A stretch of 64,000 bases of DNA, taken from the NCBI GenBank assembly GCA_948467605.1, contig CAOKET010000004.1, positions 7,799 through 71,798 on the forward strand, read 5' to 3'. The position numbers and the translations under genes are program-made. Below are positions 1 to 64,000 of this stretch, piece after piece (position 1 is the first letter of the stretch; the number at the start of each line of letters is the position of its first letter). Under the pieces are notes generated by a model. That model had not been told where the DNA came from, did not search any database, and saw only the letters and a list, made by a program, of their open reading frames with translations. The stretch comes from an uncultured Mycoplasmatota bacterium. Its GTDB lineage: Bacteria; Bacillota_I; Bacilli_A; RF39; UBA660.

Positions 1-1284
1 ATTAGTGATGATAAATTAGATAAAAAAGTATATGATTTTCTATTTGTAAGTGAAAATGATTATTACGATAAGTTTAATAATTTATATAAATATTTAGATT
101 TAATCAATTTAAGTGATGAAATATTAAAACAAAAAATTAATACATTATCTGGTGGTGAAAAAGTAAAAATTGGTATTTTGAAATTATTATTAAATGAATA
201 TGATGTTTTATTTTTAGATGAACCTACTAACGATTTGGATATTGAAGCATTGGAATGGTTAGAAGAGTTCATTAATACTACAGATAAACCAATTGTTTAT
301 GTTTCTCATGATGAGACACTACTTGCCAATACAGCCAATATGATTTTACATATAGAACAAATAACGAAAAAAACGGATTGTAGACATACATTATTAAAAA
401 TTGATTATGACACATATGTTGAACAAAGACTTAGAAGATTAGAACATCAAACTCAAATTGCAAAATCTGAAAAAAGAGAGTTTAATAAGCATCAAGAAAA
501 ATTACAAAGGATAATGCAAAAAGTTGAATATCAACAAAATACAATTTCAAGAAGTGATCCACATGGTGCAAAAGTTTTAAAAAAGAAAATGCATTCTTTA
601 AAATCACAAGAAAGAAAAATGAATAATATTAAATTAACTGAAATACCAGATGTGGAAGAAAGTATTAGTTTCTTTTTTGAAGATGTTGATATTCCAAGAA
701 CAAAGAACATAGTTAATTTAGATATAGAAAAATTAAAGGTGTCTGATAAAATTTTATGTAAAAATATAAAATTAGATGCAGTTGGTAATATGCATTTGTG
801 TATTATTGGTAAAAATGGTATAGGAAAATCAACATTAATAAAAATAATTTATAATGAGTTAAAATATAGAACTGACATTAAGGTTGGATATATGCCACAA
901 ACATATGATGATATTCTAAATAATTATGAATATGTGTTGGATTTTGTTTCTTCACAAGGCAATAAAGAGGAAATCATTCAAGCAAGACTACTTTTAGGTA
1001 ATATGAAATTTACTAAAGAAGAAATGATTGGAAAAATAAAAAATTTAAGTAATGGATCAAAGGCAAAGTTATTTCTTGTTAAATTAGTGTTAGATAAATG
1101 TAATGTTTTAATACTTGATGAACCTACAAGAAATGTTAGTCCTTTATCTAATCCAATTATTAGAAAAGTATTAAGTGAATATAATGGAACAATTATAAGT
1201 GTATCCCATGATCGAAAATATATTAATGAAGTAATAGATAATTTATATATTTTAACAACAGAAGGTTTATTAAAAGAAAAATGA
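1..1284 (+). CDS. ABC-F family ATP-binding protein, 5'-truncated by the window edge
   Basis: Frame 1 is open from base 1 (ISDDKLDK...TLSGGEKVKIGIL...LFLDEPTNDLD). Second NBD has GKNGIGKST, LSNGSKAK, LILDEPT and VSHDR. No TM segments. Confidence 0.9.
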   Translation: MSDDKLDKKVYDFLFVSENDYYDKFNNLYKYLDLINLSDEILKQKINTLSGGEKVKIGILKLLLNEYDVLFLDEPTNDLDIEALEWLEEFINTTDKPIVYVSHDETLLANTANMILHIEQITKKTDCRHTLLKIDYDTYVEQRLRRLEHQTQIAKSEKREFNKHQEKLQRIMQKVEYQQNTISRSDPHGAKVLKKKMHSLKSQERKMNNIKLTEIPDVEESISFFFEDVDIPRTKNIVNLDIEKLKVSDKILCKNIKLDAVGNMHLCIIGKNGIGKSTLIKIIYNELKYRTDIKVGYMPQTYDDILNNYEYVLDFVSSQGNKEEIIQARLLLGNMKFTKEEMIGKIKNLSNGSKAKLFLVKLVLDKCNVLILDEPTRNVSPLSNPIIRKVLSEYNGTIISVSHDRKYINEVIDNLYILTTEGLLKEK

Positions 1285-1443
1285 GTATGTGATTATAACA
1301 ACAAATTACAAGTCTATTGAGTAAATCATATTTAAGATTTTCTCTTTTTTTTAAGAAATAAATAGTAATTTACTAAATTAATAAGATAGTTGAAAATGTT
1401 GCATTTTTATGCTAACCTAATACTATATTAAGGAGAATTTTAT

Positions 1444-1701
1444 ATGAAAGAAAGAGTAGTAAAACCATTTACAATGTGGAAACATTTTAAAGGAACAAGA
1501 GCATTTGTAATTACAGTAGCAGAACACAGTGAAACAAGAGAAAAATTAGTTATTTATCGTTGTATGGATAATAATGGTAAGACAAATCATAAAGATGGTA
1601 TATATGCACGACCATTAGATATGTTTTTGTCTGAAGTAGATCATGGAAAATATCCAAGTGTTACTCAAAAATATCGCTTTGAAGAAATAAAAGAAGAGTA
1701 A
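1444..1701 (+). CDS. DUF1653-like small protein
   Basis: WKHFKG...AEHSET.EKLVIYR...YARPLDMFLSEVD..KYP...QKYRFE pattern; AGGAG RBS. Confidence 0.75.
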   Translation: MKERVVKPFTMWKHFKGTRAFVITVAEHSETREKLVIYRCMDNNGKTNHKDGIYARPLDMFLSEVDHGKYPSVTQKYRFEEIKEE

Positions 1702-1735
1702 AATTCAAATTACATTTTTGAAAGGGATATGTTTT

Positions 1736-2102
1736 ATGAAAAATAAACTGTTTGGAGTTTTATTATTAGAAATATTTGTTTTAGAATTAACAGGGTATAG
1801 TATTAGATATCCTGATTTAGAAAAAAATTAAATCAGTAATGCAAAATATTTATAGAGGTGGCTAATATCACACATTTTATAGTAATAAACAAATTTGCTA
1901 TGAAGTTATTAATCATGAATAATATATAAATAATCCTAAAAGATACCCTTATATAACACCTGAAGATTTTCAATTAGGAGAAGAAATAGAAAAAATTATA
2001 GTAACAAAAGTTATTTCTAAAAAAGAGTTTTCATTTATAGAAAAAGATAACATAATTTATAATGAAGATTACAAAAATAAGAAAGTAAAAACATTATCAT
2101 AG
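1736..2102 (+). pseudogene. Decayed gene, probably a secreted or lipoprotein ORF
   Basis: RBS AAAGGGA, then MKNKLFGVLLLEIFVLELTGY... stopping after 31 codons. Downstream a coding-like frame (CYEVINHE*YINNPKRYPYITPEDFQLGEE...KTLS*) has an internal TAA at 1920-1922. Confidence 0.4.
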
Positions 2103-2138
2103 AAAACATAATGTTATGAACTATAAAAAAATTATTTT

Positions 2139-2672
2139 ATGGAGTATAATAATTTTACAGACATTGAAAGTAAGATGAAATATATGAATAAACAAGAAAT
2201 ATATGATTATTTAAAAAGTAAAAATATATGGTATGAAATTACAGAACATAAAGCAGTTTATAATATGAAAGAATTATCTGAAATTGATATTCCTTATAAA
2301 GAAGCAGATGCCAAAAATCTTTTCATTCGAGATGATAAAAGAAAAAATTATTATCTTATAACTGTAAAAGGAGATAAAAGAGTTGATTTAAAAGAATTTA
2401 AAAATAAAAATAATACTAGGTCATTAACCTTTGTATCCCCTAATGATTTAGAAGAAATACTTAAATTAAAACCTGGCTCTGTAACTCCACTAGGATTGCT
2501 AAATGATGAGAATTTAAAAGTGCATTTTTATATTGATAAATATTTTATAAATGTTTCTAATATTATTGGAATACATCCAAACGATAATACCGCAACAGTA
2601 TGGGTACATACTAAAGATTTAATTGAGCTTATAAAAGAACATGGAAACCAAGTTACAATTATAGATATCTAA
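2139..2672 (+). CDS. YbaK/ProX-family aminoacyl-tRNA trans-editing protein
   Basis: KNLFIRDDK, GDKRVDLK, LKPGSVTPLGLLND, HPNDNTAT motifs. The true start may be a later ATG (MNKQEIY). Confidence 0.85.
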   Translation: MEYNNFTDIESKMKYMNKQEIYDYLKSKNIWYEITEHKAVYNMKELSEIDIPYKEADAKNLFIRDDKRKNYYLITVKGDKRVDLKEFKNKNNTRSLTFVSPNDLEEILKLKPGSVTPLGLLNDENLKVHFYIDKYFINVSNIIGIHPNDNTATVWVHTKDLIELIKEHGNQVTIIDI

Positions 2673-2689
2673 CAAATGAATTGTAACTT

Positions 2690-3016
2690 ATGGAGGTGAT
2701 AAATATAAATTATATATGGATTTGGCTTATTATACTTTTTTGCTGTATAATAATACCAAGAAGAAATAAATTATATTTTGAAATAATTAGAAGAAAAAAA
2801 GAAGGTAGAAAAAGAAAGATGCCAGAAGAATTAATGAAAGAATTTATAGGAAAAGTATGTGGAATAACCTTATTTAATGAATCTTTTGGAGTTACAGGAA
2901 AAATTGTATCAGTAGAAGGAAATTGGATAAAAGTTGAGGAAAAAGATACGATTAGAATAGTAAATGGTGATATGATAAGGGATATAAAAATAATGCCAGA
3001 TAAATATCAAAAATAA
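2690..3016 (+). CDS. Small membrane protein: N-terminal TM helix, basic linker, Sm/LSm-like beta domain (DUF6897-like)
   Basis: Hydrophobic [14 protein letters not shown], then [10 protein letters not shown] and a beta-rich C-terminus. Start codon uncertain. Confidence 0.5.
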
Positions 3017-3036
3017 TTAAAAATGGAGGAGTAAAA

Positions 3037-4446
3037 ATGGCAAAATATAAATGTAAATTGTGTGGGCATATTTATGATGAAGAAAAAGAAAAAGTTAAAT
3101 TTGCAGACCTGCCAGATGACTGGAAATGCCCAATGTGTTTTGCACCAAAAAATTTATTTGAATTAGTAGAAGAAAATGAAGTAGAAAATAATAATAAAGA
3201 AGTAGAAGAAAACAATAAACTAGAAAATTACTTAAGGGAATATAGTCGTAGTTCTGATGAAATAGAACAATCAATGGAAGATATACATACAATGTCAACA
3301 ACAGGCAAAAGTATTATTTCAGCAATGGGAACAAAGTTGCCTGTGATTAACTGGAATGATATTTTAATTTTGGGTGGGCAACTTAGTAAAATGCCTCTTT
3401 TTGAAGATGAAGAAGTTGAATTAAAAACAATAATTGGTAAAAATGCTAAGAAACCTATGATTTTAGAATCACCTGTATTTGTAACTCATATGTCTTTTGG
3501 AGCCTTATCAAAAGAAGCAAAAACTGCTTTAGCAATAGGAACTAAAAATGTAAAAACGGCAATATGTAGTGGTGAAGGTGGTATATTACCAGAAGAATTT
3601 GAGAACGCTTATCAATATATTTTTGAATATGTTCCAAATAAATACAGTGTTACTGATGAAAATCTAAAAAAGGTAAGCGCAATAGAAATAAAAATAGGCC
3701 AAGGAACTAAACCTGGTATGGGAGGACACTTGCCAGGTGAAAAAGTAACAGAAGAAATAGCAGAAATAAGAAATAAAAAAGTAGGAGAAGACATAATTAG
3801 TCCATCCAAATTTAAAGAAATTAAAACAAAGGAAGATTTGAAAAAATTAGTAGATCAATTAAGAGAAAAATCAGAAGGAAGACCAATTGGTATAAAATTA
3901 GCAGCAGGACATATAGAAGAAGACTTGGAATTTGCTTGCTATGCCAAACCAGATTTTATCACATTAGATGGTAGGGGTGGTTCAACAGGTGCTAGTCCAA
4001 AAATAATTAAAGATTCAACTACTATACCTACGATATTTGCACTTTATAGAGCAAGAAAATATTTGAATGAACATAAAGAAGATATTTCGCTTATTATTAC
4101 AGGTGGTCTAAGAACTTCAGGGGATTTTGCAAAAGCAATAGCGATGGGTGCAGATGCGATTGCTATTGGAAGTGCGGCAATGATGGCAATTGCTTGTCAA
4201 CAATATAGAATATGTAACAAAGGTATGTGTCCAGTTGGTATTGGAACACAGGATTTAGAATTAAGAAAAAGATTACATATTGAACAAAGCAGTAAACGAT
4301 TAGAAAATTATTTAAATGTAGTAAATGATGAGTTAAAAACTTTTGCCAGAATAACAGGAAATAATAATATTCACAATTTAAGTAATTATGACATTGTAAC
4401 AACAAATAGTGAAATTTCAAAAAATACAAATATTATCCATGTGTAA
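3037..4446 (+). CDS. Rubredoxin fused to an FMN-binding glutamate synthase (GltB-type) domain
   Basis: N-terminal CKLCG...WKCPMC rubredoxin. [43 protein letters not shown] and ITGGLR motifs, plus 3Fe-4S cysteines [12 protein letters not shown]. Confidence 0.9.
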
Positions 4447-4600
4447 AGTACAAAAAAACTATATATAATTATCTTGAAATTATTTTAATTTCAAGATTTT
4501 TTGTATAATAGGGAAATTATTTTAAGTTTTGCTTCATTAAGTAATACCTTATTATTATAATTTACGACTATATAAAATATATATTTAATAGGGTGGTATA

Positions 4601-5272
4601 ATGAATAAATATTCTTGTATTCTTATTTTGTTTTTAATTATATGTTTTATATTTTTTGGATTTTATAAAACAGCAGCAGTTAATAGTGAATTAGAGTTAA
4701 TAGGAAAGGTAATTTATATAGATGCTGGCCATGGAGGTACTGATCCGGGTGCTATGTATGGTAAAATTATTGAGTCTGATATAAATTTATCTATTGCTAA
4801 AAAGTTAAAGGATAGTCTTATAAGCAAAGGCGCTATTGTTTATATGACTCGTGAATATGATAATGATTTGTCATATCCAAATTCTACTTTAAGAAAAAGA
4901 AGTGATTTAATAAATAGAGCAAAAATGATTGATAAAACAAACTCTGATATGTATATTTCAATACATCTTAACGCTTCTCCTGACTCATCATGGAAAGGCG
5001 CACAAGTATTTTATGATGATGTAAATATTAAAAATAAGGAACTTGCTTTAGTTATACAAAAACAATTTAAAAAAGATCTAAAAACAACACGTGAAATAAA
5101 AGAGATAAAAGACCTGTATATGTATAAAAATACAAAGACACTAGGTGTATTAGTAGAAGTAGGGTTCCTTTCTAATGCCAATGAAAGATATTTACTACAA
5201 ACAGAAAAATATCAAGAAAAAATTTCTAAATCTTTAACAAACGCTATTGTCAATTACTATAAGGGTTTATAA
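4601..5272 (+). CDS. cwlD: N-acetylmuramoyl-L-alanine amidase (Amidase_3), CwlD-like spore cortex enzyme
   Basis: N-terminal TM, IDAGHGGTDPGA, DLINRA, SIHLNA..DSSWKGAQVFY, LVEVGFLSN.NERYLL. Position upstream of cdaA matches Bacillus. Confidence 0.75.
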   Translation: MNKYSCILILFLIICFIFFGFYKTAAVNSELELIGKVIYIDAGHGGTDPGAMYGKIIESDINLSIAKKLKDSLISKGAIVYMTREYDNDLSYPNSTLRKRSDLINRAKMIDKTNSDMYISIHLNASPDSSWKGAQVFYDDVNIKNKELALVIQKQFKKDLKTTREIKEIKDLYMYKNTKTLGVLVEVGFLSNANERYLLQTEKYQEKISKSLTNAIVNYYKGL

Positions 5273-5360
5273 CTTATACAGTTAAAATTAATAAAAAAAA
5301 TAATGCTTTTTTAACCTCCACATGTTATAATAGAATGGTAAAAGTATTTGGAGGTGTATC

Positions 5361-6215
5361 ATGAACTTAGATTTAGTTTTTGATATTATAAAAAAATTAG
5401 TAGATGTAAGTTTAGTATGGCTATTTTTCTACTATATACTTAAAAGTTTAAGAAATAATGTAAAAATGGTACTTTTATTTAAAGGTATTGCTTTCATTAT
5501 AATAATAAAGATATTTAGTGATATATTAGGTCTTAGTACAATTGGATCTTTACTTGAGTATGTAATAATGTGGGGACCACTTGCACTTATAATAATATTT
5601 CAACCAGAAATCAGAAATGTGCTTGAACAACTAGGAAGAAGCCAATTATTAGGTAGACATAAAATCCTTACAATGGATGAACGTGAAAAACTAGTATATG
5701 AGATTATTCAATCAATTGAATACTTGAAAAAATCTAGAATAGGTGCACTTATGGTTATTGAAAGAGATGTAAGTTTAAATGATTACATTGAAAGAAGTAG
5801 AAAAATATATGCTGATATCTCAAGTGAGCTTCTTATATCTATATTTTTTCCGAATAACCCACTTCACGATGGTGGTGTAATTATACAAGGTGATAAAATA
5901 ACTAGCGCATGTGCAGTATTCCCAACAAGTGGTAATATGAAAATAAGTCGTAGATTGGGTACTAGACATAGAGCAGGTCTTGGTATCAGTGAAGAATCAG
6001 ATGCAATAGCAATTATCGTATCCGAAGAAACAGGACGAGTATCCATTGCCATAAATGGAGAACTTAGTTATAATCTTTCTATTGATGATGCTAGAATGTT
6101 ACTTATTGAAGAATTAAGTCCTAAGAAAGACATATTTGAAGAAGATATGTATATGGCAGAAGGAACTGGGGAATTAGAAGAAAAGGAAGATAGTAATAAT
6201 GAAAAAAATATTTAG
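5361..6215 (+). CDS. cdaA: Diadenylate cyclase CdaA
   Basis: Three N-terminal TM helices, IFQPEIR, PLHDGGVII and GTRHRAG catalytic motifs. Confidence 0.95.
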   Translation: MNLDLVFDIIKKLVDVSLVWLFFYYILKSLRNNVKMVLLFKGIAFIIIIKIFSDILGLSTIGSLLEYVIMWGPLALIIIFQPEIRNVLEQLGRSQLLGRHKILTMDEREKLVYEIIQSIEYLKKSRIGALMVIERDVSLNDYIERSRKIYADISSELLISIFFPNNPLHDGGVIIQGDKITSACAVFPTSGNMKISRRLGTRHRAGLGISEESDAIAIIVSEETGRVSIAINGELSYNLSIDDARMLLIEELSPKKDIFEEDMYMAEGTGELEEKEDSNNEKNI

Positions 6216-7548
6216 AGCAATTGGAAATTTTTTCCTAACTATATTTAAATTTATTGATCGTAAAATAGTAACCCCGATAACAAAAAAGATTTTATGGTTA
6301 TATGATAAAATATCTAGTAATAGCAAGATAGTAGAGCGTTGGCTTACTAAAAAGACAACATTGGTATTTATATCTCTTGTAATAGCGTTAATATTCTTCT
6401 TTGTTGTAGACATTAAATCCACATCATTAGTAGGAACAACATCAGAATTTTTATCAAAACAAAAAGTAACAACTATTTATAATGAAGAGGCTTATGTGGT
6501 TGAAGGATTACCAGAAACGGCAGATATTACATTAATAGGAAGAAGTTCAGACCTTTATTTAGCAAAACAACTTAATGTTAATGAAATTACACTAGATTTA
6601 ACTGGACTTACTCCAGGTACACATACTGTACCATTAAAATATACACAATCGTTATCTTCAATAACATATAGACTAGATCCATCAAATGCAACAGTTGTTA
6701 TATATCCAAAAGTATCTGAAACTAGAACAATTTCTTATGATGTTCTTAATGCAGATAAAATAGATACAAAGTTATATGTTGATAGTGTAACTTTAGACAA
6801 AGATGAAGTCATAATAAAAAGTAATGAAGAAACCTTAAAAAAAGTAGCAATTGTAAAAGCATTAGTTGATTTAGATAAAATTACTGCAAAAGTTGGTGAT
6901 ATAACATTAGAGAATATACCATTAGTCGCATATGATAAAGACGGAAAAGTTGTAGATGTAGAAATAGTTCCTGGAAAGGTAAATGCAACAATAAAAATAG
7001 TTTCACCAAGTAAAACTGTAAAAGTAGAACTTATACCTGATGGTAGCGTTAATGATAAATATGCAATATACTCTATGACATCATCTGTTGACAATGTTAC
7101 TATTTATGGAACAGAAGAAACTTTATCAAAAATAAATTCAATCGCTGTTTATGTACCAGTTGCTGGTCTAGAGAGTGATAAAGAGTTTATAGTAAGTATT
7201 AAAAAACCAGCGGGCGTTAGATATATAAGTCAAAGTAATGCTACTGTTAATGTTAAACTTGATACAGGTATTACAACAGACATAAAAGGTATTAAAATAT
7301 CTCCTATTAACTTGGCTAGTGGTTTAAAAGTACAAGGAGTATCAGAATCAGATACAGTTACAGATGTAATCATAAGAGGTGTTAAATCAGTTACAGAAAC
7401 TATTAAAGCATCTGACATTCAAGCAAATATAGACTTATCAGGCTATGATGTTGGAGAACATGAAGTTGATGTAGTTGTCTCAGGAAATGATACAAGAGTT
7501 TCATATACAGCAAGAACAAAAAAAGTAAAAGTAAGAATAACAAGATAG
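6199..7548 (+). CDS. cdaR: CdaR/YbbR-repeat regulator of CdaA
   Basis: Overlaps cdaA; single TM followed by beta-rich YbbR-like repeats. Confidence 0.85.
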   Translation: MKKIFRAIGNFFLTIFKFIDRKIVTPITKKILWLYDKISSNSKIVERWLTKKTTLVFISLVIALIFFFVVDIKSTSLVGTTSEFLSKQKVTTIYNEEAYVVEGLPETADITLIGRSSDLYLAKQLNVNEITLDLTGLTPGTHTVPLKYTQSLSSITYRLDPSNATVVIYPKVSETRTISYDVLNADKIDTKLYVDSVTLDKDEVIIKSNEETLKKVAIVKALVDLDKITAKVGDITLENIPLVAYDKDGKVVDVEIVPGKVNATIKIVSPSKTVKVELIPDGSVNDKYAIYSMTSSVDNVTIYGTEETLSKINSIAVYVPVAGLESDKEFIVSIKKPAGVRYISQSNATVNVKLDTGITTDIKGIKISPINLASGLKVQGVSESDTVTDVIIRGVKSVTETIKASDIQANIDLSGYDVGEHEVDVVVSGNDTRVSYTARTKKVKVRITR

Positions 7549-7550
7549 AT

Positions 7551-7587
7551 AAAAAAATCTTTCCCCTTTATTAGGAAAGATTTTTTA
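7551..7587. terminator. Bidirectional intrinsic terminator
   Basis: AAAAAATCTTTCC-cctttatta-GGAAAGATTTTTT between convergent genes. Confidence 0.8.
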
Positions 7588-7589
7588 TA

Positions 7590-7790
7590 TTAATCAAATT
7601 CAAAATGTCTAAACAATAAACCTATTGATACTAGTCCAGCGATTGCAATTATAACGTACACAACATTAGAGATTATAGAGTCTATACCAAATATTGCAGT
7701 TACAAGATTGAAATCAAATAGACCTACTAAACCCCAGTTTAATGCTCCAATTATTATTAATGCTAAACATATCTTATAAAGCGTTTCCAT
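7590..7790 (-). CDS. DUF378 (YuzA-like) small membrane protein
   Basis: LIIIGALNWGLVGLFDFNLV..IFG...VY..I.IAGL signature. Confidence 0.85.
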   Translation of the reverse strand: METLYKICLALIIIGALNWGLVGLFDFNLVTAIFGIDSIISNVVYVIIAIAGLVSIGLLFRHFEFD

Positions 7791-7909
7791 AAATATCCTC
7801 CTTTAATATTATTACACTATATATAATTTACCAAATTTTTATTTTTATTCACGAATATTTAATAATTATATTAATATAATTTAATTGAAAATAAATAATG
7901 GGGTGAAAA

Positions 7910-8908
7910 ATGAAAAAAGTATTAATATTAAGTATGCTGTTATGTACGATGTTTGTTTTGGGATGTTCAAAAAACACCTCAAAATCAGTTTTAAGTAATT
8001 TTGAAAAAAAGGTTAGTAAAGCAAATAGTTACACTTTATCTGGAATACTAGAAATAATAAATAATGAAGATAGTTATAAATATGATGTAAACGTATCATA
8101 TAAAGAAAATGATATGTATAGAGTTAGTTTAAAGAATCAAGCAAATGATCATGAACAACTTATTTTAAAAAATGAAGAAGGAGTATATGTATTAACACCA
8201 TCTTTAAATAAAAGTTTTAAATTTCAAAGTGAATGGCCAAATAACAATTCTCAAACATATTTATTAGCGTCTTTATTAGATGATATAACTAATGATAACA
8301 AAAGAACTTTTGAGGAAAAAAATGGTGAATATATCTATACTTCAACAGTAAACTATCCTAATAATAGAAAATTAGTAAATCAAAAAGTATATTTTAATAG
8401 TGATAACCTACCAACAAAGGTAGAAGTAATGGACTCTAATGGAATAGTAATGGTAAGAATGAATTTTTCTAGTATAGATATAAATTCAAACATTGATAAT
8501 AAAATATTTACTTTAAATGATAATATGAATGTAAATCCAAATACAAACACTACTATTTCCAATAAAATAGATTCAATTGTATATCCAGTATTCATGCCAG
8601 AAAATACTTATCTTTCAAGCAAAGATGTAGTTGCTAAATCAAATGGCGAAAGAGTAATATTGACATTCTCTGGAGATAATCCATTTATTCTAGTAGAAGA
8701 AACTGCAACAATAGAAGACGAATTTTCTGTTATACCTATGTATGGAGAACCAGATATTCTTATTGATACAGTAGGTGCAATATCTGATAGTTCAGTTACA
8801 TGGGTTAGCAATGGAGTAGAATACTATTTAGCATCTGATGTTATGAGTAGTGCTACATTATTAGAAGTTGCCAAATCATTAAGTGTATTACCTGTAAGTG
8901 GAAAATAG
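7910..8908 (+). CDS. LolA-like lipoprotein (YdcC-like)
   Basis: Lipobox VLGC; EQLILKNEEGVYVLTPSLNKSFKFQSEWP.NNSQTYL resembles B. subtilis YdcC. Confidence 0.75.
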   Translation: MKKVLILSMLLCTMFVLGCSKNTSKSVLSNFEKKVSKANSYTLSGILEIINNEDSYKYDVNVSYKENDMYRVSLKNQANDHEQLILKNEEGVYVLTPSLNKSFKFQSEWPNNNSQTYLLASLLDDITNDNKRTFEEKNGEYIYTSTVNYPNNRKLVNQKVYFNSDNLPTKVEVMDSNGIVMVRMNFSSIDINSNIDNKIFTLNDNMNVNPNTNTTISNKIDSIVYPVFMPENTYLSSKDVVAKSNGERVILTFSGDNPFILVEETATIEDEFSVIPMYGEPDILIDTVGAISDSSVTWVSNGVEYYLASDVMSSATLLEVAKSLSVLPVSGK

Positions 8909-8965
8909 AGAAAAATCTATTTTCTTTTTTTTATATATGTGATAAAATCTAATCAGGTGGTAATA

Positions 8966-9469
8966 ATGTCTAACATGAGAAAAACTATAGTAAAAAATAG
9001 AAATAGCATTGATAACAATATAAATTCAAACAATTCTAACACAGTTAAAATTACTTTAATTGTAGGACTAATAATGATATTATTAGCATATGGAACTTCG
9101 GCTTTAATATACCATTTTACTAAACAACCATCTACTATTACTGATGTAAAACAGTATAATATAAATTCATCTTTAGTATTTGATATGGAAGAAGATGAAT
9201 ATTATGTGTTATTCTATGACAAAACTGGAACAGATGCGATAGTATTAAATGCACTAGCAGATAGATATAGAAAGTCAAATAAAAAAACACTATATACAGT
9301 AGATTTAAGTAAAGAGTATAACAAATCAATAATAAGTGATACACCAAACCAAAAAGCATCAAATAGCCAAGAACTAAAAATATCAAGTTCTACACTTTTA
9401 AAAATAAAAGATGGTAAGAATAATGGATACTATGAAAATGTATTGTTAATAGAAAGTGAATTGAATTAA
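8966..9469 (+). CDS. Membrane-anchored protein with a probable degenerate thioredoxin-like fold (no CxxC)
   Basis: TM helix, then YYVLFYD...LYTVDLS...STLLKIKDGK. ATG at 8966 follows an AGGTGG RBS. Confidence 0.5.
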   Translation: MSNMRKTIVKNRNSIDNNINSNNSNTVKITLIVGLIMILLAYGTSALIYHFTKQPSTITDVKQYNINSSLVFDMEEDEYYVLFYDKTGTDAIVLNALADRYRKSNKKTLYTVDLSKEYNKSIISDTPNQKASNSQELKISSSTLLKIKDGKNNGYYENVLLIESELN

Positions 9470-9483
9470 TTGGAGGACTTAAG

Positions 9484-10212
9484 ATGAAAGAAGAAATAAA
9501 AACAACAAAAACTAAATTAAAAAACACTAAACCAAAAACTAGCAGTGCAAAAAAGAAAACAACTACAAAAACAAATACTGCAAAAACAACAAAAACTACA
9601 CCAAAAAGTAGTACAGCAGCAAAACGACAAACAACTGCAAAAGTAAGTATGCCAAAGAAAGAAAAAAGTGATATAGAAGTTAAAACTACTAACAGTAAAA
9701 AAACTGATGATAATGTAAAATCAAGCAATAAAACTAATAATACAAATGAAACTTTAAGAATGATAATTGTAGGAGCAATTTTATTAGTTTTAGTTGGTAT
9801 TACATTTATAATAGGAATTACTAGAAATATTAATAAATCTAGATATCAAAAACATACTGGAATTAACCAAATATCAGTATCAGAATATATGAAAATAATT
9901 AATGAACAAGATACTAGTTTAATATATATAGCGCGTCCTACTTGTAGTTATTGCCAAATGTTTGAACCAGTATTAACAAGTGTATTAGAAAAATATAAAA
10001 TAGGTGTTGAATATATAGATATATCAGCAATTTCAGCACAAGAAGAGTGGGATAAATTCTATAATTCAAACGAATTCTTATCAAGTGGTGAATGGGGAAC
10101 ACCAACATTATTAATATATAAAGATAAAAAAATACTTGATATAAATTCTGGATATGTTGAAGAAGAAGATTTAGTTAAATTCTTAAAAGAGAATAAGTTA
10201 ATAGGTGACTAA
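9484..10212 (+). CDS. Membrane-anchored thioredoxin-fold protein with a Lys/Thr-rich N-terminal tail
   Basis: About 80-aa K/T low-complexity N-terminus, TM helix, RPTCSYC (CxxC), GTPTLLIYKD. Confidence 0.8.
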   Translation: MKEEIKTTKTKLKNTKPKTSSAKKKTTTKTNTAKTTKTTPKSSTAAKRQTTAKVSMPKKEKSDIEVKTTNSKKTDDNVKSSNKTNNTNETLRMIIVGAILLVLVGITFIIGITRNINKSRYQKHTGINQISVSEYMKIINEQDTSLIYIARPTCSYCQMFEPVLTSVLEKYKIGVEYIDISAISAQEEWDKFYNSNEFLSSGEWGTPTLLIYKDKKILDINSGYVEEEDLVKFLKENKLIGD

Positions 10213-10664
10213 TGAGTAAGGTTTATGAGTTTGCTTCTAAATTTAAAAAAAAGTACCCATCTACAGTTGCTTGGAGAATAAAAAGCCATAGTAAAGTTAT
10301 AGAAAGATTTTTAAATCCTAATGAAGAAGTTATATATGCTTTTTGTGGTCAAAAAAACGATAATAATTTAGATTTATTTTCAACCTATGTAGTAGCACTT
10401 ACTAATAAACGTATTTTACTAGCACAAAAACGTGTATTATGGGGATATAGTTATTATACTATAACTCCAGATATGTATAATGATATGCAAGTTTTTGGAA
10501 GCATGATATGGGGAAAAATATATATAGATACAGTAAAAGAATTAGTAATTGTATCTAATATTTCTAAACGAGGATTAAGTGAAGTAGAAACTGTAATATC
10601 AGAATATATGATGAAAATGAAGAAAAGATTTGTTACAAAGAAACAAGAAGATATTAAAGAATAA
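10212..10664 (+). CDS. Bacterial PH-domain protein
   Basis: LNPNEEVIYAFCGQKN...VVALTNKRILLAQKR pattern. Confidence 0.7.
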   Translation: MSKVYEFASKFKKKYPSTVAWRIKSHSKVIERFLNPNEEVIYAFCGQKNDNNLDLFSTYVVALTNKRILLAQKRVLWGYSYYTITPDMYNDMQVFGSMIWGKIYIDTVKELVIVSNISKRGLSEVETVISEYMMKMKKRFVTKKQEDIKE

Positions 10665-10752
10665 TAATATCTTCTTTTTGTTATATTTGATTTACAAAAA
10701 AGCAATATTATAATATAATAAATGAAAATTTTCGTAGGAATGGGTGTTTTAA

Positions 10753-11829
10753 ATGGAATTTGATATTAGAGATAAAATACTTTATGGATTTAAGGAAGGT
10801 ATTAGAGAAAGAAGAATTGTAATTCCAGATGGAGTAGAAGAAATAGCATATGAGGCATTTGAAGAATGTATGGAATTAGAAGAAGTAATAATGCCAGATA
10901 GCATAAAAGTAATAGGTAGTGGAGCATTTTACAATTGCCAAAGATTAAGAAATGTAACAATGTCAGAAAATTTAGTAGAAATAGGAGAACGAGCATTTTT
11001 GGATTGTGAATATTTGGAAAATATATTTCTAAAAAATAATGTAAAAATAATAGACGAATATGCATTTGCTGGTTGTGATTGCTTGACAAATGTAATAATG
11101 TCAGAGGGAGTGGAAAAAATAGAACCTAATGCATTTGCATATTGTAAGAAACTAAATAGTATAAACATTCCAAATAGTGTAGAAAAAATAGGATATCATG
11201 CATTTCGATCATGTGAAAACTTAAAGAGTGTACAACTACCAAGAAACTTAAAAAAAATAGCGAGAAATTCATTTTACAGGTGCTATAAATTAGAAAAAAT
11301 ACAATTACCAACGGGTCTAAATAGGCTAGATATAAACCTGTTTAGTACACATGGTTTTCTTCTTTCCAATCCCACTTATGATAGTGATAGATTTAGTAGT
11401 TTAAAATGGATAACAGCTGAAGAAGGCGTATTTGAAAATTTAGATGATTATTCAAAGTATATATCACTTCCTAGTTGCATTAAGAATTATTATGATGGTA
11501 AAATTCACTATAGAGAGGAAGATATAAAAGCATTTAAAGACTTCTTAAAAAAATATAAAATGAAATACTTAAAATTATATCTAAAAAAAGAGAAAACAAT
11601 ATATTCTCAACAATTGTTTCATTTTACAGAACTATTCAGGTTTGCACTATATGATGCGGCTATTATTCCATATAAATACGTCCGTCACTTAGTTGATATA
11701 ATTGATGATGTAGGGATAAGACATATGTTATTACAATATATAAATCAAAAGGCTGAATTTGATGTAGAGTTAGATAGATTCGATATAGGCGAGTTTGGGG
11801 ATGAAGATTCAAAAAAACATAAACATTAA
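10753..11829 (+). CDS. BspA-type (LRR_5) leucine-rich repeat protein
   Basis: About 7 repeats of IxxxAFxxCxxLxxVxxPxx; no signal peptide. Confidence 0.85.
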   Translation: MEFDIRDKILYGFKEGIRERRIVIPDGVEEIAYEAFEECMELEEVIMPDSIKVIGSGAFYNCQRLRNVTMSENLVEIGERAFLDCEYLENIFLKNNVKIIDEYAFAGCDCLTNVIMSEGVEKIEPNAFAYCKKLNSINIPNSVEKIGYHAFRSCENLKSVQLPRNLKKIARNSFYRCYKLEKIQLPTGLNRLDINLFSTHGFLLSNPTYDSDRFSSLKWITAEEGVFENLDDYSKYISLPSCIKNYYDGKIHYREEDIKAFKDFLKKYKMKYLKLYLKKEKTIYSQQLFHFTELFRFALYDAAIIPYKYVRHLVDIIDDVGIRHMLLQYINQKAEFDVELDRFDIGEFGDEDSKKHKH

Positions 11830-11879
11830 AATTAACACTATTACCTCAATTACATAAAATGTGTTGAGGAGTGATTTTA

Positions 11880-12326
11880 ATGTATAGTTTATATATTGTT
11901 CAAGAAGGTGACACACTAGATTCAATTGCAAGAAAAACGGGTGTTAGTTCAAATGTAATAGCAAATATTAATAGTCTAGAGCCACTTTATACGCCACAAG
12001 CAGGAGATAAACTTGTAATACCTATACAAAATACATCGATTTTTGAAAGATATGAAATAAAAAAAGGAGACAGTCTATATAAAATTGCACAACTATATAA
12101 TACAACAGTAGATACTTTAGCAAAAATAAATGGGTTATCAAGTGATGATTATATTTACCCAGGAAATATACTTTTAGTACCAAGAAAAGGAATAAAGATA
12201 TATGTAACAGAAGAAGGAGATACAATAAGTAAAATAAGTAAAAAAGTAAATGTTCCCGCTGGTCAATTATTAAACCAGAATCCTAATGTTACATTGGCTG
12301 AAGATCAAATGATAATATATTATTAA
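11880..12326 (+). CDS. Multi-LysM peptidoglycan-binding protein
   Basis: YIVQEGDTLDSIA, YEIKKGDSLYKIA and YVTEEGDTISKIS repeats; ATG at 11880 after GAGGAG. Confidence 0.85.
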   Translation: MYSLYIVQEGDTLDSIARKTGVSSNVIANINSLEPLYTPQAGDKLVIPIQNTSIFERYEIKKGDSLYKIAQLYNTTVDTLAKINGLSSDDYIYPGNILLVPRKGIKIYVTEEGDTISKISKKVNVPAGQLLNQNPNVTLAEDQMIIYY

Positions 12327-12357
12327 AAAAACAAGAATCAGATTGATGTTTTATCAA

Positions 12358-12783
12358 CTATTCTTGTTTTTCTTTTACAAATATTTCTAAATTATCTTTA
12401 TTTTTCTTAGTAGTTATAGTGTATGATTTTTCGCCTATATCAAATGTAATTGCACTATCATAAGCATTGTGATTGATCATTAATGCAACAGTTGAATTGA
12501 CATCTATTTTTTCTAAACTAATATCATTATCAACTGTAGTAACTTTAAAATTACTTAATTCTTTATTGTTTTTAATAACTATATATGAATCTATTTGTTC
12601 ATTAATATTATATAATATATCACCATCTTGATAATTGTAATTCCTTGTAAATTCTACTATGAAGTCTTTATCTTCTTTTTTAGGTGAGAAAAATTCTATA
12701 TATTTATCTTTAAATAAAATAATTAAAACAATTCCTAGTGTTAATAATATAATAGGTTTTATAAAAGGCTTAACTTTTTTCAT
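12358..12783 (-). CDS. Hypothetical membrane-anchored protein
   Basis: AAGGAG RBS then MKKVKPF, one TM helix. Confidence 0.6.
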   Translation of the reverse strand: MKKVKPFIKPIILLTLGIVLIILFKDKYIEFFSPKKEDKDFIVEFTRNYNYQDGDILYNINEQIDSYIVIKNNKELSNFKVTTVDNDISLEKIDVNSTVALMINHNAYDSAITFDIGEKSYTITTKKNKDNLEIFVKEKQE

Positions 12784-12910
12784 AAATACTTTTCTCCTTA
12801 TATATAAATTATATACTATAATTACCAAAATTGAAAGATTTTACTAAATTAGAGTATGCACATGATAATTTTTATGTTATAATTAGGTAGAATAAGAGGA
12901 GGATGGCTAT

Positions 12911-13192
12911 ATGGAAGAGACAACTAATCAAATAATAAGGGTTATAGACGAAAACGGTGTTGAAAAGGATGCTGAAGTTTTAACTGTATTTGAAGTTACT
13001 GCAACAGGTAAAAACTACTGTATATACTCTGTTAAAAAAGACAACAGTGAAGATGTGAATGTTTTAGCGTCATTAATTGAAAAAGATGAAGAAGGTTTTG
13101 ACATACTTAAAGATATAACTGACCCTGAAGAGAAAAAAGTAATATATGATATAGTTTCTGAAATTGTAAGTAATGCTAGTACACCAGTTTAA
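12911..13192 (+). CDS. DUF1292 (YrzB-like) small acidic protein
   Basis: IRVIDENGVEKDAEVLTVFE...GKNYCIYS...LKDITDPEE pattern. Confidence 0.65.
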   Translation: MEETTNQIIRVIDENGVEKDAEVLTVFEVTATGKNYCIYSVKKDNSEDVNVLASLIEKDEEGFDILKDITDPEEKKVIYDIVSEIVSNASTPV

Positions 13193-13208
13193 TTAGGGAG
13201 TGGATAGA

Positions 13209-14342
13209 ATGAACGAAATTTATGTGAACGGAAATAAAATAGAATTGCCTACATCAGATAGCATTTCTATTAAAGATATAAAAGGAATGGATTTATCATA
13301 TAAACCATCTGTTTTAACATTTAAAAATGTAATAGCAACCTGTGATAATGGCACTTTATACTATATAAGAAACATATTTAAAACTTTAGAGAGCAAGATT
13401 GTATCAAGTAAGGGTGCAGAAAGGTTAGCATATATAACAATGCATAAAAAACTTTTAGAAAAAGTTGCTAGTTATACTTTAATAAAGAAAGAAACTAGTT
13501 ACTTAGATGGTTTAGATATAGAATCATTTTCAGAACCAGAAATACACCAAATGGAAGAAGAATTTGATATATCTATAGAGAAGAGCGAACAAACGGGGAT
13601 TGAAGAACAGCATTTTACAACACTTGAAGAAGACGAGCAGTCTGTTTTTGAAACATCGAGCGATAATAGTGTTATAGATGTAGATTATAGAGAAGCGGGT
13701 AAAGAAGATACATTTGTTGATTTTAAAAAAGACCCATCACAAGACAGCGTATCTTTTAATGAGGTAAAACCACAAGAAAATATAGAACCTGAAGAAAAGA
13801 GAAGTTTACTTGAAAGACTACAACAAATAAATAGCGAAGGAAGAATTTTTACAGATGAATCTAGAATAACAGATAGTACACTAAATATAAATAACGCTAT
13901 TAGTCTTGGAAAACTAAACTTAGGCACTATAAATACTGAACCTTCAAAACAACAAAAAGTTAATATCCAAAATAGCAAAATACTAGAAATGGGTAAAACA
14001 AAATATGAAACTCTAAAAAATGCATGTTCATCATTTAATAAAAAATTAGAATCAGAAACCATTAAAGAACCAGAAACATCATATAAAATAAAATCAGGAT
14101 TAATATGTAGATATAATCAAATAAGCAGAATAGATATTGAAAATTGTACTATTGCAGAAATGGCAAAAGAACTTTCTAGAGATATAAGCACTGGTGCAAG
14201 AAATATTTTTGCAAGATCAAAAAATAATACTTCAACAGCAAGCCAAAAATTTAAAAAACAACTACTCGAATTAAAAGAACGCTTAATTAGTGAAAGTTCT
14301 ATTGGCCCCGTTGAAGAAGCGGAAACCGCAAAGGTAATGTAA
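13209..14342 (+). CDS. Hypothetical acidic, partly disordered protein
   Basis: Long ORF directly after the DUF1292-like gene; E/D/S-rich centre; ATG at 13209 after GGGAG. Confidence 0.7.
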   Translation: MNEIYVNGNKIELPTSDSISIKDIKGMDLSYKPSVLTFKNVIATCDNGTLYYIRNIFKTLESKIVSSKGAERLAYITMHKKLLEKVASYTLIKKETSYLDGLDIESFSEPEIHQMEEEFDISIEKSEQTGIEEQHFTTLEEDEQSVFETSSDNSVIDVDYREAGKEDTFVDFKKDPSQDSVSFNEVKPQENIEPEEKRSLLERLQQINSEGRIFTDESRITDSTLNINNAISLGKLNLGTINTEPSKQQKVNIQNSKILEMGKTKYETLKNACSSFNKKLESETIKEPETSYKIKSGLICRYNQISRIDIENCTIAEMAKELSRDISTGARNIFARSKNNTSTASQKFKKQLLELKERLISESSIGPVEEAETAKVM

Positions 14343-14363
14343 AAACTAATATATTTTAAGTTT

Positions 14364-14394
14364 AAAAGAGGTTTAAATTTAAACTTCTTTTTTT
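14364..14394 (+). terminator. Intrinsic terminator
   Basis: AAAAGAGGTTTA-aat-TTAAACTTCTTTT followed by a T-run. Confidence 0.7.
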
Positions 14395-14452
14395 GTATTC
14401 TAATTAGATATAAAATTAAATTAAATAAATAAAATTAAATAGGTGGTTAAAA

Positions 14453-14668
14453 GTGTTCGGTAGAATAACTATATTTTTAATAGGATTTGGATTTATGGTA
14501 ATCGGATTTGCAGATATAATTATGTATTCTAATTTAATGACTATTGGGTATAATTTTACCGAATATGTCCATTTTATTATTAGTAAGTTTGAATGTTGGT
14601 ACAGTATAATTGGTTTATTTATAATAATTCTTACAATTTATATTCCAAGGAGGAAAGAAAATGAATAA
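14453..14668 (+). CDS. Small 2-TM membrane protein
   Basis: GTG start after AGGTGG; two hydrophobic segments; overlaps the next gene. Confidence 0.6.
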   Translation: MFGRITIFLIGFGFMVIGFADIIMYSNLMTIGYNFTEYVHFIISKFECWYSIIGLFIIILTIYIPRRKENE

Positions 14669-15314
14669 TATTTATGATATTTTACTTAACTTTAATAAGG
14701 AAAAGGCGTATCAATTTTATGAGTGGAATGATTCAGATAACATAATCCATATAAAAAAAATACCTGTATTAAAAGTAACAGACGAACAAATGATGATGGT
14801 AATTAAAAATACTATAAAGATTAGTAATGATGTTATATCTAAAATATATAATAAAACAGAAGAATTTAGTAAAAAGAAACTTGTTAATATTCCATATGCA
14901 GTAATTATTGGAAATTCTAAAGAATGTTATGCCTTTAGATTTAACAAATATGGCGAAGAACTAGGAAGAAGTAACTTAGTATTAGATGAAAAAGAAGAGG
15001 TACTTGAAATCATAAAACAATTAAAACTAGAGGAAATTAGTATAAGTCCATTAAAACCAATAACCTCTTGTGATATTGGTACTAGATTTGAGATGACTAA
15101 TAAAAGGCACATAAGAAATGAAATACAAAAGATATACAACTTAGATGATATAAGTAAATTAAAATATATATATTATGAAGTATTTGGAAAATGTGAGTCT
15201 AATAAATCCCTAATGTATAATAATTTAATTAATGAAATAAACGGTGATTGGGGAGAAAAACATGAGCAACTATTTGAATTATTTAAAATTTTAAATGTAA
15301 AGAAGCAACTATAA
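14661..15314 (+). CDS. DUF3603/YjbA-like protein
   Basis: MNNIYDILLNF...YQFYEW...HIKKIPVLKV...S.L..DE pattern resembling Bacillus YjbA. Confidence 0.6.
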   Translation: MNNIYDILLNFNKEKAYQFYEWNDSDNIIHIKKIPVLKVTDEQMMMVIKNTIKISNDVISKIYNKTEEFSKKKLVNIPYAVIIGNSKECYAFRFNKYGEELGRSNLVLDEKEEVLEIIKQLKLEEISISPLKPITSCDIGTRFEMTNKRHIRNEIQKIYNLDDISKLKYIYYEVFGKCESNKSLMYNNLINEINGDWGEKHEQLFELFKILNVKKQL

Positions 15315-15452
15315 TTATATAAACTATTTTTAAAAATATATCAATAATGGTATAATCGTATTAGATTGTATGTATATTTAAAAGTAAAATTATACTAAAA
15401 CAATTCTAAAAGTTTCTAAATTGTGGTATATTTATAATAGTGAGGCGATAAT

Positions 15453-16718
15453 ATGGCAGATGAACAAATTAAAAAAGAAAATAATGAAGAAAAACAAATA
15501 GAACTTACAAATATAGAAGATAATAAAAATATTAAAGAAGAAAAAATAAGTAAAAGTAATATTGTTATAGAAAAAAACTTTAGAATATTAGAAGTTATAA
15601 TAATATCTATAATAATGTTAGTGCTTGGTCTTTTTGTTGGAAGCATGTTTTTAAAGCAAAAAGTATCTAGTATATATAATACTTCTAATAAACATTTAGA
15701 GGAGTTTTTATCAACACTAAATACTATAAAAGAAAGATCATATTCTAATATTACAGAAGAAGAACTGTTTAACTCTGCTATTAAAGGTATGATTACATCA
15801 TTAGGAGATAATTATGCTGATTATTTTAATACAAATGAAACAGATAACTTTAATATAAAAATGCAAGGTTCTTATGTTGGAGTTGGATGTGAAATATCAA
15901 CTACAATAGATGGACAGATTTTAATAATGAATGTGTATGATAATACACCTGCAAGTGAGTCAGGATTACAAGCAGGAGATATTGTGCTAGAAATAGATGG
16001 TATGTCTGCAAAAGGGTGGACTAGCGACCAATTATCTAACTATATTAGAACAGGTGGTAAAATTGGTACAACTGTTTCTATAAAAGTAAATAGAGATGGC
16101 AAAGAGGTAATATTACCTTTAAAAAGAGGCTATGTTACATTAACCTCTGCATATGGTTATACTATTGAAAGAGATGGAAAAACAATAGGATATATAAAAA
16201 TGGATTTATTCGCACTTAACACATACACTCAATTTAAAAAAGTATTAACTGATTTAGAAAGTAAACAAATAGACTCATTAATAATTGATGTAAGAGATAA
16301 CTCAGGTGGATATTTAAGTGTTGCAACTTCTATAATCTCATTATTCTTACCTACTAATAAAGTAATATATCAATTACAGGACAAACAACATACACAAAAA
16401 GTATACTCTCAATCAAAAGAAAAAAGAGACTACAAAATAGCAGTATTAGTAAATGAAAACAGTGCATCAGCATCAGAAATACTAGCAGCAGCATTAAAAG
16501 AAAGTTATGGTGCTACTATTGTTGGTAAAACAACATATGGAAAAGGTACAGTTCAAGAGACTAATCAACTATCTAATGGAAATATGATAAAATACACTAT
16601 ACAAAACTGGTTAACACCTAATGGAACATGGATAGAGAAAAAAGGATATAAACCTGATATCCTTGTAGAAGCAGAAGAAGCAATATTAGATAGAGCAATA
16701 GAAATATTAGCAGAATAG
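15453..16718 (+). CDS. S41 family C-terminal processing protease (Ctp)
   Basis: TM anchor, AIKGMI.SLGDNY, PDZ domain, IIDVRDNSGG, NENSASASEI, GKTTYGKGTVQ. Confidence 0.92.
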   Translation: MADEQIKKENNEEKQIELTNIEDNKNIKEEKISKSNIVIEKNFRILEVIIISIIMLVLGLFVGSMFLKQKVSSIYNTSNKHLEEFLSTLNTIKERSYSNITEEELFNSAIKGMITSLGDNYADYFNTNETDNFNIKMQGSYVGVGCEISTTIDGQILIMNVYDNTPASESGLQAGDIVLEIDGMSAKGWTSDQLSNYIRTGGKIGTTVSIKVNRDGKEVILPLKRGYVTLTSAYGYTIERDGKTIGYIKMDLFALNTYTQFKKVLTDLESKQIDSLIIDVRDNSGGYLSVATSIISLFLPTNKVIYQLQDKQHTQKVYSQSKEKRDYKIAVLVNENSASASEILAAALKESYGATIVGKTTYGKGTVQETNQLSNGNMIKYTIQNWLTPNGTWIEKKGYKPDILVEAEEAILDRAIEILAE

Positions 16719-16817
16719 AAATAACAATTTCTGTTCTTTTTTTAATATTTAAGATTTACTATAACAATTAATAAAATTTTTAACAAAAATCCTAACAAAT
16801 ACTTTAAATTGCTTATT

Positions 16818-16845
16818 TTGACTTTTAATATTTTTATGATAGAAT
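16818..16845 (+). promoter_or_regulatory. Sigma-A-like promoter for mrnC-rlmB-sigH
   Basis: TTGACT-16 nt-TAGAAT with an extended TG. Confidence 0.55.
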
Positions 16846-16876
16846 GTATTTGTTATTTATTTGAAGGTGTAATTTT

Positions 16877-17236
16877 ATGGATATAAATGTAATAGAACTA
16901 GCATACTTAGGTGATGCCTTTTATGAACTTAAGGTAAGGGAATATTTAATAAAGAAAGGCATAAGAAAAGTAGATAATTTACAAAAATCAAGTGTTAATT
17001 ATGTGAGTGCTAAAGCACAAGCAAATATACTAAAATGCATTATGGATAACTTAACCCCTAAAGAGATAGATATTATTCATAGAGCAAGAAATTATAAAAG
17101 AAATACACATCCTAAAAATACAGATATACTTACATATAAACACTCTACTGCTTTTGAGGCACTAATTGGGTACTTATATATAAATAATAATGTAGATAGA
17201 ATAGATGATTTATTAAAAGATATATGGAGGAATTAA
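16877..17236 (+). CDS. mrnC: Mini-ribonuclease III
   Basis: LAYLGDAFYEL, YVSAKAQA, RARN, YKHSTAFEALIGYLY. Confidence 0.92.
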   Translation: MDINVIELAYLGDAFYELKVREYLIKKGIRKVDNLQKSSVNYVSAKAQANILKCIMDNLTPKEIDIIHRARNYKRNTHPKNTDILTYKHSTAFEALIGYLYINNNVDRIDDLLKDIWRN

Positions 17237-17237
17237 T

Positions 17238-17930
17238 ATGTACGTTTGTGGTAGAAATGTAGTAAGAGAATTAATTAAAAATAATACAAAAATATATAAG
17301 ATATTTACATACAATAAATTTGGCGATAACAATTTATTAAATGAAGTTAAAAATGCTAATATACCAGTTAAGTATATAGAAAAATATAAACTTGATAATA
17401 TAATAGAAAATAATCAGGGAATAATTGCAGATATAGATGATTACAAATATTATACTTTAAATGAGATTTTATCTGAAAACCCATTTTATGTAATGTTAGA
17501 TCACATAACAGACCCTCATAATTTTGGGGCTATTATAAGAACATGTGAAGCAGCAGGAGTAGATGCGATTATAATACCTAAAGATAGAAGTGTTGAGGTA
17601 AATTCTACTGTTATGAAAACAAGTGTAGGTACACTAGATAAAATCAAAATATGTATGGTTAATAACTTAAATGAAACTATAAAAAAATTAAAAAATAATG
17701 GGATTTGGATAGTAGGGACCGACATGATTGGTACTGATTATAAGAAAATAGATGCCAATATGCCAATTTGCTTAATAATTGGAAACGAAGGAGATGGAAT
17801 CTCTAAACTAGTTAAAGAAAATTGTGATTATATGGCAACTATACCAATGAAGGGGGAAGTTAACTCACTAAATGCTTCTGTTGCAGCAGGTATAATAATA
17901 TTTGAAATAAGTACTAATAGGGGGTTATAA
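17238..17930 (+). CDS. rlmB: 23S rRNA Gm2251 2'-O-methyltransferase
   Basis: SpoU motifs LDHITDPHNFGAIIRT, IGNEGDG, IPMKGEVNSLNASVA. Confidence 0.92.
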   Translation: MYVCGRNVVRELIKNNTKIYKIFTYNKFGDNNLLNEVKNANIPVKYIEKYKLDNIIENNQGIIADIDDYKYYTLNEILSENPFYVMLDHITDPHNFGAIIRTCEAAGVDAIIIPKDRSVEVNSTVMKTSVGTLDKIKICMVNNLNETIKKLKNNGIWIVGTDMIGTDYKKIDANMPICLIIGNEGDGISKLVKENCDYMATIPMKGEVNSLNASVAAGIIIFEISTNRGL

Positions 17931-18542
17931 ATGGGTAAATATGAATACAATGATTATGAATTACTAGATTATATACAAGAAAGCAATGAAGATGCAACAG
18001 AGATTTTATATGACAAGTATAAACATATAATTGAATCTATTGCAAAAAGTAAATTAAATAATAATATAGGATTAGAATTTAATGACTTAGTTCAAGAAGG
18101 AATGATTGGATTTAGTGAGGCAATAAGAGATTATAAAAATCAAAAGGATGTAACCTTTTATACATTCGCATCCCTTTGTATAGAAAGACAAATATTAACA
18201 GCAATAAAAAAGGCAACTAGAGATAAACATAAACTATTAAATGATTCAATATCACTTGACTACACATACAATGAAGACTCCAATCTTTATGATAATATAA
18301 GCGATGATAATCAACCTACTCCAGAAGATAAAATAATAGAAATGGAAGAAGAAAAACAATTATATAAAATCATAGTTGATAAGTTAAGCACATTTGAAAA
18401 ACAAGTATTTGATTTGAAAATTAAAAATTACTCATACAAAGAAATAAGCGCATCGCTAAATGTAGATACTAAAAAAATAGATAATGCAATCCAAAGAATA
18501 AAACAAAAGGCAACTACTGCATTATCTAACAAATTAAATTAA
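17931..18542 (+). CDS. sigH: RNA polymerase sigma-H factor
   Basis: DLVQEGMIG, TFASLCIERQILTAIKKATRDKH, SYKEI...IDNAIQRIK; conserved position between rlmB and secE. Confidence 0.88.
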   Translation: MGKYEYNDYELLDYIQESNEDATEILYDKYKHIIESIAKSKLNNNIGLEFNDLVQEGMIGFSEAIRDYKNQKDVTFYTFASLCIERQILTAIKKATRDKHKLLNDSISLDYTYNEDSNLYDNISDDNQPTPEDKIIEMEEEKQLYKIIVDKLSTFEKQVFDLKIKNYSYKEISASLNVDTKKIDNAIQRIKQKATTALSNKLN

Positions 18543-18657
18543 TCATTATAGAATTTATATAAAAATTATTTATAAATAAAGTTGGATAAGTCTTTTTTCA
18601 CTAATAAACAATATAATATAACAGATGAATTTATTTATTAAAAATCACTTATAATTA

Positions 18658-18686
18658 TTGACAATAATTGGGTGTTATGGTACTAT
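18658..18686 (+). promoter_or_regulatory. Sigma-A promoter for secE-nusG
   Basis: TTGACA-17 nt-TACTAT with an extended TG. Confidence 0.75.
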
Positions 18687-18738
18687 TTAGTTGTAAACAC
18701 TTGACTTGTGTTTTTATTTTGGAAAAGAAGGTTGAGAT

Positions 18739-18912
18739 ATGAAAAAAATCAAAGCATTTATTGCAGGAGTTGGCAAGGAAGCAAAACGCATTAAATGGCC
18801 GACAAAAAAAGAAATGGTAAAATATACTGGTGCCACTTTAGCGCTTGTGATATTATTTGCTGGTTTATTTTCATTATTAGATATACTTTTCTATTTCCTA
18901 GGAATAATATAG
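18739..18912 (+). CDS. secE: Preprotein translocase subunit SecE (57 aa, absent from the ORF track)
   Basis: Manually translated: MKKIKAFIAGVGKEAKRIKWPTKKEMVKYTGATLALVILFAGLFSLLDILFYFLGII; directly upstream of nusG. Confidence 0.93.
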   Translation: MKKIKAFIAGVGKEAKRIKWPTKKEMVKYTGATLALVILFAGLFSLLDILFYFLGII

Positions 18913-18921
18913 GTGACGATT

Positions 18922-19458
18922 ATGGATAAACAATGGTATGTAGTTAATACAATAACAGGGCATGAATATAAGGTTAAGGAAAAACTAACGATGCGTGTTG
19001 AATCTATGGGATTACAAAACAGTATCTTTAGAGTAATTGTTCCTGAACAAAAAGAAGTCGTAGTTAAAAATGGAGCCAAAAAGGAACAGGTTAAAAAAAT
19101 GTTCCCTGGATACGTTTTAATTGAGATGGTAATGTCCGATGATGCATGGTATATCGTTAGAAATACACAAGGTGTTACAGGATTCATTGGTTCTTCTGGT
19201 AAAGGTGCTAAACCTATTCCATTAAAGCCAAGTGAAGTAGACCATATATTAAACAATATGGGAATGAGCCGTATAGAATTAGCTAATGATCTTAAAATTG
19301 GAGATCATGTTAGAATTATAGAAGGTCCATTTAAGTCAATGGTTGGAGTTGTTCAAGAAATCGATTTGAAGACACAAAAACTAACAGTATCGCTAGATTT
19401 GTTTGGACAAGAAACCGCAGTCGATGCAGAACTTGCTGAGATTGAAAAAATTAATTAG
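18922..19458 (+). CDS. nusG: Transcription factor NusG
   Basis: WYVVNT..GHE.KV, KKMFPGYVLIEM, VRNTQGVTGFIG, KOW motif, LFGQET. Confidence 0.97.
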   Translation: MDKQWYVVNTITGHEYKVKEKLTMRVESMGLQNSIFRVIVPEQKEVVVKNGAKKEQVKKMFPGYVLIEMVMSDDAWYIVRNTQGVTGFIGSSGKGAKPIPLKPSEVDHILNNMGMSRIELANDLKIGDHVRIIEGPFKSMVGVVQEIDLKTQKLTVSLDLFGQETAVDAELAEIEKIN

Positions 19459-19552
19459 ACATTTATATTATTTATATATAGATGAATATAATGCATTGGG
19501 GTAAAAATACAAAGTATGATTATATCAATAAAATTATAAGGAGATGAGTTAA

Positions 19553-19978
19553 ATGGCAAAACAAGTAACAAAAGAAATTAAATTACAAATTCCTGCCGGT
19601 AAAGCAACACCTGCTCCACCAGTTGGTACAGTATTAGGACCTGCTGGTATAAACTTGCAAGAATTTTGTACAAAATATAATGATGCAACTAGAGATAAAA
19701 TGGGTGACATCTTACCAGTATTGATTACTATATATGATGATCGTTCATTTGATTTCGTTCTAAAAACTCCACCAACTGGATTCTTACTTAAAAAATATGC
19801 TAAGATTAATAAAGGTGGAAGCAAAGGTTCAACTGAAACAGTTGCAACAATTACTAAACAACAATTAAAAGAAATAGCAGAAATTAAATTACCTGATTTA
19901 AATGCTTATACTATAGAACAAGCAATGAAGATTGTTGAAGGTACAGCACGTAATATGGGTATAAAAGTAGAAGAATAA
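19553..19978 (+). CDS. rplK: 50S ribosomal protein L11
   Basis: [21 protein letters not shown]...FCTKYN...GTARNMGI. Confidence 0.98.
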
Positions 19979-19993
19979 TAATCATATAACATC

Positions 19994-20026
19994 TATGTGG
20001 GAGGATTACCCCGTTTGCACCACATA
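19994..20026 (+). promoter_or_regulatory. L1-binding autoregulatory RNA site upstream of rplA
   Basis: TATGTGGGAGG...ACCACATA hairpin next to the rplA RBS, the Firmicutes L1-site layout. Confidence 0.75.
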
Positions 20027-20042
20027 AGGAGGAATAAAATAA

Positions 20043-20738
20043 ATGAAAAAAGGAAAGAAACATTTAGAAGCATTAAGCAAAGTTGAAAAGAATAAAGCAT
20101 ATTCTTTAAACGAGGCTGTAAAATTAGTAAAAGAAACTTCTTATACTAAATTTGATGCATCTGTTGAAATAGCTATGAATCTTAATCTTGATACTAAAAA
20201 AGTAGATCAACAATTAAGAGGAGCAGTAGTACTTCCAAATGGTACTGGTAAAACAAAAAGAATATTAGTACTTACTAAAGGAGATAATGCTAAAATAGCA
20301 CGTGAAGCAGGAGCAGATTATGTTGGAGATATGGACATGATTGAAAAAATCGAAAAGGAAAATTGGTTCGAATTTGATTGTTTAATCGCGACTCCTGATA
20401 TGATGCCTGCATTAGGTAAAATTGGTAAGGTTTTAGGACCTCGTGGATTAATGCCTAACCCTAAAACAGGAACAGTAACAACTGATGTTAAAAAGGCTGT
20501 TGAAGATGTTTTAAAAGGTCGTGTAGAATATCGTACTGATAGTTTTGGTAATATACATGCACTTGTTGGAAAAACATCATTTGATGAGGCTAAATTAGCA
20601 GAAAACATTAAATATTTTGTAGGAGTAATAGTTAAATCTAAACCTGCAACTGCTAAAGGAAATTATATTAAAAATATTTCTATTTCATCAACAATGGGTC
20701 CTGGAATAAAATTAGATACAAATTCTTTTGACAATTAA
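20043..20738 (+). CDS. rplA: 50S ribosomal protein L1
   Basis: [47 protein letters not shown]. Confidence 0.98.
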
Positions 20739-20772
20739 AAGAATTGTGATATAATAAATAAAAAAGCAAGTA

Positions 20773-20865
20773 CCATAGACAGTAGGTGATGTAAAAGTCT
20801 TAATATCCTACCGAGGAACTTAAAGAATATCTTTAGTCTTCGCACGTCTTTGCGAAGCCTTTTTT
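20773..20865 (+). promoter_or_regulatory. L10 leader (rplJ attenuator)
   Basis: AGACAGTAGGTG...TTAATATCCTACCGAGG core, then terminator CTTCGCA-cgtctt-TGCGAAG and a T-run. Confidence 0.85.
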
Positions 20866-20889
20866 ATAAAATTATAAAAGGAGGAAAAT

Positions 20890-21393
20890 ATGGCAAGTGA
20901 AAAAATCCTTAATGGCAAAAAAGAAATAGTTGCTGAAATAAAGGAAAACATTGAAAAGTCTAAAAATGGTTCTGTAGTATTTGTTAAATACCAAGGATTA
21001 CCAGTTAGTGTTTTAGGCGAAATCAGAAGAAAACTTAAAGAGTCATCATCTGATATTAAAGTATACAAAAATACTTTAACAAGAATAGCACTTAAAGACA
21101 TGGGAATTGCCCTAGATGAAGAAACTATTAATGGCCCAATTGCTATGTGTTATTCAACTGATATAGTATCACCTATTAAGGTTATTGCTGACTATGCTAA
21201 GGATCATCCAGAACTACAGATGCAAATCGGTATAGTAGATGGTGAAATATCAGAAAAAGAAAAATTACAAAAATTAGCAACAATACCATCAAGAGATACA
21301 TTGTTAACTATGTTAGCAGGTGGAATGATTGATATAGTAAGAGATTTATCTATATGCTTAGATATGTATTCTAAACAAAAAGAAGAAAATTAA
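20890..21393 (+). CDS. rplJ: 50S ribosomal protein L10
   Basis: YQGLPV...EIRRKL...KVYKNTL...GPIA...LATIPSRDTLL. Confidence 0.95.
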   Translation: MASEKILNGKKEIVAEIKENIEKSKNGSVVFVKYQGLPVSVLGEIRRKLKESSSDIKVYKNTLTRIALKDMGIALDEETINGPIAMCYSTDIVSPIKVIADYAKDHPELQMQIGIVDGEISEKEKLQKLATIPSRDTLLTMLAGGMIDIVRDLSICLDMYSKQKEEN

Positions 21394-21419
21394 AAAAATA
21401 AATTAGGAGGAATTTAAAA

Positions 21420-21791
21420 ATGGCAAAATTAACAAAAGAAAGTTTTATTGAAAGTCTAAAAGAAATGTCTTTACTAGAAATCAAAGAACTAGTAGACGCT
21501 ATGAAAGAAGAATTTGGTGTTGACCCAAGTGCACTTGCAGTAGCAGCACCTGCAGCAGCAGGAGCAACTGAAGCAGCAGGAGCAACAGAAAAAGATGTAG
21601 TTTTAGCATCTGCTGGTGCTAACAAAGTTGCAGTTATCAAAATAATTAAGGAAATCACTGGATTAGGATTAGTTGAAGCAAAAGGAATCGCTGATAACGG
21701 TGGAGTAATCAAAGAAAAAGTAGCAGCTGATGAAGCAGAGGCTCTAAAGAAACAATTAGAAGAAGCAGGAGCAACTGTAGAATTAAAATAA
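21420..21791 (+). CDS. rplL: 50S ribosomal protein L7/L12
   Basis: Ala-rich hinge, [31 protein letters not shown]. Confidence 0.98.
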
Positions 21792-21937
21792 TTTCTATAA
21801 TAGAAATTCTAAGGGTAGATAATAATCTGCTCTTTTTATTTTGTAAATTTATGGTAAACTTTTAAAAAAGTATTTGCATTTTTTCTCTATTTAATATACA
21901 ATAAAATTGTAATAATAAGCTTGAAAGGAGTTAAAGT

Positions 21938-22195
21938 ATGAATATTACAAAAGTAGATGTACATAAAGTTGAAAAAGAAGGATCTCGTATGAAAGGTGTT
22001 GCTTCAGTTTTAATAGATGATTGTTTAGCAATTCATGATATTAGAATAATTGAAGGTGACGAGGGCTTATTTATTGCTATGCCTAGTCGTAAGACAAATG
22101 ATGATAAATATAAAGATATTGTTCATCCAATAAATAAAGAAACACGTAAAATGTTTGAAGATAAAATCTTTGAAGCATATAACGAGGCTGAATAA
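21938..22195 (+). CDS. spoVG: SpoVG
   Basis: MNITKVDV...KGVASV.ID...IHDIRIIEG..GLFIAMPSRK...DIVHPIN. Confidence 0.95.
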   Translation: MNITKVDVHKVEKEGSRMKGVASVLIDDCLAIHDIRIIEGDEGLFIAMPSRKTNDDKYKDIVHPINKETRKMFEDKIFEAYNEAE

Positions 22196-22281
22196 GCCTT
22201 TTTTATTTTATATAAATACTTTTTATTGCATTTATCACTCAAACTGTGATATAATATCTTGGTTGAATTTTGAGGTGTGAA

Positions 22282-24099
22282 ATGAAAATACGAAATATAG
22301 CAATAATAGCCCATGTCGATCATGGAAAAACTACATTAGTAGATCAATTATTAAAAAAGTCTAATACATTTAGAGAAAATGAACAAGTTGCAGAAAGAGT
22401 AATGGATTCAAATGACATTGAAAGAGAAAGAGGAATAACTATACTTGCAAAAACAACTGCAATAAACTATAAAGATTATAGGATTAATATAGTAGATACC
22501 CCAGGGCATGCAGATTTTGGTGGAGAAGTAGAACGTATTATGAAAATGGTAGATGGAGTTTTACTTGTAGTTGATGCTTATGAAGGTGCAATGCCACAAA
22601 CTAGATTTGTACTAAAAAAAGCAATAGAACAAAATATTAAACCTATAGTAGTAATAAATAAAGTAGATAAACCTAGTACTAGAATAAAAGAAGTATTAGA
22701 CGAAATATTAGAACTATTTATTGAATTAGGTGCAAATGATGAACAATTAGATTATAAAGTAGTATATGCTTCTGGATTAAATGGTACAGTAAGTATGACT
22801 GATGATTTATCTACACAAAGTCCTGATTTTGACCCATTATTTGATTTAATTATAGACGAAATTCCTGGACCAAATAGTACAGTTGATAAACCATTACAAT
22901 TCCAACCTTCATTACTAGATTACAACGATTATGTAGGAAGAATTGGTATAGGAAAGTTACATAATGGTACAATAAAAGTAAACGAAATGGTTTCATGTGT
23001 AAGATTAGATGGTTCAATCAAACAATTTAGAATACAAAAATTATTTGGATTTCTGGGCTTAAAAAGAGTGGAAGTAGAATCTGCTAGTGCTGGAGACATA
23101 GTAGCAATCGCAGGACTTCCAGATTTATCTGTTGGTGAAACTGTTTGTGAAGTTGGTAAAGAAGAAGCATTACCAATACTTAGAATTGATGAACCGACTC
23201 TACAAATGACATTCCAAGTAAACAATAGTCCATTTGTAGGAAAAGAAGGAAAACTAATCACTGCAAGAAAAATAGAAGAGAGATTACTAAAAGAAACTGA
23301 AAAAGATGTATCTCTTAAAGTTGAACAAAAGGACCAAGAATCATGGTTAGTATCTGGACGTGGTGAATTACATTTATCAATTTTAATTGAAACTATGAGA
23401 CGTGAAGGATACGAATTACAAGTTTCAAAACCAGAAGTTATAATTAAAGAAGTAAATGGTGAAAAACATGAACCATACGAAGAAGTACAAATAGATGTTG
23501 ATAATGAATCTGTTGGTACAATTATAGAAAGTTTAGGTACTCGTGGTGGTATAATGGAAAATATGTCCAACTATGAAAACCAAACTAGATTAACTTACAC
23601 TATTCCTTCACGAGGATTAATTGGATATATGACTGACTTTATGACTATGACTAAAGGTTATGGAATATTAAACCATACATTTAAAGAATATAGAAAGGCA
23701 GAAAATATAGCAATTGGAGAAAGAAAATTTGGTGCATTAGTATCCGTTGAGGCAGGTAAGACAACAGCTTATGCCTTAGGACAATTAGAAGATCGTGGTA
23801 CTATGTTTGTAGAACCAGGTTGTGAAGTATACGAAGGTATGATAGTAGGGGAATGTAATAGAGACAATGATTTAGCAGTTAATGTAGTTAAAGGAAAACA
23901 ATTAACTAATACAAGAGCAAGTGGATCTGACCATACAGTCGTATTAAAAAGACCAAGACCAATTACTCTAGAATATGCACTAGATTATATAAATAGTGAT
24001 GAATTAGTAGAAATTACACCATCATCTATAAGACTTAGAAAAAGAATATTAAATACTGAACAAAGAAAGAAATTTGATGCTAGAAAAACTAATGTATAA
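22282..24099 (+). CDS. typA: Translational GTPase TypA/BipA
   Basis: [62 protein letters not shown]. Confidence 0.98.
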
Positions 24100-24139
24100 A
24101 TTCTTACATATATGTCCATTATAAGTATAGGAGGCAAAT

Positions 24140-24637
24140 ATGAAGAAAATTATTATACCAATATTAGTTTTTCTTTTTTTAGTTGGTTGTACTGCAACAA
24201 AAGCAACACCAAAAAGTGCAGTTGAAGATATGTTAAAAAAATATCAGTCTAAAGATGATATTGTTATGAGGCAACTAGATGATGTAATTAATAGTGATAG
24301 TACATATAATGACAATTTAAAGAGTGAATACAAAAAAGCAATAGAAAGACAATACACTGACCTTACATATGATATAAAAGATGATGAAATAAATGGTGAT
24401 AATGCTACAGTGACAGTAGAAATAGAAGTATATGATTACTCAAACACTAATTCAATAGATCCAACTCTAGATAAAGAAGAACAAGACGAATACAATTTGT
24501 CTGTAATTAAATCAATGCAAAAAACTAAAGAAAGAATAAAATATACATTAGATCTTACAGTAACTAAAGATGGTGATGAGTGGAAAGTCGATAATTTAAC
24601 TGATACTGAAAGAAAAAAAATACATGGTTTATATTAA
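24140..24637 (+). CDS. Lipoprotein of unknown function
   Basis: Lipobox LVGC; acidic alpha/beta body. Confidence 0.75.
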   Translation: MKKIIIPILVFLFLVGCTATKATPKSAVEDMLKKYQSKDDIVMRQLDDVINSDSTYNDNLKSEYKKAIERQYTDLTYDIKDDEINGDNATVTVEIEVYDYSNTNSIDPTLDKEEQDEYNLSVIKSMQKTKERIKYTLDLTVTKDGDEWKVDNLTDTERKKIHGLY

Positions 24638-24687
24638 TCTTTCTTTTTTTTTTATTTTGTGATATAATATCTACAAGAGGTGAATTT

Positions 24688-25506
24688 ATGAAAAAATTAT
24701 TTAGTATATTATTAGTTGCAATGCTTTTATTAACTGGTTGTGGAAATAAAAATGTAGATTTAGACTTAAATAAAATATCACAAGAATTAGATAATCTATA
24801 TTCTGATAGTTTTTATATTCAAGGTGTTTCTTCATTAATAGATGAGAAAAATTATTTTGAAGAATTAGAAGATGTTTATGAATATGATTTTAAAGAAGTA
24901 TTTGGATTAACTAGTACAAATATAGGTGATGACTACGCGGTAAGAATCAATAAGAGTAATAATACTATGTATTTAATTCTTAAACCACTTGAAAATAAAG
25001 ATAAAATAAAAGAAGAAATGAATACATATTTTAAATCTATTGAATCAAGTAACGATCTAGTAAAATCAAGACTTGAAACAGAGTATGAAGGATATTTAAT
25101 CTACATAGTATCTAATGATAACGATAAAGTATTAGAAACTATTAAATCTTCTAAAAGTCCAGTATTTAATAACCTTGTACCTGTTCAAGATGAAATGATA
25201 GAATCTACATTAGGAATTAAAAAAGATACATATAGTGAAATATTAATGAAAGTACCTATGATGATTATACAATCAAATATGTATATAATAATTAAACCAG
25301 AAGATGGTAAAAAAGATGATGTAAAAAAAGCAATAGACCAATATATGACAAATCTAGAGGAACAATGGAAAACATATTTACCAGATCAATACGAATTAGT
25401 TAAAAATCGTAAGTATGAAGAATATGGTGGATATTTAATCTATATAGTATCTAGTGATAATGATAAAGTATTAGATACTATTAAGAAAAACGAAATAAAG
25501 GGTTAA
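24688..25506 (+). CDS. DUF4358-like lipoprotein with an internal duplication
   Basis: Lipobox LTGC; GYLIYIVSNDNDKVLETIK and GYLIYIVSSDNDKVLDTIK repeats; sits before an MBOAT gene. Confidence 0.7.
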   Translation: MKKLFSILLVAMLLLTGCGNKNVDLDLNKISQELDNLYSDSFYIQGVSSLIDEKNYFEELEDVYEYDFKEVFGLTSTNIGDDYAVRINKSNNTMYLILKPLENKDKIKEEMNTYFKSIESSNDLVKSRLETEYEGYLIYIVSNDNDKVLETIKSSKSPVFNNLVPVQDEMIESTLGIKKDTYSEILMKVPMMIIQSNMYIIIKPEDGKKDDVKKAIDQYMTNLEEQWKTYLPDQYELVKNRKYEEYGGYLIYIVSSDNDKVLDTIKKNEIKG

Positions 25507-25532
25507 TCCCTTTTTTCTTTGAAGGAGGAAAT

Positions 25533-26915
25533 ATGGTTTTTAGTAGCATTCCGTTTTTATTTTTTTTCTTACCACTTTTTTTAGTATTATATTTTTTAGT
25601 ACCTAAAAAACTAAAAAATCTAGTATTACTAATATTTAGTTTAATATTCTACGCATGGGGAGAACCTATTTATATAATACTTATGCTATTCTCATCATTA
25701 GTAGATTATATTAATGGGTTATTATTAAATAAATTTAAAAGTAGTAAATTAAAGAAAAGATTAGTACTAATATTCTCAATAGTAGTTAATTTATTATTAC
25801 TATCAGTATTTAAATATAGTGGATTTATAATTACAACAATTAATGATATATTAGGAACTTCTATAAGTAATCCTAACCTACCACTTCCTATTGGAATAAG
25901 TTTTTATACATTCCAAACTATGAGTTATAGCATAGATGTATATATGGGTAGAGTTAAATATGAGAAAAACTTCTTAAACTTTTTTGTATATGTATCTATG
26001 TTTCCACAACTTATTGCTGGACCAATAGTAAGATATGAAGATATAAGTCGTGAATTATCTAATAGAACTGTAACATTTGAAGGCTATAAATCAGGCTTTG
26101 TAAGATTTTTAAGAGGCTTATTTAAGAAAGTATTACTTGCTAATAACATGGGACTTCTTTGGTCTATAATAAGTTCATATGACATTAGTAACATATCAGT
26201 TTTAACCTCATGGCTTGGAATAATTGCGTACTCCTTCCAAATATATTTTGATTTTTCTGGATATAGTGATATGGCAATAGGTATTGGAAAAATGTTGGGA
26301 TTTAATTATCCAGAAAACTTCAACTACCCATATATATCAAAAAGTATTACTGAATTTTGGAGAAGGTGGCACATGTCATTATCAACATGGTTTAAAGACT
26401 ATGTATATATACCACTTGGTGGTAATAGATGTTCTAAAATTAAGCATATTAGAAATATATTAATTGTATGGCTATTAACCGGTTTATGGCATGGCTCTAA
26501 TTGGAACTTTATTATATGGGGATTATACTTTGGAATAATTCTTTTACTAGAGAAATTTATATATGGAAGAGTTTTAGAAAAACTACCAAAAGTATTTAGA
26601 CACATATATGCATTGTTACTTATAATAATAGGTTGGTTAATATTCGCATTTGAAGATGTTAATATAATTAAAACTTATCTTTTATCTATGTTTGGATTAA
26701 ATGGAAATTTAGTTTTAGATAGCAACTTTATATTCTATACTATAAATAATTTAGTATTCTTAAGTGCATGTATTATATTTAGTATCCCTATTAAATTTAA
26801 AAGTAATAAGTTTATATCTATAATAACTACTATAACATATATTATCTTATTTATACTCGTAGTAGCATTCTTAGTAAGCGATACATATAATCCATTTTTA
26901 TATTTTAGGTTTTAG
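25533..26915 (+). CDS. MBOAT family O-acyltransferase (AlgI/PatA/DltB-like)
   Basis: LPIGISFYTFQ, FPQLIAGPIVRY, DFSGYSDMAIG, FWRRWH, LWHG. Confidence 0.95.
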   Translation: MVFSSIPFLFFFLPLFLVLYFLVPKKLKNLVLLIFSLIFYAWGEPIYIILMLFSSLVDYINGLLLNKFKSSKLKKRLVLIFSIVVNLLLLSVFKYSGFIITTINDILGTSISNPNLPLPIGISFYTFQTMSYSIDVYMGRVKYEKNFLNFFVYVSMFPQLIAGPIVRYEDISRELSNRTVTFEGYKSGFVRFLRGLFKKVLLANNMGLLWSIISSYDISNISVLTSWLGIIAYSFQIYFDFSGYSDMAIGIGKMLGFNYPENFNYPYISKSITEFWRRWHMSLSTWFKDYVYIPLGGNRCSKIKHIRNILIVWLLTGLWHGSNWNFIIWGLYFGIILLLEKFIYGRVLEKLPKVFRHIYALLLIIIGWLIFAFEDVNIIKTYLLSMFGLNGNLVLDSNFIFYTINNLVFLSACIIFSIPIKFKSNKFISIITTITYIILFILVVAFLVSDTYNPFLYFRF

Positions 26916-26924
26916 GAGGTTATC

Positions 26925-28031
26925 ATGAAAAATACAATTATAACAATTATAGTAAGTTTAATTTCTATTATTTTAATAACACTTATGTTTATACTTCCTA
27001 AGGCAACTTTTTCAGATAATGAAAATAGATATTTAGAAAAACTTCCAACTTTTTCTTTTGAAAATCTATTTAATGGAAGTTATACTGAAAACTTAAAAAA
27101 TTATACTACAGATCACTTTCCATTTAGAGAACAATTTATTAGCCTAAAAACATCATTTCTTAAACTAATAGGTCAAAAGGAAATAAATAATATATATATA
27201 GGAAAAGATAACTATTTAATTGAAAAATACTCTAATCCTAAAAATAGAGATAGGATAATTAAAATATTAAATAACTTTTCAAATTCATTAGAAAATATAG
27301 AGATAGATTTTATGTTAGTACCTACTAGTATAATTATAAATAAAGATAAATTACCTAATTATGTATCAAAAGCAAGTGAACTAGATGATATAAATTACTA
27401 TTATTCTAATCTTAAATTAAATAATATAGATGTTTATAATGCACTAATAGAAGGAAATAAAAAATATCCTATGTTTTATAAATATGATCATCACTGGACT
27501 ACATATGGTGCTTACTATTCATATGTAGAATACTGTAAGAAAAATAATATAAAGTATTTAAATATAGATGAATTTAATGAGAAAAAACTAGCAAGTGATT
27601 TTAAAGGAACAATATATTCAAAACTAAATGACTTTACTATTAGTGGAGAAGATATGTATATTTTAAACAAAAATAATAATTTAACTGTTAAATATGTATA
27701 TTCTAATAGAATAACAAATACATTATTTGAAGATAAATACTTAGATAAAAAAGATAAATATTCATACTTCTTAGATAATAATCATCCATTAATAACAATT
27801 ACTAATAATGATATAAATAATAATAAAAAATTACTTGTTATAAAAGATAGTTATGCCAATTCATTTATACCATTTTTGACAAATCATTATGAAGAAATAC
27901 ATGTTATTGATCCTAGATTTTATAATCTAAGTATAATTGATTATATAAAAGAGAACTCTATTGAAAAAGTATTAATATTATACAATATCAATACAATAGA
28001 TTCTGATACAGGAATAATATCAATTCATTAA
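26925..28031 (+). CDS. DHHW-family (AlgJ/PatB-like SGNH) protein
   Basis: TM anchor, FSDNENR.L, DHHWTTYGAY, VIKDSYANS. Confidence 0.88.
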   Translation: MKNTIITIIVSLISIILITLMFILPKATFSDNENRYLEKLPTFSFENLFNGSYTENLKNYTTDHFPFREQFISLKTSFLKLIGQKEINNIYIGKDNYLIEKYSNPKNRDRIIKILNNFSNSLENIEIDFMLVPTSIIINKDKLPNYVSKASELDDINYYYSNLKLNNIDVYNALIEGNKKYPMFYKYDHHWTTYGAYYSYVEYCKKNNIKYLNIDEFNEKKLASDFKGTIYSKLNDFTISGEDMYILNKNNNLTVKYVYSNRITNTLFEDKYLDKKDKYSYFLDNNHPLITITNNDINNNKKLLVIKDSYANSFIPFLTNHYEEIHVIDPRFYNLSIIDYIKENSIEKVLILYNINTIDSDTGIISIH

Positions 28032-28076
28032 TTGTATTAACTTTTTAAAATATTCGTGATATAATTATATTGTTAA

Positions 28077-28151
28077 TGCCCCATGGCCAAGCGGTAAGGC
28101 TCTGGACTCTGACTCCAGCATGCGTTAGTTCGAATCTAACTGGGGCAACCA
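28077..28151 (+). tRNA. tRNA-Gln(CUG)
   Basis: Acceptor TGCCCCA/TGGGGCA, anticodon arm CTGGA-CT-CTG-AC-TCCAG, T-loop TTCGAAT, encoded CCA. Confidence 0.95.
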
Positions 28152-28200
28152 ATAGTTAATTATATCTTATAGATATTTATATAAATGAAGGAGACTACTT

Positions 28201-29811
28201 ATGAATTATAAAAAGTTAGCAGATTTACTTTTTCCTGATGTTAATAGTGATATTTCATATTATGAAAACTTATATCCTGAAAGACCCAACAAATTCGTAA
28301 CAAGATTTGCGCCAAGTCCAACAGGATTTTTGCATATTGGCTCTCTTTATACTGCATATATTTCTAACATTATGGCTAAACAAAATGATGGAGTTATGAT
28401 TCTTAGAATAGAAGATACTGATTCCAAAAGAGAAGTTATAGATGCAAGTAATTTAATTATTAAAGATTTAAATGACTTTAATATAAATATAAATGAAGGG
28501 ATTAATAGTGGCAATTATGGTCCATATATTCAGTCAAAAAGAGTTAATATATACCATACATACGTAAAATATTTGATAGAAAAAGGTCTTGCTTATCCGT
28601 GTTTCTTAACAGAAGAAGAAATATCAGATATTAGAAAACGACAAGAGATAAATAAAGAACGCATTGGAATATATGGAGAATATGCTTGTTATAGAGATTT
28701 ATCGTTTGAAGAAGTAAAGCAAAAATTAGAATCTAATGCTAATTATGTAATAAGATTAAAATCTCCAGGCAATTTTAATGAAAGATTTACCTTTGAAGAT
28801 TTAATAAAGGGTAAAATAGAGTTTCCATCTAATGATTTAGATATAGTACTTTTAAAAAGTGATATGATACCAACTTATCATCTAGCACATGTAATAGATG
28901 ATCATTTAATGAGAGTGACACATGTTATTAGAGGAGAAGAATGGTTATCATCGCTACCAATTCATTACCAATTATTTAGAATATTTAATTTTAAAATGCC
29001 TAAATATGCACATATCTCACCACTTACCAAAAAAGAAGGAGATACTGTAAGAAAACTAAGTAAAAGAAAAGATAAAGAATGTTTAGTTAGTTATTATGAG
29101 AAACTTGGTATTCCTGATGAAGTAATAAAGATATACTTTAATACTTTAATAAATGCAGATTATGAATCTTGGTATAACAGTAAATCAGATAATGAATTTA
29201 AATTTACATTTAAAAAAATGCCAGTAGGTGGTTCACTATTTGATAGTGATAAATTAATTAATATATCTAAAACTTATTTTAGTAGACTAACCGCTAAAGA
29301 ACTATTAGATAAAACATTAGAATATTACAAAAAATATGATATAGATTTTTATAATGTATTAAGCACTGATTATAATTATTCTATAAATATATTAAATATA
29401 GAAAGAAATATTAAAAAACCAAGAAAAGATATATCTTCATATAGTGATATAAAAAGTTGTTTTTGGTATTTCTTTGATGAATATTTTTATAAATTAAATA
29501 GGTGGAATGAGTATGAAAATGTAGATAATAATTTATTAGAAAAATATATGGAGTATTATAATTATAAAGATGATAAAGATACTTGGTATACAAGATTAAA
29601 AGAATTTGCAAGTGAAAATGGGTATTCTCCTAGTGTAAAAGAATATAATGATAGTCCTGATAACTACAAAGGTCATATAGGTGATGTTTGCGAGAGTATA
29701 AGAATTGCTTTAACATCATTAAAAGAAACACCAGATATATATGAAATTATGCAAGTTATGGGATATGATAAAGTTATAAAACGAATAAATAAGTTTGTTA
29801 ATAGAAAATAA
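28201..29811 (+). CDS. gltX: Glutamate-tRNA ligase (long, 536 aa)
   Basis: TRFAPSPTGFLHIGS, LRIEDTD, PTYHLAHVIDDHLM.VTHVIRGEEW, KLSKR. Confidence 0.93.
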   Translation: MNYKKLADLLFPDVNSDISYYENLYPERPNKFVTRFAPSPTGFLHIGSLYTAYISNIMAKQNDGVMILRIEDTDSKREVIDASNLIIKDLNDFNININEGINSGNYGPYIQSKRVNIYHTYVKYLIEKGLAYPCFLTEEEISDIRKRQEINKERIGIYGEYACYRDLSFEEVKQKLESNANYVIRLKSPGNFNERFTFEDLIKGKIEFPSNDLDIVLLKSDMIPTYHLAHVIDDHLMRVTHVIRGEEWLSSLPIHYQLFRIFNFKMPKYAHISPLTKKEGDTVRKLSKRKDKECLVSYYEKLGIPDEVIKIYFNTLINADYESWYNSKSDNEFKFTFKKMPVGGSLFDSDKLINISKTYFSRLTAKELLDKTLEYYKKYDIDFYNVLSTDYNYSINILNIERNIKKPRKDISSYSDIKSCFWYFFDEYFYKLNRWNEYENVDNNLLEKYMEYYNYKDDKDTWYTRLKEFASENGYSPSVKEYNDSPDNYKGHIGDVCESIRIALTSLKETPDIYEIMQVMGYDKVIKRINKFVNRK

Positions 29812-29845
29812 TATAGTATAATACTTTGTATAGGGAGGTTATTTT

Positions 29846-30353
29846 ATGGTTAAAAGAGAAGAATATGATGAGTATTTAAAAAAAATATGGTTGTAAAGTA
29901 AAAACATGTTTTATGGTACATAATGCGGAATTGGCACAAATTAGAGTAGTAGAGAATCATTGTAGTAATTTCAAATTTGATATTTTTGGTGGAACTACGA
30001 ACTATTTGGATATGTTTAAAACCCGTGTTTCGGATGATTACGATTTAATAGTTTTAGATAGTACAAGGGAATATTCAGATTGTGAACCTGAAAGAATGAA
30101 AACAATGGCTTTAGACATATCAAAAGATAAAAATAAAAGAGTTACAATAGCATATCGTTCTTACACAAATGATTATCCAGCATGTGGTTATTTGCAACAA
30201 ACTTTATTATACTCAGTAAAGGATGGTAAATCAGAAGAAGAAGTTATTCCTATGTCTTATTCAGAACAAAAATTTTTTTGCGCACTAGATCTTCTTGTAC
30301 TAGCACTTGAAAAACATAGAGAATACAATAATCAGAAACAATTTAAAAAATAA
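29846..30353 (+). pseudogene. Hypothetical gene frameshifted in an A8 tract
   Basis: GGGAGG RBS and ATG at 29846 read MVKREEYDEYLKK and stop at 29896. Removing one A from 29878-29885 fuses this in frame with the 29913-30353 ORF. Confidence 0.6.
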
Positions 30354-30399
30354 TTATTTACAGACTCGCTTTTTTTATGTTATACTTTATTTGCTTAAT

Positions 30400-30476
30400 G
30401 GCTCGTTGGTGAAGTGGTTTAACACGCCGCCCTCTCAAGGCGGTATTCATGGGTTCGAACCCCATACGAGTCACCA
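30400..30476 (+). tRNA. tRNA-Glu(CUC)
   Basis: Acceptor GGCTCGT/ACGAGTC, anticodon arm CCGCC-CT-CTC-AA-GGCGG, T-loop TTCGAAC, CCA. Confidence 0.95.
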
Positions 30477-30642
30477 TGAGTGTATAATGCGAACCCCTTG
30501 TGGTTCGTTTTAACTTTGCTCCAACTTAAGTACACACTTGAAGTGGGGCTAATTTTCAAGTGAATGCTCGGGATTTCTGAGCATTTTGTATTTAGAAATA
30601 ATCAATAAGGTGGTATAATTGAATAATCAAAGGGGGATTTAA

Positions 30643-31509
30643 ATGAAAAATGAAGTAATTAAAACAGAAATAAATGTTAATGATAATCTTGTTGGCATTA
30701 TGCGAGTAGGAAATGTTGATTACATTTCTCTAACCGATTTAGCAAAATATAAAAATCCTAATAATCCTGCAGATGTAATTAATAAATGGATGACAAATAA
30801 GGATTCTTTTGATTTTTATTCTTTATGGGAAGAACTATTTAATGAAAACTTTAATTTAGCGGAATCCCGCGAAATTAAAATTAATGAAGTTGGATACAAT
30901 GCTTTTACAATGTCTCCAAGTCAGTGGAAAAAGAGAACTAATGCTATTGGTATAATTCCTAGTAGTGGAAGATATAGTAAAGGTACCTATGCTCATCCTG
31001 ATATAGCACTTGAGTTTGCTTCTTGGATTGATACAAGTTTTAAGTTATATCTTATTAAAGAATTTGAGAGATTAAAAGCAAATGAAGCATATCAAAATAA
31101 AATTGAATGGAATGTTAGAAGAAGTATTTCAAAAACAAATTATAAAATTCATACTGATTCAATTAAAGAAAATATAGTACCTAAACTCACAGACAAACAA
31201 AAACAATATATTTATGCAGATGAGGCAGATGTTTTAAATGTAGCTTTGTTTGGAATGACTGCAAAAGAATGGAGAAATTCTAATCCTAATCTAGAAGGAA
31301 ATATAAGAGACCACGCGGACATTTTGCATTTGATAGTTTTGAGTAATTTAGAAAATTTAAATGCAAAAATGATTGAAGATGGTATAAGTCAAAAAGAAAG
31401 ATTAGAAAAATTAAATAAGATAGCTATTAAACAATTATCAATTTTATATAACGATAATATTATTTTTAAAATTGAACAATTTGATAATAGTTTAATCAAT
31501 AAAAAATAG
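30643..31509 (+). CDS. KilA-N domain DNA-binding protein
   Basis: DYISLTDLAKYK...GTYAHPDIALEFASWI...YLIKEFERLK...YADEADVLNVALFG.TAKEWR. Confidence 0.88.
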   Translation: MKNEVIKTEINVNDNLVGIMRVGNVDYISLTDLAKYKNPNNPADVINKWMTNKDSFDFYSLWEELFNENFNLAESREIKINEVGYNAFTMSPSQWKKRTNAIGIIPSSGRYSKGTYAHPDIALEFASWIDTSFKLYLIKEFERLKANEAYQNKIEWNVRRSISKTNYKIHTDSIKENIVPKLTDKQKQYIYADEADVLNVALFGMTAKEWRNSNPNLEGNIRDHADILHLIVLSNLENLNAKMIEDGISQKERLEKLNKIAIKQLSILYNDNIIFKIEQFDNSLINKK

Positions 31510-31527
31510 AATTTGGGGGAAATTATC

Positions 31528-31905
31528 ATGATAGAAATAATTAATGAATTTATCGTTAATGAAATTAATAAAACTATTGATTTTTACAAAGAATACTTTG
31601 ATTTTAAAATAGTAGAAACTGATGGGAATCCAATTACATGGTGTAAAATGAAAAAAGGAGATTGCTATATTATGTTTGAAGAATATAGAGAAGTATGCAA
31701 TGAGATACCAAATTTTCCCGAAAAGGTTTCATCAAGTAATTTAATTAAATTTAAGTTAAGTAGTAGAAAAGATATTGAAATATTATATAAAAAAATAAAA
31801 GATAATCATATTTCAATTTTTATGGAATTAAAAGATACATCCTATGGAAGTTTGGAATTTGGCATATTAGACCCAGATAAAAATATGATAATTTTATCTT
31901 GTTAA
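31528..31905 (+). CDS. VOC/glyoxalase family protein
   Basis: TIDFYKEYFDFK...DTSYGSLEFGILDPDKN. Confidence 0.8.
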   Translation: MIEIINEFIVNEINKTIDFYKEYFDFKIVETDGNPITWCKMKKGDCYIMFEEYREVCNEIPNFPEKVSSSNLIKFKLSSRKDIEILYKKIKDNHISIFMELKDTSYGSLEFGILDPDKNMIILSC

Positions 31906-32151
31906 TTAAATCAGCAAAAATGTTAAAATTATGTTATAAAGTTGCTTCATTGCTAAAAAATGTATAGTATACTTTAGTTGTATTCGAAATGAGAAAATTG
32001 TTTTTTAGGGGTTCGGTATCTGACCACTAGAGGCACCATTATTGATTATTACTAGTAGAAATACTAGTTTTTTAATTACTATTTAATACATATTAAATTA
32101 ATTTAGGACTAATATAGTCAATTTTTTCATATATTTTTATGGGTGAAGGTT

Positions 32152-33228
32152 ATGAAGAAGTTAGTAGTATTTTTTGCATTATTAGTTTTAATTTTTCCAT
32201 TTAATGTTAAAGCAGTTAGTAGTGAATGTATAGTAGTTATGGATCAAAATAGTAAACGTATTTTATTTAGTCAAAATAAAGATAGAGTACGCCTAATAGC
32301 AAGTATATCAAAAATAATGACTGCAATAATAGCAATTGAAAGTGATAGATTAGGCGAAGTAGTTAAAGTAGATGAATCTATTCTAAAAGCATATGGGTCA
32401 GGAGTTTATATAGAAATAGGTGAGGAATTAACACTACTTGATTTAGTATATGGCCTAATGCTTAGAAGCGGTAATGATGCGGCTGTTATGATTGCTAAAT
32501 TTGTTGGTGGATCACAAGAAAATTTTGTTGCAATGATGAACGAAAAAGCAAGAGAACTAGGTATGAAAAACACAACTTTTAATAATCCTTCAGGATTAGA
32601 CGAAGAAAAGGGTAATTACTCAACTGCCTACGATATGGCATTACTAACAAGTTACGCTATGGAAAATGAAATATATAGAACTGTAACAGGAACTAAAAAA
32701 TATACAACTAAATCTACATATAAAACATATATCTGGAATAATAAAAACAAACTGTTATCTACGTATAAGTACACAACAGGTGGAAAAACAGGATTTACCG
32801 AAAGAGCAAGAAGAACTTTAGTTACAACTGCTAGTTACAATAACTTAAATTTAGTTACAGTAACACTAAACGATCCAGATGATTTTTCAACTCATAAATC
32901 TATGTATGAAAACTATTATAATGTTTATAAAAATTACTTAGTTGTACCAAAAGATAACTTTATTACAGAAGATACATATTATAAAGGAAAACTATATATT
33001 AATTCTGACATATATTATCCTATAAAAAATGGTGAAGAATCAAAAATTACTTCAAAAATAATACTTGATAAACTAGATAGTTATAAAAATGGGGACAAAG
33101 TAGGTGTTGTAAAAGTTTATCTTAACAAAAAAGAGGTTATGGAAAGAGATATATTTGTAGAAGTTGAAGAAAAGAAAAAGAAAAATCCCTCATTTTTCTC
33201 TAAAATTCTTTCGTGGTTTAAACTATGA
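32152..33228 (+). CDS. dacB: D-alanyl-D-alanine carboxypeptidase DacB-like (S11)
   Basis: SxxK (ASISKIMT), SGN, KTG motifs; upstream of spmAB. Confidence 0.88.
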   Translation: MKKLVVFFALLVLIFPFNVKAVSSECIVVMDQNSKRILFSQNKDRVRLIASISKIMTAIIAIESDRLGEVVKVDESILKAYGSGVYIEIGEELTLLDLVYGLMLRSGNDAAVMIAKFVGGSQENFVAMMNEKARELGMKNTTFNNPSGLDEEKGNYSTAYDMALLTSYAMENEIYRTVTGTKKYTTKSTYKTYIWNNKNKLLSTYKYTTGGKTGFTERARRTLVTTASYNNLNLVTVTLNDPDDFSTHKSMYENYYNVYKNYLVVPKDNFITEDTYYKGKLYINSDIYYPIKNGEESKITSKIILDKLDSYKNGDKVGVVKVYLNKKEVMERDIFVEVEEKKKKNPSFFSKILSWFKL

Positions 33229-33803
33229 TGAATAAACTATGGGCAGCATTTATTGTTATTGGTATAGTTTTTTGTATGGCAACAGGAAATGCTGTAACAA
33301 TTAATAATGAAATGATAAATGGTGGCAAATCAGCATTAAAAATGGTAATTGAAATGCTACCATTAATGGCAATTTGGTCAGGACTTATGAATATTGCAAG
33401 TAAAAGTGGATTACTAAATAAATTATCAATTATGTTATCTCCAATACTAAATCCGCTATTTCCAGATATAGAAAAAGGACATGAGTCACTGGGATTAATT
33501 ACATCAAATATGGTTGCCAATATATTTGGTTTAGGGAGTGCAGCAACTCCTTTTGGCCTAAAGGCCATGAAATCTTTACAGGAACTTAATCATGATAAAA
33601 AAATAGCGAGTAGAAGTATGATTACATTTCTAGTACTTAATACAAGTGGTCTTACCCTAATACCAACTACTATAATATCCTTAAGAATGATGCATGGTAG
33701 TCAAAATCCAACAGAAATAATTTTAGCGTCTATTCTAGCAACATTTTTCTCTACCTTTTTTGGCCTTCTAATGAATAAATTCTTATCAAGAAAAGAGGCG
33801 TAA
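33225..33803 (+). CDS. spmA: Spore maturation protein A
   Basis: NMVANIFGLGSAATPFGLKAM..LQ, FLVLNTSGLTLIPTTII. Confidence 0.93.
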   Translation: MMNKLWAAFIVIGIVFCMATGNAVTINNEMINGGKSALKMVIEMLPLMAIWSGLMNIASKSGLLNKLSIMLSPILNPLFPDIEKGHESLGLITSNMVANIFGLGSAATPFGLKAMKSLQELNHDKKIASRSMITFLVLNTSGLTLIPTTIISLRMMHGSQNPTEIILASILATFFSTFFGLLMNKFLSRKEA

Positions 33804-33804
33804 T

Positions 33805-34323
33805 ATGAAAGTAACAGATTTCATAATACCATTAATTGCACTCTTTATAATTATTTATGGTGTAAAAAAGAAAGTACAAGTTTATGATGCATTTATAGAA
33901 GGCGCTAAAGAAGGAATACAAACCTGTATAGAAATATTCCCCGTTTTAATAACAATGATATTTGCGATAAATATTTTATTAAAAAGCAATGTTTTAAATG
34001 TAGTTCTTTCATTTTTATCACCATTATTTGAAGCGTTAAATATACCTAAAGATATTATACCATTAATGTTTTTAAGACCAATTTCAGGCTCTTCTTCACT
34101 AGTTTTAGTAAATGATATTTTTACATCTTATGGACCTGATACGTATATTGGAAGACTAGCGTCTGTTTTGCAAGGGTGTACTGATACGACAATATACGTT
34201 TTATCCCTATATTTTGGCAGTGTTGGTATAAAAAAAACAAGATACGCCCTTTTTAATGGTTTATTCGCAGACATAATGGGGATTATTGCAAGTATAGTAT
34301 TTGTCAATTTGCTATTTTATTAA
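33805..34323 (+). CDS. spmB: Spore maturation protein B
   Basis: VYDAFIEGAKEG, RPISGSSS, DTTIYVLSLYFGSVGIKK.RYA. Confidence 0.93.
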   Translation: MKVTDFIIPLIALFIIIYGVKKKVQVYDAFIEGAKEGIQTCIEIFPVLITMIFAINILLKSNVLNVVLSFLSPLFEALNIPKDIIPLMFLRPISGSSSLVLVNDIFTSYGPDTYIGRLASVLQGCTDTTIYVLSLYFGSVGIKKTRYALFNGLFADIMGIIASIVFVNLLFY

Positions 34324-34378
34324 AACTTCTTGAAAGTGTAATATTTATGTGATAATATTATACTAGAGGAGAGTGTTT

Positions 34379-34774
34379 ATGAAGAAAATATTAGCAGTTA
34401 TGTTTGCACTATTATTATTAACAGGATGTGGCAATAAAAAGGAAGATGAATTTAAAAAATTAGAAGAATCTTTTACTAAAGCAGTATCAAAATATTACGA
34501 GGAAAATTTACTTGGACAGGTATACCCTCCATATAGTTGTCAGAAAATAACTCTTTCTGAAATGAAAGATGCTGGTGTTTCAACTAATGATTACACTAAT
34601 AAAGGATGCAAAACTGATACAGTTTCAGCATTTATAATTGTAACAGATTCATCTAATCCATCTGATATAAAATATGAAGTAATACCAAATTTATCTTGTA
34701 AAGATTATTCATCTACTATTTCAGATGAAACAATATCAAAACATCAATGTCTATCTACTTACCTTGGTAAATAA
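34379..34774 (+). CDS. Lipoprotein of unknown function with four Cys in the mature part
   Basis: Lipobox LTGC; inserted between spmB and rluB. Confidence 0.65.
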   Translation: MKKILAVMFALLLLTGCGNKKEDEFKKLEESFTKAVSKYYEENLLGQVYPPYSCQKITLSEMKDAGVSTNDYTNKGCKTDTVSAFIIVTDSSNPSDIKYEVIPNLSCKDYSSTISDETISKHQCLSTYLGK

Positions 34775-35496
34775 TGGAAAAAAGATTACAAAAATTAATA
34801 TCTGAAAGTGGATATACATCTAGAAGAAAAGCAGAAGAATTAATTTTACGTGGAAAAGTAAAAGTAAATGGTAAGGTTATTACTGAATTAGGTGCAAAAT
34901 TTGATGAAAAAGTAAAAATTGAAATTGATGGTGAAATATTAGAAAAGTGTGAAAAGGAGTACTATGTAATTAATAAACCTAGAGGAGTTGTAACAACAAC
35001 AAAAGATGATAAAAATAGGAAAACTATAATGGATTTTTTTGATAGTGATAAAAGACTTTATCCAATAGGAAGACTAGACTACGATACAACAGGAGTATTA
35101 CTTGTCACTAATGATGGAGATTTTGCTCAAATGCTAATGCATCCTAAGAACAATATTGATAAAGTTTATATTGCAAAACTAGAAGGTATAATTGATGCAT
35201 ATTCTATAAAACAATTAAAGGATGGAATAATGCTAGATGAAAGAAAAACATCAAAGGCAAGAGTAAAATTAAAAAAGGTTGATAAAAAGAGCAATACATG
35301 CATAGTTCAAATAACAATACATGAAGGAATGTATCATCAAGTAAAAAGAATGTTTGAAAGTGTAGGATATAATGTTTTAAAATTAAAAAGAGAATTTTAT
35401 GCCTTTATAGGTGTAGATGATTTAAAACCAGGAGAGTATAGAAAACTTACACCAAAAGAAGTCCATCAATTATATGCACTCTCAAATGAAAAATAA
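34774..35496 (+). CDS. rluB: 23S rRNA pseudouridine synthase RluB
   Basis: S4 domain RLQKLI...SRRKAE, GRLDYDTTG catalytic motif, EGMYHQVKRM. Confidence 0.9.
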   Translation: MEKRLQKLISESGYTSRRKAEELILRGKVKVNGKVITELGAKFDEKVKIEIDGEILEKCEKEYYVINKPRGVVTTTKDDKNRKTIMDFFDSDKRLYPIGRLDYDTTGVLLVTNDGDFAQMLMHPKNNIDKVYIAKLEGIIDAYSIKQLKDGIMLDERKTSKARVKLKKVDKKSNTCIVQITIHEGMYHQVKRMFESVGYNVLKLKREFYAFIGVDDLKPGEYRKLTPKEVHQLYALSNEK

Positions 35497-35637
35497 AAAA
35501 TTATAATTACTTATAGAATGAATCTATTGCCAAAGACCAAATAAAAAAGAGGTCTAAACAATAGGTTCATTTTAATTATTTATGGTCCTCTTTTTTCATT
35601 AACTTTATTTTACATAAAAATCATATATATCTTCAAT

Positions 35638-35847
35638 TTAAGCCGCATCTTCTAAATTATCTTTATCTTCAATCGCATCGACTGGACAACTATCAATTGC
35701 AAGTTCTACATCTTCAATATTTTCATCTGTTATTTTAGAATTGTCTGCAACTGCAAGTCCATCTTCATCAAAATTAAAAACATCTTCTGCAATATTTGTA
35801 CATGCTCCACATCCGATACATACATCTTTTTTTACTATAACTTTCAT
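35638..35847 (-). CDS. fer: Single-cluster ferredoxin
   Basis: CIGCGAC...CPVDAI. Confidence 0.9.
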   Translation of the reverse strand: MKVIVKKDVCIGCGACTNIAEDVFNFDEDGLAVADNSKITDENIEDVELAIDSCPVDAIEDKDNLEDAA

Positions 35848-35969
35848 ATTTTTTCCTCCTTACATTAATTATACGTACTATAAAAATAAAAATCAATGCA
35901 ATAATATTAAAAAACTGCTTTTATAATTCGACAAAATATGATATTATGGAATTAATAGTAGGTGATTAT

Positions 35970-36647
35970 ATGCAAACAAGAGTTGGAAGACACAATTATC
36001 AAGAAGAAATTCTAGATATTGGTGGAAGAACAAAAAAAAATGCCGACTTGTACAAAAAAGATTATAAAGATGAAGAAATAAAAGTTCCAAAAATATCAAA
36101 TGGCAGAGAACTAAATGAAGCAGAATTTCAAAAAATTATAAATCAAAGCCAAACTCGTTCTATGAAGACAATAACTAAAGATGAATTAAAGGAAATAGAA
36201 GAACCTATTACTAAAGGTGAAGATAAAGTATATGATATAAATAGTGTATTAGAAAAAGCAAAAAACAGAAGAAAAACAGCATCTAAGACACAATATAAAG
36301 TTCCTTCTTTTGAAGAATATATACCAATGGAAGAACAAGAAATAAAAGATGATATGGAGTTACTATCAGATCTTATGGGAGATGGTAATACTGTAGTTAC
36401 GCCTAAATTAGTAGAAGATACAATTATAGAAGAAAACATAAATGATACACAAACACAAACTCAAATAGATGATTCTTTCTACAGTAAATCAATTAAATTT
36501 GAAAGAAAAGATTTTGACGACAATAGTTTTCATGAAAAGACAAAAAAACACTCAAAGTTGCAAATAGTTATTACTATAATAGTAGTAATACTATTAATAG
36601 TAGCAGTTATCTTAGGAATATTGATATTAAGTAAGTTTAAATTTTAA
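35970..36647 (+). CDS. Hypothetical protein with a C-terminal TM anchor
   Basis: Acidic body, hydrophobic tail; ATG at 35970 after AGGTGA. Confidence 0.65.
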   Translation: MQTRVGRHNYQEEILDIGGRTKKNADLYKKDYKDEEIKVPKISNGRELNEAEFQKIINQSQTRSMKTITKDELKEIEEPITKGEDKVYDINSVLEKAKNRRKTASKTQYKVPSFEEYIPMEEQEIKDDMELLSDLMGDGNTVVTPKLVEDTIIEENINDTQTQTQIDDSFYSKSIKFERKDFDDNSFHEKTKKHSKLQIVITIIVVILLIVAVILGILILSKFKF

Positions 36648-36698
36648 AGATTACTACTGTAGTCTTTTTTTTCATATTATTAATTAGGAGATAAAAAT

Positions 36699-37439
36699 AT
36701 GCAGAAGAAGAAAAAAAACTATAAACTAAATATTTTATTATATAGTATATTATTTGGACTTGTATGTTCTATATTTATGATTTTTCATTTCGGCAAAAAA
36801 ACATTTTCTACTTTAATGGTATATGCAGAATCAGAGGCAAATAAAATAGTAAGTACAATAATTAATAAGATAGTATTAGAAGAAGTTGCAAAAAGTATTA
36901 ATTTTGATGAAATTTTTATAATTACTAAAGGTGAAGATGGGAAAATACAAACAGTTGATTTTGATTCACTTGCAGTAAATAATATTTTGAGTTTTATAAC
37001 TAATTCGGTTGAGGATAATCTAAATTATATGGAAGAAGGAAACTTAGAATTTATGGGTTCAATTAACTTAAAATATAAACCAAATATAGATGATATTAAA
37101 AGAGGAATAGTAGCAGTTATACCATTAGGAGTCTCATTTAATAACCAATATCTTTCAAATTTAGGACCAAAAATACCTGTAAAATTAAGATATGTTGGTT
37201 CAGTATCAACTAATTTAGTAACAGTTGTAAAAGATTATGGTATAAATAATGCTTTAATTGAATTAAATGTTCATATTAAGGTAGTTGAGCAAGTAAACAT
37301 ACCTTTTAATTCAAAAGAAATAGTAGTTGAAAATGATATTCCAATAGCAATAAAAATCATTCAAGGAACTGTACCAGACTATTATGGAAACATACTTTCT
37401 AAATCAAGTCCAATTTTATCAACAAATATAGATAATTAA
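36699..37439 (+). CDS. yunB: Sporulation protein YunB
   Basis: IPLGVSFNN..LSNLGPKIPVK...YGINNA...VPDYY. Confidence 0.9.
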   Translation: MQKKKKNYKLNILLYSILFGLVCSIFMIFHFGKKTFSTLMVYAESEANKIVSTIINKIVLEEVAKSINFDEIFIITKGEDGKIQTVDFDSLAVNNILSFITNSVEDNLNYMEEGNLEFMGSINLKYKPNIDDIKRGIVAVIPLGVSFNNQYLSNLGPKIPVKLRYVGSVSTNLVTVVKDYGINNALIELNVHIKVVEQVNIPFNSKEIVVENDIPIAIKIIQGTVPDYYGNILSKSSPILSTNIDN

Positions 37440-37473
37440 TTAATATTGTGGTATTATATAATTGGTGGATAGT

Positions 37474-39171
37474 ATGGAAAAAAGGAAGTTAAATATTAAA
37501 AAGTTAATTTTAGGCCTATTAATTGTACTATTAGTTGTATATTTAATAGTGAATTTAGTAATAAGAGTTATAAACAAAACGTCTGGAAAAGAGATAGATA
37601 TGTTTGTATCCTCATCTACCACATCCACAAAATTATATGATATGGAGTACAAAGAATCACTTGATTTAATAAGAGGTAGTAAAATAAAAGTTAACTTAAA
37701 AAATGAAGTAATAGAGAATAATAAAACTTATTACAAAATTAAATATAATAATAAATATTATTATATACTTAAAGAAAATGTAGCTAATTCAATAGATAAG
37801 GTTGCAACTGAAAAAGAAATATTTATTAGAACTAGTTGTACAGTATATTTAAACCAGGAATCAGGAAGTATATTAGGAGTTGCTAAAAAGGGTGAAAAAT
37901 ATGAAGTTCTAGGAATAGATAAGGTCGATGAAAAAGGTGAAGTAAATTCATATAAAATAAAGTACAATGATACCGAGGGATATATATATAGGAAGTATAT
38001 AGTATATAATGAAGGAGAAGCATTAGCAAAATATGATACAGGAAGTACAGTTCATGATGATAGAGGAGATAAATATGGTGGAGGTTCTTCTTCTGATTTA
38101 GACTATTACCCTGTTGAGAAAAAAGTATTTGAAAACAACAAAATGCCAGAAAAGGTATATGCACTATATTTAAATGGTTCGAAAGAAGTTATTTCTAGAA
38201 TCGATGAATATATTCTGTATGCCAAAGAAACAAAAATTAATACATTTGTTGTAGATATAAAAGATAATGAAGCACCAAGGTATGCATCAGAAGTTATGAA
38301 AACTTATTCTAAAACAAATTATGATAAAGCATCAAATTCAGTTGAAACATATAGAAATGCAATTGCTAAATTAAAAGATGAAGGATTTTATGTAATTGGA
38401 AGAATAACAGTCTTTAAAGATAAGTATTATGCCCAGGATAATCCAGATACAGCAATAGCAGATACTAGAACAAATCAACCCTTTCTATATGCTAAAACAT
38501 ATTGGCCAAGCCCATATAGCAGAAAAGTATGGCAATTTAATGTAGATCTTGCTAAAGAGGCGGTTTCATTAATGAAATTTAATGAAATACAGTTCGACTA
38601 TGTTAGATTCCCTGATAGAACTATTTCATACGAAAATCAAGGAATTATGGATTTTAAAAACACATATGGTGAATCAAAGGCTCAAGCAATACAAAGATTT
38701 TTAATGTATGCTTGTGATGAATTACATAAATTAAATGTATATGTAAGTGCAGATGTATTTGGAGAATCGGCACATACTTACGTAACAGCATACGGCCAAT
38801 ATTGGCCAGCAATTAGCAATGTTGTAGATGTAATAAGTGCTATGCCATATCCTGATCATTTTAATCAATATGAATATGGATTTAAAAAATCAGTTTGGAC
38901 TATGCCATATGAAATTTTAAATTATTGGGGTAAGAATTACGCAAGTAAAAGACAAGAGGAAATTCCAACCCCAGCAATAGCAAGAACATGGATACAGGCT
39001 TACAATGTAATAAGAAATGTAGATAGAATAGATTATAATGCTAAAGAAGTCGAAAATCAGATAAAAGGTTTATTTGATGCTGGTCTTAATGGAGGATACA
39101 TGACTTGGAATTCAGCATCTAGCCTAGATAAATACAAAATGCAAAAAGATGCTTATACAAAGGAGTACTAA
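37474..39171 (+). CDS. Membrane-anchored putative glycoside hydrolase (DUF4015-like) with N-terminal SH3-like modules
   Basis: VVDIKD, GRITVFKD, EIQFDYVRFP, SADVFG, GQYW..IS, ISAMPYPDH, RTWIQAY. Confidence 0.75.
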   Translation: MEKRKLNIKKLILGLLIVLLVVYLIVNLVIRVINKTSGKEIDMFVSSSTTSTKLYDMEYKESLDLIRGSKIKVNLKNEVIENNKTYYKIKYNNKYYYILKENVANSIDKVATEKEIFIRTSCTVYLNQESGSILGVAKKGEKYEVLGIDKVDEKGEVNSYKIKYNDTEGYIYRKYIVYNEGEALAKYDTGSTVHDDRGDKYGGGSSSDLDYYPVEKKVFENNKMPEKVYALYLNGSKEVISRIDEYILYAKETKINTFVVDIKDNEAPRYASEVMKTYSKTNYDKASNSVETYRNAIAKLKDEGFYVIGRITVFKDKYYAQDNPDTAIADTRTNQPFLYAKTYWPSPYSRKVWQFNVDLAKEAVSLMKFNEIQFDYVRFPDRTISYENQGIMDFKNTYGESKAQAIQRFLMYACDELHKLNVYVSADVFGESAHTYVTAYGQYWPAISNVVDVISAMPYPDHFNQYEYGFKKSVWTMPYEILNYWGKNYASKRQEEIPTPAIARTWIQAYNVIRNVDRIDYNAKEVENQIKGLFDAGLNGGYMTWNSASSLDKYKMQKDAYTKEY

Positions 39172-39172
39172 C

Positions 39173-39457
39173 ATGGAAAAAATAATATTAAACAATATTG
39201 AATACGAGGTTATAGAAAATAATAAAGAAACATTCAATAAAGAGGTAATCGAACACTTATATACATCATACTTCGAACCATATGATTATATATTAGGAGA
39301 TCGTGCATATGGAAAAATAAGATTAAAAGGATTTTGTGAAAAAGGTAATAAGAATTTTAATGAAATAAATGATTCAAGTAATATAAAAGAATATTTAAAT
39401 AGCTATTGTGCAAAAGAATGTGGATATTTTATTTTAAAAAAGACTATTCAAAATTAA
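39173..39457 (+). CDS. yutD: YutD/DUF1027 family protein
   Basis: YDYILGD.AYG..RLKGF...I.EYL..YC...CGYFIL. Confidence 0.8.
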   Translation: MEKIILNNIEYEVIENNKETFNKEVIEHLYTSYFEPYDYILGDRAYGKIRLKGFCEKGNKNFNEINDSSNIKEYLNSYCAKECGYFILKKTIQN

Positions 39458-39508
39458 AATTGTATGTTATAATATACAAGAATAGACGAAGAATATGGAG
39501 GGAAAGTT

Positions 39509-39760
39509 ATGAATAAGGAGACACTTAAAGTGTTAAATGCTTCCGGAGTTGAGACTTCATGTGAAATTTTAAATGAATTTAATCTTCAAGAAACCGGTAA
39601 AAAATATGTCGTTTATACTTTAAATGAAGAAAACGAAAGTGGTATGATAAAAATATATGTTGCAGAAAAAGCAATAGATGGTACATTAAAATCAATAGAA
39701 TCTGACGATGAATGGATTAGATTAAAACAAGTATTAAAAGAAATGGCTAGAGGTGAATAG
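39509..39760 (+). CDS. DUF1292-like small protein
   Basis: ETGKKYVVYT..EE...IESDDEW..LKQVLKEM. Confidence 0.7.
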   Translation: MNKETLKVLNASGVETSCEILNEFNLQETGKKYVVYTLNEENESGMIKIYVAEKAIDGTLKSIESDDEWIRLKQVLKEMARGE

Positions 39761-39761
39761 T

Positions 39762-40871
39762 ATGGATCAAGGAATGAATTTTGAAGGTATGCCAATGAAT
39801 AATGGATTTGCATTTAACAATGTTACAGCGCCAAATCAATCAATACCATCAACAACTGAACATAGAAGTGTATTAGTAAGTAGAAAGTTTATTAACGGGC
39901 TTGTTACAAACTATAATAAAAACAAAAATAATGTAGAAAGTGATTATTCAGTTCCAAGTTTTGAAATGCCAAAATTTGAAATGCCAAAGTTTGATTTTAA
40001 AGCAGAACCAACACTTGAACCTGTGGTAAATCAACCAGTAGAACCTGTAAAAACAGTAGAAGAACCAAAATTTGAAATACCAAAATTTGATTTTTCATCA
40101 ATTACTACTAGTAATGCACAACCACCAGTACAAAAAGTTGATATTCCTGTTAAAAAACAAGAAGAGAATGAAACACCATCAGATGAAGGAACAGCAATAA
40201 ATATAGCAAACTACAATAATTTTGAAAATATTACAAATGAAGAATTATTGGCAAAATACGCTAATATAGATGGAATAAGTACTGAAACAATGCTATTTGA
40301 GGTTCAAAACACACTTAATTCCTTAGCAAATATGGTTAGTGTATTAACTCAACAAAGAACAGATTTACTAGCACAACAAGAAGAAATCGCAGAAGCAAAC
40401 GAAGCATTAGACAAACGTGAAGAAGTAGTAGAATTAAAAGAAAGAGAAGTAGAAGAAGCAGAAAGAGCAAATGAAACACAAAGACAAGAAATTGAAAAAT
40501 TAGCTGCCGATAATGCTAGACAATTATCTGAAAGAACTTTAGCACTTAAAGCAAAAGCACAAGAATTAGAAGATAAAGAAAGAGCATATATGAATAGAGT
40601 TGAAGAACTTAATAAAGATATTGCTAAAAATGTTGAAGATGCTAAAATGCTTAAAAAACGTGCTGAAGAACTTAGTGTTAAGGAAGCAGAACTTGATAGA
40701 TTATCTGTTGAATTAAAGGGAAGATATAATAACCTAGTAGATGCTGAAAATAAATTCAAAGCAATAGTTAAAGGATTTAACGATACTGTTAACTTTAACA
40801 ATACATTAAATTCAATCGCACAACCTGCAAAACAACTAAAAAAAGAATTAACTGAAGAAAAAGCCGCATAG
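39762..40871 (+). CDS. Hypothetical protein: FxxPKF repeats, Pro-rich linker, long C-terminal coiled coil
   Basis: E/K/A/Q heptad-rich C-terminal half; RBS GAGGTG overlaps the upstream gene end. Confidence 0.75.
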   Translation: MDQGMNFEGMPMNNGFAFNNVTAPNQSIPSTTEHRSVLVSRKFINGLVTNYNKNKNNVESDYSVPSFEMPKFEMPKFDFKAEPTLEPVVNQPVEPVKTVEEPKFEIPKFDFSSITTSNAQPPVQKVDIPVKKQEENETPSDEGTAINIANYNNFENITNEELLAKYANIDGISTETMLFEVQNTLNSLANMVSVLTQQRTDLLAQQEEIAEANEALDKREEVVELKEREVEEAERANETQRQEIEKLAADNARQLSERTLALKAKAQELEDKERAYMNRVEELNKDIAKNVEDAKMLKKRAEELSVKEAELDRLSVELKGRYNNLVDAENKFKAIVKGFNDTVNFNNTLNSIAQPAKQLKKELTEEKAA

Positions 40872-40981
40872 GTTTTTTTATTTTGAGCCATAATAATTAA
40901 AAAATACTACCATACAATTATTTTATTTGAATATATAAAAAAAGTATGATATAATCTACTTATAATAGTGGAGGGGTCCTA

Positions 40982-42103
40982 ATGAGAATTAATGTTATAG
41001 ATGATAAGGGCATCGAAAAAAATGCAAATATAATAACTTCTTTTAGGTTTAATAAAAAGAAATATATTATATATACATTTAATGAAGAAGATGATACTAA
41101 TTCTGTAAGAATCTATATATGTGAATTAAGGATAAAAATGAATAGTTTTTCATTTAACAATATAATAAATAGTGAAGAATGGGAACTTCTAAAAGAATTA
41201 ATGAGAGAAATGGCTAAAGGCATAGATAATATAGACTATGTTTTAAATAATTATGATATTGAAGTAATTAATATGGATGAAATAATATCTAAAAATGATT
41301 ACTCACTAGCAACTATAAAGGACAGCAAAATAGTTAAAGTTAGCCTTAAATTCATTAGTGGATTGTATAACACGTATAAAGAACTATTTAATCATATTTC
41401 ATTTAAAGAACCACAAGTGCCTCCTACAAATATAACTGAGGAAAAAGTAGTATTACCACCAGTAGTTGATATGGATAAACTCCCAACTTCTACAAACGAT
41501 GATGAAGAGGATGATACAACTAGCCAAAAAATGAAAGATATTTGGGAATATAGTTCAATGTTGCAGAAAAAAATTGCAAGAGATATGGAATCATTAAATA
41601 GTAAAGTGGTAAAACTAGATGGTGAAAGATACTATGTAAAAGTAAAAGATCCACTTTATTTAAAAGAAAAACTTGATATAAAAGGAAATATCTTTGAAAA
41701 AAAAGAACCTAAAATAGATGATGAAGAGCTTCTAAAAGAGTTAGAACCTACAAACGTATTAGATAGCAATCTTGGAATTAGCAGTACTAATCAATCATTA
41801 TTTAACCAACTAGAAAAAGAACTATCAGGAATCAATGATAACTTTAATAAAATAGTAGTAGATAATCAAAAAAAGAAGGCAAAATTAGCAAATGAAATAG
41901 AAAAAAGATTGCAAGATGTAGTAAGCAAAGAAAAAGAACTAGAAAGTTTAGAACAAAGACTAAATAGGAAAGAAAAAGAATTAGATAAAAAAGAAGAAGA
42001 ACTAATGATTGCAAATGCTAGATTAAATGAAAATGTTAAGGCACTTACAAAATATGCAAACATGGTAAATTCAGTAATATTAAGAAGAACTGAAGATGAT
42101 TAG
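40982..42103 (+). CDS. DUF1292-like domain fused to a C-terminal coiled coil
   Basis: N-terminus aligns by eye with ORF 39509; C-terminus KEKELESLEQRLNRKEKELDKKEEEL. Confidence 0.75.
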   Translation: MRINVIDDKGIEKNANIITSFRFNKKKYIIYTFNEEDDTNSVRIYICELRIKMNSFSFNNIINSEEWELLKELMREMAKGIDNIDYVLNNYDIEVINMDEIISKNDYSLATIKDSKIVKVSLKFISGLYNTYKELFNHISFKEPQVPPTNITEEKVVLPPVVDMDKLPTSTNDDEEDDTTSQKMKDIWEYSSMLQKKIARDMESLNSKVVKLDGERYYVKVKDPLYLKEKLDIKGNIFEKKEPKIDDEELLKELEPTNVLDSNLGISSTNQSLFNQLEKELSGINDNFNKIVVDNQKKKAKLANEIEKRLQDVVSKEKELESLEQRLNRKEKELDKKEEELMIANARLNENVKALTKYANMVNSVILRRTEDD

Positions 42104-42152
42104 TATCACTTCTTTTTTTTGTATAAATTCATATAATTATATGGGGGATTAT

Positions 42153-43067
42153 ATGGAAAATGCTATTAAATATTATTATAATATGAGTCCTAATAATATA
42201 GAAAAGCGTGAGAATGGTTATATATTTGAATACAAAGAAGAACTATATTATCTAGAAAATTGTTTCTATAGTGAAAAAAGAATAAAAGAAGTATATGAAT
42301 TAAATAAGATAATGATAAATAACCAAATACTCGTTCACGAAATACTATTAAATGCTCTTAAACAAGTAGTTACTACAATTGATGATAAAGCATATATATT
42401 AATGAGAACAAATGTGAATCTAAATAAAAAAGTAGATTTAAAAGATATATCATACTTTCATTATTTAAGTAGATTCCTAATAAACAATAAAGATAATTCT
42501 AACCTTTTTTGGGGCAATAAATGGGCAAAAAAAATAGATTATTATGAACAACAGGCAATAGAAATAGGCAAAAAATATCCAATAGCAATGGAAACATTCA
42601 ACTATTTTATTGGAATTGCAGAAAATGCTGTTACATATATAAATGATTATAAAATGTTAAAGCCAACATTAGCATATTGTCATATAAGAACCAGTTCAGA
42701 TGCACTAGATTTCTACAATCCATTTAATTTGTTAATTGATTATAAGGTAAGAGATATAAGTGAGTATATTAAATATAATTTTTTTAATAGTAATATCGAC
42801 TACAATGAAATAGCAGAGTACATATTAAACAGTAATTTAACACCAGATGATATTAGATATTTCTATGCAAGAATGTTATTTCCAACATATTATTTTGATA
42901 TATTTGAAAAAGTTATGGAAAATTTAGAGGATGAGGTAAAAATTATATATATATCAAATAATATTAATGAGTATGAAAAATTTCTTAATTATTTATGTAG
43001 ATATTTAAACAGATTTACTCCAGTAGAAGAAGTAGAATGGATAAAAAAAGCGATTAATCAACATTAA
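42153..43067 (+). CDS. CotS/YutH-like spore coat kinase-fold protein
   Basis: W..KIDYYE.Q...YFIGIAENA..YI...CH.R...NPFNLLIDYKVRDISEYIK...RMLFPTYYFD; synteny with yutD and nifU. Confidence 0.7.
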   Translation: MENAIKYYYNMSPNNIEKRENGYIFEYKEELYYLENCFYSEKRIKEVYELNKIMINNQILVHEILLNALKQVVTTIDDKAYILMRTNVNLNKKVDLKDISYFHYLSRFLINNKDNSNLFWGNKWAKKIDYYEQQAIEIGKKYPIAMETFNYFIGIAENAVTYINDYKMLKPTLAYCHIRTSSDALDFYNPFNLLIDYKVRDISEYIKYNFFNSNIDYNEIAEYILNSNLTPDDIRYFYARMLFPTYYFDIFEKVMENLEDEVKIIYISNNINEYEKFLNYLCRYLNRFTPVEEVEWIKKAINQH

Positions 43068-43284
43068 TCACTTCAACAACTTCTGGTATTTCAGATGTAA
43101 GTGCTACTTCAACACTATTCTTTAAGGTATCATCTAGCATGGCGCAATTTACACATGCCCCATGAACTTTTACATAAACCTTGCCATCTTCATACTTTAT
43201 AAACTCAATATCTCCACCATCTTGAATTAAATATGGTCTAAGTTTATCGATTACTTCAATTATTTTACTTTCTATTTTATTCAT
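43054..43284 (-). CDS. NifU/NfuA C-terminal domain protein (YutI-like)
   Basis: LRPYLIQDGGDIE...GACVNC...TLK..VE..L..EIPEV.EV. Confidence 0.9.
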   Translation of the reverse strand: MNKIESKIIEVIDKLRPYLIQDGGDIEFIKYEDGKVYVKVHGACVNCAMLDDTLKNSVEVALTSEIPEVVEVINVD

Positions 43285-43375
43285 AATTATATCACCAATA
43301 AAATTATACATTTTATTTTACTAACAGTAAAGAAATTTTTAAAATATAAATATTCTGTGTTATAATTATATTGAG

Positions 43376-43738
43376 GTGTTTAAAGTGCCAGTATATAAAA
43401 AAGGAGAAATAACTAAGGCTAATGTAACAGATATTAAACCATATGGTGTATTTGTATCCTTAGACAATAAGTACAGTGGTCTAATACATATATCAGAAAT
43501 AACAGATGGTTATGTTAGAAATATAAATGATTTTATTCACATTGGGGATGTACTAGATGCAAAGGTAATAGAAATAGATGAAAAAAAACACCAAGTAAAA
43601 CTTAGTACAAAGAATACACTAACATCAAATTCTAGAATGAAAATAAAGGAAACAAGATTAGGCTTCAAACCATTAAAAGAAAATTTAGACATGTGGGTGG
43701 AGGAAAAGATTAAAGATATAGAAAGTAATGTAAATTAA
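43376..43738 (+). CDS. S1 RNA-binding domain protein (YugI/CvfD-like)
   Basis: VTDIKPYGVFV...GLIHISEI..GYV...KLST...GFKPLKENL..WV. Confidence 0.85.
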   Translation: MFKVPVYKKGEITKANVTDIKPYGVFVSLDNKYSGLIHISEITDGYVRNINDFIHIGDVLDAKVIEIDEKKHQVKLSTKNTLTSNSRMKIKETRLGFKPLKENLDMWVEEKIKDIESNVN

Positions 43739-43775
43739 TTAAAGAAAATGATTTAAAAAAATATAGTTATTTGTA

Positions 43776-43804
43776 TTGACAACTTCTTTCTTTATTGATA
43801 TACT
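43776..43804 (+). promoter_or_regulatory. Sigma-A promoter of the tRNA operon
   Basis: TTGACA-17 nt-TATACT with an extended TG. Confidence 0.8.
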
Positions 43805-43824
43805 TATTAAGTCCAAGACATTTC

Positions 43825-43901
43825 GGGCGATTAGCTCAGTTGGTTAGAGCACCTGCCTTACAAGCAGGGGGTCGGGAGTTCGAGTCTCTCATCGCCCACC
43901 A
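43825..43901 (+). tRNA. tRNA-Val(UAC)
   Basis: Cloverleaf; CCTGC-CT-TAC-AA-GCAGG; CCA. Confidence 0.96.
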
Positions 43902-43904
43902 TTT

Positions 43905-43980
<76 letters not shown>

Positions 43981-43984
43981 TCTT

Positions 43985-44068
43985 GGAAGGGTAGCGAAGT
44001 GGTCAAACGCGGCAGACTGTAAATCTGTTCTCTAGGGTTCGGAGGTTCAAATCCTTCCCCTTCCACCA
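43985..44068 (+). tRNA. tRNA-Tyr(GUA)
   Basis: GCAGA-CT-GTA-AA-TCTGT, long variable arm; CCA. Confidence 0.96.
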
Positions 44069-44074
44069 TTAAAT

Positions 44075-44149
44075 TGCCTCGTAGCCAAGTGGTAAGGCAT
44101 CACACTTTGACTGTGACATGCGCTAGTTCGAATCTAGCCGAGGCAGCCA
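44075..44149 (+). tRNA. tRNA-Gln(UUG)
   Basis: TCACA-CT-TTG-AC-TGTGA; CCA. Confidence 0.95.
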
Positions 44150-44164
44150 TTTATTTTGTATTAT

Positions 44165-44240
44165 GTCCCGTTAGCTCAGTTGGTAGAGCATTTGACTTTT
44201 AATCAAAGGGTCCCGAGTTCGAGTCTCGGGCGGGACACCA
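44165..44240 (+). tRNA. tRNA-Lys(UUU)
   Basis: TTTGA-CT-TTT-AA-TCAAA; CCA; followed by terminator AAGAAAGCA-tt-TGCTTTCTTTTT. Confidence 0.96.
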
Positions 44241-44334
44241 TTTTGTAATTAAGAAAGCATTTGCTTTCTTTTTTATATATTTTTTTAACTAATTATGTTA
44301 TAATATTATAATTGTTAGATATAAAGGTGATTAA

Positions 44335-45612
44335 ATGAAATTAATACAGTTAGATGAGAAAGTATTTGATGAATTTTCCAAGAATCATGAATTAGGCACA
44401 TTCTATCAAACTAGCCAGTATGCTAAATTAATGACAGAACAGGGAATGAGTGCTCAATTTATAGGATTAGTTAGTGATGCTAATAAAATAAAAGCGGCAA
44501 CCTTAATACTAATTCAAGAAAAAAAATCAATATTTGGAAAGATAAAAAATGCCTATAGTCCACGTGGATTTTTAATTGACTACGAGGATTTAGAATTGCT
44601 TAAATTGTGGTCATCAGAATTAAAAAAATACTTAAAGAAACAAAAAATAGTATATTTAAGAGTAGATCCACCAATAGAACATTTAAAAAGATTTGAAAGT
44701 GGGGAAATAGATTACAATGGATTTAACAATTACCACGTTATTGAAAATTTAATATCTAGTGGATTTAAGCATTTAGGCTTTAATAAAGGATTTGAAACAT
44801 TAAAACCAAGATGGAATGTAGTTCTACGTGTAAAGGGAAGCAGTAGGGATGTTTATGAGAATTTTGGTAAAGATATAAAGGGGAAAATTAGAAAAGCACA
44901 AAACTTAGGAGTTAGTATAATAAAAGGTACTAGCGAAGATCTTAATAAATTTTACACATATGTTTCAAAAAAACATATAAGGGATTTAAAATATTACCAA
45001 GATTTCTATAAGATATTTAAAGAGTCTGACATGTGTGAATTATACTTTGCCCATCTAGATCCACAAAAATATTTAGAAAAAAGCAGAGAGCAATATGATA
45101 GTGAATTAATCAAAAATAATGAACTACTAGAGCAAATACAAAATAATAAACAAGGCTCTTTAGAATCAATTATAAATAAAAAAATGCTTTCTGATACTGC
45201 ATTATCTCAATATAAAGAAAATATTGTTGTTGCAACTAAGATATTGGGATTATATCCAGAAGGAATTACACTTTCAACAGCATTTATAATAAAATATAAA
45301 AAAGAAATATTTTTCCTGATAGATGGCTTCAATAAACAATCAGAAATCATAACATCTACCAATTTACTTAGATGGTCAATAATGCAACATTATATTGATA
45401 AGGGATATAATATAATTAATATGAATGGTATTACAGGTAACTTTAATCTAAAAAATAAGTACTATGGTCTTTATAAAAGCAAAATAAGTTATGGTGGAGA
45501 TGTAGTTGAATATATAGGTGAGTTCGACCTAGTAGTAAAAGGATTTATATATGGAATATATAGATATATAAAACCTTTACAATCATACTTAAAAAAGGAT
45601 ATGAAAGAATAA
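44335..45612 (+). CDS. FemAB/MurM-family peptidoglycan interpeptide-bridge aminoacyltransferase
   Basis: TFYQTSQY, YSPRGFLIDY, LRVDP, PRWN, central coiled coil, NMNGITGNF...GL..SK..YGG.V.EYIGEFDLV. Confidence 0.88.
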   Translation: MKLIQLDEKVFDEFSKNHELGTFYQTSQYAKLMTEQGMSAQFIGLVSDANKIKAATLILIQEKKSIFGKIKNAYSPRGFLIDYEDLELLKLWSSELKKYLKKQKIVYLRVDPPIEHLKRFESGEIDYNGFNNYHVIENLISSGFKHLGFNKGFETLKPRWNVVLRVKGSSRDVYENFGKDIKGKIRKAQNLGVSIIKGTSEDLNKFYTYVSKKHIRDLKYYQDFYKIFKESDMCELYFAHLDPQKYLEKSREQYDSELIKNNELLEQIQNNKQGSLESIINKKMLSDTALSQYKENIVVATKILGLYPEGITLSTAFIIKYKKEIFFLIDGFNKQSEIITSTNLLRWSIMQHYIDKGYNIINMNGITGNFNLKNKYYGLYKSKISYGGDVVEYIGEFDLVVKGFIYGIYRYIKPLQSYLKKDMKE

Positions 45613-45726
45613 TGATAAAATGTATAGTTACAAAACTAACTATATGTTTTTTATTTTAAGAAATATTGTAATATTTTATGATATTTTATGATATAATATT
45701 TACTTGTTGTATGAAAGGAGAAAAAT

Positions 45727-46065
45727 ATGCTAGAAAATATAATACCACTAAATAGAGAAATAGATTTAATAGAAAATACTAAAAACTGTAATGGATTACG
45801 CTACACTAGTGCATATGTACGTGTTAACGGGAAAACTAAACACATAGGAAGATACATTACAGGCTATGGTTATGCATTTACTGAAAAACTATTGTATAAT
45901 GAATATGGTGTTGCAATTGTTTATAAAAGGAGCATTTCTGATAAATATTTTATAGGAGCATTATATGACATTACTACTGATAGTTTTGTATGTGATGTCG
46001 ATGAAGCAGAGAAAAGATTTAACGATTATTTTGGTAAAAACAAGGTTTATTATATAACACAATAA
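45727..46065 (+). CDS. Hypothetical protein
   Basis: Own TG-TATAAT promoter and AAAGGAG RBS; no motif recognised. Confidence 0.65.
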   Translation: MLENIIPLNREIDLIENTKNCNGLRYTSAYVRVNGKTKHIGRYITGYGYAFTEKLLYNEYGVAIVYKRSISDKYFIGALYDITTDSFVCDVDEAEKRFNDYFGKNKVYYITQ

Positions 46066-46760
46066 ATTAACATTAAATATGTAATAGCCTTTGAAAAAAA
46101 TAACAATTATGCTAGAGAAATCTTATTAGAAGTTTAAAAAATCCCTAATGGTGAAACACTAACTATAGCAAAATTACAATGTAAAATCTTTCAATTTTCT
46201 ATTGAAGATATTTTATCAATAGGTAAGATTTTAACTATACTTATGATTATAATGATGTATTTAGAGACCATAAGATTAAATATTTAACTGAAAAAGGCTA
46301 TAAAACTTTAAATTTAGTAAGAGATGATAAATGGCTACAATCTATAAGAGAAACAGTAATTGGTAAAATGTATTTCTTAATAGATCCTGAAAGTATAAAA
46401 TTATCTGCAAATGGTAATCAAGGATTAACAGAAGCACCATCTCATCTACATAAATAAAGATGATATAAAGCGTTAACGTTCAATATCATCTTTTTCTATG
46501 GCATTAATATCTTTTGAATTATTAGACTTAGATATATCTAATCTTCTTTTTAAAGATTCTTCCATTTCAATTTTCCTGTTTGATTATATTAACCCATAGA
46601 CACCAACCTTTCTGACATTGCCTCTTCCTTAAAACAGAAAAAACCAATCTTTCGATTGATTTCTATATATCAGTGTCCGAAAAAGTTCGAACAGATTCGT
46701 CAATGGTGCCCGAAAGAGAGAAGTACAACAACTCTTTGAGTAAGAGAAATAGTTAGTAAT
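46066..46760. mobile_element. Decayed mobile-element remnant (gene fragments plus an att-like end)
   Basis: Broken frames (YLTEKGYKTLNLVRDDKW on +, MEESLKRRLDISK on -) and AAAGTTCGA-N13-TGGTGCC at 46682-46710. Confidence 0.4.
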
Positions 46761-46803
46761 TAAACATTAACTACCTATAGTAACTTTACATTTCAAACAT
46801 AAT

Positions 46804-47886
46804 CTATACTACTCTGATTTTATTATTTTTTATACCAATTTTTTCTATGAAATCATTAATTGTTATATTAGTACCTTCTATATTATAATCATCATATAAA
46901 TTTTCATAAGAACAAACTATACTCATAAAATCATTTATTTTGTCATATGGGACTTGATGGTTCTTCATAAGAAAATTTCTTTGATATACTTTTTTAATAA
47001 ATAATGAGTTAAACTCTTCCGAATTAATATTAAATGGAACTATTTCTATTAAGATTTTTAATAAATATAGTATCTTAGATATACGTTCTGATACATCTTG
47101 ATTTTGAAACAAATATGGATAAAATCTTGAATAACATACGGATAAAATCCGAATAGCTTCATCAATCATTTCTTGATAGGCTTTTTCATCCTTATAAAAA
47201 TCACATAATAATATACTTTTTATAACCATAGCACTAAATCCTACAAAATCATTTTGATATTCATGATTATTTTTTCTTGTAATCGAATTAGGATCAATAT
47301 TATAAGAATATCCTATTGTATTACCAGTAGAAACAATTCTAGGAGAATAAAATCTAATCTTTTCTTCAAAAAAGGCATCTTCTTCCCATCTCAAAATTTC
47401 ACTAAATCTAATATTATTTTCTTTTAAAAATTTTCTTTTAATAAAAATACCAAAAATATAAGCATTATTAAATAAAAAACTTCTTCTTTTATTTTTGGTT
47501 TCTTCATCATAAAGTTTAGTAGATATAATATCGCAATCATCAGTTTTTTTACTGTTGAAGGTTGTTAGCACTGTAGAGTCATATAAAGAATCACCACAAT
47601 CTAAAAAGAATATAAAATCACCAACTGAATTATTTAATCCAACTTGTCTAGCATTTCCTGGCCCTTTATTTTCCAAAAGTTGTATGTATTTGATATTTAA
47701 TTGTGGGTATAATTTTAAAATTTCATTCCAGTCTATCAATTTATTAGTAGTATTATCATCTACAACTATTACTTCAATTTTTGATAAATCATAATCACTT
47801 TGTAGAACTATTGAATCTAAAGAACATTTTATTTTCTAGATTGTATCATTATAAGTGGGAATTATTATTGTTAAATCTTTTCTCAT
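46804..47886 (-). pseudogene. GT2 glycosyltransferase with an in-frame amber stop at codon 17
   Basis: GAAAGGAG RBS, ATG 47886, MRKDLTIIIPTYNDTI-TAG(47838-47836)-KIKCSLDSIV...VVDD...GPGNARQVGL...FFLDCGD, all in one frame. Confidence 0.85.
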
Positions 47887-48131
47887 AAAGTACTCCTTTC
47901 AATCATTAAAATTATTTTCTTATAATTTTAATTATATAATATTTTAAGTTTTATTTGAAGATACTTATGAGAATATTTGAAAATATTTGTTTACTACACG
48001 TATAATGATTATGTCATTATACAAGTGTGTTTACTAAATCGACAAAATCAATTTAATTTATAATACGCTATTTTTAACATATTAAAACTCGAACTTTCAG
48101 AAAAAATTAAAAGTTCGAGTAACAATCAATC

Positions 48132-48220
48132 TGGTGCCTAAGGCCGGACTTGAACCGGCACGAACTATGACATTCGCAGGATTTTAAGTCCTGTGCGTCT
48201 ACCAATTCCGCCACTCAGGC
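48132..48220 (-). tRNA. tRNA-Leu(UAA)
   Basis: Reverse complement gives CAGGA-CT-TAA-AA-TCCTG, long variable arm, TTCAAGT T-loop, CCA; hairpin CTCGAACTTT/AAAGTTCGAG downstream. Confidence 0.96.
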
Positions 48221-48293
48221 AATACTAATCAATATTGATTAGACTTCTTAAGTATATATCATTTTTTTTGTTTTGACAATACTTTTTAGAAAA

Positions 48294-49259
48294 TTAATAT
48301 GAAAAAAATTGTATTTTTCTATTATCATCTAAATGTTTGCCAGTTAAATATGATTTATTTAATAAATTAAAGATATTGTCTATATCTATTTCATTATTTA
48401 ATACTTGGTTAACTAAATTTATTAGATCAATCGCGTGTTTATAAGCAATACAATATAGTTCTATATAAGAATAATTTAATATTTCCTCTTTATCAACAGG
48501 GTGGAACCATTCATCTTTGTCTAAATTTAGATAGTGTAAATAATTAGTATAATCAAATTTATATGAGGTGATTTTAAGAACATCAAATTTTCCAAATGTA
48601 ATCTTATCTAACATATTATATATAAATTTTTTGACGCCAAATCTATCATATCTAAATAATCTATATACTATTCTCATAGTTTTTATAGATTTATTCATAA
48701 TCTCACCAATTTTTTTAATTCCATATGTATCATAACTACAACATTCAATTAAACCCTTTAATTCATTACTCATTTTAATTTTTGGTATTCCAAAATCATG
48801 AACCTTAAACTTATGAACTTTCATATTATTCCTAATTGAAATCATGTATTCATCTATAGTAAGTTCCATAATAGAGTGTTTACCACGATATTGTTTTCTA
48901 TCATTTCGTCCTCTTATATATCTACCAGTTTTATAGTATACGAGAGGATGAATAGCTGAATCTAATACATAGTGTGTTATATTGCCATATAAATATGCCA
49001 AAATTTGAGAATTATCTTGTAGATCATTATTTTTAATATATGTAATTACATTCTTAAAAAATAATCCAGTTTTTTCTCTATGCATTGTATGACCAAAACG
49101 ACTATATTCTTTTTTACCAATGTATGAGAATAATGGATCAGGACCATTGCTAAATACCTTGTATATATTAATATCATTTACTATTTTAGTTTTTATACTA
49201 CCATCTAATTTTTCTAACACATCTTCTGCAAAATAATTATGTGTAATTGTACTTGGCAT
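48294..49259 (-). CDS. Zinc-dependent phospholipase C / S1-P1 fold protein
   Basis: MPSTITHNYF N-terminus, GPDPLF, MH, THYVLDSAIHP.VYY, HSIMEL.ID metal ligands. Confidence 0.75.
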   Translation of the reverse strand: MPSTITHNYFAEDVLEKLDGSIKTKIVNDINIYKVFSNGPDPLFSYIGKKEYSRFGHTMHREKTGLFFKNVITYIKNNDLQDNSQILAYLYGNITHYVLDSAIHPLVYYKTGRYIRGRNDRKQYRGKHSIMELTIDEYMISIRNNMKVHKFKVHDFGIPKIKMSNELKGLIECCSYDTYGIKKIGEIMNKSIKTMRIVYRLFRYDRFGVKKFIYNMLDKITFGKFDVLKITSYKFDYTNYLHYLNLDKDEWFHPVDKEEILNYSYIELYCIAYKHAIDLINLVNQVLNNEIDIDNIFNLLNKSYLTGKHLDDNRKIQFFSY

Positions 49260-49346
49260 ATTATTCCTCTTTTCATGTATAATTATATCAAAAAAACATG
49301 TATTTTTCTAACTTTATATGTTATACTTTAAAATAGGTGAGAGTGT

Positions 49347-50276
49347 ATGGGCACTAAGCAATTTATGAATTTAAATGAGCAACTTGAAATACTAAAATCA
49401 AGAGGACTTATTATAAATGATGAAGAAAAAGCAAAGGTTATTTTAATTAGAGAAAACTACTTTTTTTTAAGTGGATATAGACATGTATTTTTAAAATCGC
49501 CAAAGGATAGAGTTTATGTACCAGGTACTACTTTTGATGAACTTTATGCCTTATTTACCTTTGATAGGAATTTTAGAAATATTATATTTAAGTATTTACT
49601 TATTATAGAAAATAATATTAAATCTATTTTAAGTTATCAATTATCTAAAAAATATGGTTATAAGGAAAAAGATTATTTAAGGGTTAGTAATTTTACACAA
49701 GATTCTAAAAAAACAAGACAAGTTAATGATTTAATAAAAAAAATGAAAAGACAAATCAGGGTAAATGGTAGACAACACACTGCAACATACCACTATATAA
49801 GTAATTATGGATATATTCCATTATGGATATTAGTTAAAGTATTATCATTTGGATTAATAGGGGAACTTTATTCTATACTTAAAGTAGAAGATCAATTATC
49901 AATCGCAGAAATATACCATTTAGATGTCGAGATACTATCTACCTATTTAAGTATATTAGCAAACTATAGAAATTTATGCGCACACGAAGACATTTTATTT
50001 GAAAGAAGAGTTGAAAAAAATATATTTGATACAAAATATCATAGAATGTTAAATATACCAATAATGGATGATGAATACATATATGGAAAAAACGATTTAT
50101 ATGCGGTCATTATTATGTTAAAACAATTGTTATCAGAAGATGAATTTAGACTTATAATAAACGAAATAAGTTATGAGGTAGATTTACTAAATGGAAGAAT
50201 AAAATGTATACCATTTGAAAAAATATTAGATAGAATGGGATTTCCAAATAACTGGAGAGATATCATTGAATTATAA
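49347..50276 (+). CDS. Abi_2 (AbiD/AbiF-like) HEPN protein
   Basis: EQLEILKSRGLII, YFFLSGYR, LYALFTFDR, IENNIK, IPLWILV..LSFG, HEPN motif RNLCAH. Confidence 0.88.
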   Translation: MGTKQFMNLNEQLEILKSRGLIINDEEKAKVILIRENYFFLSGYRHVFLKSPKDRVYVPGTTFDELYALFTFDRNFRNIIFKYLLIIENNIKSILSYQLSKKYGYKEKDYLRVSNFTQDSKKTRQVNDLIKKMKRQIRVNGRQHTATYHYISNYGYIPLWILVKVLSFGLIGELYSILKVEDQLSIAEIYHLDVEILSTYLSILANYRNLCAHEDILFERRVEKNIFDTKYHRMLNIPIMDDEYIYGKNDLYAVIIMLKQLLSEDEFRLIINEISYEVDLLNGRIKCIPFEKILDRMGFPNNWRDIIEL

Positions 50277-50327
50277 AATAGTGCTTAAATGTGAAGTTGT
50301 AATATAAAAGTAGACACTAAAAAAGTA

Positions 50328-51271
50328 TTATTGAAACCCTAGTTGAGTTCTATATTCGATTGGGGTTTTATATTTCAAAGCATAACTTAGTCGATAATTA
50401 TTATGATCATCAATTATTGCATTTATATATTCTTCAACAGTTTCATAATCATTTTGATTAAAATCAATATACATTTCTTTTTTTAACCATCCATTTTTAG
50501 ATTCAATTATTGGATTATCTGTTGGAGCTCTTATTCTAGACATAGACCTTTTTATGTTATAATCTTTATGTGCATTGTTAAATGCCACTGAGGAATATAT
50601 TGTGCCTTGATCTGAGTGGAAAATTGTTTCTTGGCTTTTATATCCTCTCTTTATTTTGCTATTTAACATATCTTCTAAAGCAGATTTATGATTAGATATA
50701 CTAACGCCATAATAAAATGGCTTAACATCTGAACATATTATAGAATCGTCAAAAGCATCTACATAATAAGTCCAATCATATCTTTGCTTTTTAAACCAAA
50801 TCATAGTTGTATCTGATGTGATTTTTTCAAATGGTCTTGTAGTTTTCCAATCATTATTTATAAGATTAGGGTATTTAATAGATTCTTCTCCTGGTTTTTT
50901 ATAAGTAGAGTAATGTATTGCCTTGCTTCTTATTTTTAATATTTTCATACTTTGTGTACTAGATTATTTGATACTATCCAACCCGTTTCTCTACGAATAA
51001 TAGCATTTATTCTATGATAACCATATCTTGGTTTTCTTTTATGAATATCTCTAATTAATTCTTCTAAATCTCTACGATTGATTTCATATCTATTTAAAAC
51101 ATCTTTTGTTTTTAACCATTTATAATATCCACTTCTTGATATATTCATCACTACACATAAAGATTTAACAGAAAATTCTTTGCTCAATATTTCTACAATT
51201 TCAAATTCATTTTGTTTTATTTCTTGAACATTACAACTAAACCATCTCCTTTCATTAGATATCCTTTTTTT
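50328..51271 (-). pseudogene. IS3 OrfB DDE transposase broken by a 1-nt frameshift
   Basis: The -1 frame from A7G (51265-51271) reads KKRISNERRW...KEFSVKSLC...GYHRI; frame break at HKV*/MKILK near 50946; DDE region DTT, FHSDQG, DNPIIES..GWLKKE. Confidence 0.85.
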
Positions 51272-51573
51272 AATCGTTCATTCTCAATTCTTAATTTCAT
51301 ATTTTTATACTGCAATCTTTCTATGTCCATAAGACTTTTTTTGTTAGAAAATTTAGTTAAAGGATTCCCTGGCTTCTTTTTAGATGTTAATCCATCCATT
51401 CCATTTTCCCTATATTTTTTAATCCAATTTATAATCATTCCATTATTTAATCCTGTTTCTCTAGTTATATCCCACGTACTTTTCTCAAATTCTAATGCTG
51501 GTTTAATTATTCTATATTTTTCTTCTGCTGTCCAGTGCTTAAATTTTTGTCCTTTACTTGCCATTTTTATCAT
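51217..51573 (-). CDS. IS3 OrfA (HTH)
   Basis: WTAEEKYRII...GMIINWIKKYRENG.DGL...KKPGNP; ends just past the slippery site. Confidence 0.88.
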   Translation of the reverse strand: MIKMASKGQKFKHWTAEEKYRIIKPALEFEKSTWDITRETGLNNGMIINWIKKYRENGMDGLTSKKKPGNPLTKFSNKKSLMDIERLQYKNMKLRIENERLKKGYLMKGDGLVVMFKK

Positions 51574-51688
51574 CTCCTTTATTTTATTATAACAAAAAAT
51601 GCAGACACTTTTTTTATGTCTACATTTATCTTACAACTTCACATATTTTTATATATCTACTTTTATATTACAAATTCAATTAAATGCG

Positions 51689-52249
51689 CTATTTTTGTTT
51701 TATACATCTATAATAAGTTATATATAATATACTTCCTAAGAATGCTGCAATCATATCAACCATAGTATCCTTAACCCCTGTTTCAATAGAATGTTGTAGA
51801 TTAGATTTTGTTATTACATCCATTCCAAATTCAAAAAATTCCCATAAACTTGCCGTTAACATTGTGAATCCTAATACATATATTATGAAAAATAGGCAAT
51901 TTTTAGGTATCTTTATTTTATCCATATCTATAAATAATAAAGATATAATGCTAAAGAATATACCAGATAAAAGGTGAGTAAATGTATCAAACCAGCTTAT
52001 TTTAGCATAAAACTCCATAACACTACCTAAGAATTGTGCTAAAAATACAAATATATAATACATTAACTCTAAACCATCACTTATTTTAAATCTAAATAAT
52101 TTTAATATTTTAGGTATTAGTAATAAAGGTATTAACACTATAAATACATTAATTCTAGAAAAATCATTATTACTAATAGACATTACCATACACCTAAGGT
52201 CAAATAATACCATTACAACTATTAATATATAACTAAATATCTTTTTCAT
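51689..52249 (-). CDS. Polytopic membrane protein
   Basis: Five TM segments; WFDTFTHLLSG and LWEFFEF...DTMVDMI motifs. Confidence 0.75.
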   Translation of the reverse strand: MKKIFSYILIVVMVLFDLRCMVMSISNNDFSRINVFIVLIPLLLIPKILKLFRFKISDGLELMYYIFVFLAQFLGSVMEFYAKISWFDTFTHLLSGIFFSIISLLFIDMDKIKIPKNCLFFIIYVLGFTMLTASLWEFFEFGMDVITKSNLQHSIETGVKDTMVDMIAAFLGSILYITYYRCIKQK

Positions 52250-52315
52250 ATTACTCCTTTAAACTTATCACTTTTGATAATATAATTTTAACATATATTG
52301 TTTTAAATTTATAGA

Positions 52316-53791
52316 CTATTTATCATTATCAATTTTTATATTATAATTACTTGGACCCTCAAGTATATTGCCATCTATATCAAATCTAGAACCATGGCAT
52401 GGGCAATCCCAAGTTTTATCAAAGTTATTAAATATTAAATTACACTTCATATGTGGGCATAAATTTTTTACAATATGTTTCTTATTATCAGAATCTATAT
52501 AAACACCACACAACTCATCGTTTATATATTTTACATATACATTTGACTTATAAAATGAATGGTTTTTTACAAGTTTTGTACCTAAATATATTTTAGTAAT
52601 ATTAACACTATCAATTATAAAATTAGTTATTTTTGTAATACTAATCCCTCTACTTGGAGAAAATAATTTCTCATATTTATTTTTCTTATTTAAAACTATA
52701 TCAGAAAGTAACATTCCAGATATAGTGCCATTAGTCATACCCCATTTATTAAAGCCAGTTGCCATAAGTAAATCCTTGCTATCAGAATTAACTTTACCTA
52801 TTAATGGTAAAATATCATTAGTAGTAATATCATGTGTCATCCAAATATAATCAATGTCACTTTGAAATTTATTTTTAGTATCATTTATAAGCTCATTATA
52901 TCTATTCTCATAGTCAATATGATTACTCATCTTATGAGAACAAGACGAATATAAAACATATTCATTTTTATAACTACGTATAGAAAATATTGGTTTTTTA
53001 ATATTAATACCACTAGTATTTTTATAAACATTATTCTTAAACGCTGATATATAAGAACGTTCTATATGAGTTTTAAAAGGTACTAATCCAGGAGTTATAA
53101 AGAATGGATAGTGAGTAGTTACAATAACTTTTTTTGCCTTTATAGTATTTTTACTTGTTTTTACTATATATCCCTTATCCCCCTTTACTATATCAATAGC
53201 AAGTGTATTTTCCAAAAATTTAACATTAGTACATATATTCATTAATCCTCTAACATATTTAACAGGATTAAATATAGCAGTATTAGGTACTTCAATACAT
53301 CTTTTTACATTAAATGGAAAATTTATATTATCACATACCTTATATTTTTCTCCTACTTTTGATAAAAAAGTCATAGTTTTATTAAAAATACTAAGTTCAC
53401 TTTCATTAGTTACATATAAATATGAAGGAACTGTTTCCAAATCGCAATCAATATTGTACTCCTTAACAGTATTCCTAACAAAATCAATAGCCATTTTAGT
53501 CGCTTCATAATACTTTTTAGCCATTTTAAAACCATGTGCTTTTTCTATCTTATATAACATATCACTTTGTAAAAATGTAAGTTTACCAGTTGAACAAGAC
53601 GTAACTCCTAATCCAATATAACTTTTATCAATTAAGCATACACTTTTTTTAGAATTATTTAAATTAAAGGCAGTAGAAACACCCGCAATTCCACCACCAA
53701 TAATTAATATATCAACTTCCATATCGCTATATTTTTTGTTCTTTTGTTTATCTAGTTTTAAATCTTTTAACCATATTGGTTTATTTATCAT
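52316..53791 (-). CDS. FAD-dependent oxidoreductase with a C-terminal Rieske domain (YhfW-like)
   Basis: GGGIAG, STGKLT, TGFNKWGMT, CPHMKC...WDCPCHGSRF. A CATACTA -10-like box lies upstream (53807-53813). Confidence 0.9.
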   Translation of the reverse strand: MINKPIWLKDLKLDKQKNKKYSDMEVDILIIGGGIAGVSTAFNLNNSKKSVCLIDKSYIGLGVTSCSTGKLTFLQSDMLYKIEKAHGFKMAKKYYEATKMAIDFVRNTVKEYNIDCDLETVPSYLYVTNESELSIFNKTMTFLSKVGEKYKVCDNINFPFNVKRCIEVPNTAIFNPVKYVRGLMNICTNVKFLENTLAIDIVKGDKGYIVKTSKNTIKAKKVIVTTHYPFFITPGLVPFKTHIERSYISAFKNNVYKNTSGINIKKPIFSIRSYKNEYVLYSSCSHKMSNHIDYENRYNELINDTKNKFQSDIDYIWMTHDITTNDILPLIGKVNSDSKDLLMATGFNKWGMTNGTISGMLLSDIVLNKKNKYEKLFSPSRGISITKITNFIIDSVNITKIYLGTKLVKNHSFYKSNVYVKYINDELCGVYIDSDNKKHIVKNLCPHMKCNLIFNNFDKTWDCPCHGSRFDIDGNILEGPSNYNIKIDNDK

Positions 53792-53860
53792 AATCTTCAC
53801 CAATATTAGTATGGATAAAAATAAAAGTAAAAAACATTAAATTTTATAAAATTTAAAAAC

Positions 53861-54769
53861 TTACGATTCTACAATCTCACCACCATTAGGATGTAAAACT
53901 TGCCCTGACATATATCTAGAATCATCACTTGCTAAAAATAAGTAACTATATGCAATCTCAAATGGTTGTCCTGCTCTATTCATAGGAACCTTACTAGTAT
54001 ATGTTCCAAAAGTTTTAACATCTTCCTTAGAGTAAGAAGCAGGTATTAATGGAGTCCAAACAGGTCCAGGAGCAACACCATTTACCCTTATTCCTTTATC
54101 GACTAATGATGAAGAAAGTGATCTAGTTAGAGATACAATCGCACCCTTAGTAGAACTATAATCAATTAAATCCTTATTTCCTTTATATGCAGTAATACTT
54201 GTAGTATTAATTATAGAACTACCTGGTTTTAAATATGGTACAACTGATCTTGTCATATAAAAATATGAAAATACATTTGTTCTAAAAGTGTCTTCTAATT
54301 GTTTATCAGTAATATCAGTGATACTTTTCTTTATATATTGAACAGCGCAGTTATTAACAAGTATATCTATTTTACCAAAATTATTTATTGCCTCATCAAC
54401 AACTAATTTACAATTAGAAGAATCCCTTAAATCACCTGGAATTAAAATACATTTTCTACCCATTCTATCGATATTATTTTTAGTTTGATTCGCATCTCTA
54501 TGCTCATTTAAATAACTGATTACAATATCAGCGCCTTCCATAGCAAAAAGATAAGCGATACTTCTTCCAATACCGCTATCTCCACCTGTTATTATTGCAA
54601 CCTTACCCTTTAATTTTCCACTGGGCACATAATATGGGTTAAATGATATTGGCTGTGGATTCATCACATATTCAAAGCCTGGTTGAATATTTTGATGTTG
54701 TGGTGGAAAAGCGATATCAACATTATTGCATATCTTTTCCTTACCTATATAATCATATTCTGGATACAT
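53861..54769 (-). CDS. SDR oxidoreductase (YhdF/YdaD-like)
   Basis: FPPQHQ..QPG.E..M.P.P, TGGDSGIG, YSSTK, NGVAPGPVWTP. Confidence 0.92.
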   Translation of the reverse strand: MYPEYDYIGKEKICNNVDIAFPPQHQNIQPGFEYVMNPQPISFNPYYVPSGKLKGKVAIITGGDSGIGRSIAYLFAMEGADIVISYLNEHRDANQTKNNIDRMGRKCILIPGDLRDSSNCKLVVDEAINNFGKIDILVNNCAVQYIKKSITDITDKQLEDTFRTNVFSYFYMTRSVVPYLKPGSSIINTTSITAYKGNKDLIDYSSTKGAIVSLTRSLSSSLVDKGIRVNGVAPGPVWTPLIPASYSKEDVKTFGTYTSKVPMNRAGQPFEIAYSYLFLASDDSRYMSGQVLHPNGGEIVES

Positions 54770-54863
54770 AAAATTTTCCTCCTATTAAAATTTATTAATT
54801 ATTAATATTTTTATTATTGCTTTTTAAATATCAAAGCATAAAATACTTCGAAGGAGGATATTT

Positions 54864-55157
54864 ATGGATTATAAAATTATAATTGATCCTGGACACGGAG
54901 GTAATGACCCAGGTGCTAGTGGAAATGGAATAATAGAAAAAGATTTGACTTTAAAGATATCAAATTATATGTATAACAGATTTAAGGAACTAGGTATACC
55001 TGTATTTATTACTAGATCAACAGATGAGACTTTATCACCTACTGAAAGAGTTAATAGAATAAAAGAATATGCTGGTAATGATAAAAATGTAGTAGTAGTA
55101 TCTAATCACATAAATGCAGGAGGTTCGATTGGAAAAATTGTGATGGCTAGAATATAG
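54864..55157 (+). pseudogene. 5' fragment of an N-acetylmuramoyl-L-alanine amidase (Amidase_3), interrupted near 55124
   Basis: IIIDPGHGGNDPGA, EKDLTL.IS, TRSTD..L...ER, SNHINAGG, then unrelated sequence and a stop; the C-terminal catalytic Glu segment is missing. Confidence 0.85.
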
Positions 55158-55307
55158 TGTATAACTTCATAAGCTCCTTGAATTATGGAACTTAAATTTA
55201 CTCTTGTTCCACAATTTGTTAGTTTGTTGGTACAAGAGTAATCAAAATATGAGTCTATTTTAATTAATAGGCTTTTTTAAGTGTGTAGAAAAAGGAGAAA
55301 ACAAAAT

Positions 55308-55727
55308 ATGATAGTAAGAGTTAAAAAAGATAAAGATTATACAGTAATGAGCAATTATCATTTTAAAGATAAGAATTTAAGTTTAAGGGCAAAAGGTTTG
55401 TTATCTCTAATGTTATCACTTCCTAATAATTGGGATTATTCAATTAATGGTTTATGTAGCATATGTAATGAATCGAGAACTACTATAAGAAATACTTTAA
55501 AAGAATTGAGAGATAATCATTATTTAGAAATGAATGAAAATCGTGATAAAAAAGGAAAATTTACTTATGATTATATAGTTTATGAAATTCCTAATATCAA
55601 TCCATAGGGTGATTTTCGCCTTGTGGATTTTCCGTATACGGGTTTTTATATACAATTAAGTATTTAAATAATAAAGTATTAAAAAACAAATAGATAAAAT
55701 AGATAAAACCAAAATTAAATTTTGGTA
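55308..55727 (+). pseudogene. Decayed HTH replication-initiator-like gene of phage/IME type
   Basis: MIVRVKKDKDYTVMSNYHFKDKNLSLRAKGLLSLMLSLP..WDYS..GL; TAG at 55605-55607, then coding-like GDFRLVDFPYTG and a shifted KQIDKIDKT tail. Confidence 0.7.
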
Positions 55728-55848
55728 AGTAAATTAATTGTAAATAGTCGATTTTTGTCGACAAATATAGTATAATTAAGATACTTAGTTATTCTTGAAT
55801 AATTAAAAGGTAAGTATTTATGAAGTTTGATTGGGGAGAGTAAAATTT

Positions 55849-56667
55849 ATGAATGAGAAAACTTATGATGAAGTATTAGATGAAAAAAATCCTAGAATAA
55901 AACAATTATATTGGAATATAGCTTTTGGCTTACAAGAAGTTGATAAGTTGAAACCATCAAAATATATGATTGAACTTGCTAATGAGCATATTAAAGGTGC
56001 TAAGACTTATAAAGAAGTTCAATATGAAATCAATTCTTATCATGAAAATAGTAATTCGAATGATGAAAAAGAAGCCGATGAAGTGGCAACGGCTATCTAT
56101 GAGATATTAAATGATGGTGCTTTTAGATTTGATTATTTGACTTATAAAAATTATCACAAAAGATTATTTCAAAATTTAGATAAAAAGGTTTATAAAGCCG
56201 GAGAATTTAGAACTCATAATTTTACCAAAGATGAAGAGATACTGGATAATGACACAGTTACTTATCAATCTTATGACTTAATTGAAAAAACTTTAAAATA
56301 TGATTTTGAAGAAGAAAAACAAATAGATTATTCTAAATTTACTAATGAAGAACTAATAAATAGAATCTCTGAATTTACATCGAGAATATGGCAAGTTCAT
56401 CCTTTTAATGAGGGAAACACAAGAACTACAGCTGTATTTATTCAAAAATATTTAATAAATATAGGTTTTGATGTTAATAATGATTTATTTAAGGATAATT
56501 CGTTATACTTTAGAAATGCTTTAGTAAGGGCTAATTATACTAATTATGCTAAAGGAGTAAAGGAAACCAAAAAATATTTAATTATGTTTTTTGAGAATTT
56601 GTTATTTAATAAAAATAATAAGTTAGAAAATAATGAATTATATATAATTGAAAAAGAGGATAATTAG
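55849..56667 (+). CDS. Fic family protein with an N-terminal VbhA-like segment
   Basis: Fic motif HPFNEGNTRT; N-terminal AFGLQEVDKLKPS helix. Confidence 0.88.
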   Translation: MNEKTYDEVLDEKNPRIKQLYWNIAFGLQEVDKLKPSKYMIELANEHIKGAKTYKEVQYEINSYHENSNSNDEKEADEVATAIYEILNDGAFRFDYLTYKNYHKRLFQNLDKKVYKAGEFRTHNFTKDEEILDNDTVTYQSYDLIEKTLKYDFEEEKQIDYSKFTNEELINRISEFTSRIWQVHPFNEGNTRTTAVFIQKYLINIGFDVNNDLFKDNSLYFRNALVRANYTNYAKGVKETKKYLIMFFENLLFNKNNKLENNELYIIEKEDN

Positions 56668-56685
56668 GATTTGGAGGTAGTACAA

Positions 56686-58251
56686 GTGAATAGGAAAGAG
56701 CACGAAAAAGAAGAACTTCATAAGACAATTTGGAAAATAGCTAATGAACTTAGAGGATCAGTAGATGGCTGGGATTTTAAACAATATGTTTTAGGTTTAT
56801 TATTTTATAGATTTATATCTGAAAACATTGAAAATTATGTTAATGATAATCAAAGAAAAGCAGGCATTGCAGATTTTGAATATAGAAATATCTCAGATGA
56901 AGAAGCTTTATTAGGTAAAACTCAGATATTAGAAGAAAAAGGTTTTTTTATATTGCCTAGTGAATTATTTTGCAATATAAGAAAAAGTGCAGATAAAAAT
57001 GAGAACTTAAATGTTGTTATATCTAATGTATTTAATAATATTGAAGCATCTGCTAGAGGTACTGCTTCAGAAAATGATGTTAAAGGTTTATTTGATGATT
57101 TTACAATAGATAATAAATTAGGTAATACTGTAGATGAAAGAAATGAAAAACTAGTTAGATTACTTAATGCTATAGGTGAATTAAGCTTTGGTGAATATAC
57201 AGACAATAATATTGATTTATTTGGTGATGCGTATGAATTTTTGATGACAATGTATGCATCTTCAGCTGGTAAATCTGGTGGTGAATTTTTTACACCTCAA
57301 GAAGTTGGAGAGTTACTTGCTAGGATTGTTATAATGGATAAGACTTCTGTTAATAAGGTTTATGATCCAGCTTGTGGATCAGGTGGATTATTACTTAAAT
57401 TTGCCAAGATACTAGGTAAAGAAAATGTAAGAGAAGGTTTCTTTGGGCAGGAGATTAATCTAACTACTTATAACCTAGCTAGAATTAATATGTTTTTACA
57501 CAATATTAATTATAATAATTTTAATATTGAACGAGGAGATACTTTAATACATCCTGTACATTGGGATGATGAGCCATTTGATGCAATTGTTTCTAATCCA
57601 CCATATTCTATTAAATGGGCAGGCAAAGAAAATCCTATACTTATTAATGATGAGAGATTTGCTCCTGCTGGAGTATTAGCTCCTTCATCAAAAGCAGATT
57701 TAGCATTTACTATGCACATGTTATCTTGGTTATCTTCAAAAGGAACTGCTGCAATAGTTGAGTTTCCTGGAGTTCTATATAGAGGTGGTGCAGAACAAAA
57801 AATCAGGCAATACATGATTGATAATAATTTTGTTGACACTGTTATTCAACTACCATCTGATTTATTTTTTGGAACTTCTATAGCAACTTGTATTTTAGTA
57901 TTAAAGAAGAATAAGACCGATAATAACATACTATTTGTGGATGCTAGTGATGAGTGTGTAAGAAATACTAATAAGAATAAATTATCTGATGATAATATTA
58001 ATAATATTGTTAATCTATTAAAAAATAGAGTAGCTGCTGATGGTAAAGCATATCTAGCTACTTATGAGGAAGTTAGGGATAATGATTATAATATCTCTGT
58101 TAACTCATATTTAAAAACTGACACCGGTGGCGAAACAATAGATATTGTAGAAGTAAATAGAAAATTGGCTGAGATAGTCCCAAGACAACAACAATTACGT
58201 GTTGAGTTAGAAAAGCTAATCAAAGAATTAGAGGTTGATTATCATGAATAA
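56686..58251 (+). CDS. hsdM: Type I R-M methyltransferase
   Basis: GGEFFTPQEV, YDPACGSGGLL, GQEIN, VSNPPYS (m6A motif IV), FPGVLYRG. Confidence 0.97.
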   Translation: MNRKEHEKEELHKTIWKIANELRGSVDGWDFKQYVLGLLFYRFISENIENYVNDNQRKAGIADFEYRNISDEEALLGKTQILEEKGFFILPSELFCNIRKSADKNENLNVVISNVFNNIEASARGTASENDVKGLFDDFTIDNKLGNTVDERNEKLVRLLNAIGELSFGEYTDNNIDLFGDAYEFLMTMYASSAGKSGGEFFTPQEVGELLARIVIMDKTSVNKVYDPACGSGGLLLKFAKILGKENVREGFFGQEINLTTYNLARINMFLHNINYNNFNIERGDTLIHPVHWDDEPFDAIVSNPPYSIKWAGKENPILINDERFAPAGVLAPSSKADLAFTMHMLSWLSSKGTAAIVEFPGVLYRGGAEQKIRQYMIDNNFVDTVIQLPSDLFFGTSIATCILVLKKNKTDNNILFVDASDECVRNTNKNKLSDDNINNIVNLLKNRVAADGKAYLATYEEVRDNDYNISVNSYLKTDTGGETIDIVEVNRKLAEIVPRQQQLRVELEKLIKELEVDYHE

Positions 58252-58681
58252 ATCAAATATGGATAAACTTGTAGTTGAACTGTTAAATAAAGTAAAAATT
58301 GATGATAGTAAATTATTAGAAAATGATGTTCATGAAATAACATTTGTATTCCGATTTGCACATTATCTCGCTAATATTATAGAAAATACAACAAGTTATA
58401 AAGTCGATATTGAATATAATAGAGATAAGAGTAATGTAAAACGAATTGATAACAAAATAAGAAGAGTCGATTTAATTGTTCACCAAAGAGCAACTAATGA
58501 TAATTTAATTGCTATTGAATTTAAAAAAGGATACGAATCTGAAACAGATAAGAGTGAATTAGAAAAACTTAAAATTGATTATTGCTATAAAAATATATAT
58601 TTCATAGATTTTAAATTAGGCAAAATCGAAACATATAATAATAATGAGTGGGTATATATACAAGGTGGCTACCATGAGTAG
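58244..58681 (+). CDS. Small PD-(D/E)xK-like nuclease inserted between hsdM and hsdS
   Basis: HE..F.FRFAHYL...VDIEYNR...RVDLIVHQR...NLIAIEFKK fits a D...ExK nuclease core. Confidence 0.6.
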   Translation: MNKSNMDKLVVELLNKVKIDDSKLLENDVHEITFVFRFAHYLANIIENTTSYKVDIEYNRDKSNVKRIDNKIRRVDLIVHQRATNDNLIAIEFKKGYESETDKSELEKLKIDYCYKNIYFIDFKLGKIETYNNNEWVYIQGGYHE

Positions 58682-59840
58682 GATTAATGATTTGATTAAA
58701 AAATTGTGTCCTAATGGAGTAAGCTATATTAAATTAGGTGAATTATTAGATTATGTTCAACCAACTAAGTATATTGTTAAAACTACAAATTATTGCCAAG
58801 AATATAAAACTCCTGTTTTGACTGCTGGACAGACATTTATTTTAGGATACACTAATGAAGAAGATGGAATTTATAAAGCAAGTAAAGATAATCCCGTAAT
58901 TATATTTGATGATTTTATGGCAACCAGTCATTTAGTAGATTTTAATTTTAAAGTTAAGTCATCAGCAATAAAAATATTAGTACCCAAAACAAACAATGTA
59001 TTTAAATATATTTATTATTGCATCGATAATATTAACTATATTCCTAAAGAGCATTCTAGACAATGGATTCAGAATTACAGCCAATTTAAAATACCTTTAC
59101 CACCAATTGAAGTGCAAGAAGAAATAGTACGGATTCTTGATAAATTTGGCGAGCTAGAAGCGGAGCTAGAAGCGGAGCTAGAAGCGAGAAAGAGTCAATA
59201 TGAATTTTGGTGTGGAAAATTGTTTGATTTTGAAGATAATGTTGAAAAGTTATCTTTAGAAAAACTATGTAATATTGTTGATTATAGAGGAAAAACACCA
59301 AAAAAGGTTGATTCAGGAATATTTTTAGTAACTGCAAAGAATATTAAAATGGGTTATATAGATTATGAATATTCAAAAGAGTATATAGCTGAAAAGGATT
59401 TAGAGGATGTTATGAGAAGAGGTAAAGCGAATGTTGGCGATGTTTTATTTACAACTGAAGCACCTTGTGGACATGTAGCGCAAGTAGATAAGAATAATAT
59501 TGCTTTGGCACAACGTGTAATCAAGTATTCCTCAAAAGATTTATTACAATTAAGTAATGAATACTTAAAATATGCTTTATTATCTCATCAATTTCAAAAC
59601 AAATTATCAGAAACTTCAACTGGATCTACTGTAAAAGGAATAAAGGGTTCAAAATTGCATAAAATGACTATCCCCGTTCCGTCTATTGAGAAACAAAATA
59701 AAATAGTTAGAATATTAGATAAATTTGATTCATTAGTTAATGATATTAATGTGGGTATTCCTGCTGAAATTGAATTAAGAAGACAACAATATGAATATTA
59801 TAGAAACAAATTATTGTCTTTTAACGAATTAAAGGAGTGA
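58674..59840 (+). CDS. hsdS: Type I R-M specificity subunit
   Basis: Two TRDs; conserved regions IPLPPIEVQEEIVRILDKF...ARKSQYE and IPVPSIEKQ..IV.ILDKF...RRQQYEYYRNKLLSF. Confidence 0.95.
   Translation: MSRINDLIKKLCPNGVSYIKLGELLDYVQPTKYIVKTTNYCQEYKTPVLTAGQTFILGYTNEEDGIYKASKDNPVIIFDDFMATSHLVDFNFKVKSSAIKILVPKTNNVFKYIYYCIDNINYIPKEHSRQWIQNYSQFKIPLPPIEVQEEIVRILDKFGELEAELEAELEARKSQYEFWCGKLFDFEDNVEKLSLEKLCNIVDYRGKTPKKVDSGIFLVTAKNIKMGYIDYEYSKEYIAEKDLEDVMRRGKANVGDVLFTTEAPCGHVAQVDKNNIALAQRVIKYSSKDLLQLSNEYLKYALLSHQFQNKLSETSTGSTVKGIKGSKLHKMTIPVPSIEKQNKIVRILDKFDSLVNDINVGIPAEIELRRQQYEYYRNKLLSFNELKE
59151..59186 (+). repeat. 12-bp tandem repeat x3 (GAGCTAGAAGCG) in the hsdS central region
   Basis: Three exact copies encoding ELEA ELEA ELEA. 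Confidence 0.95.
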
Positions 59841-60346
59841 ATATGAGAAAATTTAATCAAATTACTAAAAGATTATTTCAAATTTTTCTCTATTTATTAG
59901 AAACACTTGGTTTTGCATTAGTTTTAACATTAATAACTAATAAATTTTTATCTCCTACTAACTGGTTTGATATTCTTGAAAGAGTAACTATATATTATAC
60001 TTTATATCAAATTGTTATTTATAATATTTTACAGCAGTTAAATGATATTAAAAAAGATGAATATTTGGCTCTATTATCAATGTATAAATATGTTGAAATT
60101 TATAATTCAGATAAGAAGGAAGATATAAGAAAAGACATATATTGTCTAATTGAAAGTCAATTAAATAATGATATGCTAAATGATGTAAATATTAAAAATG
60201 AATATAATGAAATAAAAAAAGTTTTAGATAATAAAGGAAAGTTTGATGAAACAAAGATTAAAGTAAAAATTTTAAAATATGAACATTGTTATGAAGAAGT
60301 AGTGTTAAATTGGAAGTATTCGATTTTACTTAGAATATTTAAATAG
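59837..60346 (+). CDS. Hypothetical protein with two N-terminal TM helices, between hsdS and hsdR
   Basis: LFQIFLYLLETLGFALVLTLIT and VTIYYTLYQIVIY, then a soluble helical domain; GTG at 59837 overlaps the hsdS TGA (alternative ATG at 59843). Confidence 0.7.
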   Translation: MNMRKFNQITKRLFQIFLYLLETLGFALVLTLITNKFLSPTNWFDILERVTIYYTLYQIVIYNILQQLNDIKKDEYLALLSMYKYVEIYNSDKKEDIRKDIYCLIESQLNNDMLNDVNIKNEYNEIKKVLDNKGKFDETKIKVKILKYEHCYEEVVLNWKYSILLRIFK

Positions 60347-60358
60347 GAAGTGAAGAAA

Positions 60359-63300
60359 ATGAGTAATATAGGTTTAATAAGTGAGAATGATAACTCTACT
60401 GTATTAGCAGAATATACAGGTTTAAATAGAGTGGCTACATCTTTTCAAAGTGAGGATGCTCTTGAAAAAGAGCTTATTAAAACATTAGTAGATCAAGGAT
60501 ATGATTATTTAACTATTAATTCTGAAGATGAATTAATTTTAAATTTAAGAAGACAATTAGAAAAATTAAATAATTATGCCTTTACTGATGGTGAATGGGA
60601 TTCATTCTTTGCTAAGGTTATTGCTAATAAAAATGATTACATTATAGAAAAGACTAGACTTATTCAAGAGGATTATAAGCAAGAGATTACGCTTGATTCT
60701 GGTGCTAAGAAAAATATTTATCTAATAGATAAGAATAATATCCATAACAATAGCGTTCAAGTATTAAATCAATATGTTAATAATGAAGGAAATTACGATA
60801 ATAGATATGATGTCACTATTTTAGTTAATGGTCTTCCTTTAGTTCATGTAGAACTTAAAAAACGAGGAGTAGATTTAAGAGAAGCATTCAACCAAATAGA
60901 AAGATATCAAAGAGATTCATTTTGGGCAGGATGTGGGTTATATAATTTTGTTCAAATATTTGTTATATCTAATGGGACACTTACTAAGTATTATTCTAAT
61001 ACCACTAGAGAGTTTCATATCAATAATCAGAAAAAAAAGAAATCTAATTCATTTGAATTTACTTCCTATTGGGCAGACCAAAAAAATAATGGGATAACTG
61101 ATTTAATTGATTTTGCTAAAACTTTTTTAACTAAGCATACTTTACTTAATGTCTTAACTAAATATTGTGTATTTACTAGTGAAGAAGATCTACTGGTTAT
61201 GAGACCTTATCAGATAGTTGCAACCGAGAAGATATTAAATAGAATAACTATTGCTTATAACAGCAAGTTCTATGGGTCTATTAAGTCTGGTGGTTATATA
61301 TGGCATACAACTGGTTCAGGTAAGACACTTACTTCTTTTAAAACATCACAACTTGCTAGTAAATTAGGTTTTATTGATAAGGTTTTGTTTGTTGTAGATA
61401 GAAAAGATTTAGATTATCAAACAATGAAAGAATATGATAGGTTTAAGGAAGGTGCAGCTAACTCTAATACCTCTACTAAGGTGTTGGAGGAACAATTGCA
61501 TGATCCTAATGCTAAAATCATTATTACAACTATTCAAAAACTTTCTCAGTTTATTAAGAAGAATGAGAATAGTGAAGTTTTTAATAAGCATGTAGTATTT
61601 ATTTTTGATGAATGTCATAGGTCACAATTTGGCGATATGCATAAAGCTATTATAAAAAAATTTAACAAATATTATTTATTTGGTTTTACAGGTACACCAA
61701 TATTTCCAGAGAATGCTAGAACTATTAAATGTGTAGCTGAAACTACTGAGCAAATCTTTGGAGAGAGATTACATACTTATACAATTGTTAATGCAATTGC
61801 TGATAAGAATGTTTTACCTTTCAAATATGAATATGTTGGTAGAGTTGATATTAGAGATGATGTTAATGATGAAAAAGTTTACAATATAGATGAAGAAAAA
61901 TTATTTGATAATCAGATGAGAATAAGTATGATTACCTTATATATAATTGATCATTTTAGTACCAAGACAAAGACTAGTGAAAGCTATGTATATTCAACTC
62001 TTGATAATGTAATAGAAGTTGCCAAAAAGCAAGATACAGAGGAAATTAAGACTAAGAAAAATGTTAATGGTTTTAATTCAATATTTGCTGTTTCTAGTAT
62101 CAAAATGGCAAAGGAATACTATGCTGAATTTAAAAAAGAATTATCTTTTAGTAATAGCAATCTTAAAGTAGCATTAATTTATTCTTATGGCGTTAATGGT
62201 GAAGATGGAGTTATTGATGAAAATTCTGAGTCTACGGAGGCACTTAGTACTGATGATAGAACATTCTTAGAAGGTGCTATTAAAGATTATAATAAGATGT
62301 TTGGTACAAGTTATGATACATCATCAGAACGTTTTCAAAATTATTATAAAGATGTCTCGTTAAGAATGAAAAATAGAGAGATAGATATTTTAATCGTTGC
62401 TAATATGTTTTTAACTGGATTTGATGCTAAGACATTAAATACATTATGGGTGGATAAAAACCTTAAGTGGCATGGCTTGATACAAGCTTTTTCTAGAACT
62501 AATAGAATACTTAATAGTGTAAAAACATATGGTAATATTGTTTCGTTTAGAAATTTAGAGGATAGACTTAATGAGGCACTTGCTAAATTTGGCGATGAAG
62601 AGGCACATGGTGTAGTTTTACTAAAACCATATAAAGATTATTATTATGGTTATCAATATGATAATGGTAAAACATTTGAAGGTTATAAGTCACTAGTTGA
62701 AAAATTAACTTCTAAATTTGCACCTGGTGAGTTAATGCAAAGTGAAGCAGATCAGAAAGAGTTTATCAAACTATATGGTGCTATTCTTAAAGTGACTAAT
62801 ATTTTGTCATCATTTGATGAGTTCAAAGATGACGAACTAATTAATGAAAGAGATAAGCAAGACTACCATAGTGTTTATATTGAACTATATAATGACTTTA
62901 GAAATAGAACAAAACAGGAAAAAACAGATGTTACTGATGATGTAGTATTTGAAATGGAACTTATCAAATCTATAGAAGTTAACATTGATTATATCTTGGG
63001 ATTAGTTAAGAAGTATCATGACTCTAACATGGAGGATAAAGAGATACTTATTACTATAGAGAAAACTATCATGGCAAGCCCTGATTTAAGAAATAAGAAG
63101 GATTTAATTATGGCATTTATTGATTCACTTGATCAGGATTCAAATGTATATGGGGATTTTGAATCATTCATGAATAGTAAAAGACGTGAAGAACTAGATA
63201 GGATAATAAGCGAAGAAAACCTAAATAAAGATGAAACATATAGTTTTATTCAAAGGGCTTTCGAACAAGGTAGAGTGGAAACTAATGGTACAGAAGTATC

Positions 63301-63427
63301 AACTATACTTCCACCTATGAGTATGTTTACTCCTACTAATGATAGACAAGAAAAGAAAAATAAGGTTATTGATAGATTACTTGAATTTTTCGACAAATTT
63401 TTTAGTATATCTAATGACAAATTTTAA
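60359..63427 (+). CDS. hsdR: Type I R-M restriction subunit (EcoR124I-like)
   Basis: RYDVTILVNGLPLVHVELKK nuclease, HTTGSGKT, DECHR, FGFTGTP, FLTGFD, QAFSRTNR. Confidence 0.97.
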   Translation: MSNIGLISENDNSTVLAEYTGLNRVATSFQSEDALEKELIKTLVDQGYDYLTINSEDELILNLRRQLEKLNNYAFTDGEWDSFFAKVIANKNDYIIEKTRLIQEDYKQEITLDSGAKKNIYLIDKNNIHNNSVQVLNQYVNNEGNYDNRYDVTILVNGLPLVHVELKKRGVDLREAFNQIERYQRDSFWAGCGLYNFVQIFVISNGTLTKYYSNTTREFHINNQKKKKSNSFEFTSYWADQKNNGITDLIDFAKTFLTKHTLLNVLTKYCVFTSEEDLLVMRPYQIVATEKILNRITIAYNSKFYGSIKSGGYIWHTTGSGKTLTSFKTSQLASKLGFIDKVLFVVDRKDLDYQTMKEYDRFKEGAANSNTSTKVLEEQLHDPNAKIIITTIQKLSQFIKKNENSEVFNKHVVFIFDECHRSQFGDMHKAIIKKFNKYYLFGFTGTPIFPENARTIKCVAETTEQIFGERLHTYTIVNAIADKNVLPFKYEYVGRVDIRDDVNDEKVYNIDEEKLFDNQMRISMITLYIIDHFSTKTKTSESYVYSTLDNVIEVAKKQDTEEIKTKKNVNGFNSIFAVSSIKMAKEYYAEFKKELSFSNSNLKVALIYSYGVNGEDGVIDENSESTEALSTDDRTFLEGAIKDYNKMFGTSYDTSSERFQNYYKDVSLRMKNREIDILIVANMFLTGFDAKTLNTLWVDKNLKWHGLIQAFSRTNRILNSVKTYGNIVSFRNLEDRLNEALAKFGDEEAHGVVLLKPYKDYYYGYQYDNGKTFEGYKSLVEKLTSKFAPGELMQSEADQKEFIKLYGAILKVTNILSSFDEFKDDELINERDKQDYHSVYIELYNDFRNRTKQEKTDVTDDVVFEMELIKSIEVNIDYILGLVKKYHDSNMEDKEILITIEKTIMASPDLRNKKDLIMAFIDSLDQDSNVYGDFESFMNSKRREELDRIISEENLNKDETYSFIQRAFEQGRVETNGTEVSTILPPMSMFTPTNDRQEKKNKVIDRLLEFFDKFFSISNDKF

Positions 63428-63515
63428 AACTTAGTGTAGCAAAAAATATAGCCAATTTATTTTCAAATTGGCTATATAAAACAATATTCATCACTTTTTA
63501 ATAATCATATCTAGT

Positions 63516-63728
63516 TTATCCTAGATTATTATTCTTACTGTTGTCTGGATTCGATGCTATAAATTTTTTCCCTGTTTCTGATTGAGTTCTAACATGATAC
63601 TTTGGATACAAACCATTTTCTACTTTTTTTACGGCTTGGTTAATAGTCATATCGATTCCTAAGTAATTATCGTGTATCTTGGTATTAAATCCTGATGAGG
63701 TTTCGTTTTTTACAGATAATCTTTTCAT
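63516..63728 (-). CDS. Small DUF3892-like protein
   Basis: AGGAG RBS; ends FIASNPDNSKNNNLG, resembling the NPD....NNL tail of DUF3892. Confidence 0.55.
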   Translation of the reverse strand: MKRLSVKNETSSGFNTKIHDNYLGIDMTINQAVKKVENGLYPKYHVRTQSETGKKFIASNPDNSKNNNLG

Positions 63729-64000
63729 ATATTTGTAATCTCCTTTCTAGAAGTTACAAACAGTATAAGGAAAGAGCATAACCAAAAAACTACATAAATA
63801 TTGATTTTCATAGAATTTTTGGGTATACTATTTATATCGTATAGTGGCATATATGATATTTGGAATGTTATACTTGTTTATAACTTTCTGATTTATTGCT
63901 AGAAAATCACAAATGTGGTTTTTTATTTGCCTCAATATTTTCTAGCTAAATAAATTTTATCATGTTATTTTAATAATTGCAATATTTATTTTTAATTTTT

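Follow-up and report, generated by a model that had tools for sequence, protein, structure and literature searches.

We found that a cell wall amidase gene in an uncultured Mycoplasmatota bacterium is split by a 14,606-bp integrated element that has the sequence GAGGT at both ends. The insertion is site specific, was made by a serine recombinase, and is mapped to within 5 bp. The element is a non-phage integrative island loaded with anti-phage genes, and it is one of a family of related large serine recombinase (LSR) islands that, in over half of related gut Bacilli species, sit at the same codons. We put the probability of the structural account shared by the readings considered below, in which an island placed by an LSR splits the amidase gene in a way that would be reversible at its core, at about 85%.

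The DNA analyzed was a 64,000-nucleotide stretch (the window) of GenBank assembly GCA_948467605.1, which covers positions 7,799 to 71,798 of the forward strand of contig CAOKET010000004.1. An exact match to its DUF3892 protein in public assemblies led to an ENA metagenome assembly contig (L085) that is 100% identical to window positions 53516 to 64000 and runs 8.8 kb past the window end, to 72780 in window-equivalent coordinates. All positions above 64000 are given in these coordinates and were read on L085. The left 8.9 kb of the element lies in the window (55125 to 64000, + strand), and the remainder (64001 to 69730) is on L085. The GC content is 23 to 30% across the element and its flanks alike, and composition does not set the element apart.

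An earlier, sequence-only reading of this DNA had described an amidase gene cut in mid-domain after SNHINAGG, and this description proved correct. The 97-amino-acid open reading frame (ORF) at 54864 to 55157 matches only positions 1 to 78 of the 174 in the Pfam Amidase_3 profile (E = 5.8e-20), and its likeness to orthologues, with 64 to 79% identity over residues 1 to 87, ends after VVVSNHINAGG, at codon 87 and base 55124. Past this codon, the truncated ORF reads SIGKIVMARI and then a stop, while the intact orthologues instead read GGDGAEVIYALRN. The 5' half of the gene (codons 1 to 87, 54864 to 55124, + strand) runs on into the element as far as a TAG at 55155 to 55157, and a ribosome-binding site read from the sequence (AGGAGG, 54852 to 54857, + strand) is separated by 6 nt from the ATG at 54864. 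The attL core, GAGGT, is at 55120 to 55124 (+ strand) and is repeated at the right end of the element, at 69726 to 69730 on L085. The neighboring genes, which had been described as YhfW- and YhdF-like, were found as stated and encode an FAD/Rieske oxidoreductase (52316 to 53803, - strand) and a short-chain dehydrogenase (53861 to 54769, - strand).

If the gene had been interrupted, its 3' half was expected to start near G-G/D-G-A-E and to be accompanied by a recombinase. No 3' amidase half was found within the 64-kb window, where only a CwlD-like gene (4601 to 5272) and a LysM protein (11871 to 12326) matched. On L085, a 3' half that starts with G-G-D-G-A-E lies 14.6 kb downstream of the break, at 69726 to 70840, in the same orientation and frame as the 5' half (...GGDGAEVVYALRNN...), about 100 bp past the gene for a 536-amino-acid LSR. 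This half contains five LysM repeats, which extend to about position 70840. Joining the two flanks at GAGGT gives an intact 458-amino-acid ORF that matches positions 1 to 173 of the 174 in the Amidase_3 profile and ends in the five LysM repeats. The predicted rejoined attB, from 55124 to 69731, reads ...GCAGGAGGT followed by GGCGATGG..., and the predicted attP of the circle, from 69730 to 55125, reads ...CCCGAGGT followed by TCGATTGG....

An empty form of the site was found in a relative (L087), in which the oxidoreductase gene, the dehydrogenase gene, a gene for a 460-amino-acid amidase, and a convergent Hydrolase_2 gene stand together. When the left and right flanks of the window were aligned to this contig, the two alignments overlapped by exactly 5 bp, GAGGT. 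The comparison with an empty allele that had been proposed along with the interruption therefore gave an empty site, and a 3' half, a recombinase, and a junction that can be reconstituted, any of which might have been missing had the gene simply been truncated, are all present.

These results also bear on a reading without any insertion, in which the split would reflect an assembly chimera, a self-splicing intron, or recoding. The window does derive from a metagenome assembly, but the attL junction was assembled independently and without differences in several sequencing runs (X1, X2, X4, X5, and X6). Moreover, the 14.6-kb insert is made up of protein-coding genes, the last of which encodes a recombinase, and the ORF reaches TAG after 10 unrelated codons. 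We regard this reading as effectively refuted. A group I intron at 55119 to 55278 was also considered and was ruled out, with no Rfam family found between 54700 and 55900 at E ≤ 1.

Just inside the left arm of the element there is an inverted repeat, TACTCTTGTTCCACAA...TTGTTGGTACAAGAGTA (55199 to 55240, + strand), which may serve to stop transcription or form part of an arm used by the recombinase. Foreign genes begin within 200 bp of the break, as had been noted from the sequence. The first encodes an HTH_36 DNA-binding protein (55281 to 55607, + strand; PF13730, E = 7.8e-10) of 99 amino acids when read from the ATG at 55308, and the gene call on the identical contig L085 gives the same 99-amino-acid protein. 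It is followed on the + strand by genes for a Fic-domain protein (55831 to 56667; Pfam Fic, E = 1.3e-10; PADLOC PDC-S72, E = 1.9e-81) and for the three subunits of a type I restriction-modification (R-M) system, the methyltransferase HsdM (56671 to 58251; PADLOC MTase_I, E = 5e-121), the specificity subunit HsdS (58644 to 59840; PADLOC Specificity_I, E = 2.8e-102, full length), and the restriction subunit HsdR (60350 to 63427; PADLOC REase_I, 1134 bits, full length). This system is complete, with each of the three proteins covering its PADLOC model. Two further + strand ORFs accompany these genes: one of 148 amino acids, nested between hsdM and hsdS (58235 to 58681), is PD-Lambda-3_A-like (PADLOC PDLC03986, E = 8e-16), and one of 169 amino acids between hsdS and hsdR (59837 to 60346) is without a Pfam or PADLOC match.

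A single gene of the element runs against the others and encodes the 70-amino-acid DUF3892 protein (63516 to 63728, - strand; PF13031, E = 5.6e-5). Just past the window end, on L085, the gene for the AAA ATPase IetA (64069 to 65124; E = 4.7e-37) is followed by an adjacent and overlapping gene for the S8 protease IetS (65117 to 67339; E = 1.7e-62), which is the gene order of an IetAS system. A 31-amino-acid ORF lies between IetS and the recombinase. No phage genes were found in the 14,606-bp element, and neither TnpV nor a Mob_Pre relaxase was found among its genes in the window and on L085.

The LSR gene (68015 to 69625 on L085) ends about 100 bp before attR. Its 536-amino-acid product contains Resolvase, Recombinase, and Zn_ribbon_recom domains in the order PF00239, PF07508, and PF13408, which is the layout of large serine recombinases. 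Among proteins of solved structure, TnpX gives the best match to the catalytic domain (104.6 bits), the TP901-1 integrase matches as well, and the nearest annotated plasmid homologue of the protein is TndX, at 39% identity. A sigmaA-like extended -10, TGTTATAAT, lies upstream of the gene.

The state of this recombinase argues against a dead end, in which this strain would carry an amidase pseudogene and an immobile element. Such an end is seen elsewhere: near-identical elements in other genomes have a recombinase split into ORFs of 207 and 343 amino acids and degenerate att remnants of about 20 nt, so some copies of the element are clearly stuck. In contrast, the window's element has an intact recombinase, with its full 536 amino acids and all three domains, as well as two perfect att cores, and each half of the gene keeps an open, in-frame sequence. 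We consider immobility improbable in this strain.

From these features, we propose that its own LSR, with a TnpX/TndX-like catalytic domain, placed the 14,606-bp island inside codon 87/88 of the amidase gene, which was split by recombination at the GAGGT core. The 87-codon 5' piece retains the promoter and two His and one Glu metal ligands, and the remainder of the catalytic domain, together with all five LysM wall-binding repeats, is found 14.6 kb downstream; with these parts so far removed, the vegetative chromosome encodes no active form of the enzyme. Recombination in the reverse direction at GAGGT would restore a perfect 458-amino-acid ORF. The target resembles CwlC-type lysins, which act late in the mother cell, and the site may be a low-cost parking place for an island because such a gene would matter only in the terminal mother cell.

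The evidence that the target is a sporulation gene begins with its promoter. The sequence-only reading had likened a box upstream of the amidase, CATAAAAT at 54837 to 54844, to a sigmaE/sigmaK -10. We found a full -10 box, CATAAAATA at 54837 to 54845, that lies 6 nt before AGGAGG and belongs to a putative sigmaK-type promoter (54819 to 54845, + strand) with a -35 gC at 54819 to 54820 and a 16-nt spacer. The box has the form CATAnnnTA. Of 78 upstream regions of orthologues, 62 contain this motif no more than about 80 nt from the start codon, whereas in shuffled sequences the number is 4.4 on average and at most 13, and among 525 upstream regions of other ORFs in the same loci the frequency is 9.3%. 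When the 62 regions were aligned on the box, a C was found 17 nt upstream in 95% of them, preceded by A in 77%. The resulting consensus, AC-N16-CATAnAnTA, is conserved across about 60 species. The promoters of sigmaE and sigmaK have a common -10 and one differing base in the -35, which is C for sigmaK (PMC517825).

Other features of the amidase and its surroundings point the same way. The Amidase_3 domain begins at residue 5 of the rejoined protein, which leaves no room for a signal peptide. In most intact loci, a convergent gene for a 141-amino-acid Hydrolase_2 protein of the cwlJ/sleB family lies next to the amidase gene, and this pairing argues that the amidase is a conserved chromosomal gene. 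A prophage endolysin was considered and ruled out, since the amidase/cwlJ-like pair and the promoter are chromosomal features conserved across species. The window also contains a YunB equivalog (162 bits versus a curated cutoff of 112), a CwlD-type amidase (213 bits, just under the cutoff of 222), and a DacB-like gene followed by two Gate-domain (SpmA/B-like) genes, which is the dacB-spmA-spmB arrangement; weak matches to GerS and YutH are in or adjoin it. From this small set of markers in a single window, it is very probable that the host forms spores; with the promoter motif added, the amidase gene is very probably one of the late-acting mother-cell genes, of the same kind as cwlC. The cwlC gene of Bacillus subtilis was described by Eichenberger et al. 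as a terminal, GerE-activated mother-cell lysis gene (PMC517825). The earlier designation of the amidase as a sporulation gene is thus supported by a promoter conserved in about 60 species, by the lack of a signal peptide, by a cwlJ-like gene as partner, and by the sporulation genes that the window contains, while its expression during sporulation is predicted from the motif.

We took a census of this amidase family in 80 loci with 81 amidase copies, using one genome per species. The gene is interrupted at the same codons in 43 copies and intact in 34, and 4 copies lie at a contig edge, so that the site is occupied in 43/77 related species (56%). That 43 of 77 species share the break codons and 62 of 78 share CATAnnnTA argues that neither the break nor the box is due to chance. 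The sequences past the break fall into several unrelated classes, with crossovers within about 12 bp, GGAGGTGGnGAnGGT. An LSR that is 47 to 69% identical to that of the window was found within the 10-kb flank in 14 interrupted loci; recombinases elsewhere in the loci are 23 to 32% identical to it. The cargo of the other loci includes type I R-M, Fic, IetAS, an OLD/TOPRIM ATPase, helicases, and a SocA-like antitoxin. In one sister element class, TnpV lies directly after attL. Some relatives have amidase paralogues in tandem (L026, L065, and L078), and the same amidase gene also has a second insertion site.

The interrupted genes in this census are well preserved. The 5' half is open up to the junction in 43/43 interrupted loci, and the 3' half is open in all six loci where it is visible, in which the elements are 5 to 10 kb long. 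The promoter is retained in 35/41 interrupted alleles versus 22/32 intact ones.

To follow the site within the species, we compared Logan assembled contigs of mouse-gut runs on the attL side, from which rare forms are dropped by assembly. Three element types occupy the site on flanks that are 99.9 to 100% identical in different runs. The junction of the window's type was found in X1 to X6, and matching pieces of the element were found in X8 and X11. In X9, X18, X26, X29, and X30, the flank is followed after position 55128 by a different sequence, CATTCGCGTGATGTGATT..., which resembles the class found in L066, L049, and L053. In X12, a third sequence, AGGCAATAATCATTGTGTAAC..., which belongs to the TnpV class, follows after position 55123. 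Two element types were present in one sample, X26. No intact allele of this species was found in the Logan contigs of about 17 runs. In a collection of 15 billion proteins, the closest intact proteins are 94% identical over residues 1 to 200, and their clusters contain no 458-amino-acid member. The element also occurs, at 90 to 95% identity, in another species whose flanking amidase clearly differs. This near copy and the three types at one site show that the islands pass from one species to another and that, within a species, one takes the place of another. A Mob_Pre relaxase gene adjoins a copy of the element in L082.

We considered two readings of how the island leaves the gene. The first is a specific form of the structural account, in which the arrangement is a programmed rearrangement like gin or skin: the island would be kept in the vegetative cell and the forespore, the LSR, probably with a directionality factor, would excise it only in the sporulating mother cell, and the rebuilt amidase gene, transcribed there by RNA polymerase with sigmaK, would then contribute to lysis of that cell. 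The second is a plain integration hotspot, in which a Tn4451-like mobilizable island uses conserved codons as attB, the loss of the amidase is offset by other lytic enzymes or paralogues, and excision is sporadic and serves transfer.

Several of the results above favor the programmed rearrangement. The sigmaK-type promoter of the target is conserved, and the interrupted alleles show no decay in their 5' halves, promoters, or 3' halves, which the hotspot reading leaves unexplained, as it does the lack of an intact allele of this species among those sampled. An element fills the site in 56% of species and, for this species, in all of the roughly 17 runs; such occupancy argues for a low cost of carriage. 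In addition, the tested LSR elements in mother-cell sporulation genes that the searched literature describes (skin, skinCd, SPbeta, vfbin, gin, and yin, with vrin cited alongside) excise during sporulation (PMC4191935, PMC5595907, PMC5025042, and PMC10747680). A constitutive recombinase would be compatible with such timing: the recombinases of SPbeta and skinCd are constitutive, and it is the directionality factor alone that sporulation controls there (PMC5595907).

Other results speak against programmed excision. No same-species attB or attP was matched at the loose ends of contigs from the mouse-gut runs (Logan). There were likewise no hits to an exact 42-mer of attB or an exact 24-mer of attP in metagenome contigs or to an exact 38-mer of attP in viral contigs, although these searches are weak because the presence of the organism in those data is uncertain. 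The motif CATAnnnTA was found in 0/15 of the 250-nt regions upstream of related recombinase genes, in a survey that modeled this promoter type only, so that promoters of other types may exist. Nor did a sigmaK-type promoter turn up before any small gene of the element, and the arrangement of box, ribosome-binding site, and ATG occurs in the 19-kb region at the amidase and at no other ORF. Thus, sporulation control of the recombinase or of a partner was not detected in the form of CATAnnnTA among the 15 recombinases and the element ORFs. We found no candidate for a directionality factor in the element; the first gene after attL was rejected in this role because it differs between element families, and no attL-proximal gene is conserved.

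The kinship of the recombinase leans toward a hotspot. Its catalytic domain is closest to TnpX and it has 39% identity to TndX, and TnpX and TndX are not known to need a partner protein for excision. The TnpV gene after attL in the sister family, the Mob_Pre relaxase gene beside the copy in L082, and the sigmaA-like extended -10 before the recombinase all agree with a mobilizable island. So do the tandem amidase paralogues, the stuck copies with a split recombinase, the second insertion site in the same gene, and the exchange of elements within and between species. Against this, the window's own element has neither a relaxase nor TnpV. On balance, a plain hotspot has close to an even chance of being right, and our analysis leaves sporulation-timed excision, the behavior of gin and skin, as a tentative reading that falls somewhat short of even odds. 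More speculative still is a broader picture of this mouse-gut bacterium, in which at least three interchangeable islands would take turns in a sigmaK amidase gene that is never vacant. Vegetative cells and spores would keep the anti-phage cargo, the mother cell would shed the island and so rebuild its lysin, and across the clade this gene would be the chief docking point for a mobile immune arsenal.

Mother-cell genes known as split targets are sigK, spsM, spoVFB, spoVR, gerE, and yabG of cultured Bacillus and Clostridium. The sequence-only reading had suggested that the present element was undescribed, and we found no mention of an amidase or of cwlC as the target of an intervening element in the literature searched. 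The element studied here adds a CwlC-like lysis amidase to the targets and uncultured low-GC gut Bacilli to the hosts, with a cargo that is almost wholly anti-phage, with more than half of related species occupied, and with element types swapped within a species. Our analysis also adds a within-species census with three element types and no empty allele among about 17 runs, a negative promoter survey of recombinase genes, and a stuck near-identical copy in another species. If excision is developmental, defence islands would systematically use genes of the terminal cell as cost-free parking sites, and the family would provide natural recombinase/att pairs with a common target sequence. If it is not, the site is still an integration hotspot, resolved to the base pair, at which the flow of defence genes in the gut can be traced.

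Among known systems, the closest catalytic domains are those of the clostridial elements Tn4451/Tn4453 (TnpX) and Tn5397 (TndX). The core used here contains a GA dinucleotide, sister elements carry TnpV, and one copy adjoins Mob_Pre. Tn4451 inserts at many GA-containing sites, whereas the element described here uses one specific site in one gene. It also differs from Tn4451 and Tn5397 in its recombinase, with identity of at most 39%, and in having no TnpV, relaxase, or resistance gene.

As in skin (sigK; SpoIVCA) and SPbeta (spsM; SprA/SprB) of B. subtilis and skinCd of Clostridioides difficile (CD1231/CD1234), an LSR gene stands at one end of the element and a mother-cell gene, here a probable one, is split. 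The sigmaA-like promoter of the present recombinase would be in keeping with the constitutive recombinases of SPbeta and skinCd. All of these known elements are prophages or remnants of prophages, and their excision and directionality factors have been established by experiment, whereas we found neither phage genes nor a partner in the element described here. Their targets are a regulator or a polysaccharide-synthesis gene rather than a lytic enzyme. The target itself is likest to CwlC of B. subtilis, a sigmaK/GerE-dependent protein (PMC517825) that is likewise an Amidase_3 enzyme without a signal peptide, with C-terminal wall-binding repeats and a sigmaK-type promoter. The repeats are SPOR in CwlC and five LysM here, and a CwlC-like function is suggested by the sequence.

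The closest parallel is gin in gerE of Bacillus cereus ATCC 10987 (GirC plus GirX; PMC5595907), which is also a non-phage island with R-M genes and a serine recombinase and which also interrupts the coding sequence of a mother-cell gene from the late, sigmaK period of sporulation, as the amidase gene probably is. Precise excision, predicted in our case and demonstrated for gin, rebuilds the ORF. The two differ in target (gerE versus a CwlC-like amidase), in number of recombinases (three versus one), and in size (28.6 kb versus 14.6 kb), and the cargo here consists almost entirely of defence genes. We identified no partner like GirX, and the host here is an uncultured member of the mouse-gut Bacilli, in which the site is filled in about half of related species by several element families. 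Like the known gene-intervening elements, the present one lies inside a coding region whose ORF can be restored and has its own LSR beside an att site, and for elements of the gin and skin kind, both the amidase target and the host clade are new.

An element with 90 to 95% identity to the defence island that splits the amidase gene of the window is also hosted by another species (related loci L081 to L084 and L086). In this species, the recombinase is itself split into two ORFs of 207 and 343 amino acids, and the element is flanked only by remnants of about 20 nt that resemble att arms (e.g., L081:3900-4120 and 18700-19000). These copies lie between a NERD/UvrD module and a different amidase gene's promoter; in L082, the genes after the recombinase instead encode a Mob_Pre relaxase and two DNA methylases. 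The amidase gene beside the element is intact in L081. In L084, a Hachiman (HamA) island splits it at the HINAGG site (codon 87/88 in the gene of the window), whereas in L083 and L086 the break is at a second site.

This second site is where the first LysM repeat of the same amidase gene begins (L056:10001-10630, L077:10001-10620, and L083:3308-3925), and the sequence ...YYTV.xGD continues across the break as.[IV]FMGNN-stop. Past the break in L083 and L086, we found a different serine recombinase, of 521 amino acids. Some relatives have two tandem amidase paralogues (L026, L065, L078, and L028), and in L028 the first copy is intact and the second is split at the HINAGG site. We also found two alleles of the insertion site, the window-type element and a 'CATTCGCG...' type, both on the flank of the window's species (window 55111-55261 and 54995-55128) within one mouse-gut sample (sequencing run X26).

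Elsewhere in the window, a small separate island (48132-51600) adjoins a tRNA-Leu gene (48132-48220) and contains an Abi_2 abortive-infection gene (49347-50276) and minus-strand ORFs (50328-50948, 50945-51187, and 51217-51573) that, judged by eye, resemble broken IS3-type transposase genes. Sporulation-type genes in the window encode a CwlD-type amidase (4601-5272), a DacB-like protein followed by two Gate-domain (SpmA/B-like) proteins (32143-34323), and a YunB equivalog (36699-37439). Downstream of the CwlD-type gene are genes that we assigned, by reading translations alone, as cdaA-like and YbbR-like.

Within the element, the type I R-M operon carries two additional nested ORFs, with stop-start overlaps: one that resembles PD-Lambda-3_A, between hsdM and hsdS (window 58235-58681), and an orphan of 169 amino acids, between hsdS and hsdR (window 59837-60346). 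The related copies in L081 to L084 have other sequence in place of the middle part of this operon. The 675-bp gap immediately upstream of the recombinase gene contains a 31-amino-acid ORF with a good RBS (L085:4823-4918 in the contig that extends past the window end, equivalent to window 67863-67958). This ORF had no family match and is a possible candidate for a recombinase partner.

What the first reader, a model, noticed from the sequence alone, without database searches (positions are those of the whole stretch)
56686..63427. Type IC-like R-M operon with two embedded, translationally coupled cargo genes
Seen: the order is hsdM - nuclease-like ORF - hsdS - 2-TM ORF - hsdR, all overlapping or nearly abutting. 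Known: genes nested in type I R-M operons can be back-up effectors; PrrC sits between hsdS and hsdR of EcoprrI and fires when the R-M is inhibited by phage. Inference: a small PD-(D/E)xK nuclease plus a membrane protein could form an undescribed R-M-guarding abortive-infection layer.
Basis: partly seen in the sequence, partly recalled or inferred. Interest (0 to 1): 0.72.

Follow-up and report, generated by a model that had tools for sequence, protein, structure and literature searches.

The report
Restriction operon with two independent inserted genes
A restriction-modification operon from a mouse-gut bacterium has two small extra genes at its gene junctions, a nuclease related to a known anti-phage protein and an uncharacterised membrane protein; related operons show they were acquired separately and are not a two-part system.

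Summary
On the + strand, 56686-63427 reads hsdM, a 145-aa ORF, hsdS, a 167-aa ORF, hsdR. All junctions overlap or lie within 12 nt. HsdR is EcoR124I-like (2.8e-247), so the system is type IC.

The 145-aa protein is a real PD-(D/E)xK nuclease-fold protein. It is a homologue of PD-lambda-3A, part of a known E. coli abortive-infection system, but the HEPN partner is absent.

The 167-aa protein is all-helical, with one clear and one weaker membrane helix. It matches no family or fold library.

The pairing idea is not supported. Among sister type IC operons the two slots assort independently:
- nuclease plus an empty second slot;
- nuclease plus DUF4145, ORF218 or ORF222;
- no nuclease plus the membrane gene.

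Homologues of the membrane protein lie mostly outside R-M loci. The nuclease subfamily is tied to the hsdM/hsdS junction in 7 of 8 close lineages and in 4 distant ones, and never sits in the hsdS/hsdR slot.

Genes embedded in type I R-M operons are already well described (PrrC, DarTG2, "guilt-by-embedding"). I read this as new cargo in a known kind of arrangement, of moderate interest. The junction-specific nuclease is the part worth testing.

The parts
55849..56667 (+). Fic-domain accessory gene immediately upstream of hsdM. The HPFxxGNxR motif is present. The likely start is the ATG at 55849; the ORF listing gave a TTG at 55831.
   Evidence: Pfam Fic 1.3e-10. PADLOC PDC-S72 1.9e-81. Its stop lies 19 nt before the hsdM GTG. 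The same gene occupies the same position in the sister locus L081.
56686..58251 (+). hsdM, the type I methyltransferase subunit.
   Evidence: N6_Mtase 1.4e-109 and HsdM_N 3.8e-18. TIGR00497 1.7e-212. GGAGG lies 8 nt before the GTG at 56686.
58244..58681 (+). 145-aa PD-(D/E)xK nuclease-fold protein, a PD-lambda-3A homologue, inserted exactly in the hsdM/hsdS overlap.
   Evidence: PADLOC PD-Lambda-3_A 8e-16. 28% identity, E 3e-15, to a bona fide E. coli PD-lambda-3A. AlphaFold2 pLDDT 87. Foldseek top hits are restriction-endonuclease-like folds: 3ijm 4e-4, the DrdV chain and TT1808. E31, D76, E92 and K94 are conserved in all or nearly all homologues. dN/dS 0.20.
58244..58251 (+). First copy of the coupling octamer ATGAATAA (start of the nuclease gene, stop of hsdM).
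   Evidence: Sequence. The same 8-nt overlap joins hsdM and hsdS directly in the uninterrupted operon L016.
58674..58681 (+). Second copy of the coupling octamer ATGAGTAG (start of hsdS, stop of the nuclease gene).
   Evidence: Sequence. Both junctions are 8-nt overlaps in all five loci compared (window, L081, L005, L006, L083). The bases flanking the two octamers are 10-16 of 27 identical, against 8.3 +/- 2.4 for random pairs.
58674..59840 (+). hsdS, the specificity subunit with two target-recognition domains. The central conserved region contains a perfect 12-bp x3 repeat at 59151-59186.
   Evidence: Methylase_S in 2 stretches, 4.8e-29. PADLOC Specificity_I 2.8e-102, aligned from residue 11 of the longer ORF, which supports the ATG at 58674. 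Tandem repeat.
59843..60346 (+). 167-aa all-helical membrane-anchored protein of an uncharacterised family, in the hsdS-hsdR (PrrC/DarTG) slot.
   Evidence: No hit in Pfam, PADLOC, NCBIfam or PHROGs. AlphaFold2 pLDDT 84, helices only. No PDB or BFVD fold match. TM1 is strong and TM2 weak. 85 close homologues, and 158 clusters at 50% identity, almost all stand-alone proteins of about 160-175 aa. dN/dS about 0.24.
60359..63427 (+). hsdR, the type IC restriction/translocase subunit.
   Evidence: HSDR_N, SWI2_SNF2, T1R_D3-like and EcoR124_C 3.7e-63. EcoR124I HsdR 2w00 at 2.8e-247.
63446..63477 (.). 14-bp-stem palindromic hairpin 19 nt after the hsdR stop; the likely operon terminator.
   Evidence: Terminator scan. 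It was called on the - strand; the stem is palindromic, so a + strand role is inferred.

Best explanation
This is a type IC (EcoR124-family) restriction-modification operon on a mobile defence island of a low-GC mouse-gut bacterium. It has picked up accessory genes at its gene junctions independently of one another.

The three accessory genes are:
(1) a Fic protein upstream of hsdM;
[quoted passage not shown] It is inserted exactly into the 8-nt hsdM/hsdS overlap, so both junctions keep the same stop/start octamer;
(3) a 167-aa membrane-anchored helical protein of an uncharacterised family, inserted between hsdS and hsdR, a known hotspot for embedded defence genes.

What is shown: the anatomy, the homologies, the purifying selection, and the independent assortment of the two slots among sister operons.

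What is inferred: all genes are co-transcribed and translationally coupled, and each cargo gene acts as its own accessory anti-phage module.
- The nuclease most likely acts as a DNA-cutting effector or sensor co-produced with the methyltransferase core.
- The membrane protein possibly acts as a membrane-acting effector or anchor.
They are not an obligate pair. Nothing here shows that either one monitors the R-M enzyme as PrrC does.
For: Operon anatomy and type IC identity.

Nuclease identity:
- PADLOC PD-Lambda-3_A 8e-16.
- Pairwise E 3e-15 to a canonical PD-lambda-3A, which sits beside its TIGR02391/HEPN partner on an E. coli plasmid.
- Restriction-endonuclease-like fold.
- Conserved E31, D76, E92, K94.

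Independent assortment among sister type IC operons:
- L081 and L083: nuclease with an empty second slot.
- L005: nuclease with DUF4145.
- L006: nuclease with ORF218.
- L092: nuclease with ORF222.
- L016-19: no nuclease, membrane gene plus ORF149.

Positional specificity of the nuclease:
- It lies between hsdM and hsdS in 7 of 8 close lineages.
- It does so in 4 distant lineages with unrelated HsdM (25-27% identity): L031, L032, L069, L089.
- It was never seen in the second slot.

The membrane-protein family lies mostly outside R-M loci.

Both genes are under purifying selection.

Literature: embedding in type I R-M is used to predict defence genes (10.1101/2024.01.29.577857). The hsdS-hsdR site is described as a recombination hotspot that holds DarTG2 (PMC12255303).
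Against: - No functional data exist for either cargo protein.
- In the wider PD-lambda-3A-like family (50 species-level loci), only 3 are in type I operons. There is no conserved neighbour, and some neighbours are housekeeping genes. A defence role is therefore not guaranteed for every member.
- The membrane protein has no PADLOC or PHROGs hit. One lineage sits next to an aminotransferase and a tRNA-editing gene, which does not look like a defence context.
- Co-transcription was not shown. Only DNA metagenome runs were listed for this stretch when all run kinds were asked for.
- The census rests on a few dozen loci, not a full database count.
Confidence: 0.62

Rival explanations
1. The small nuclease and the membrane protein act together as one abortive-infection layer that fires when a phage inhibits the R-M enzyme, as PrrC does in EcoprrI.
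For: - Both genes are embedded in, and coupled to, the same type IC operon.
- The membrane gene is in the PrrC position.
- PD-lambda-3, whose A component is homologous to the nuclease, is an abortive-infection system (PMC13190303; PMC9519451 supplement).
Against: - The two families co-occur only in this window among all loci examined.
- Sister operons carry one without the other.
- Most homologues of the membrane protein are outside R-M loci.
- Neither protein resembles PrrC (no PADLOC PrrC hit).
Confidence: 0.07
2. The nuclease is a stoichiometric accessory subunit of the M2S1 methyltransferase core, making a split type IIG/IIB-like arrangement. It would give HsdR-independent, site-directed cutting, or would read the state of the core enzyme. 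It would not be a free-standing defence module.
For: - It has a strict hsdM-X-hsdS position in 11 lineages across unrelated type I families and was never seen in the second slot.
- The 8-nt stop/start overlap is kept on both sides, which favours matched expression with M and S.
- Its fold hits include a DrdV chain (type IIL) and BpuSI (type IIG). In those enzymes, from my own knowledge, a similar nuclease domain is fused to an HsdM-like methylase and a specificity domain (HHpred BpuSI_N for PD-lambda-3A).
- It evolves faster than its flanking genes: dN/dS 0.20 against 0.05-0.08.
Against: - Most members of the wider family are not in R-M loci.
- A 59-61% identical homologue sits beside a Mokosh-like helicase instead. 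Others sit beside a reverse transcriptase, a KAP NTPase or a HEPN protein.
- The Foldseek output does not say which part of DrdV was aligned.
- No interaction data exist.
Confidence: 0.15
3. The 167-aa membrane protein is not a defence gene. It is a small conserved membrane protein of gut Firmicutes that hitch-hikes on mobile DNA and landed in a permissive intergenic hotspot.
For: - It has four different genomic contexts, including one beside an aminotransferase and a tRNA-editing gene.
- It has no hit in PADLOC or PHROGs and is absent from viral contigs and plasmids.
- It has no fused effector domains in 158 cluster representatives.
Against: - In three of the four contexts it directly follows or overlaps a defence-type or mobile-element gene: hsdS, a 351-aa orphan whose relative also sits beside an R-M operon in L005, or a GNAT gene next to a PDC-M11B-like gene on a mobilisable element.
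- The hsdS-hsdR slot is a documented site for defence cargo (PMC12255303).
- The sequence is strongly conserved, including a charged residue in the first membrane helix.
Confidence: 0.35

Closest known systems
PD-lambda-3 (Vassallo et al. 2022, PMC9519451), component A
   Same: The 145-aa protein is a near-full-length homologue of PD-lambda-3A: PADLOC 8e-16, and 28% identity with E 3e-15 to a canonical copy. It shares the motifs E...FRFA.YL, VD.EYNR, D.IVH.R and EFKK, and the PD-(D/E)xK fold.
   Different: - The HEPN partner (TIGR02391/AbiJ-like, component B) and the third gene (a restriction endonuclease) are absent from the operon and from the whole 64-kb window.
- The gene is wired into the hsdM/hsdS overlap of a type I operon instead.
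- Identity to the E. coli protein is low.
EcoR124I / EcoprrI type IC restriction-modification systems
   Same: - HsdR is EcoR124I-like (2.8e-247) with the EcoR124_C domain.
- The gene order is M-S-R.
- hsdS has a 12-bp repeat in its central conserved region, as EcoR124 has (the EcoR124 comparison is from my own knowledge).
- A cargo gene sits between hsdS and hsdR, as prrC does in EcoprrI.
   Different: - There is a second cargo gene between hsdM and hsdS, and a Fic gene upstream.
- The cargo in the PrrC position is a 167-aa membrane protein, not an ATPase-anticodon nuclease.
Defence genes embedded in type I R-M operons ('guilt-by-embedding', Payne et al. 2024 bioRxiv 10.1101/2024.01.29.577857; DarTG2 in the EPEC type I system, PMC12255303)
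   Same: The general architecture is the same: unrelated accessory genes nested between hsd genes and co-oriented with them. The hsdS-hsdR site acts as an exchange hotspot. The upstream Fic gene matches one of that study's candidate families (PDC-S72).
   Different: - The membrane protein family has no PADLOC model.
- The nuclease is reported here at a specific, junction-precise position (hsdM/hsdS). I did not find that position described in the papers I could search.
Nuclease domains of type IIG/IIL restriction enzymes (BpuSI, DrdV)
   Same: The predicted fold is similar: Foldseek to the DrdV chain 7lo5, probability 1.0 and TM 0.57, and to BpuSI 3s1s at a lower rank. HHpred gives BpuSI_N as the top hit for PD-lambda-3A in the Vassallo supplement.
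   Different: Here the nuclease is a separate small protein encoded between the methylase and specificity genes, not an N-terminal fused domain. Sequence identity is 11-17%. Any functional analogy is inference only.

Membership tests
Type IC restriction-modification system (EcoR124 family) | HsdR with the family-specific C-terminal domain, and closest similarity to EcoR124I HsdR | tested here: met
   PF12008 EcoR124_C 3.7e-63. PDB 2w00 at 2.8e-247.
Type IC restriction-modification system (EcoR124 family) | HsdM and a two-TRD HsdS are present, in the gene order hsdM-hsdS-hsdR | tested here: met
   TIGR00497 1.7e-212. Methylase_S in 2 stretches. Order.
Type IC restriction-modification system (EcoR124 family) | ATP-dependent restriction and N6-adenine methylation activity | not testable with these tools
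   Needs methylome and restriction assays.
PD-lambda-3 abortive-infection system | Component A (a small PD-(D/E)xK protein) | tested here: met
   PADLOC PDLC03986 8e-16. BLASTP 3e-15 to a canonical A.
PD-lambda-3 abortive-infection system | Component B (an AbiJ_NTD3 + TIGR02391/HEPN protein) adjacent to A | tested here: not met
   None of the operon proteins hits PD-Lambda-3_B at E <= 0.1. tblastn with E. coli PD-lambda-3B and 3C finds nothing in the 64-kb window.
PD-lambda-3 abortive-infection system | Abortive-infection phenotype against phage | not testable with these tools
   Needs phage assays.
PD-(D/E)xK nuclease superfamily | Restriction-endonuclease-like alpha/beta core fold | tested here: met
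   AlphaFold2 pLDDT 87. Foldseek 3ijm 4.2e-4 with TM 0.60, plus a DrdV chain, TT1808 and DUF820 proteins.
PD-(D/E)xK nuclease superfamily | Catalytic D ... (D/E)-x-K signature conserved | tested here: met
   D76 is invariant, and E92 and K94 are conserved in at least 90% of 15 homologues. E31 is also invariant.
PD-(D/E)xK nuclease superfamily | Nuclease activity | not testable with these tools
   Needs a biochemical assay.
PrrC-type R-M-guarding anticodon nuclease | Gene located between hsdS and hsdR of a type IC operon | tested here: met
   The 167-aa ORF lies at 59843-60346, between hsdS and hsdR. This feature concerns position only.
PrrC-type R-M-guarding anticodon nuclease | N-terminal ABC-type ATPase domain plus a C-terminal anticodon nuclease domain | tested here: not met
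   The protein has 167 aa, is all-helical and has membrane helices. It gives no PADLOC, Pfam or NCBIfam hit.
PrrC-type R-M-guarding anticodon nuclease | Kept latent by binding the R-M enzyme and released by a phage anti-restriction factor | not testable with these tools
   Needs interaction and infection experiments.
PADLOC phage-defence candidates (PDC) embedded in type I R-M | Matches a PDC profile | tested here: inconclusive
   Fic upstream gene: PDC-S72 1.9e-81. 145-aa protein: only PD-Lambda-3_A. 167-aa protein: no PADLOC hit.
Two-pass membrane effector proteins of defence systems | Two transmembrane helices | tested here: inconclusive
   TM1 (about residues 10-32) has Kyte-Doolittle 2.1. 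TM2 (about residues 47-65) scores below 1.2 here and 1.2-1.6 in homologues. AlphaFold2 gives a helical hairpin, and the charges fit N-in/C-in. No dedicated topology predictor was available.

The most novel reading that the evidence does not exclude
The PD-lambda-3A-like nuclease subfamily is a dedicated partner of the type I methyltransferase core (M2S1). It is co-translated with HsdM and HsdS through a duplicated stop/start junction.

In this reading it would do one of two things:
- give the core an HsdR-independent cutting activity, making a split type IIG-like enzyme; or
- sense when the core is blocked by phage anti-restriction proteins and then cut DNA.

The membrane protein in the second slot would be a separate new membrane-acting or membrane-tethering defence module that can plug into several different upstream genes.
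Probability: 0.15. Interest if true: 0.75.

Novelty: new member of a known kind. Interest (0 to 1): 0.42.

Why it matters
Type I R-M operons are already known to act as docking sites for other defence genes, so the architecture itself is not new. Three points are worth following up.

1. A PD-lambda-3A-like nuclease recurs at one exact position, the hsdM/hsdS overlap, in Bacilli, Bacteroidota and other lineages. It keeps the coupling octamer on both sides. This suggests a functional link to the methyltransferase core that can be tested directly.

2. The same small nuclease is found beside very different partners: a HEPN protein, a Mokosh-like helicase, a KAP NTPase, a reverse transcriptase, and type I R-M genes. 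It may therefore be a reusable part of defence systems.

3. A well-conserved membrane protein family with no annotation and no fold match appears in the PrrC/DarTG slot.

If either protein proves to be an anti-phage factor, it would add a new component to the defence catalogue of gut Firmicutes. If not, the locus remains a clear example of modular cargo exchange in R-M operons.

Tried and rejected
I used tblastn on the 64-kb window instead.
- Laying contigs of four mouse-gut DNA runs on the operon, to look for empty-site variants, gave only low-depth fragments and spurious joints. It was uninformative.
- No RNA runs were listed for this stretch when all run kinds were asked for, so co-transcription could not be checked.
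- The first genome scan with the broad nuclease alignment failed because it had no conserved stretch. It worked after trimming to close homologues.
- I tested whether the 149-aa ORF that follows the membrane gene in L016 is a diverged copy of the nuclease. It is not: BLASTP E 11 and no PADLOC hit.
- I tested whether the 351-aa protein that usually precedes the membrane gene is an HsdS relative. It has no PADLOC, Pfam or PDB hit.
- Fold searches of the membrane protein against PDB and BFVD gave nothing below E 0.6. Sequence profiles of both cargo families against PDB also gave nothing significant.
- A phage origin was rejected for both families. PHROGs gave no hits. Viral contigs gave none for the membrane protein and two distant hits for the nuclease.
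- The 'YHE' identity at the ends of HsdM and the nuclease was checked. Two of the three residues are forced by the 8-nt overlap with a conserved hsdS start. The flanking similarity is only modestly above random, and is clear only in L081.
Full report
**Observation**

The region 56686-63427 carries five co-oriented genes on the + strand.
- hsdM, 56686-58251. The start is a GTG 8 nt behind GGAGG. N6_Mtase 1.4e-109 and TIGR00497 1.7e-212.
- A 145-aa ORF, 58244-58681.
- hsdS, 58674-59840, with two Methylase_S stretches. The PADLOC alignment supports the ATG at 58674.
- A 167-aa ORF, 59843-60346.
- hsdR, 60359-63427, with HSDR_N, SWI2_SNF2, T1R_D3-like and EcoR124_C.

HsdR matches EcoR124I HsdR (PDB 2w00) at 2.8e-247, so 'type IC-like' is correct.

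The junctions were read from the sequence.
- hsdM and the 145-aa ORF overlap by 8 nt (ATGAATAA).
- The 145-aa ORF and hsdS overlap by 8 nt (ATGAGTAG).
- The 167-aa ORF starts 2 nt after the hsdS stop, behind AAGGAG.
- hsdR starts 12 nt after the 167-aa ORF's stop.

A palindromic hairpin at 63446-63477 closes the unit. A Fic gene (55849-56667; PADLOC PDC-S72, 1.9e-81) ends 19 nt before hsdM and is a third accessory gene of the same unit. The only public runs listed for this stretch, asked for all kinds, are mouse-gut DNA metagenomes.

**The 145-aa protein**

It has no Pfam or NCBIfam hit. It matches the PADLOC profile PD-Lambda-3_A over nearly its whole length (8e-16).

PD-lambda-3 is an E. coli system found by functional selection. 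Its discoverers summarised it as 'Nuclease, HEPN' (PMC9519451 supplement), and it was later used as an abortive-infection control (PMC13190303).

I found a canonical copy on an E. coli IncHI1B plasmid beside brxL. It comprises:
- a 159-aa A protein (PADLOC 2.3e-100);
- a 267-aa TIGR02391 protein (PD-Lambda-3_B, 1.2e-179);
- a 477-aa restriction endonuclease.

The window's protein aligns to that A protein at 28% identity, E 3e-15. It shares the E...FRFA.YL, VD.EYNR, D.IVH.R and EFKK motifs.

AlphaFold2 on a 15-sequence alignment gives pLDDT 87. The best PDB fold matches are restriction-endonuclease-like proteins: 3ijm at E 4e-4 and TM 0.60, a DrdV chain, TT1808 and DUF820 proteins. E31 and D76 are invariant, and E92 and K94 are conserved in at least 90% of the homologues. 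It is therefore a PD-(D/E)xK-fold protein with an intact signature.

It is not a PD-lambda-3 system. No B or C component is present in the operon or anywhere in the 64-kb window.

**The 167-aa protein**

It gives no hit in Pfam, PADLOC, NCBIfam or PHROGs. It has no sequence or fold match in PDB or BFVD.

AlphaFold2 (pLDDT 84) predicts only helices: a hairpin (2-35, 41-90) followed by four shorter helices.
- The first helix is clearly hydrophobic (Kyte-Doolittle 2.1) and carries an invariant glutamate.
- The second scores below 1.2 in this copy and 1.2-1.6 in homologues.
- Basic residues before helix 1 and after helix 2 fit an N-in/C-in hairpin.

'2-TM' is therefore plausible but not settled.

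The family is small and tight. There are 85 close homologues at 38-68% identity. There are 158 clusters at 50% identity, almost all stand-alone proteins of 160-175 aa without fused domains.

**Are the two cargo genes one system?**

Contexts of homologues say no. The table lists sister type IC operons whose HsdM is 68-92% identical to the window's.

| Locus | Slot 1 (hsdM/hsdS) | Slot 2 (hsdS/hsdR) |
|---|---|---|
| window | nuclease | membrane gene |
| L081/82 | nuclease (81% id) | empty; half-size hsdS runs straight into hsdR |
| L083/84 | nuclease | empty |
| L005 | nuclease | DUF4145 / PD-T7-4-like gene |
| L006/07 | nuclease | ORF218 |
| L092/93 | nuclease | ORF222 |
| L094 | nuclease | not on the contig |
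| L016-19 | empty; hsdM and hsdS overlap directly by the same 8 nt | membrane-gene homologue (48% id) plus an unrelated ORF149 |
| L020 | not on the contig | membrane-gene homologue |

DNA alignment of the window with L081 (about 88% identity) shows homology running through Fic, hsdM, the nuclease gene and the first 45 nt of hsdS. It resumes exactly at the hsdR start. The two slots are filled and emptied independently.

**Where else the families occur**

The membrane-protein family lies mostly outside R-M loci.
- Its most abundant lineage follows, and overlaps, a 351-aa orphan gene ahead of a HAD hydrolase (also L021-28).
- A second abundant lineage sits between a GNAT gene and a PDC-M11B-like gene on a mobilisable element.
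- A third lineage stands alone before an aminotransferase.
- It is absent from plasmids and viral contigs.

The nuclease behaves differently.
- In 7 of 8 sampled close lineages (at least 47% identity) it lies between hsdM and hsdS. The eighth follows a 908-aa Mokosh-like SF1 helicase.
- In the wider family (50 species-level loci, 25-42% identity) there is no conserved neighbour.
- It still appears between hsdM and hsdS in Paludibacteraceae (L031), Bacteroides (L032), an unclassified MAG (L069, with a Fic/RhuM gene) and an IMG/VR contig (L089). The HsdM proteins of these loci are only 25-27% identical to the window's.
- Elsewhere it sits next to a KAP/PifA-like NTPase, two genes downstream of MkoC, next to a PIN-TPR protein, a reverse transcriptase or a PD-lambda-3B homologue. 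It also sits next to housekeeping genes.
- It was never seen in the hsdS/hsdR slot.

**Junction detail**

In all five sister loci compared, both sides of the nuclease gene have the 8-nt overlap ATGAnTAn. The uninterrupted operon L016 has the same overlap between hsdM and hsdS. The insert therefore looks like an in-register cassette bounded by two copies of the coupling octamer.

The 'YHE' ending shared by HsdM and the nuclease is largely forced by that overlap and the conserved hsdS start. Outside the octamer the two junctions share 10-16 of 27 bases, against 8.3 +/- 2.4 for random pairs. Only L081 is clearly above chance (gattatcATGAgTAg against gattatcATGAaTAa). Duplication of the hsdM 3' end is likely but only modestly supported.

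**Selection**

Between the window and L081 (dS about 0.4-0.6), dN/dS is 0.20 for the nuclease, 0.08 for hsdM and 0.05 for hsdR. For the membrane protein it is about 0.24, at saturated dS. Both are functional genes. The nuclease evolves faster than its flanking genes.

**Mechanism**

The best-supported reading is a type IC operon acting as a docking platform for independent accessory genes. All would be expressed from one transcript and coupled through overlapping or abutting starts. The anatomy is shown; the expression is inferred.
- The nuclease most likely acts as an extra DNA-cutting effector or sensor made together with the M and S subunits. Its strict position suggests a link with the M2S1 core, but this is inference.
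- The membrane protein may be a membrane-acting effector or an anchor. A non-defence role cannot be excluded.
- Nothing tested here shows PrrC-like guarding.

**Comparison with what is known**

- Embedding of defence genes in type I R-M is established. PrrC is described as almost exclusively embedded in type I R-M systems. 'Guilt-by-embedding' produced 145 candidate systems (10.1101/2024.01.29.577857).
- DarTG2 sits between hsdS and hsdR in EPEC, and that site is called a potential recombination hotspot (PMC12255303).
- The present locus is a further member of this kind, with new cargo. I did not find the junction-precise hsdM/hsdS position of a PD-lambda-3A-like nuclease described in the searchable literature. 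Absence from that search is weak evidence.

**Verdict**

- The pair and guardian interpretation is largely unsupported.
- Novelty is modest: new cargo in a known arrangement.
- Interest is moderate, and most of it rests on the recurrent, position-specific nuclease.

Noticed in passing
window 59151-59186: There is a perfect 12-bp x3 tandem repeat (GAGCTAGAAGCG, encoding ELEA x3) in the central conserved region of hsdS. From my own knowledge, the copy number of a similar 12-bp repeat sets the spacer length of the EcoR124 recognition site. Five relatives have the same copy number.
   Followed up: partly
window 54864-55607; L081 3873-4617; L016 12769-14145: The island begins with a ~100-aa N-terminal Amidase_3 fragment followed by an HTH_36 gene. 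The same fragment-HTH_36-Fic order is found in L081. In L016 the homologous sequence is the 5' end of a full-length 458-aa amidase on the other side of the R-M island.
   Followed up: partly
L081 4844-6424: In the closest sister locus, the Fic gene is split at the position matching window ~56410 by a 760-bp insert. The insert carries a 183-aa SAM-methyltransferase gene.
   Followed up: no
L081 8431-9027: The sister operon has a half-size HsdS (198 aa). Its central conserved region is fused to the C-terminal conserved region (ELEAELEAELEARKSQYEYYRNKLLSF). This looks like a deletion of the second target-recognition domain by recombination between the two internal repeats.
   Followed up: partly
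L008 5390-7522; L021-L028; L005 4526-5866: A 185-aa and a 351-aa orphan gene recurrently precede the membrane-protein gene, and the 351-aa gene overlaps it. A 446-aa relative of the 351-aa protein (37% identity) sits just upstream of the type I operon in L005. The 351-aa protein has no family hit. An Rx6H-like motif (RKCRNNLH) near its C-terminus might indicate a HEPN-like protein.
   Followed up: partly
L001/L029/L030 5196-8447; L066 3940-8705: PD-lambda-3A-like genes lie directly downstream of a 908-aa Mokosh-like SF1 helicase with a DUF2726 C-terminus in two Bacilli MAGs. In a Clostridiales MAG one lies two genes downstream of a MkoC protein (PADLOC 2e-285). This may be a recurring helicase-nuclease association.
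   Followed up: partly
L095 4200-6459; L096 505-2764: A distant homologue of the nuclease follows a 564-aa reverse transcriptase (RVT_1). The locus is a defence-island-like context with AAA_15/RloB, DndB-like and N6_N4 methylase genes.
   Followed up: no
L089 7821-10538: In an IMG/VR contig, the hsdS-hsdR slot of a type I operon that also carries the nuclease holds two genes: an HNH/CTD10 gene and a DUF2326/CTD10 gene (ABC-3C-type components).
   Followed up: no
window 55735-55776: Upstream of the Fic gene, a TATAAT box is preceded by a short repeat, gtcgatttttgtcgac. It may be the island promoter with an operator. The promoter scan overall found no more sites than in shuffled sequence.
   Followed up: no
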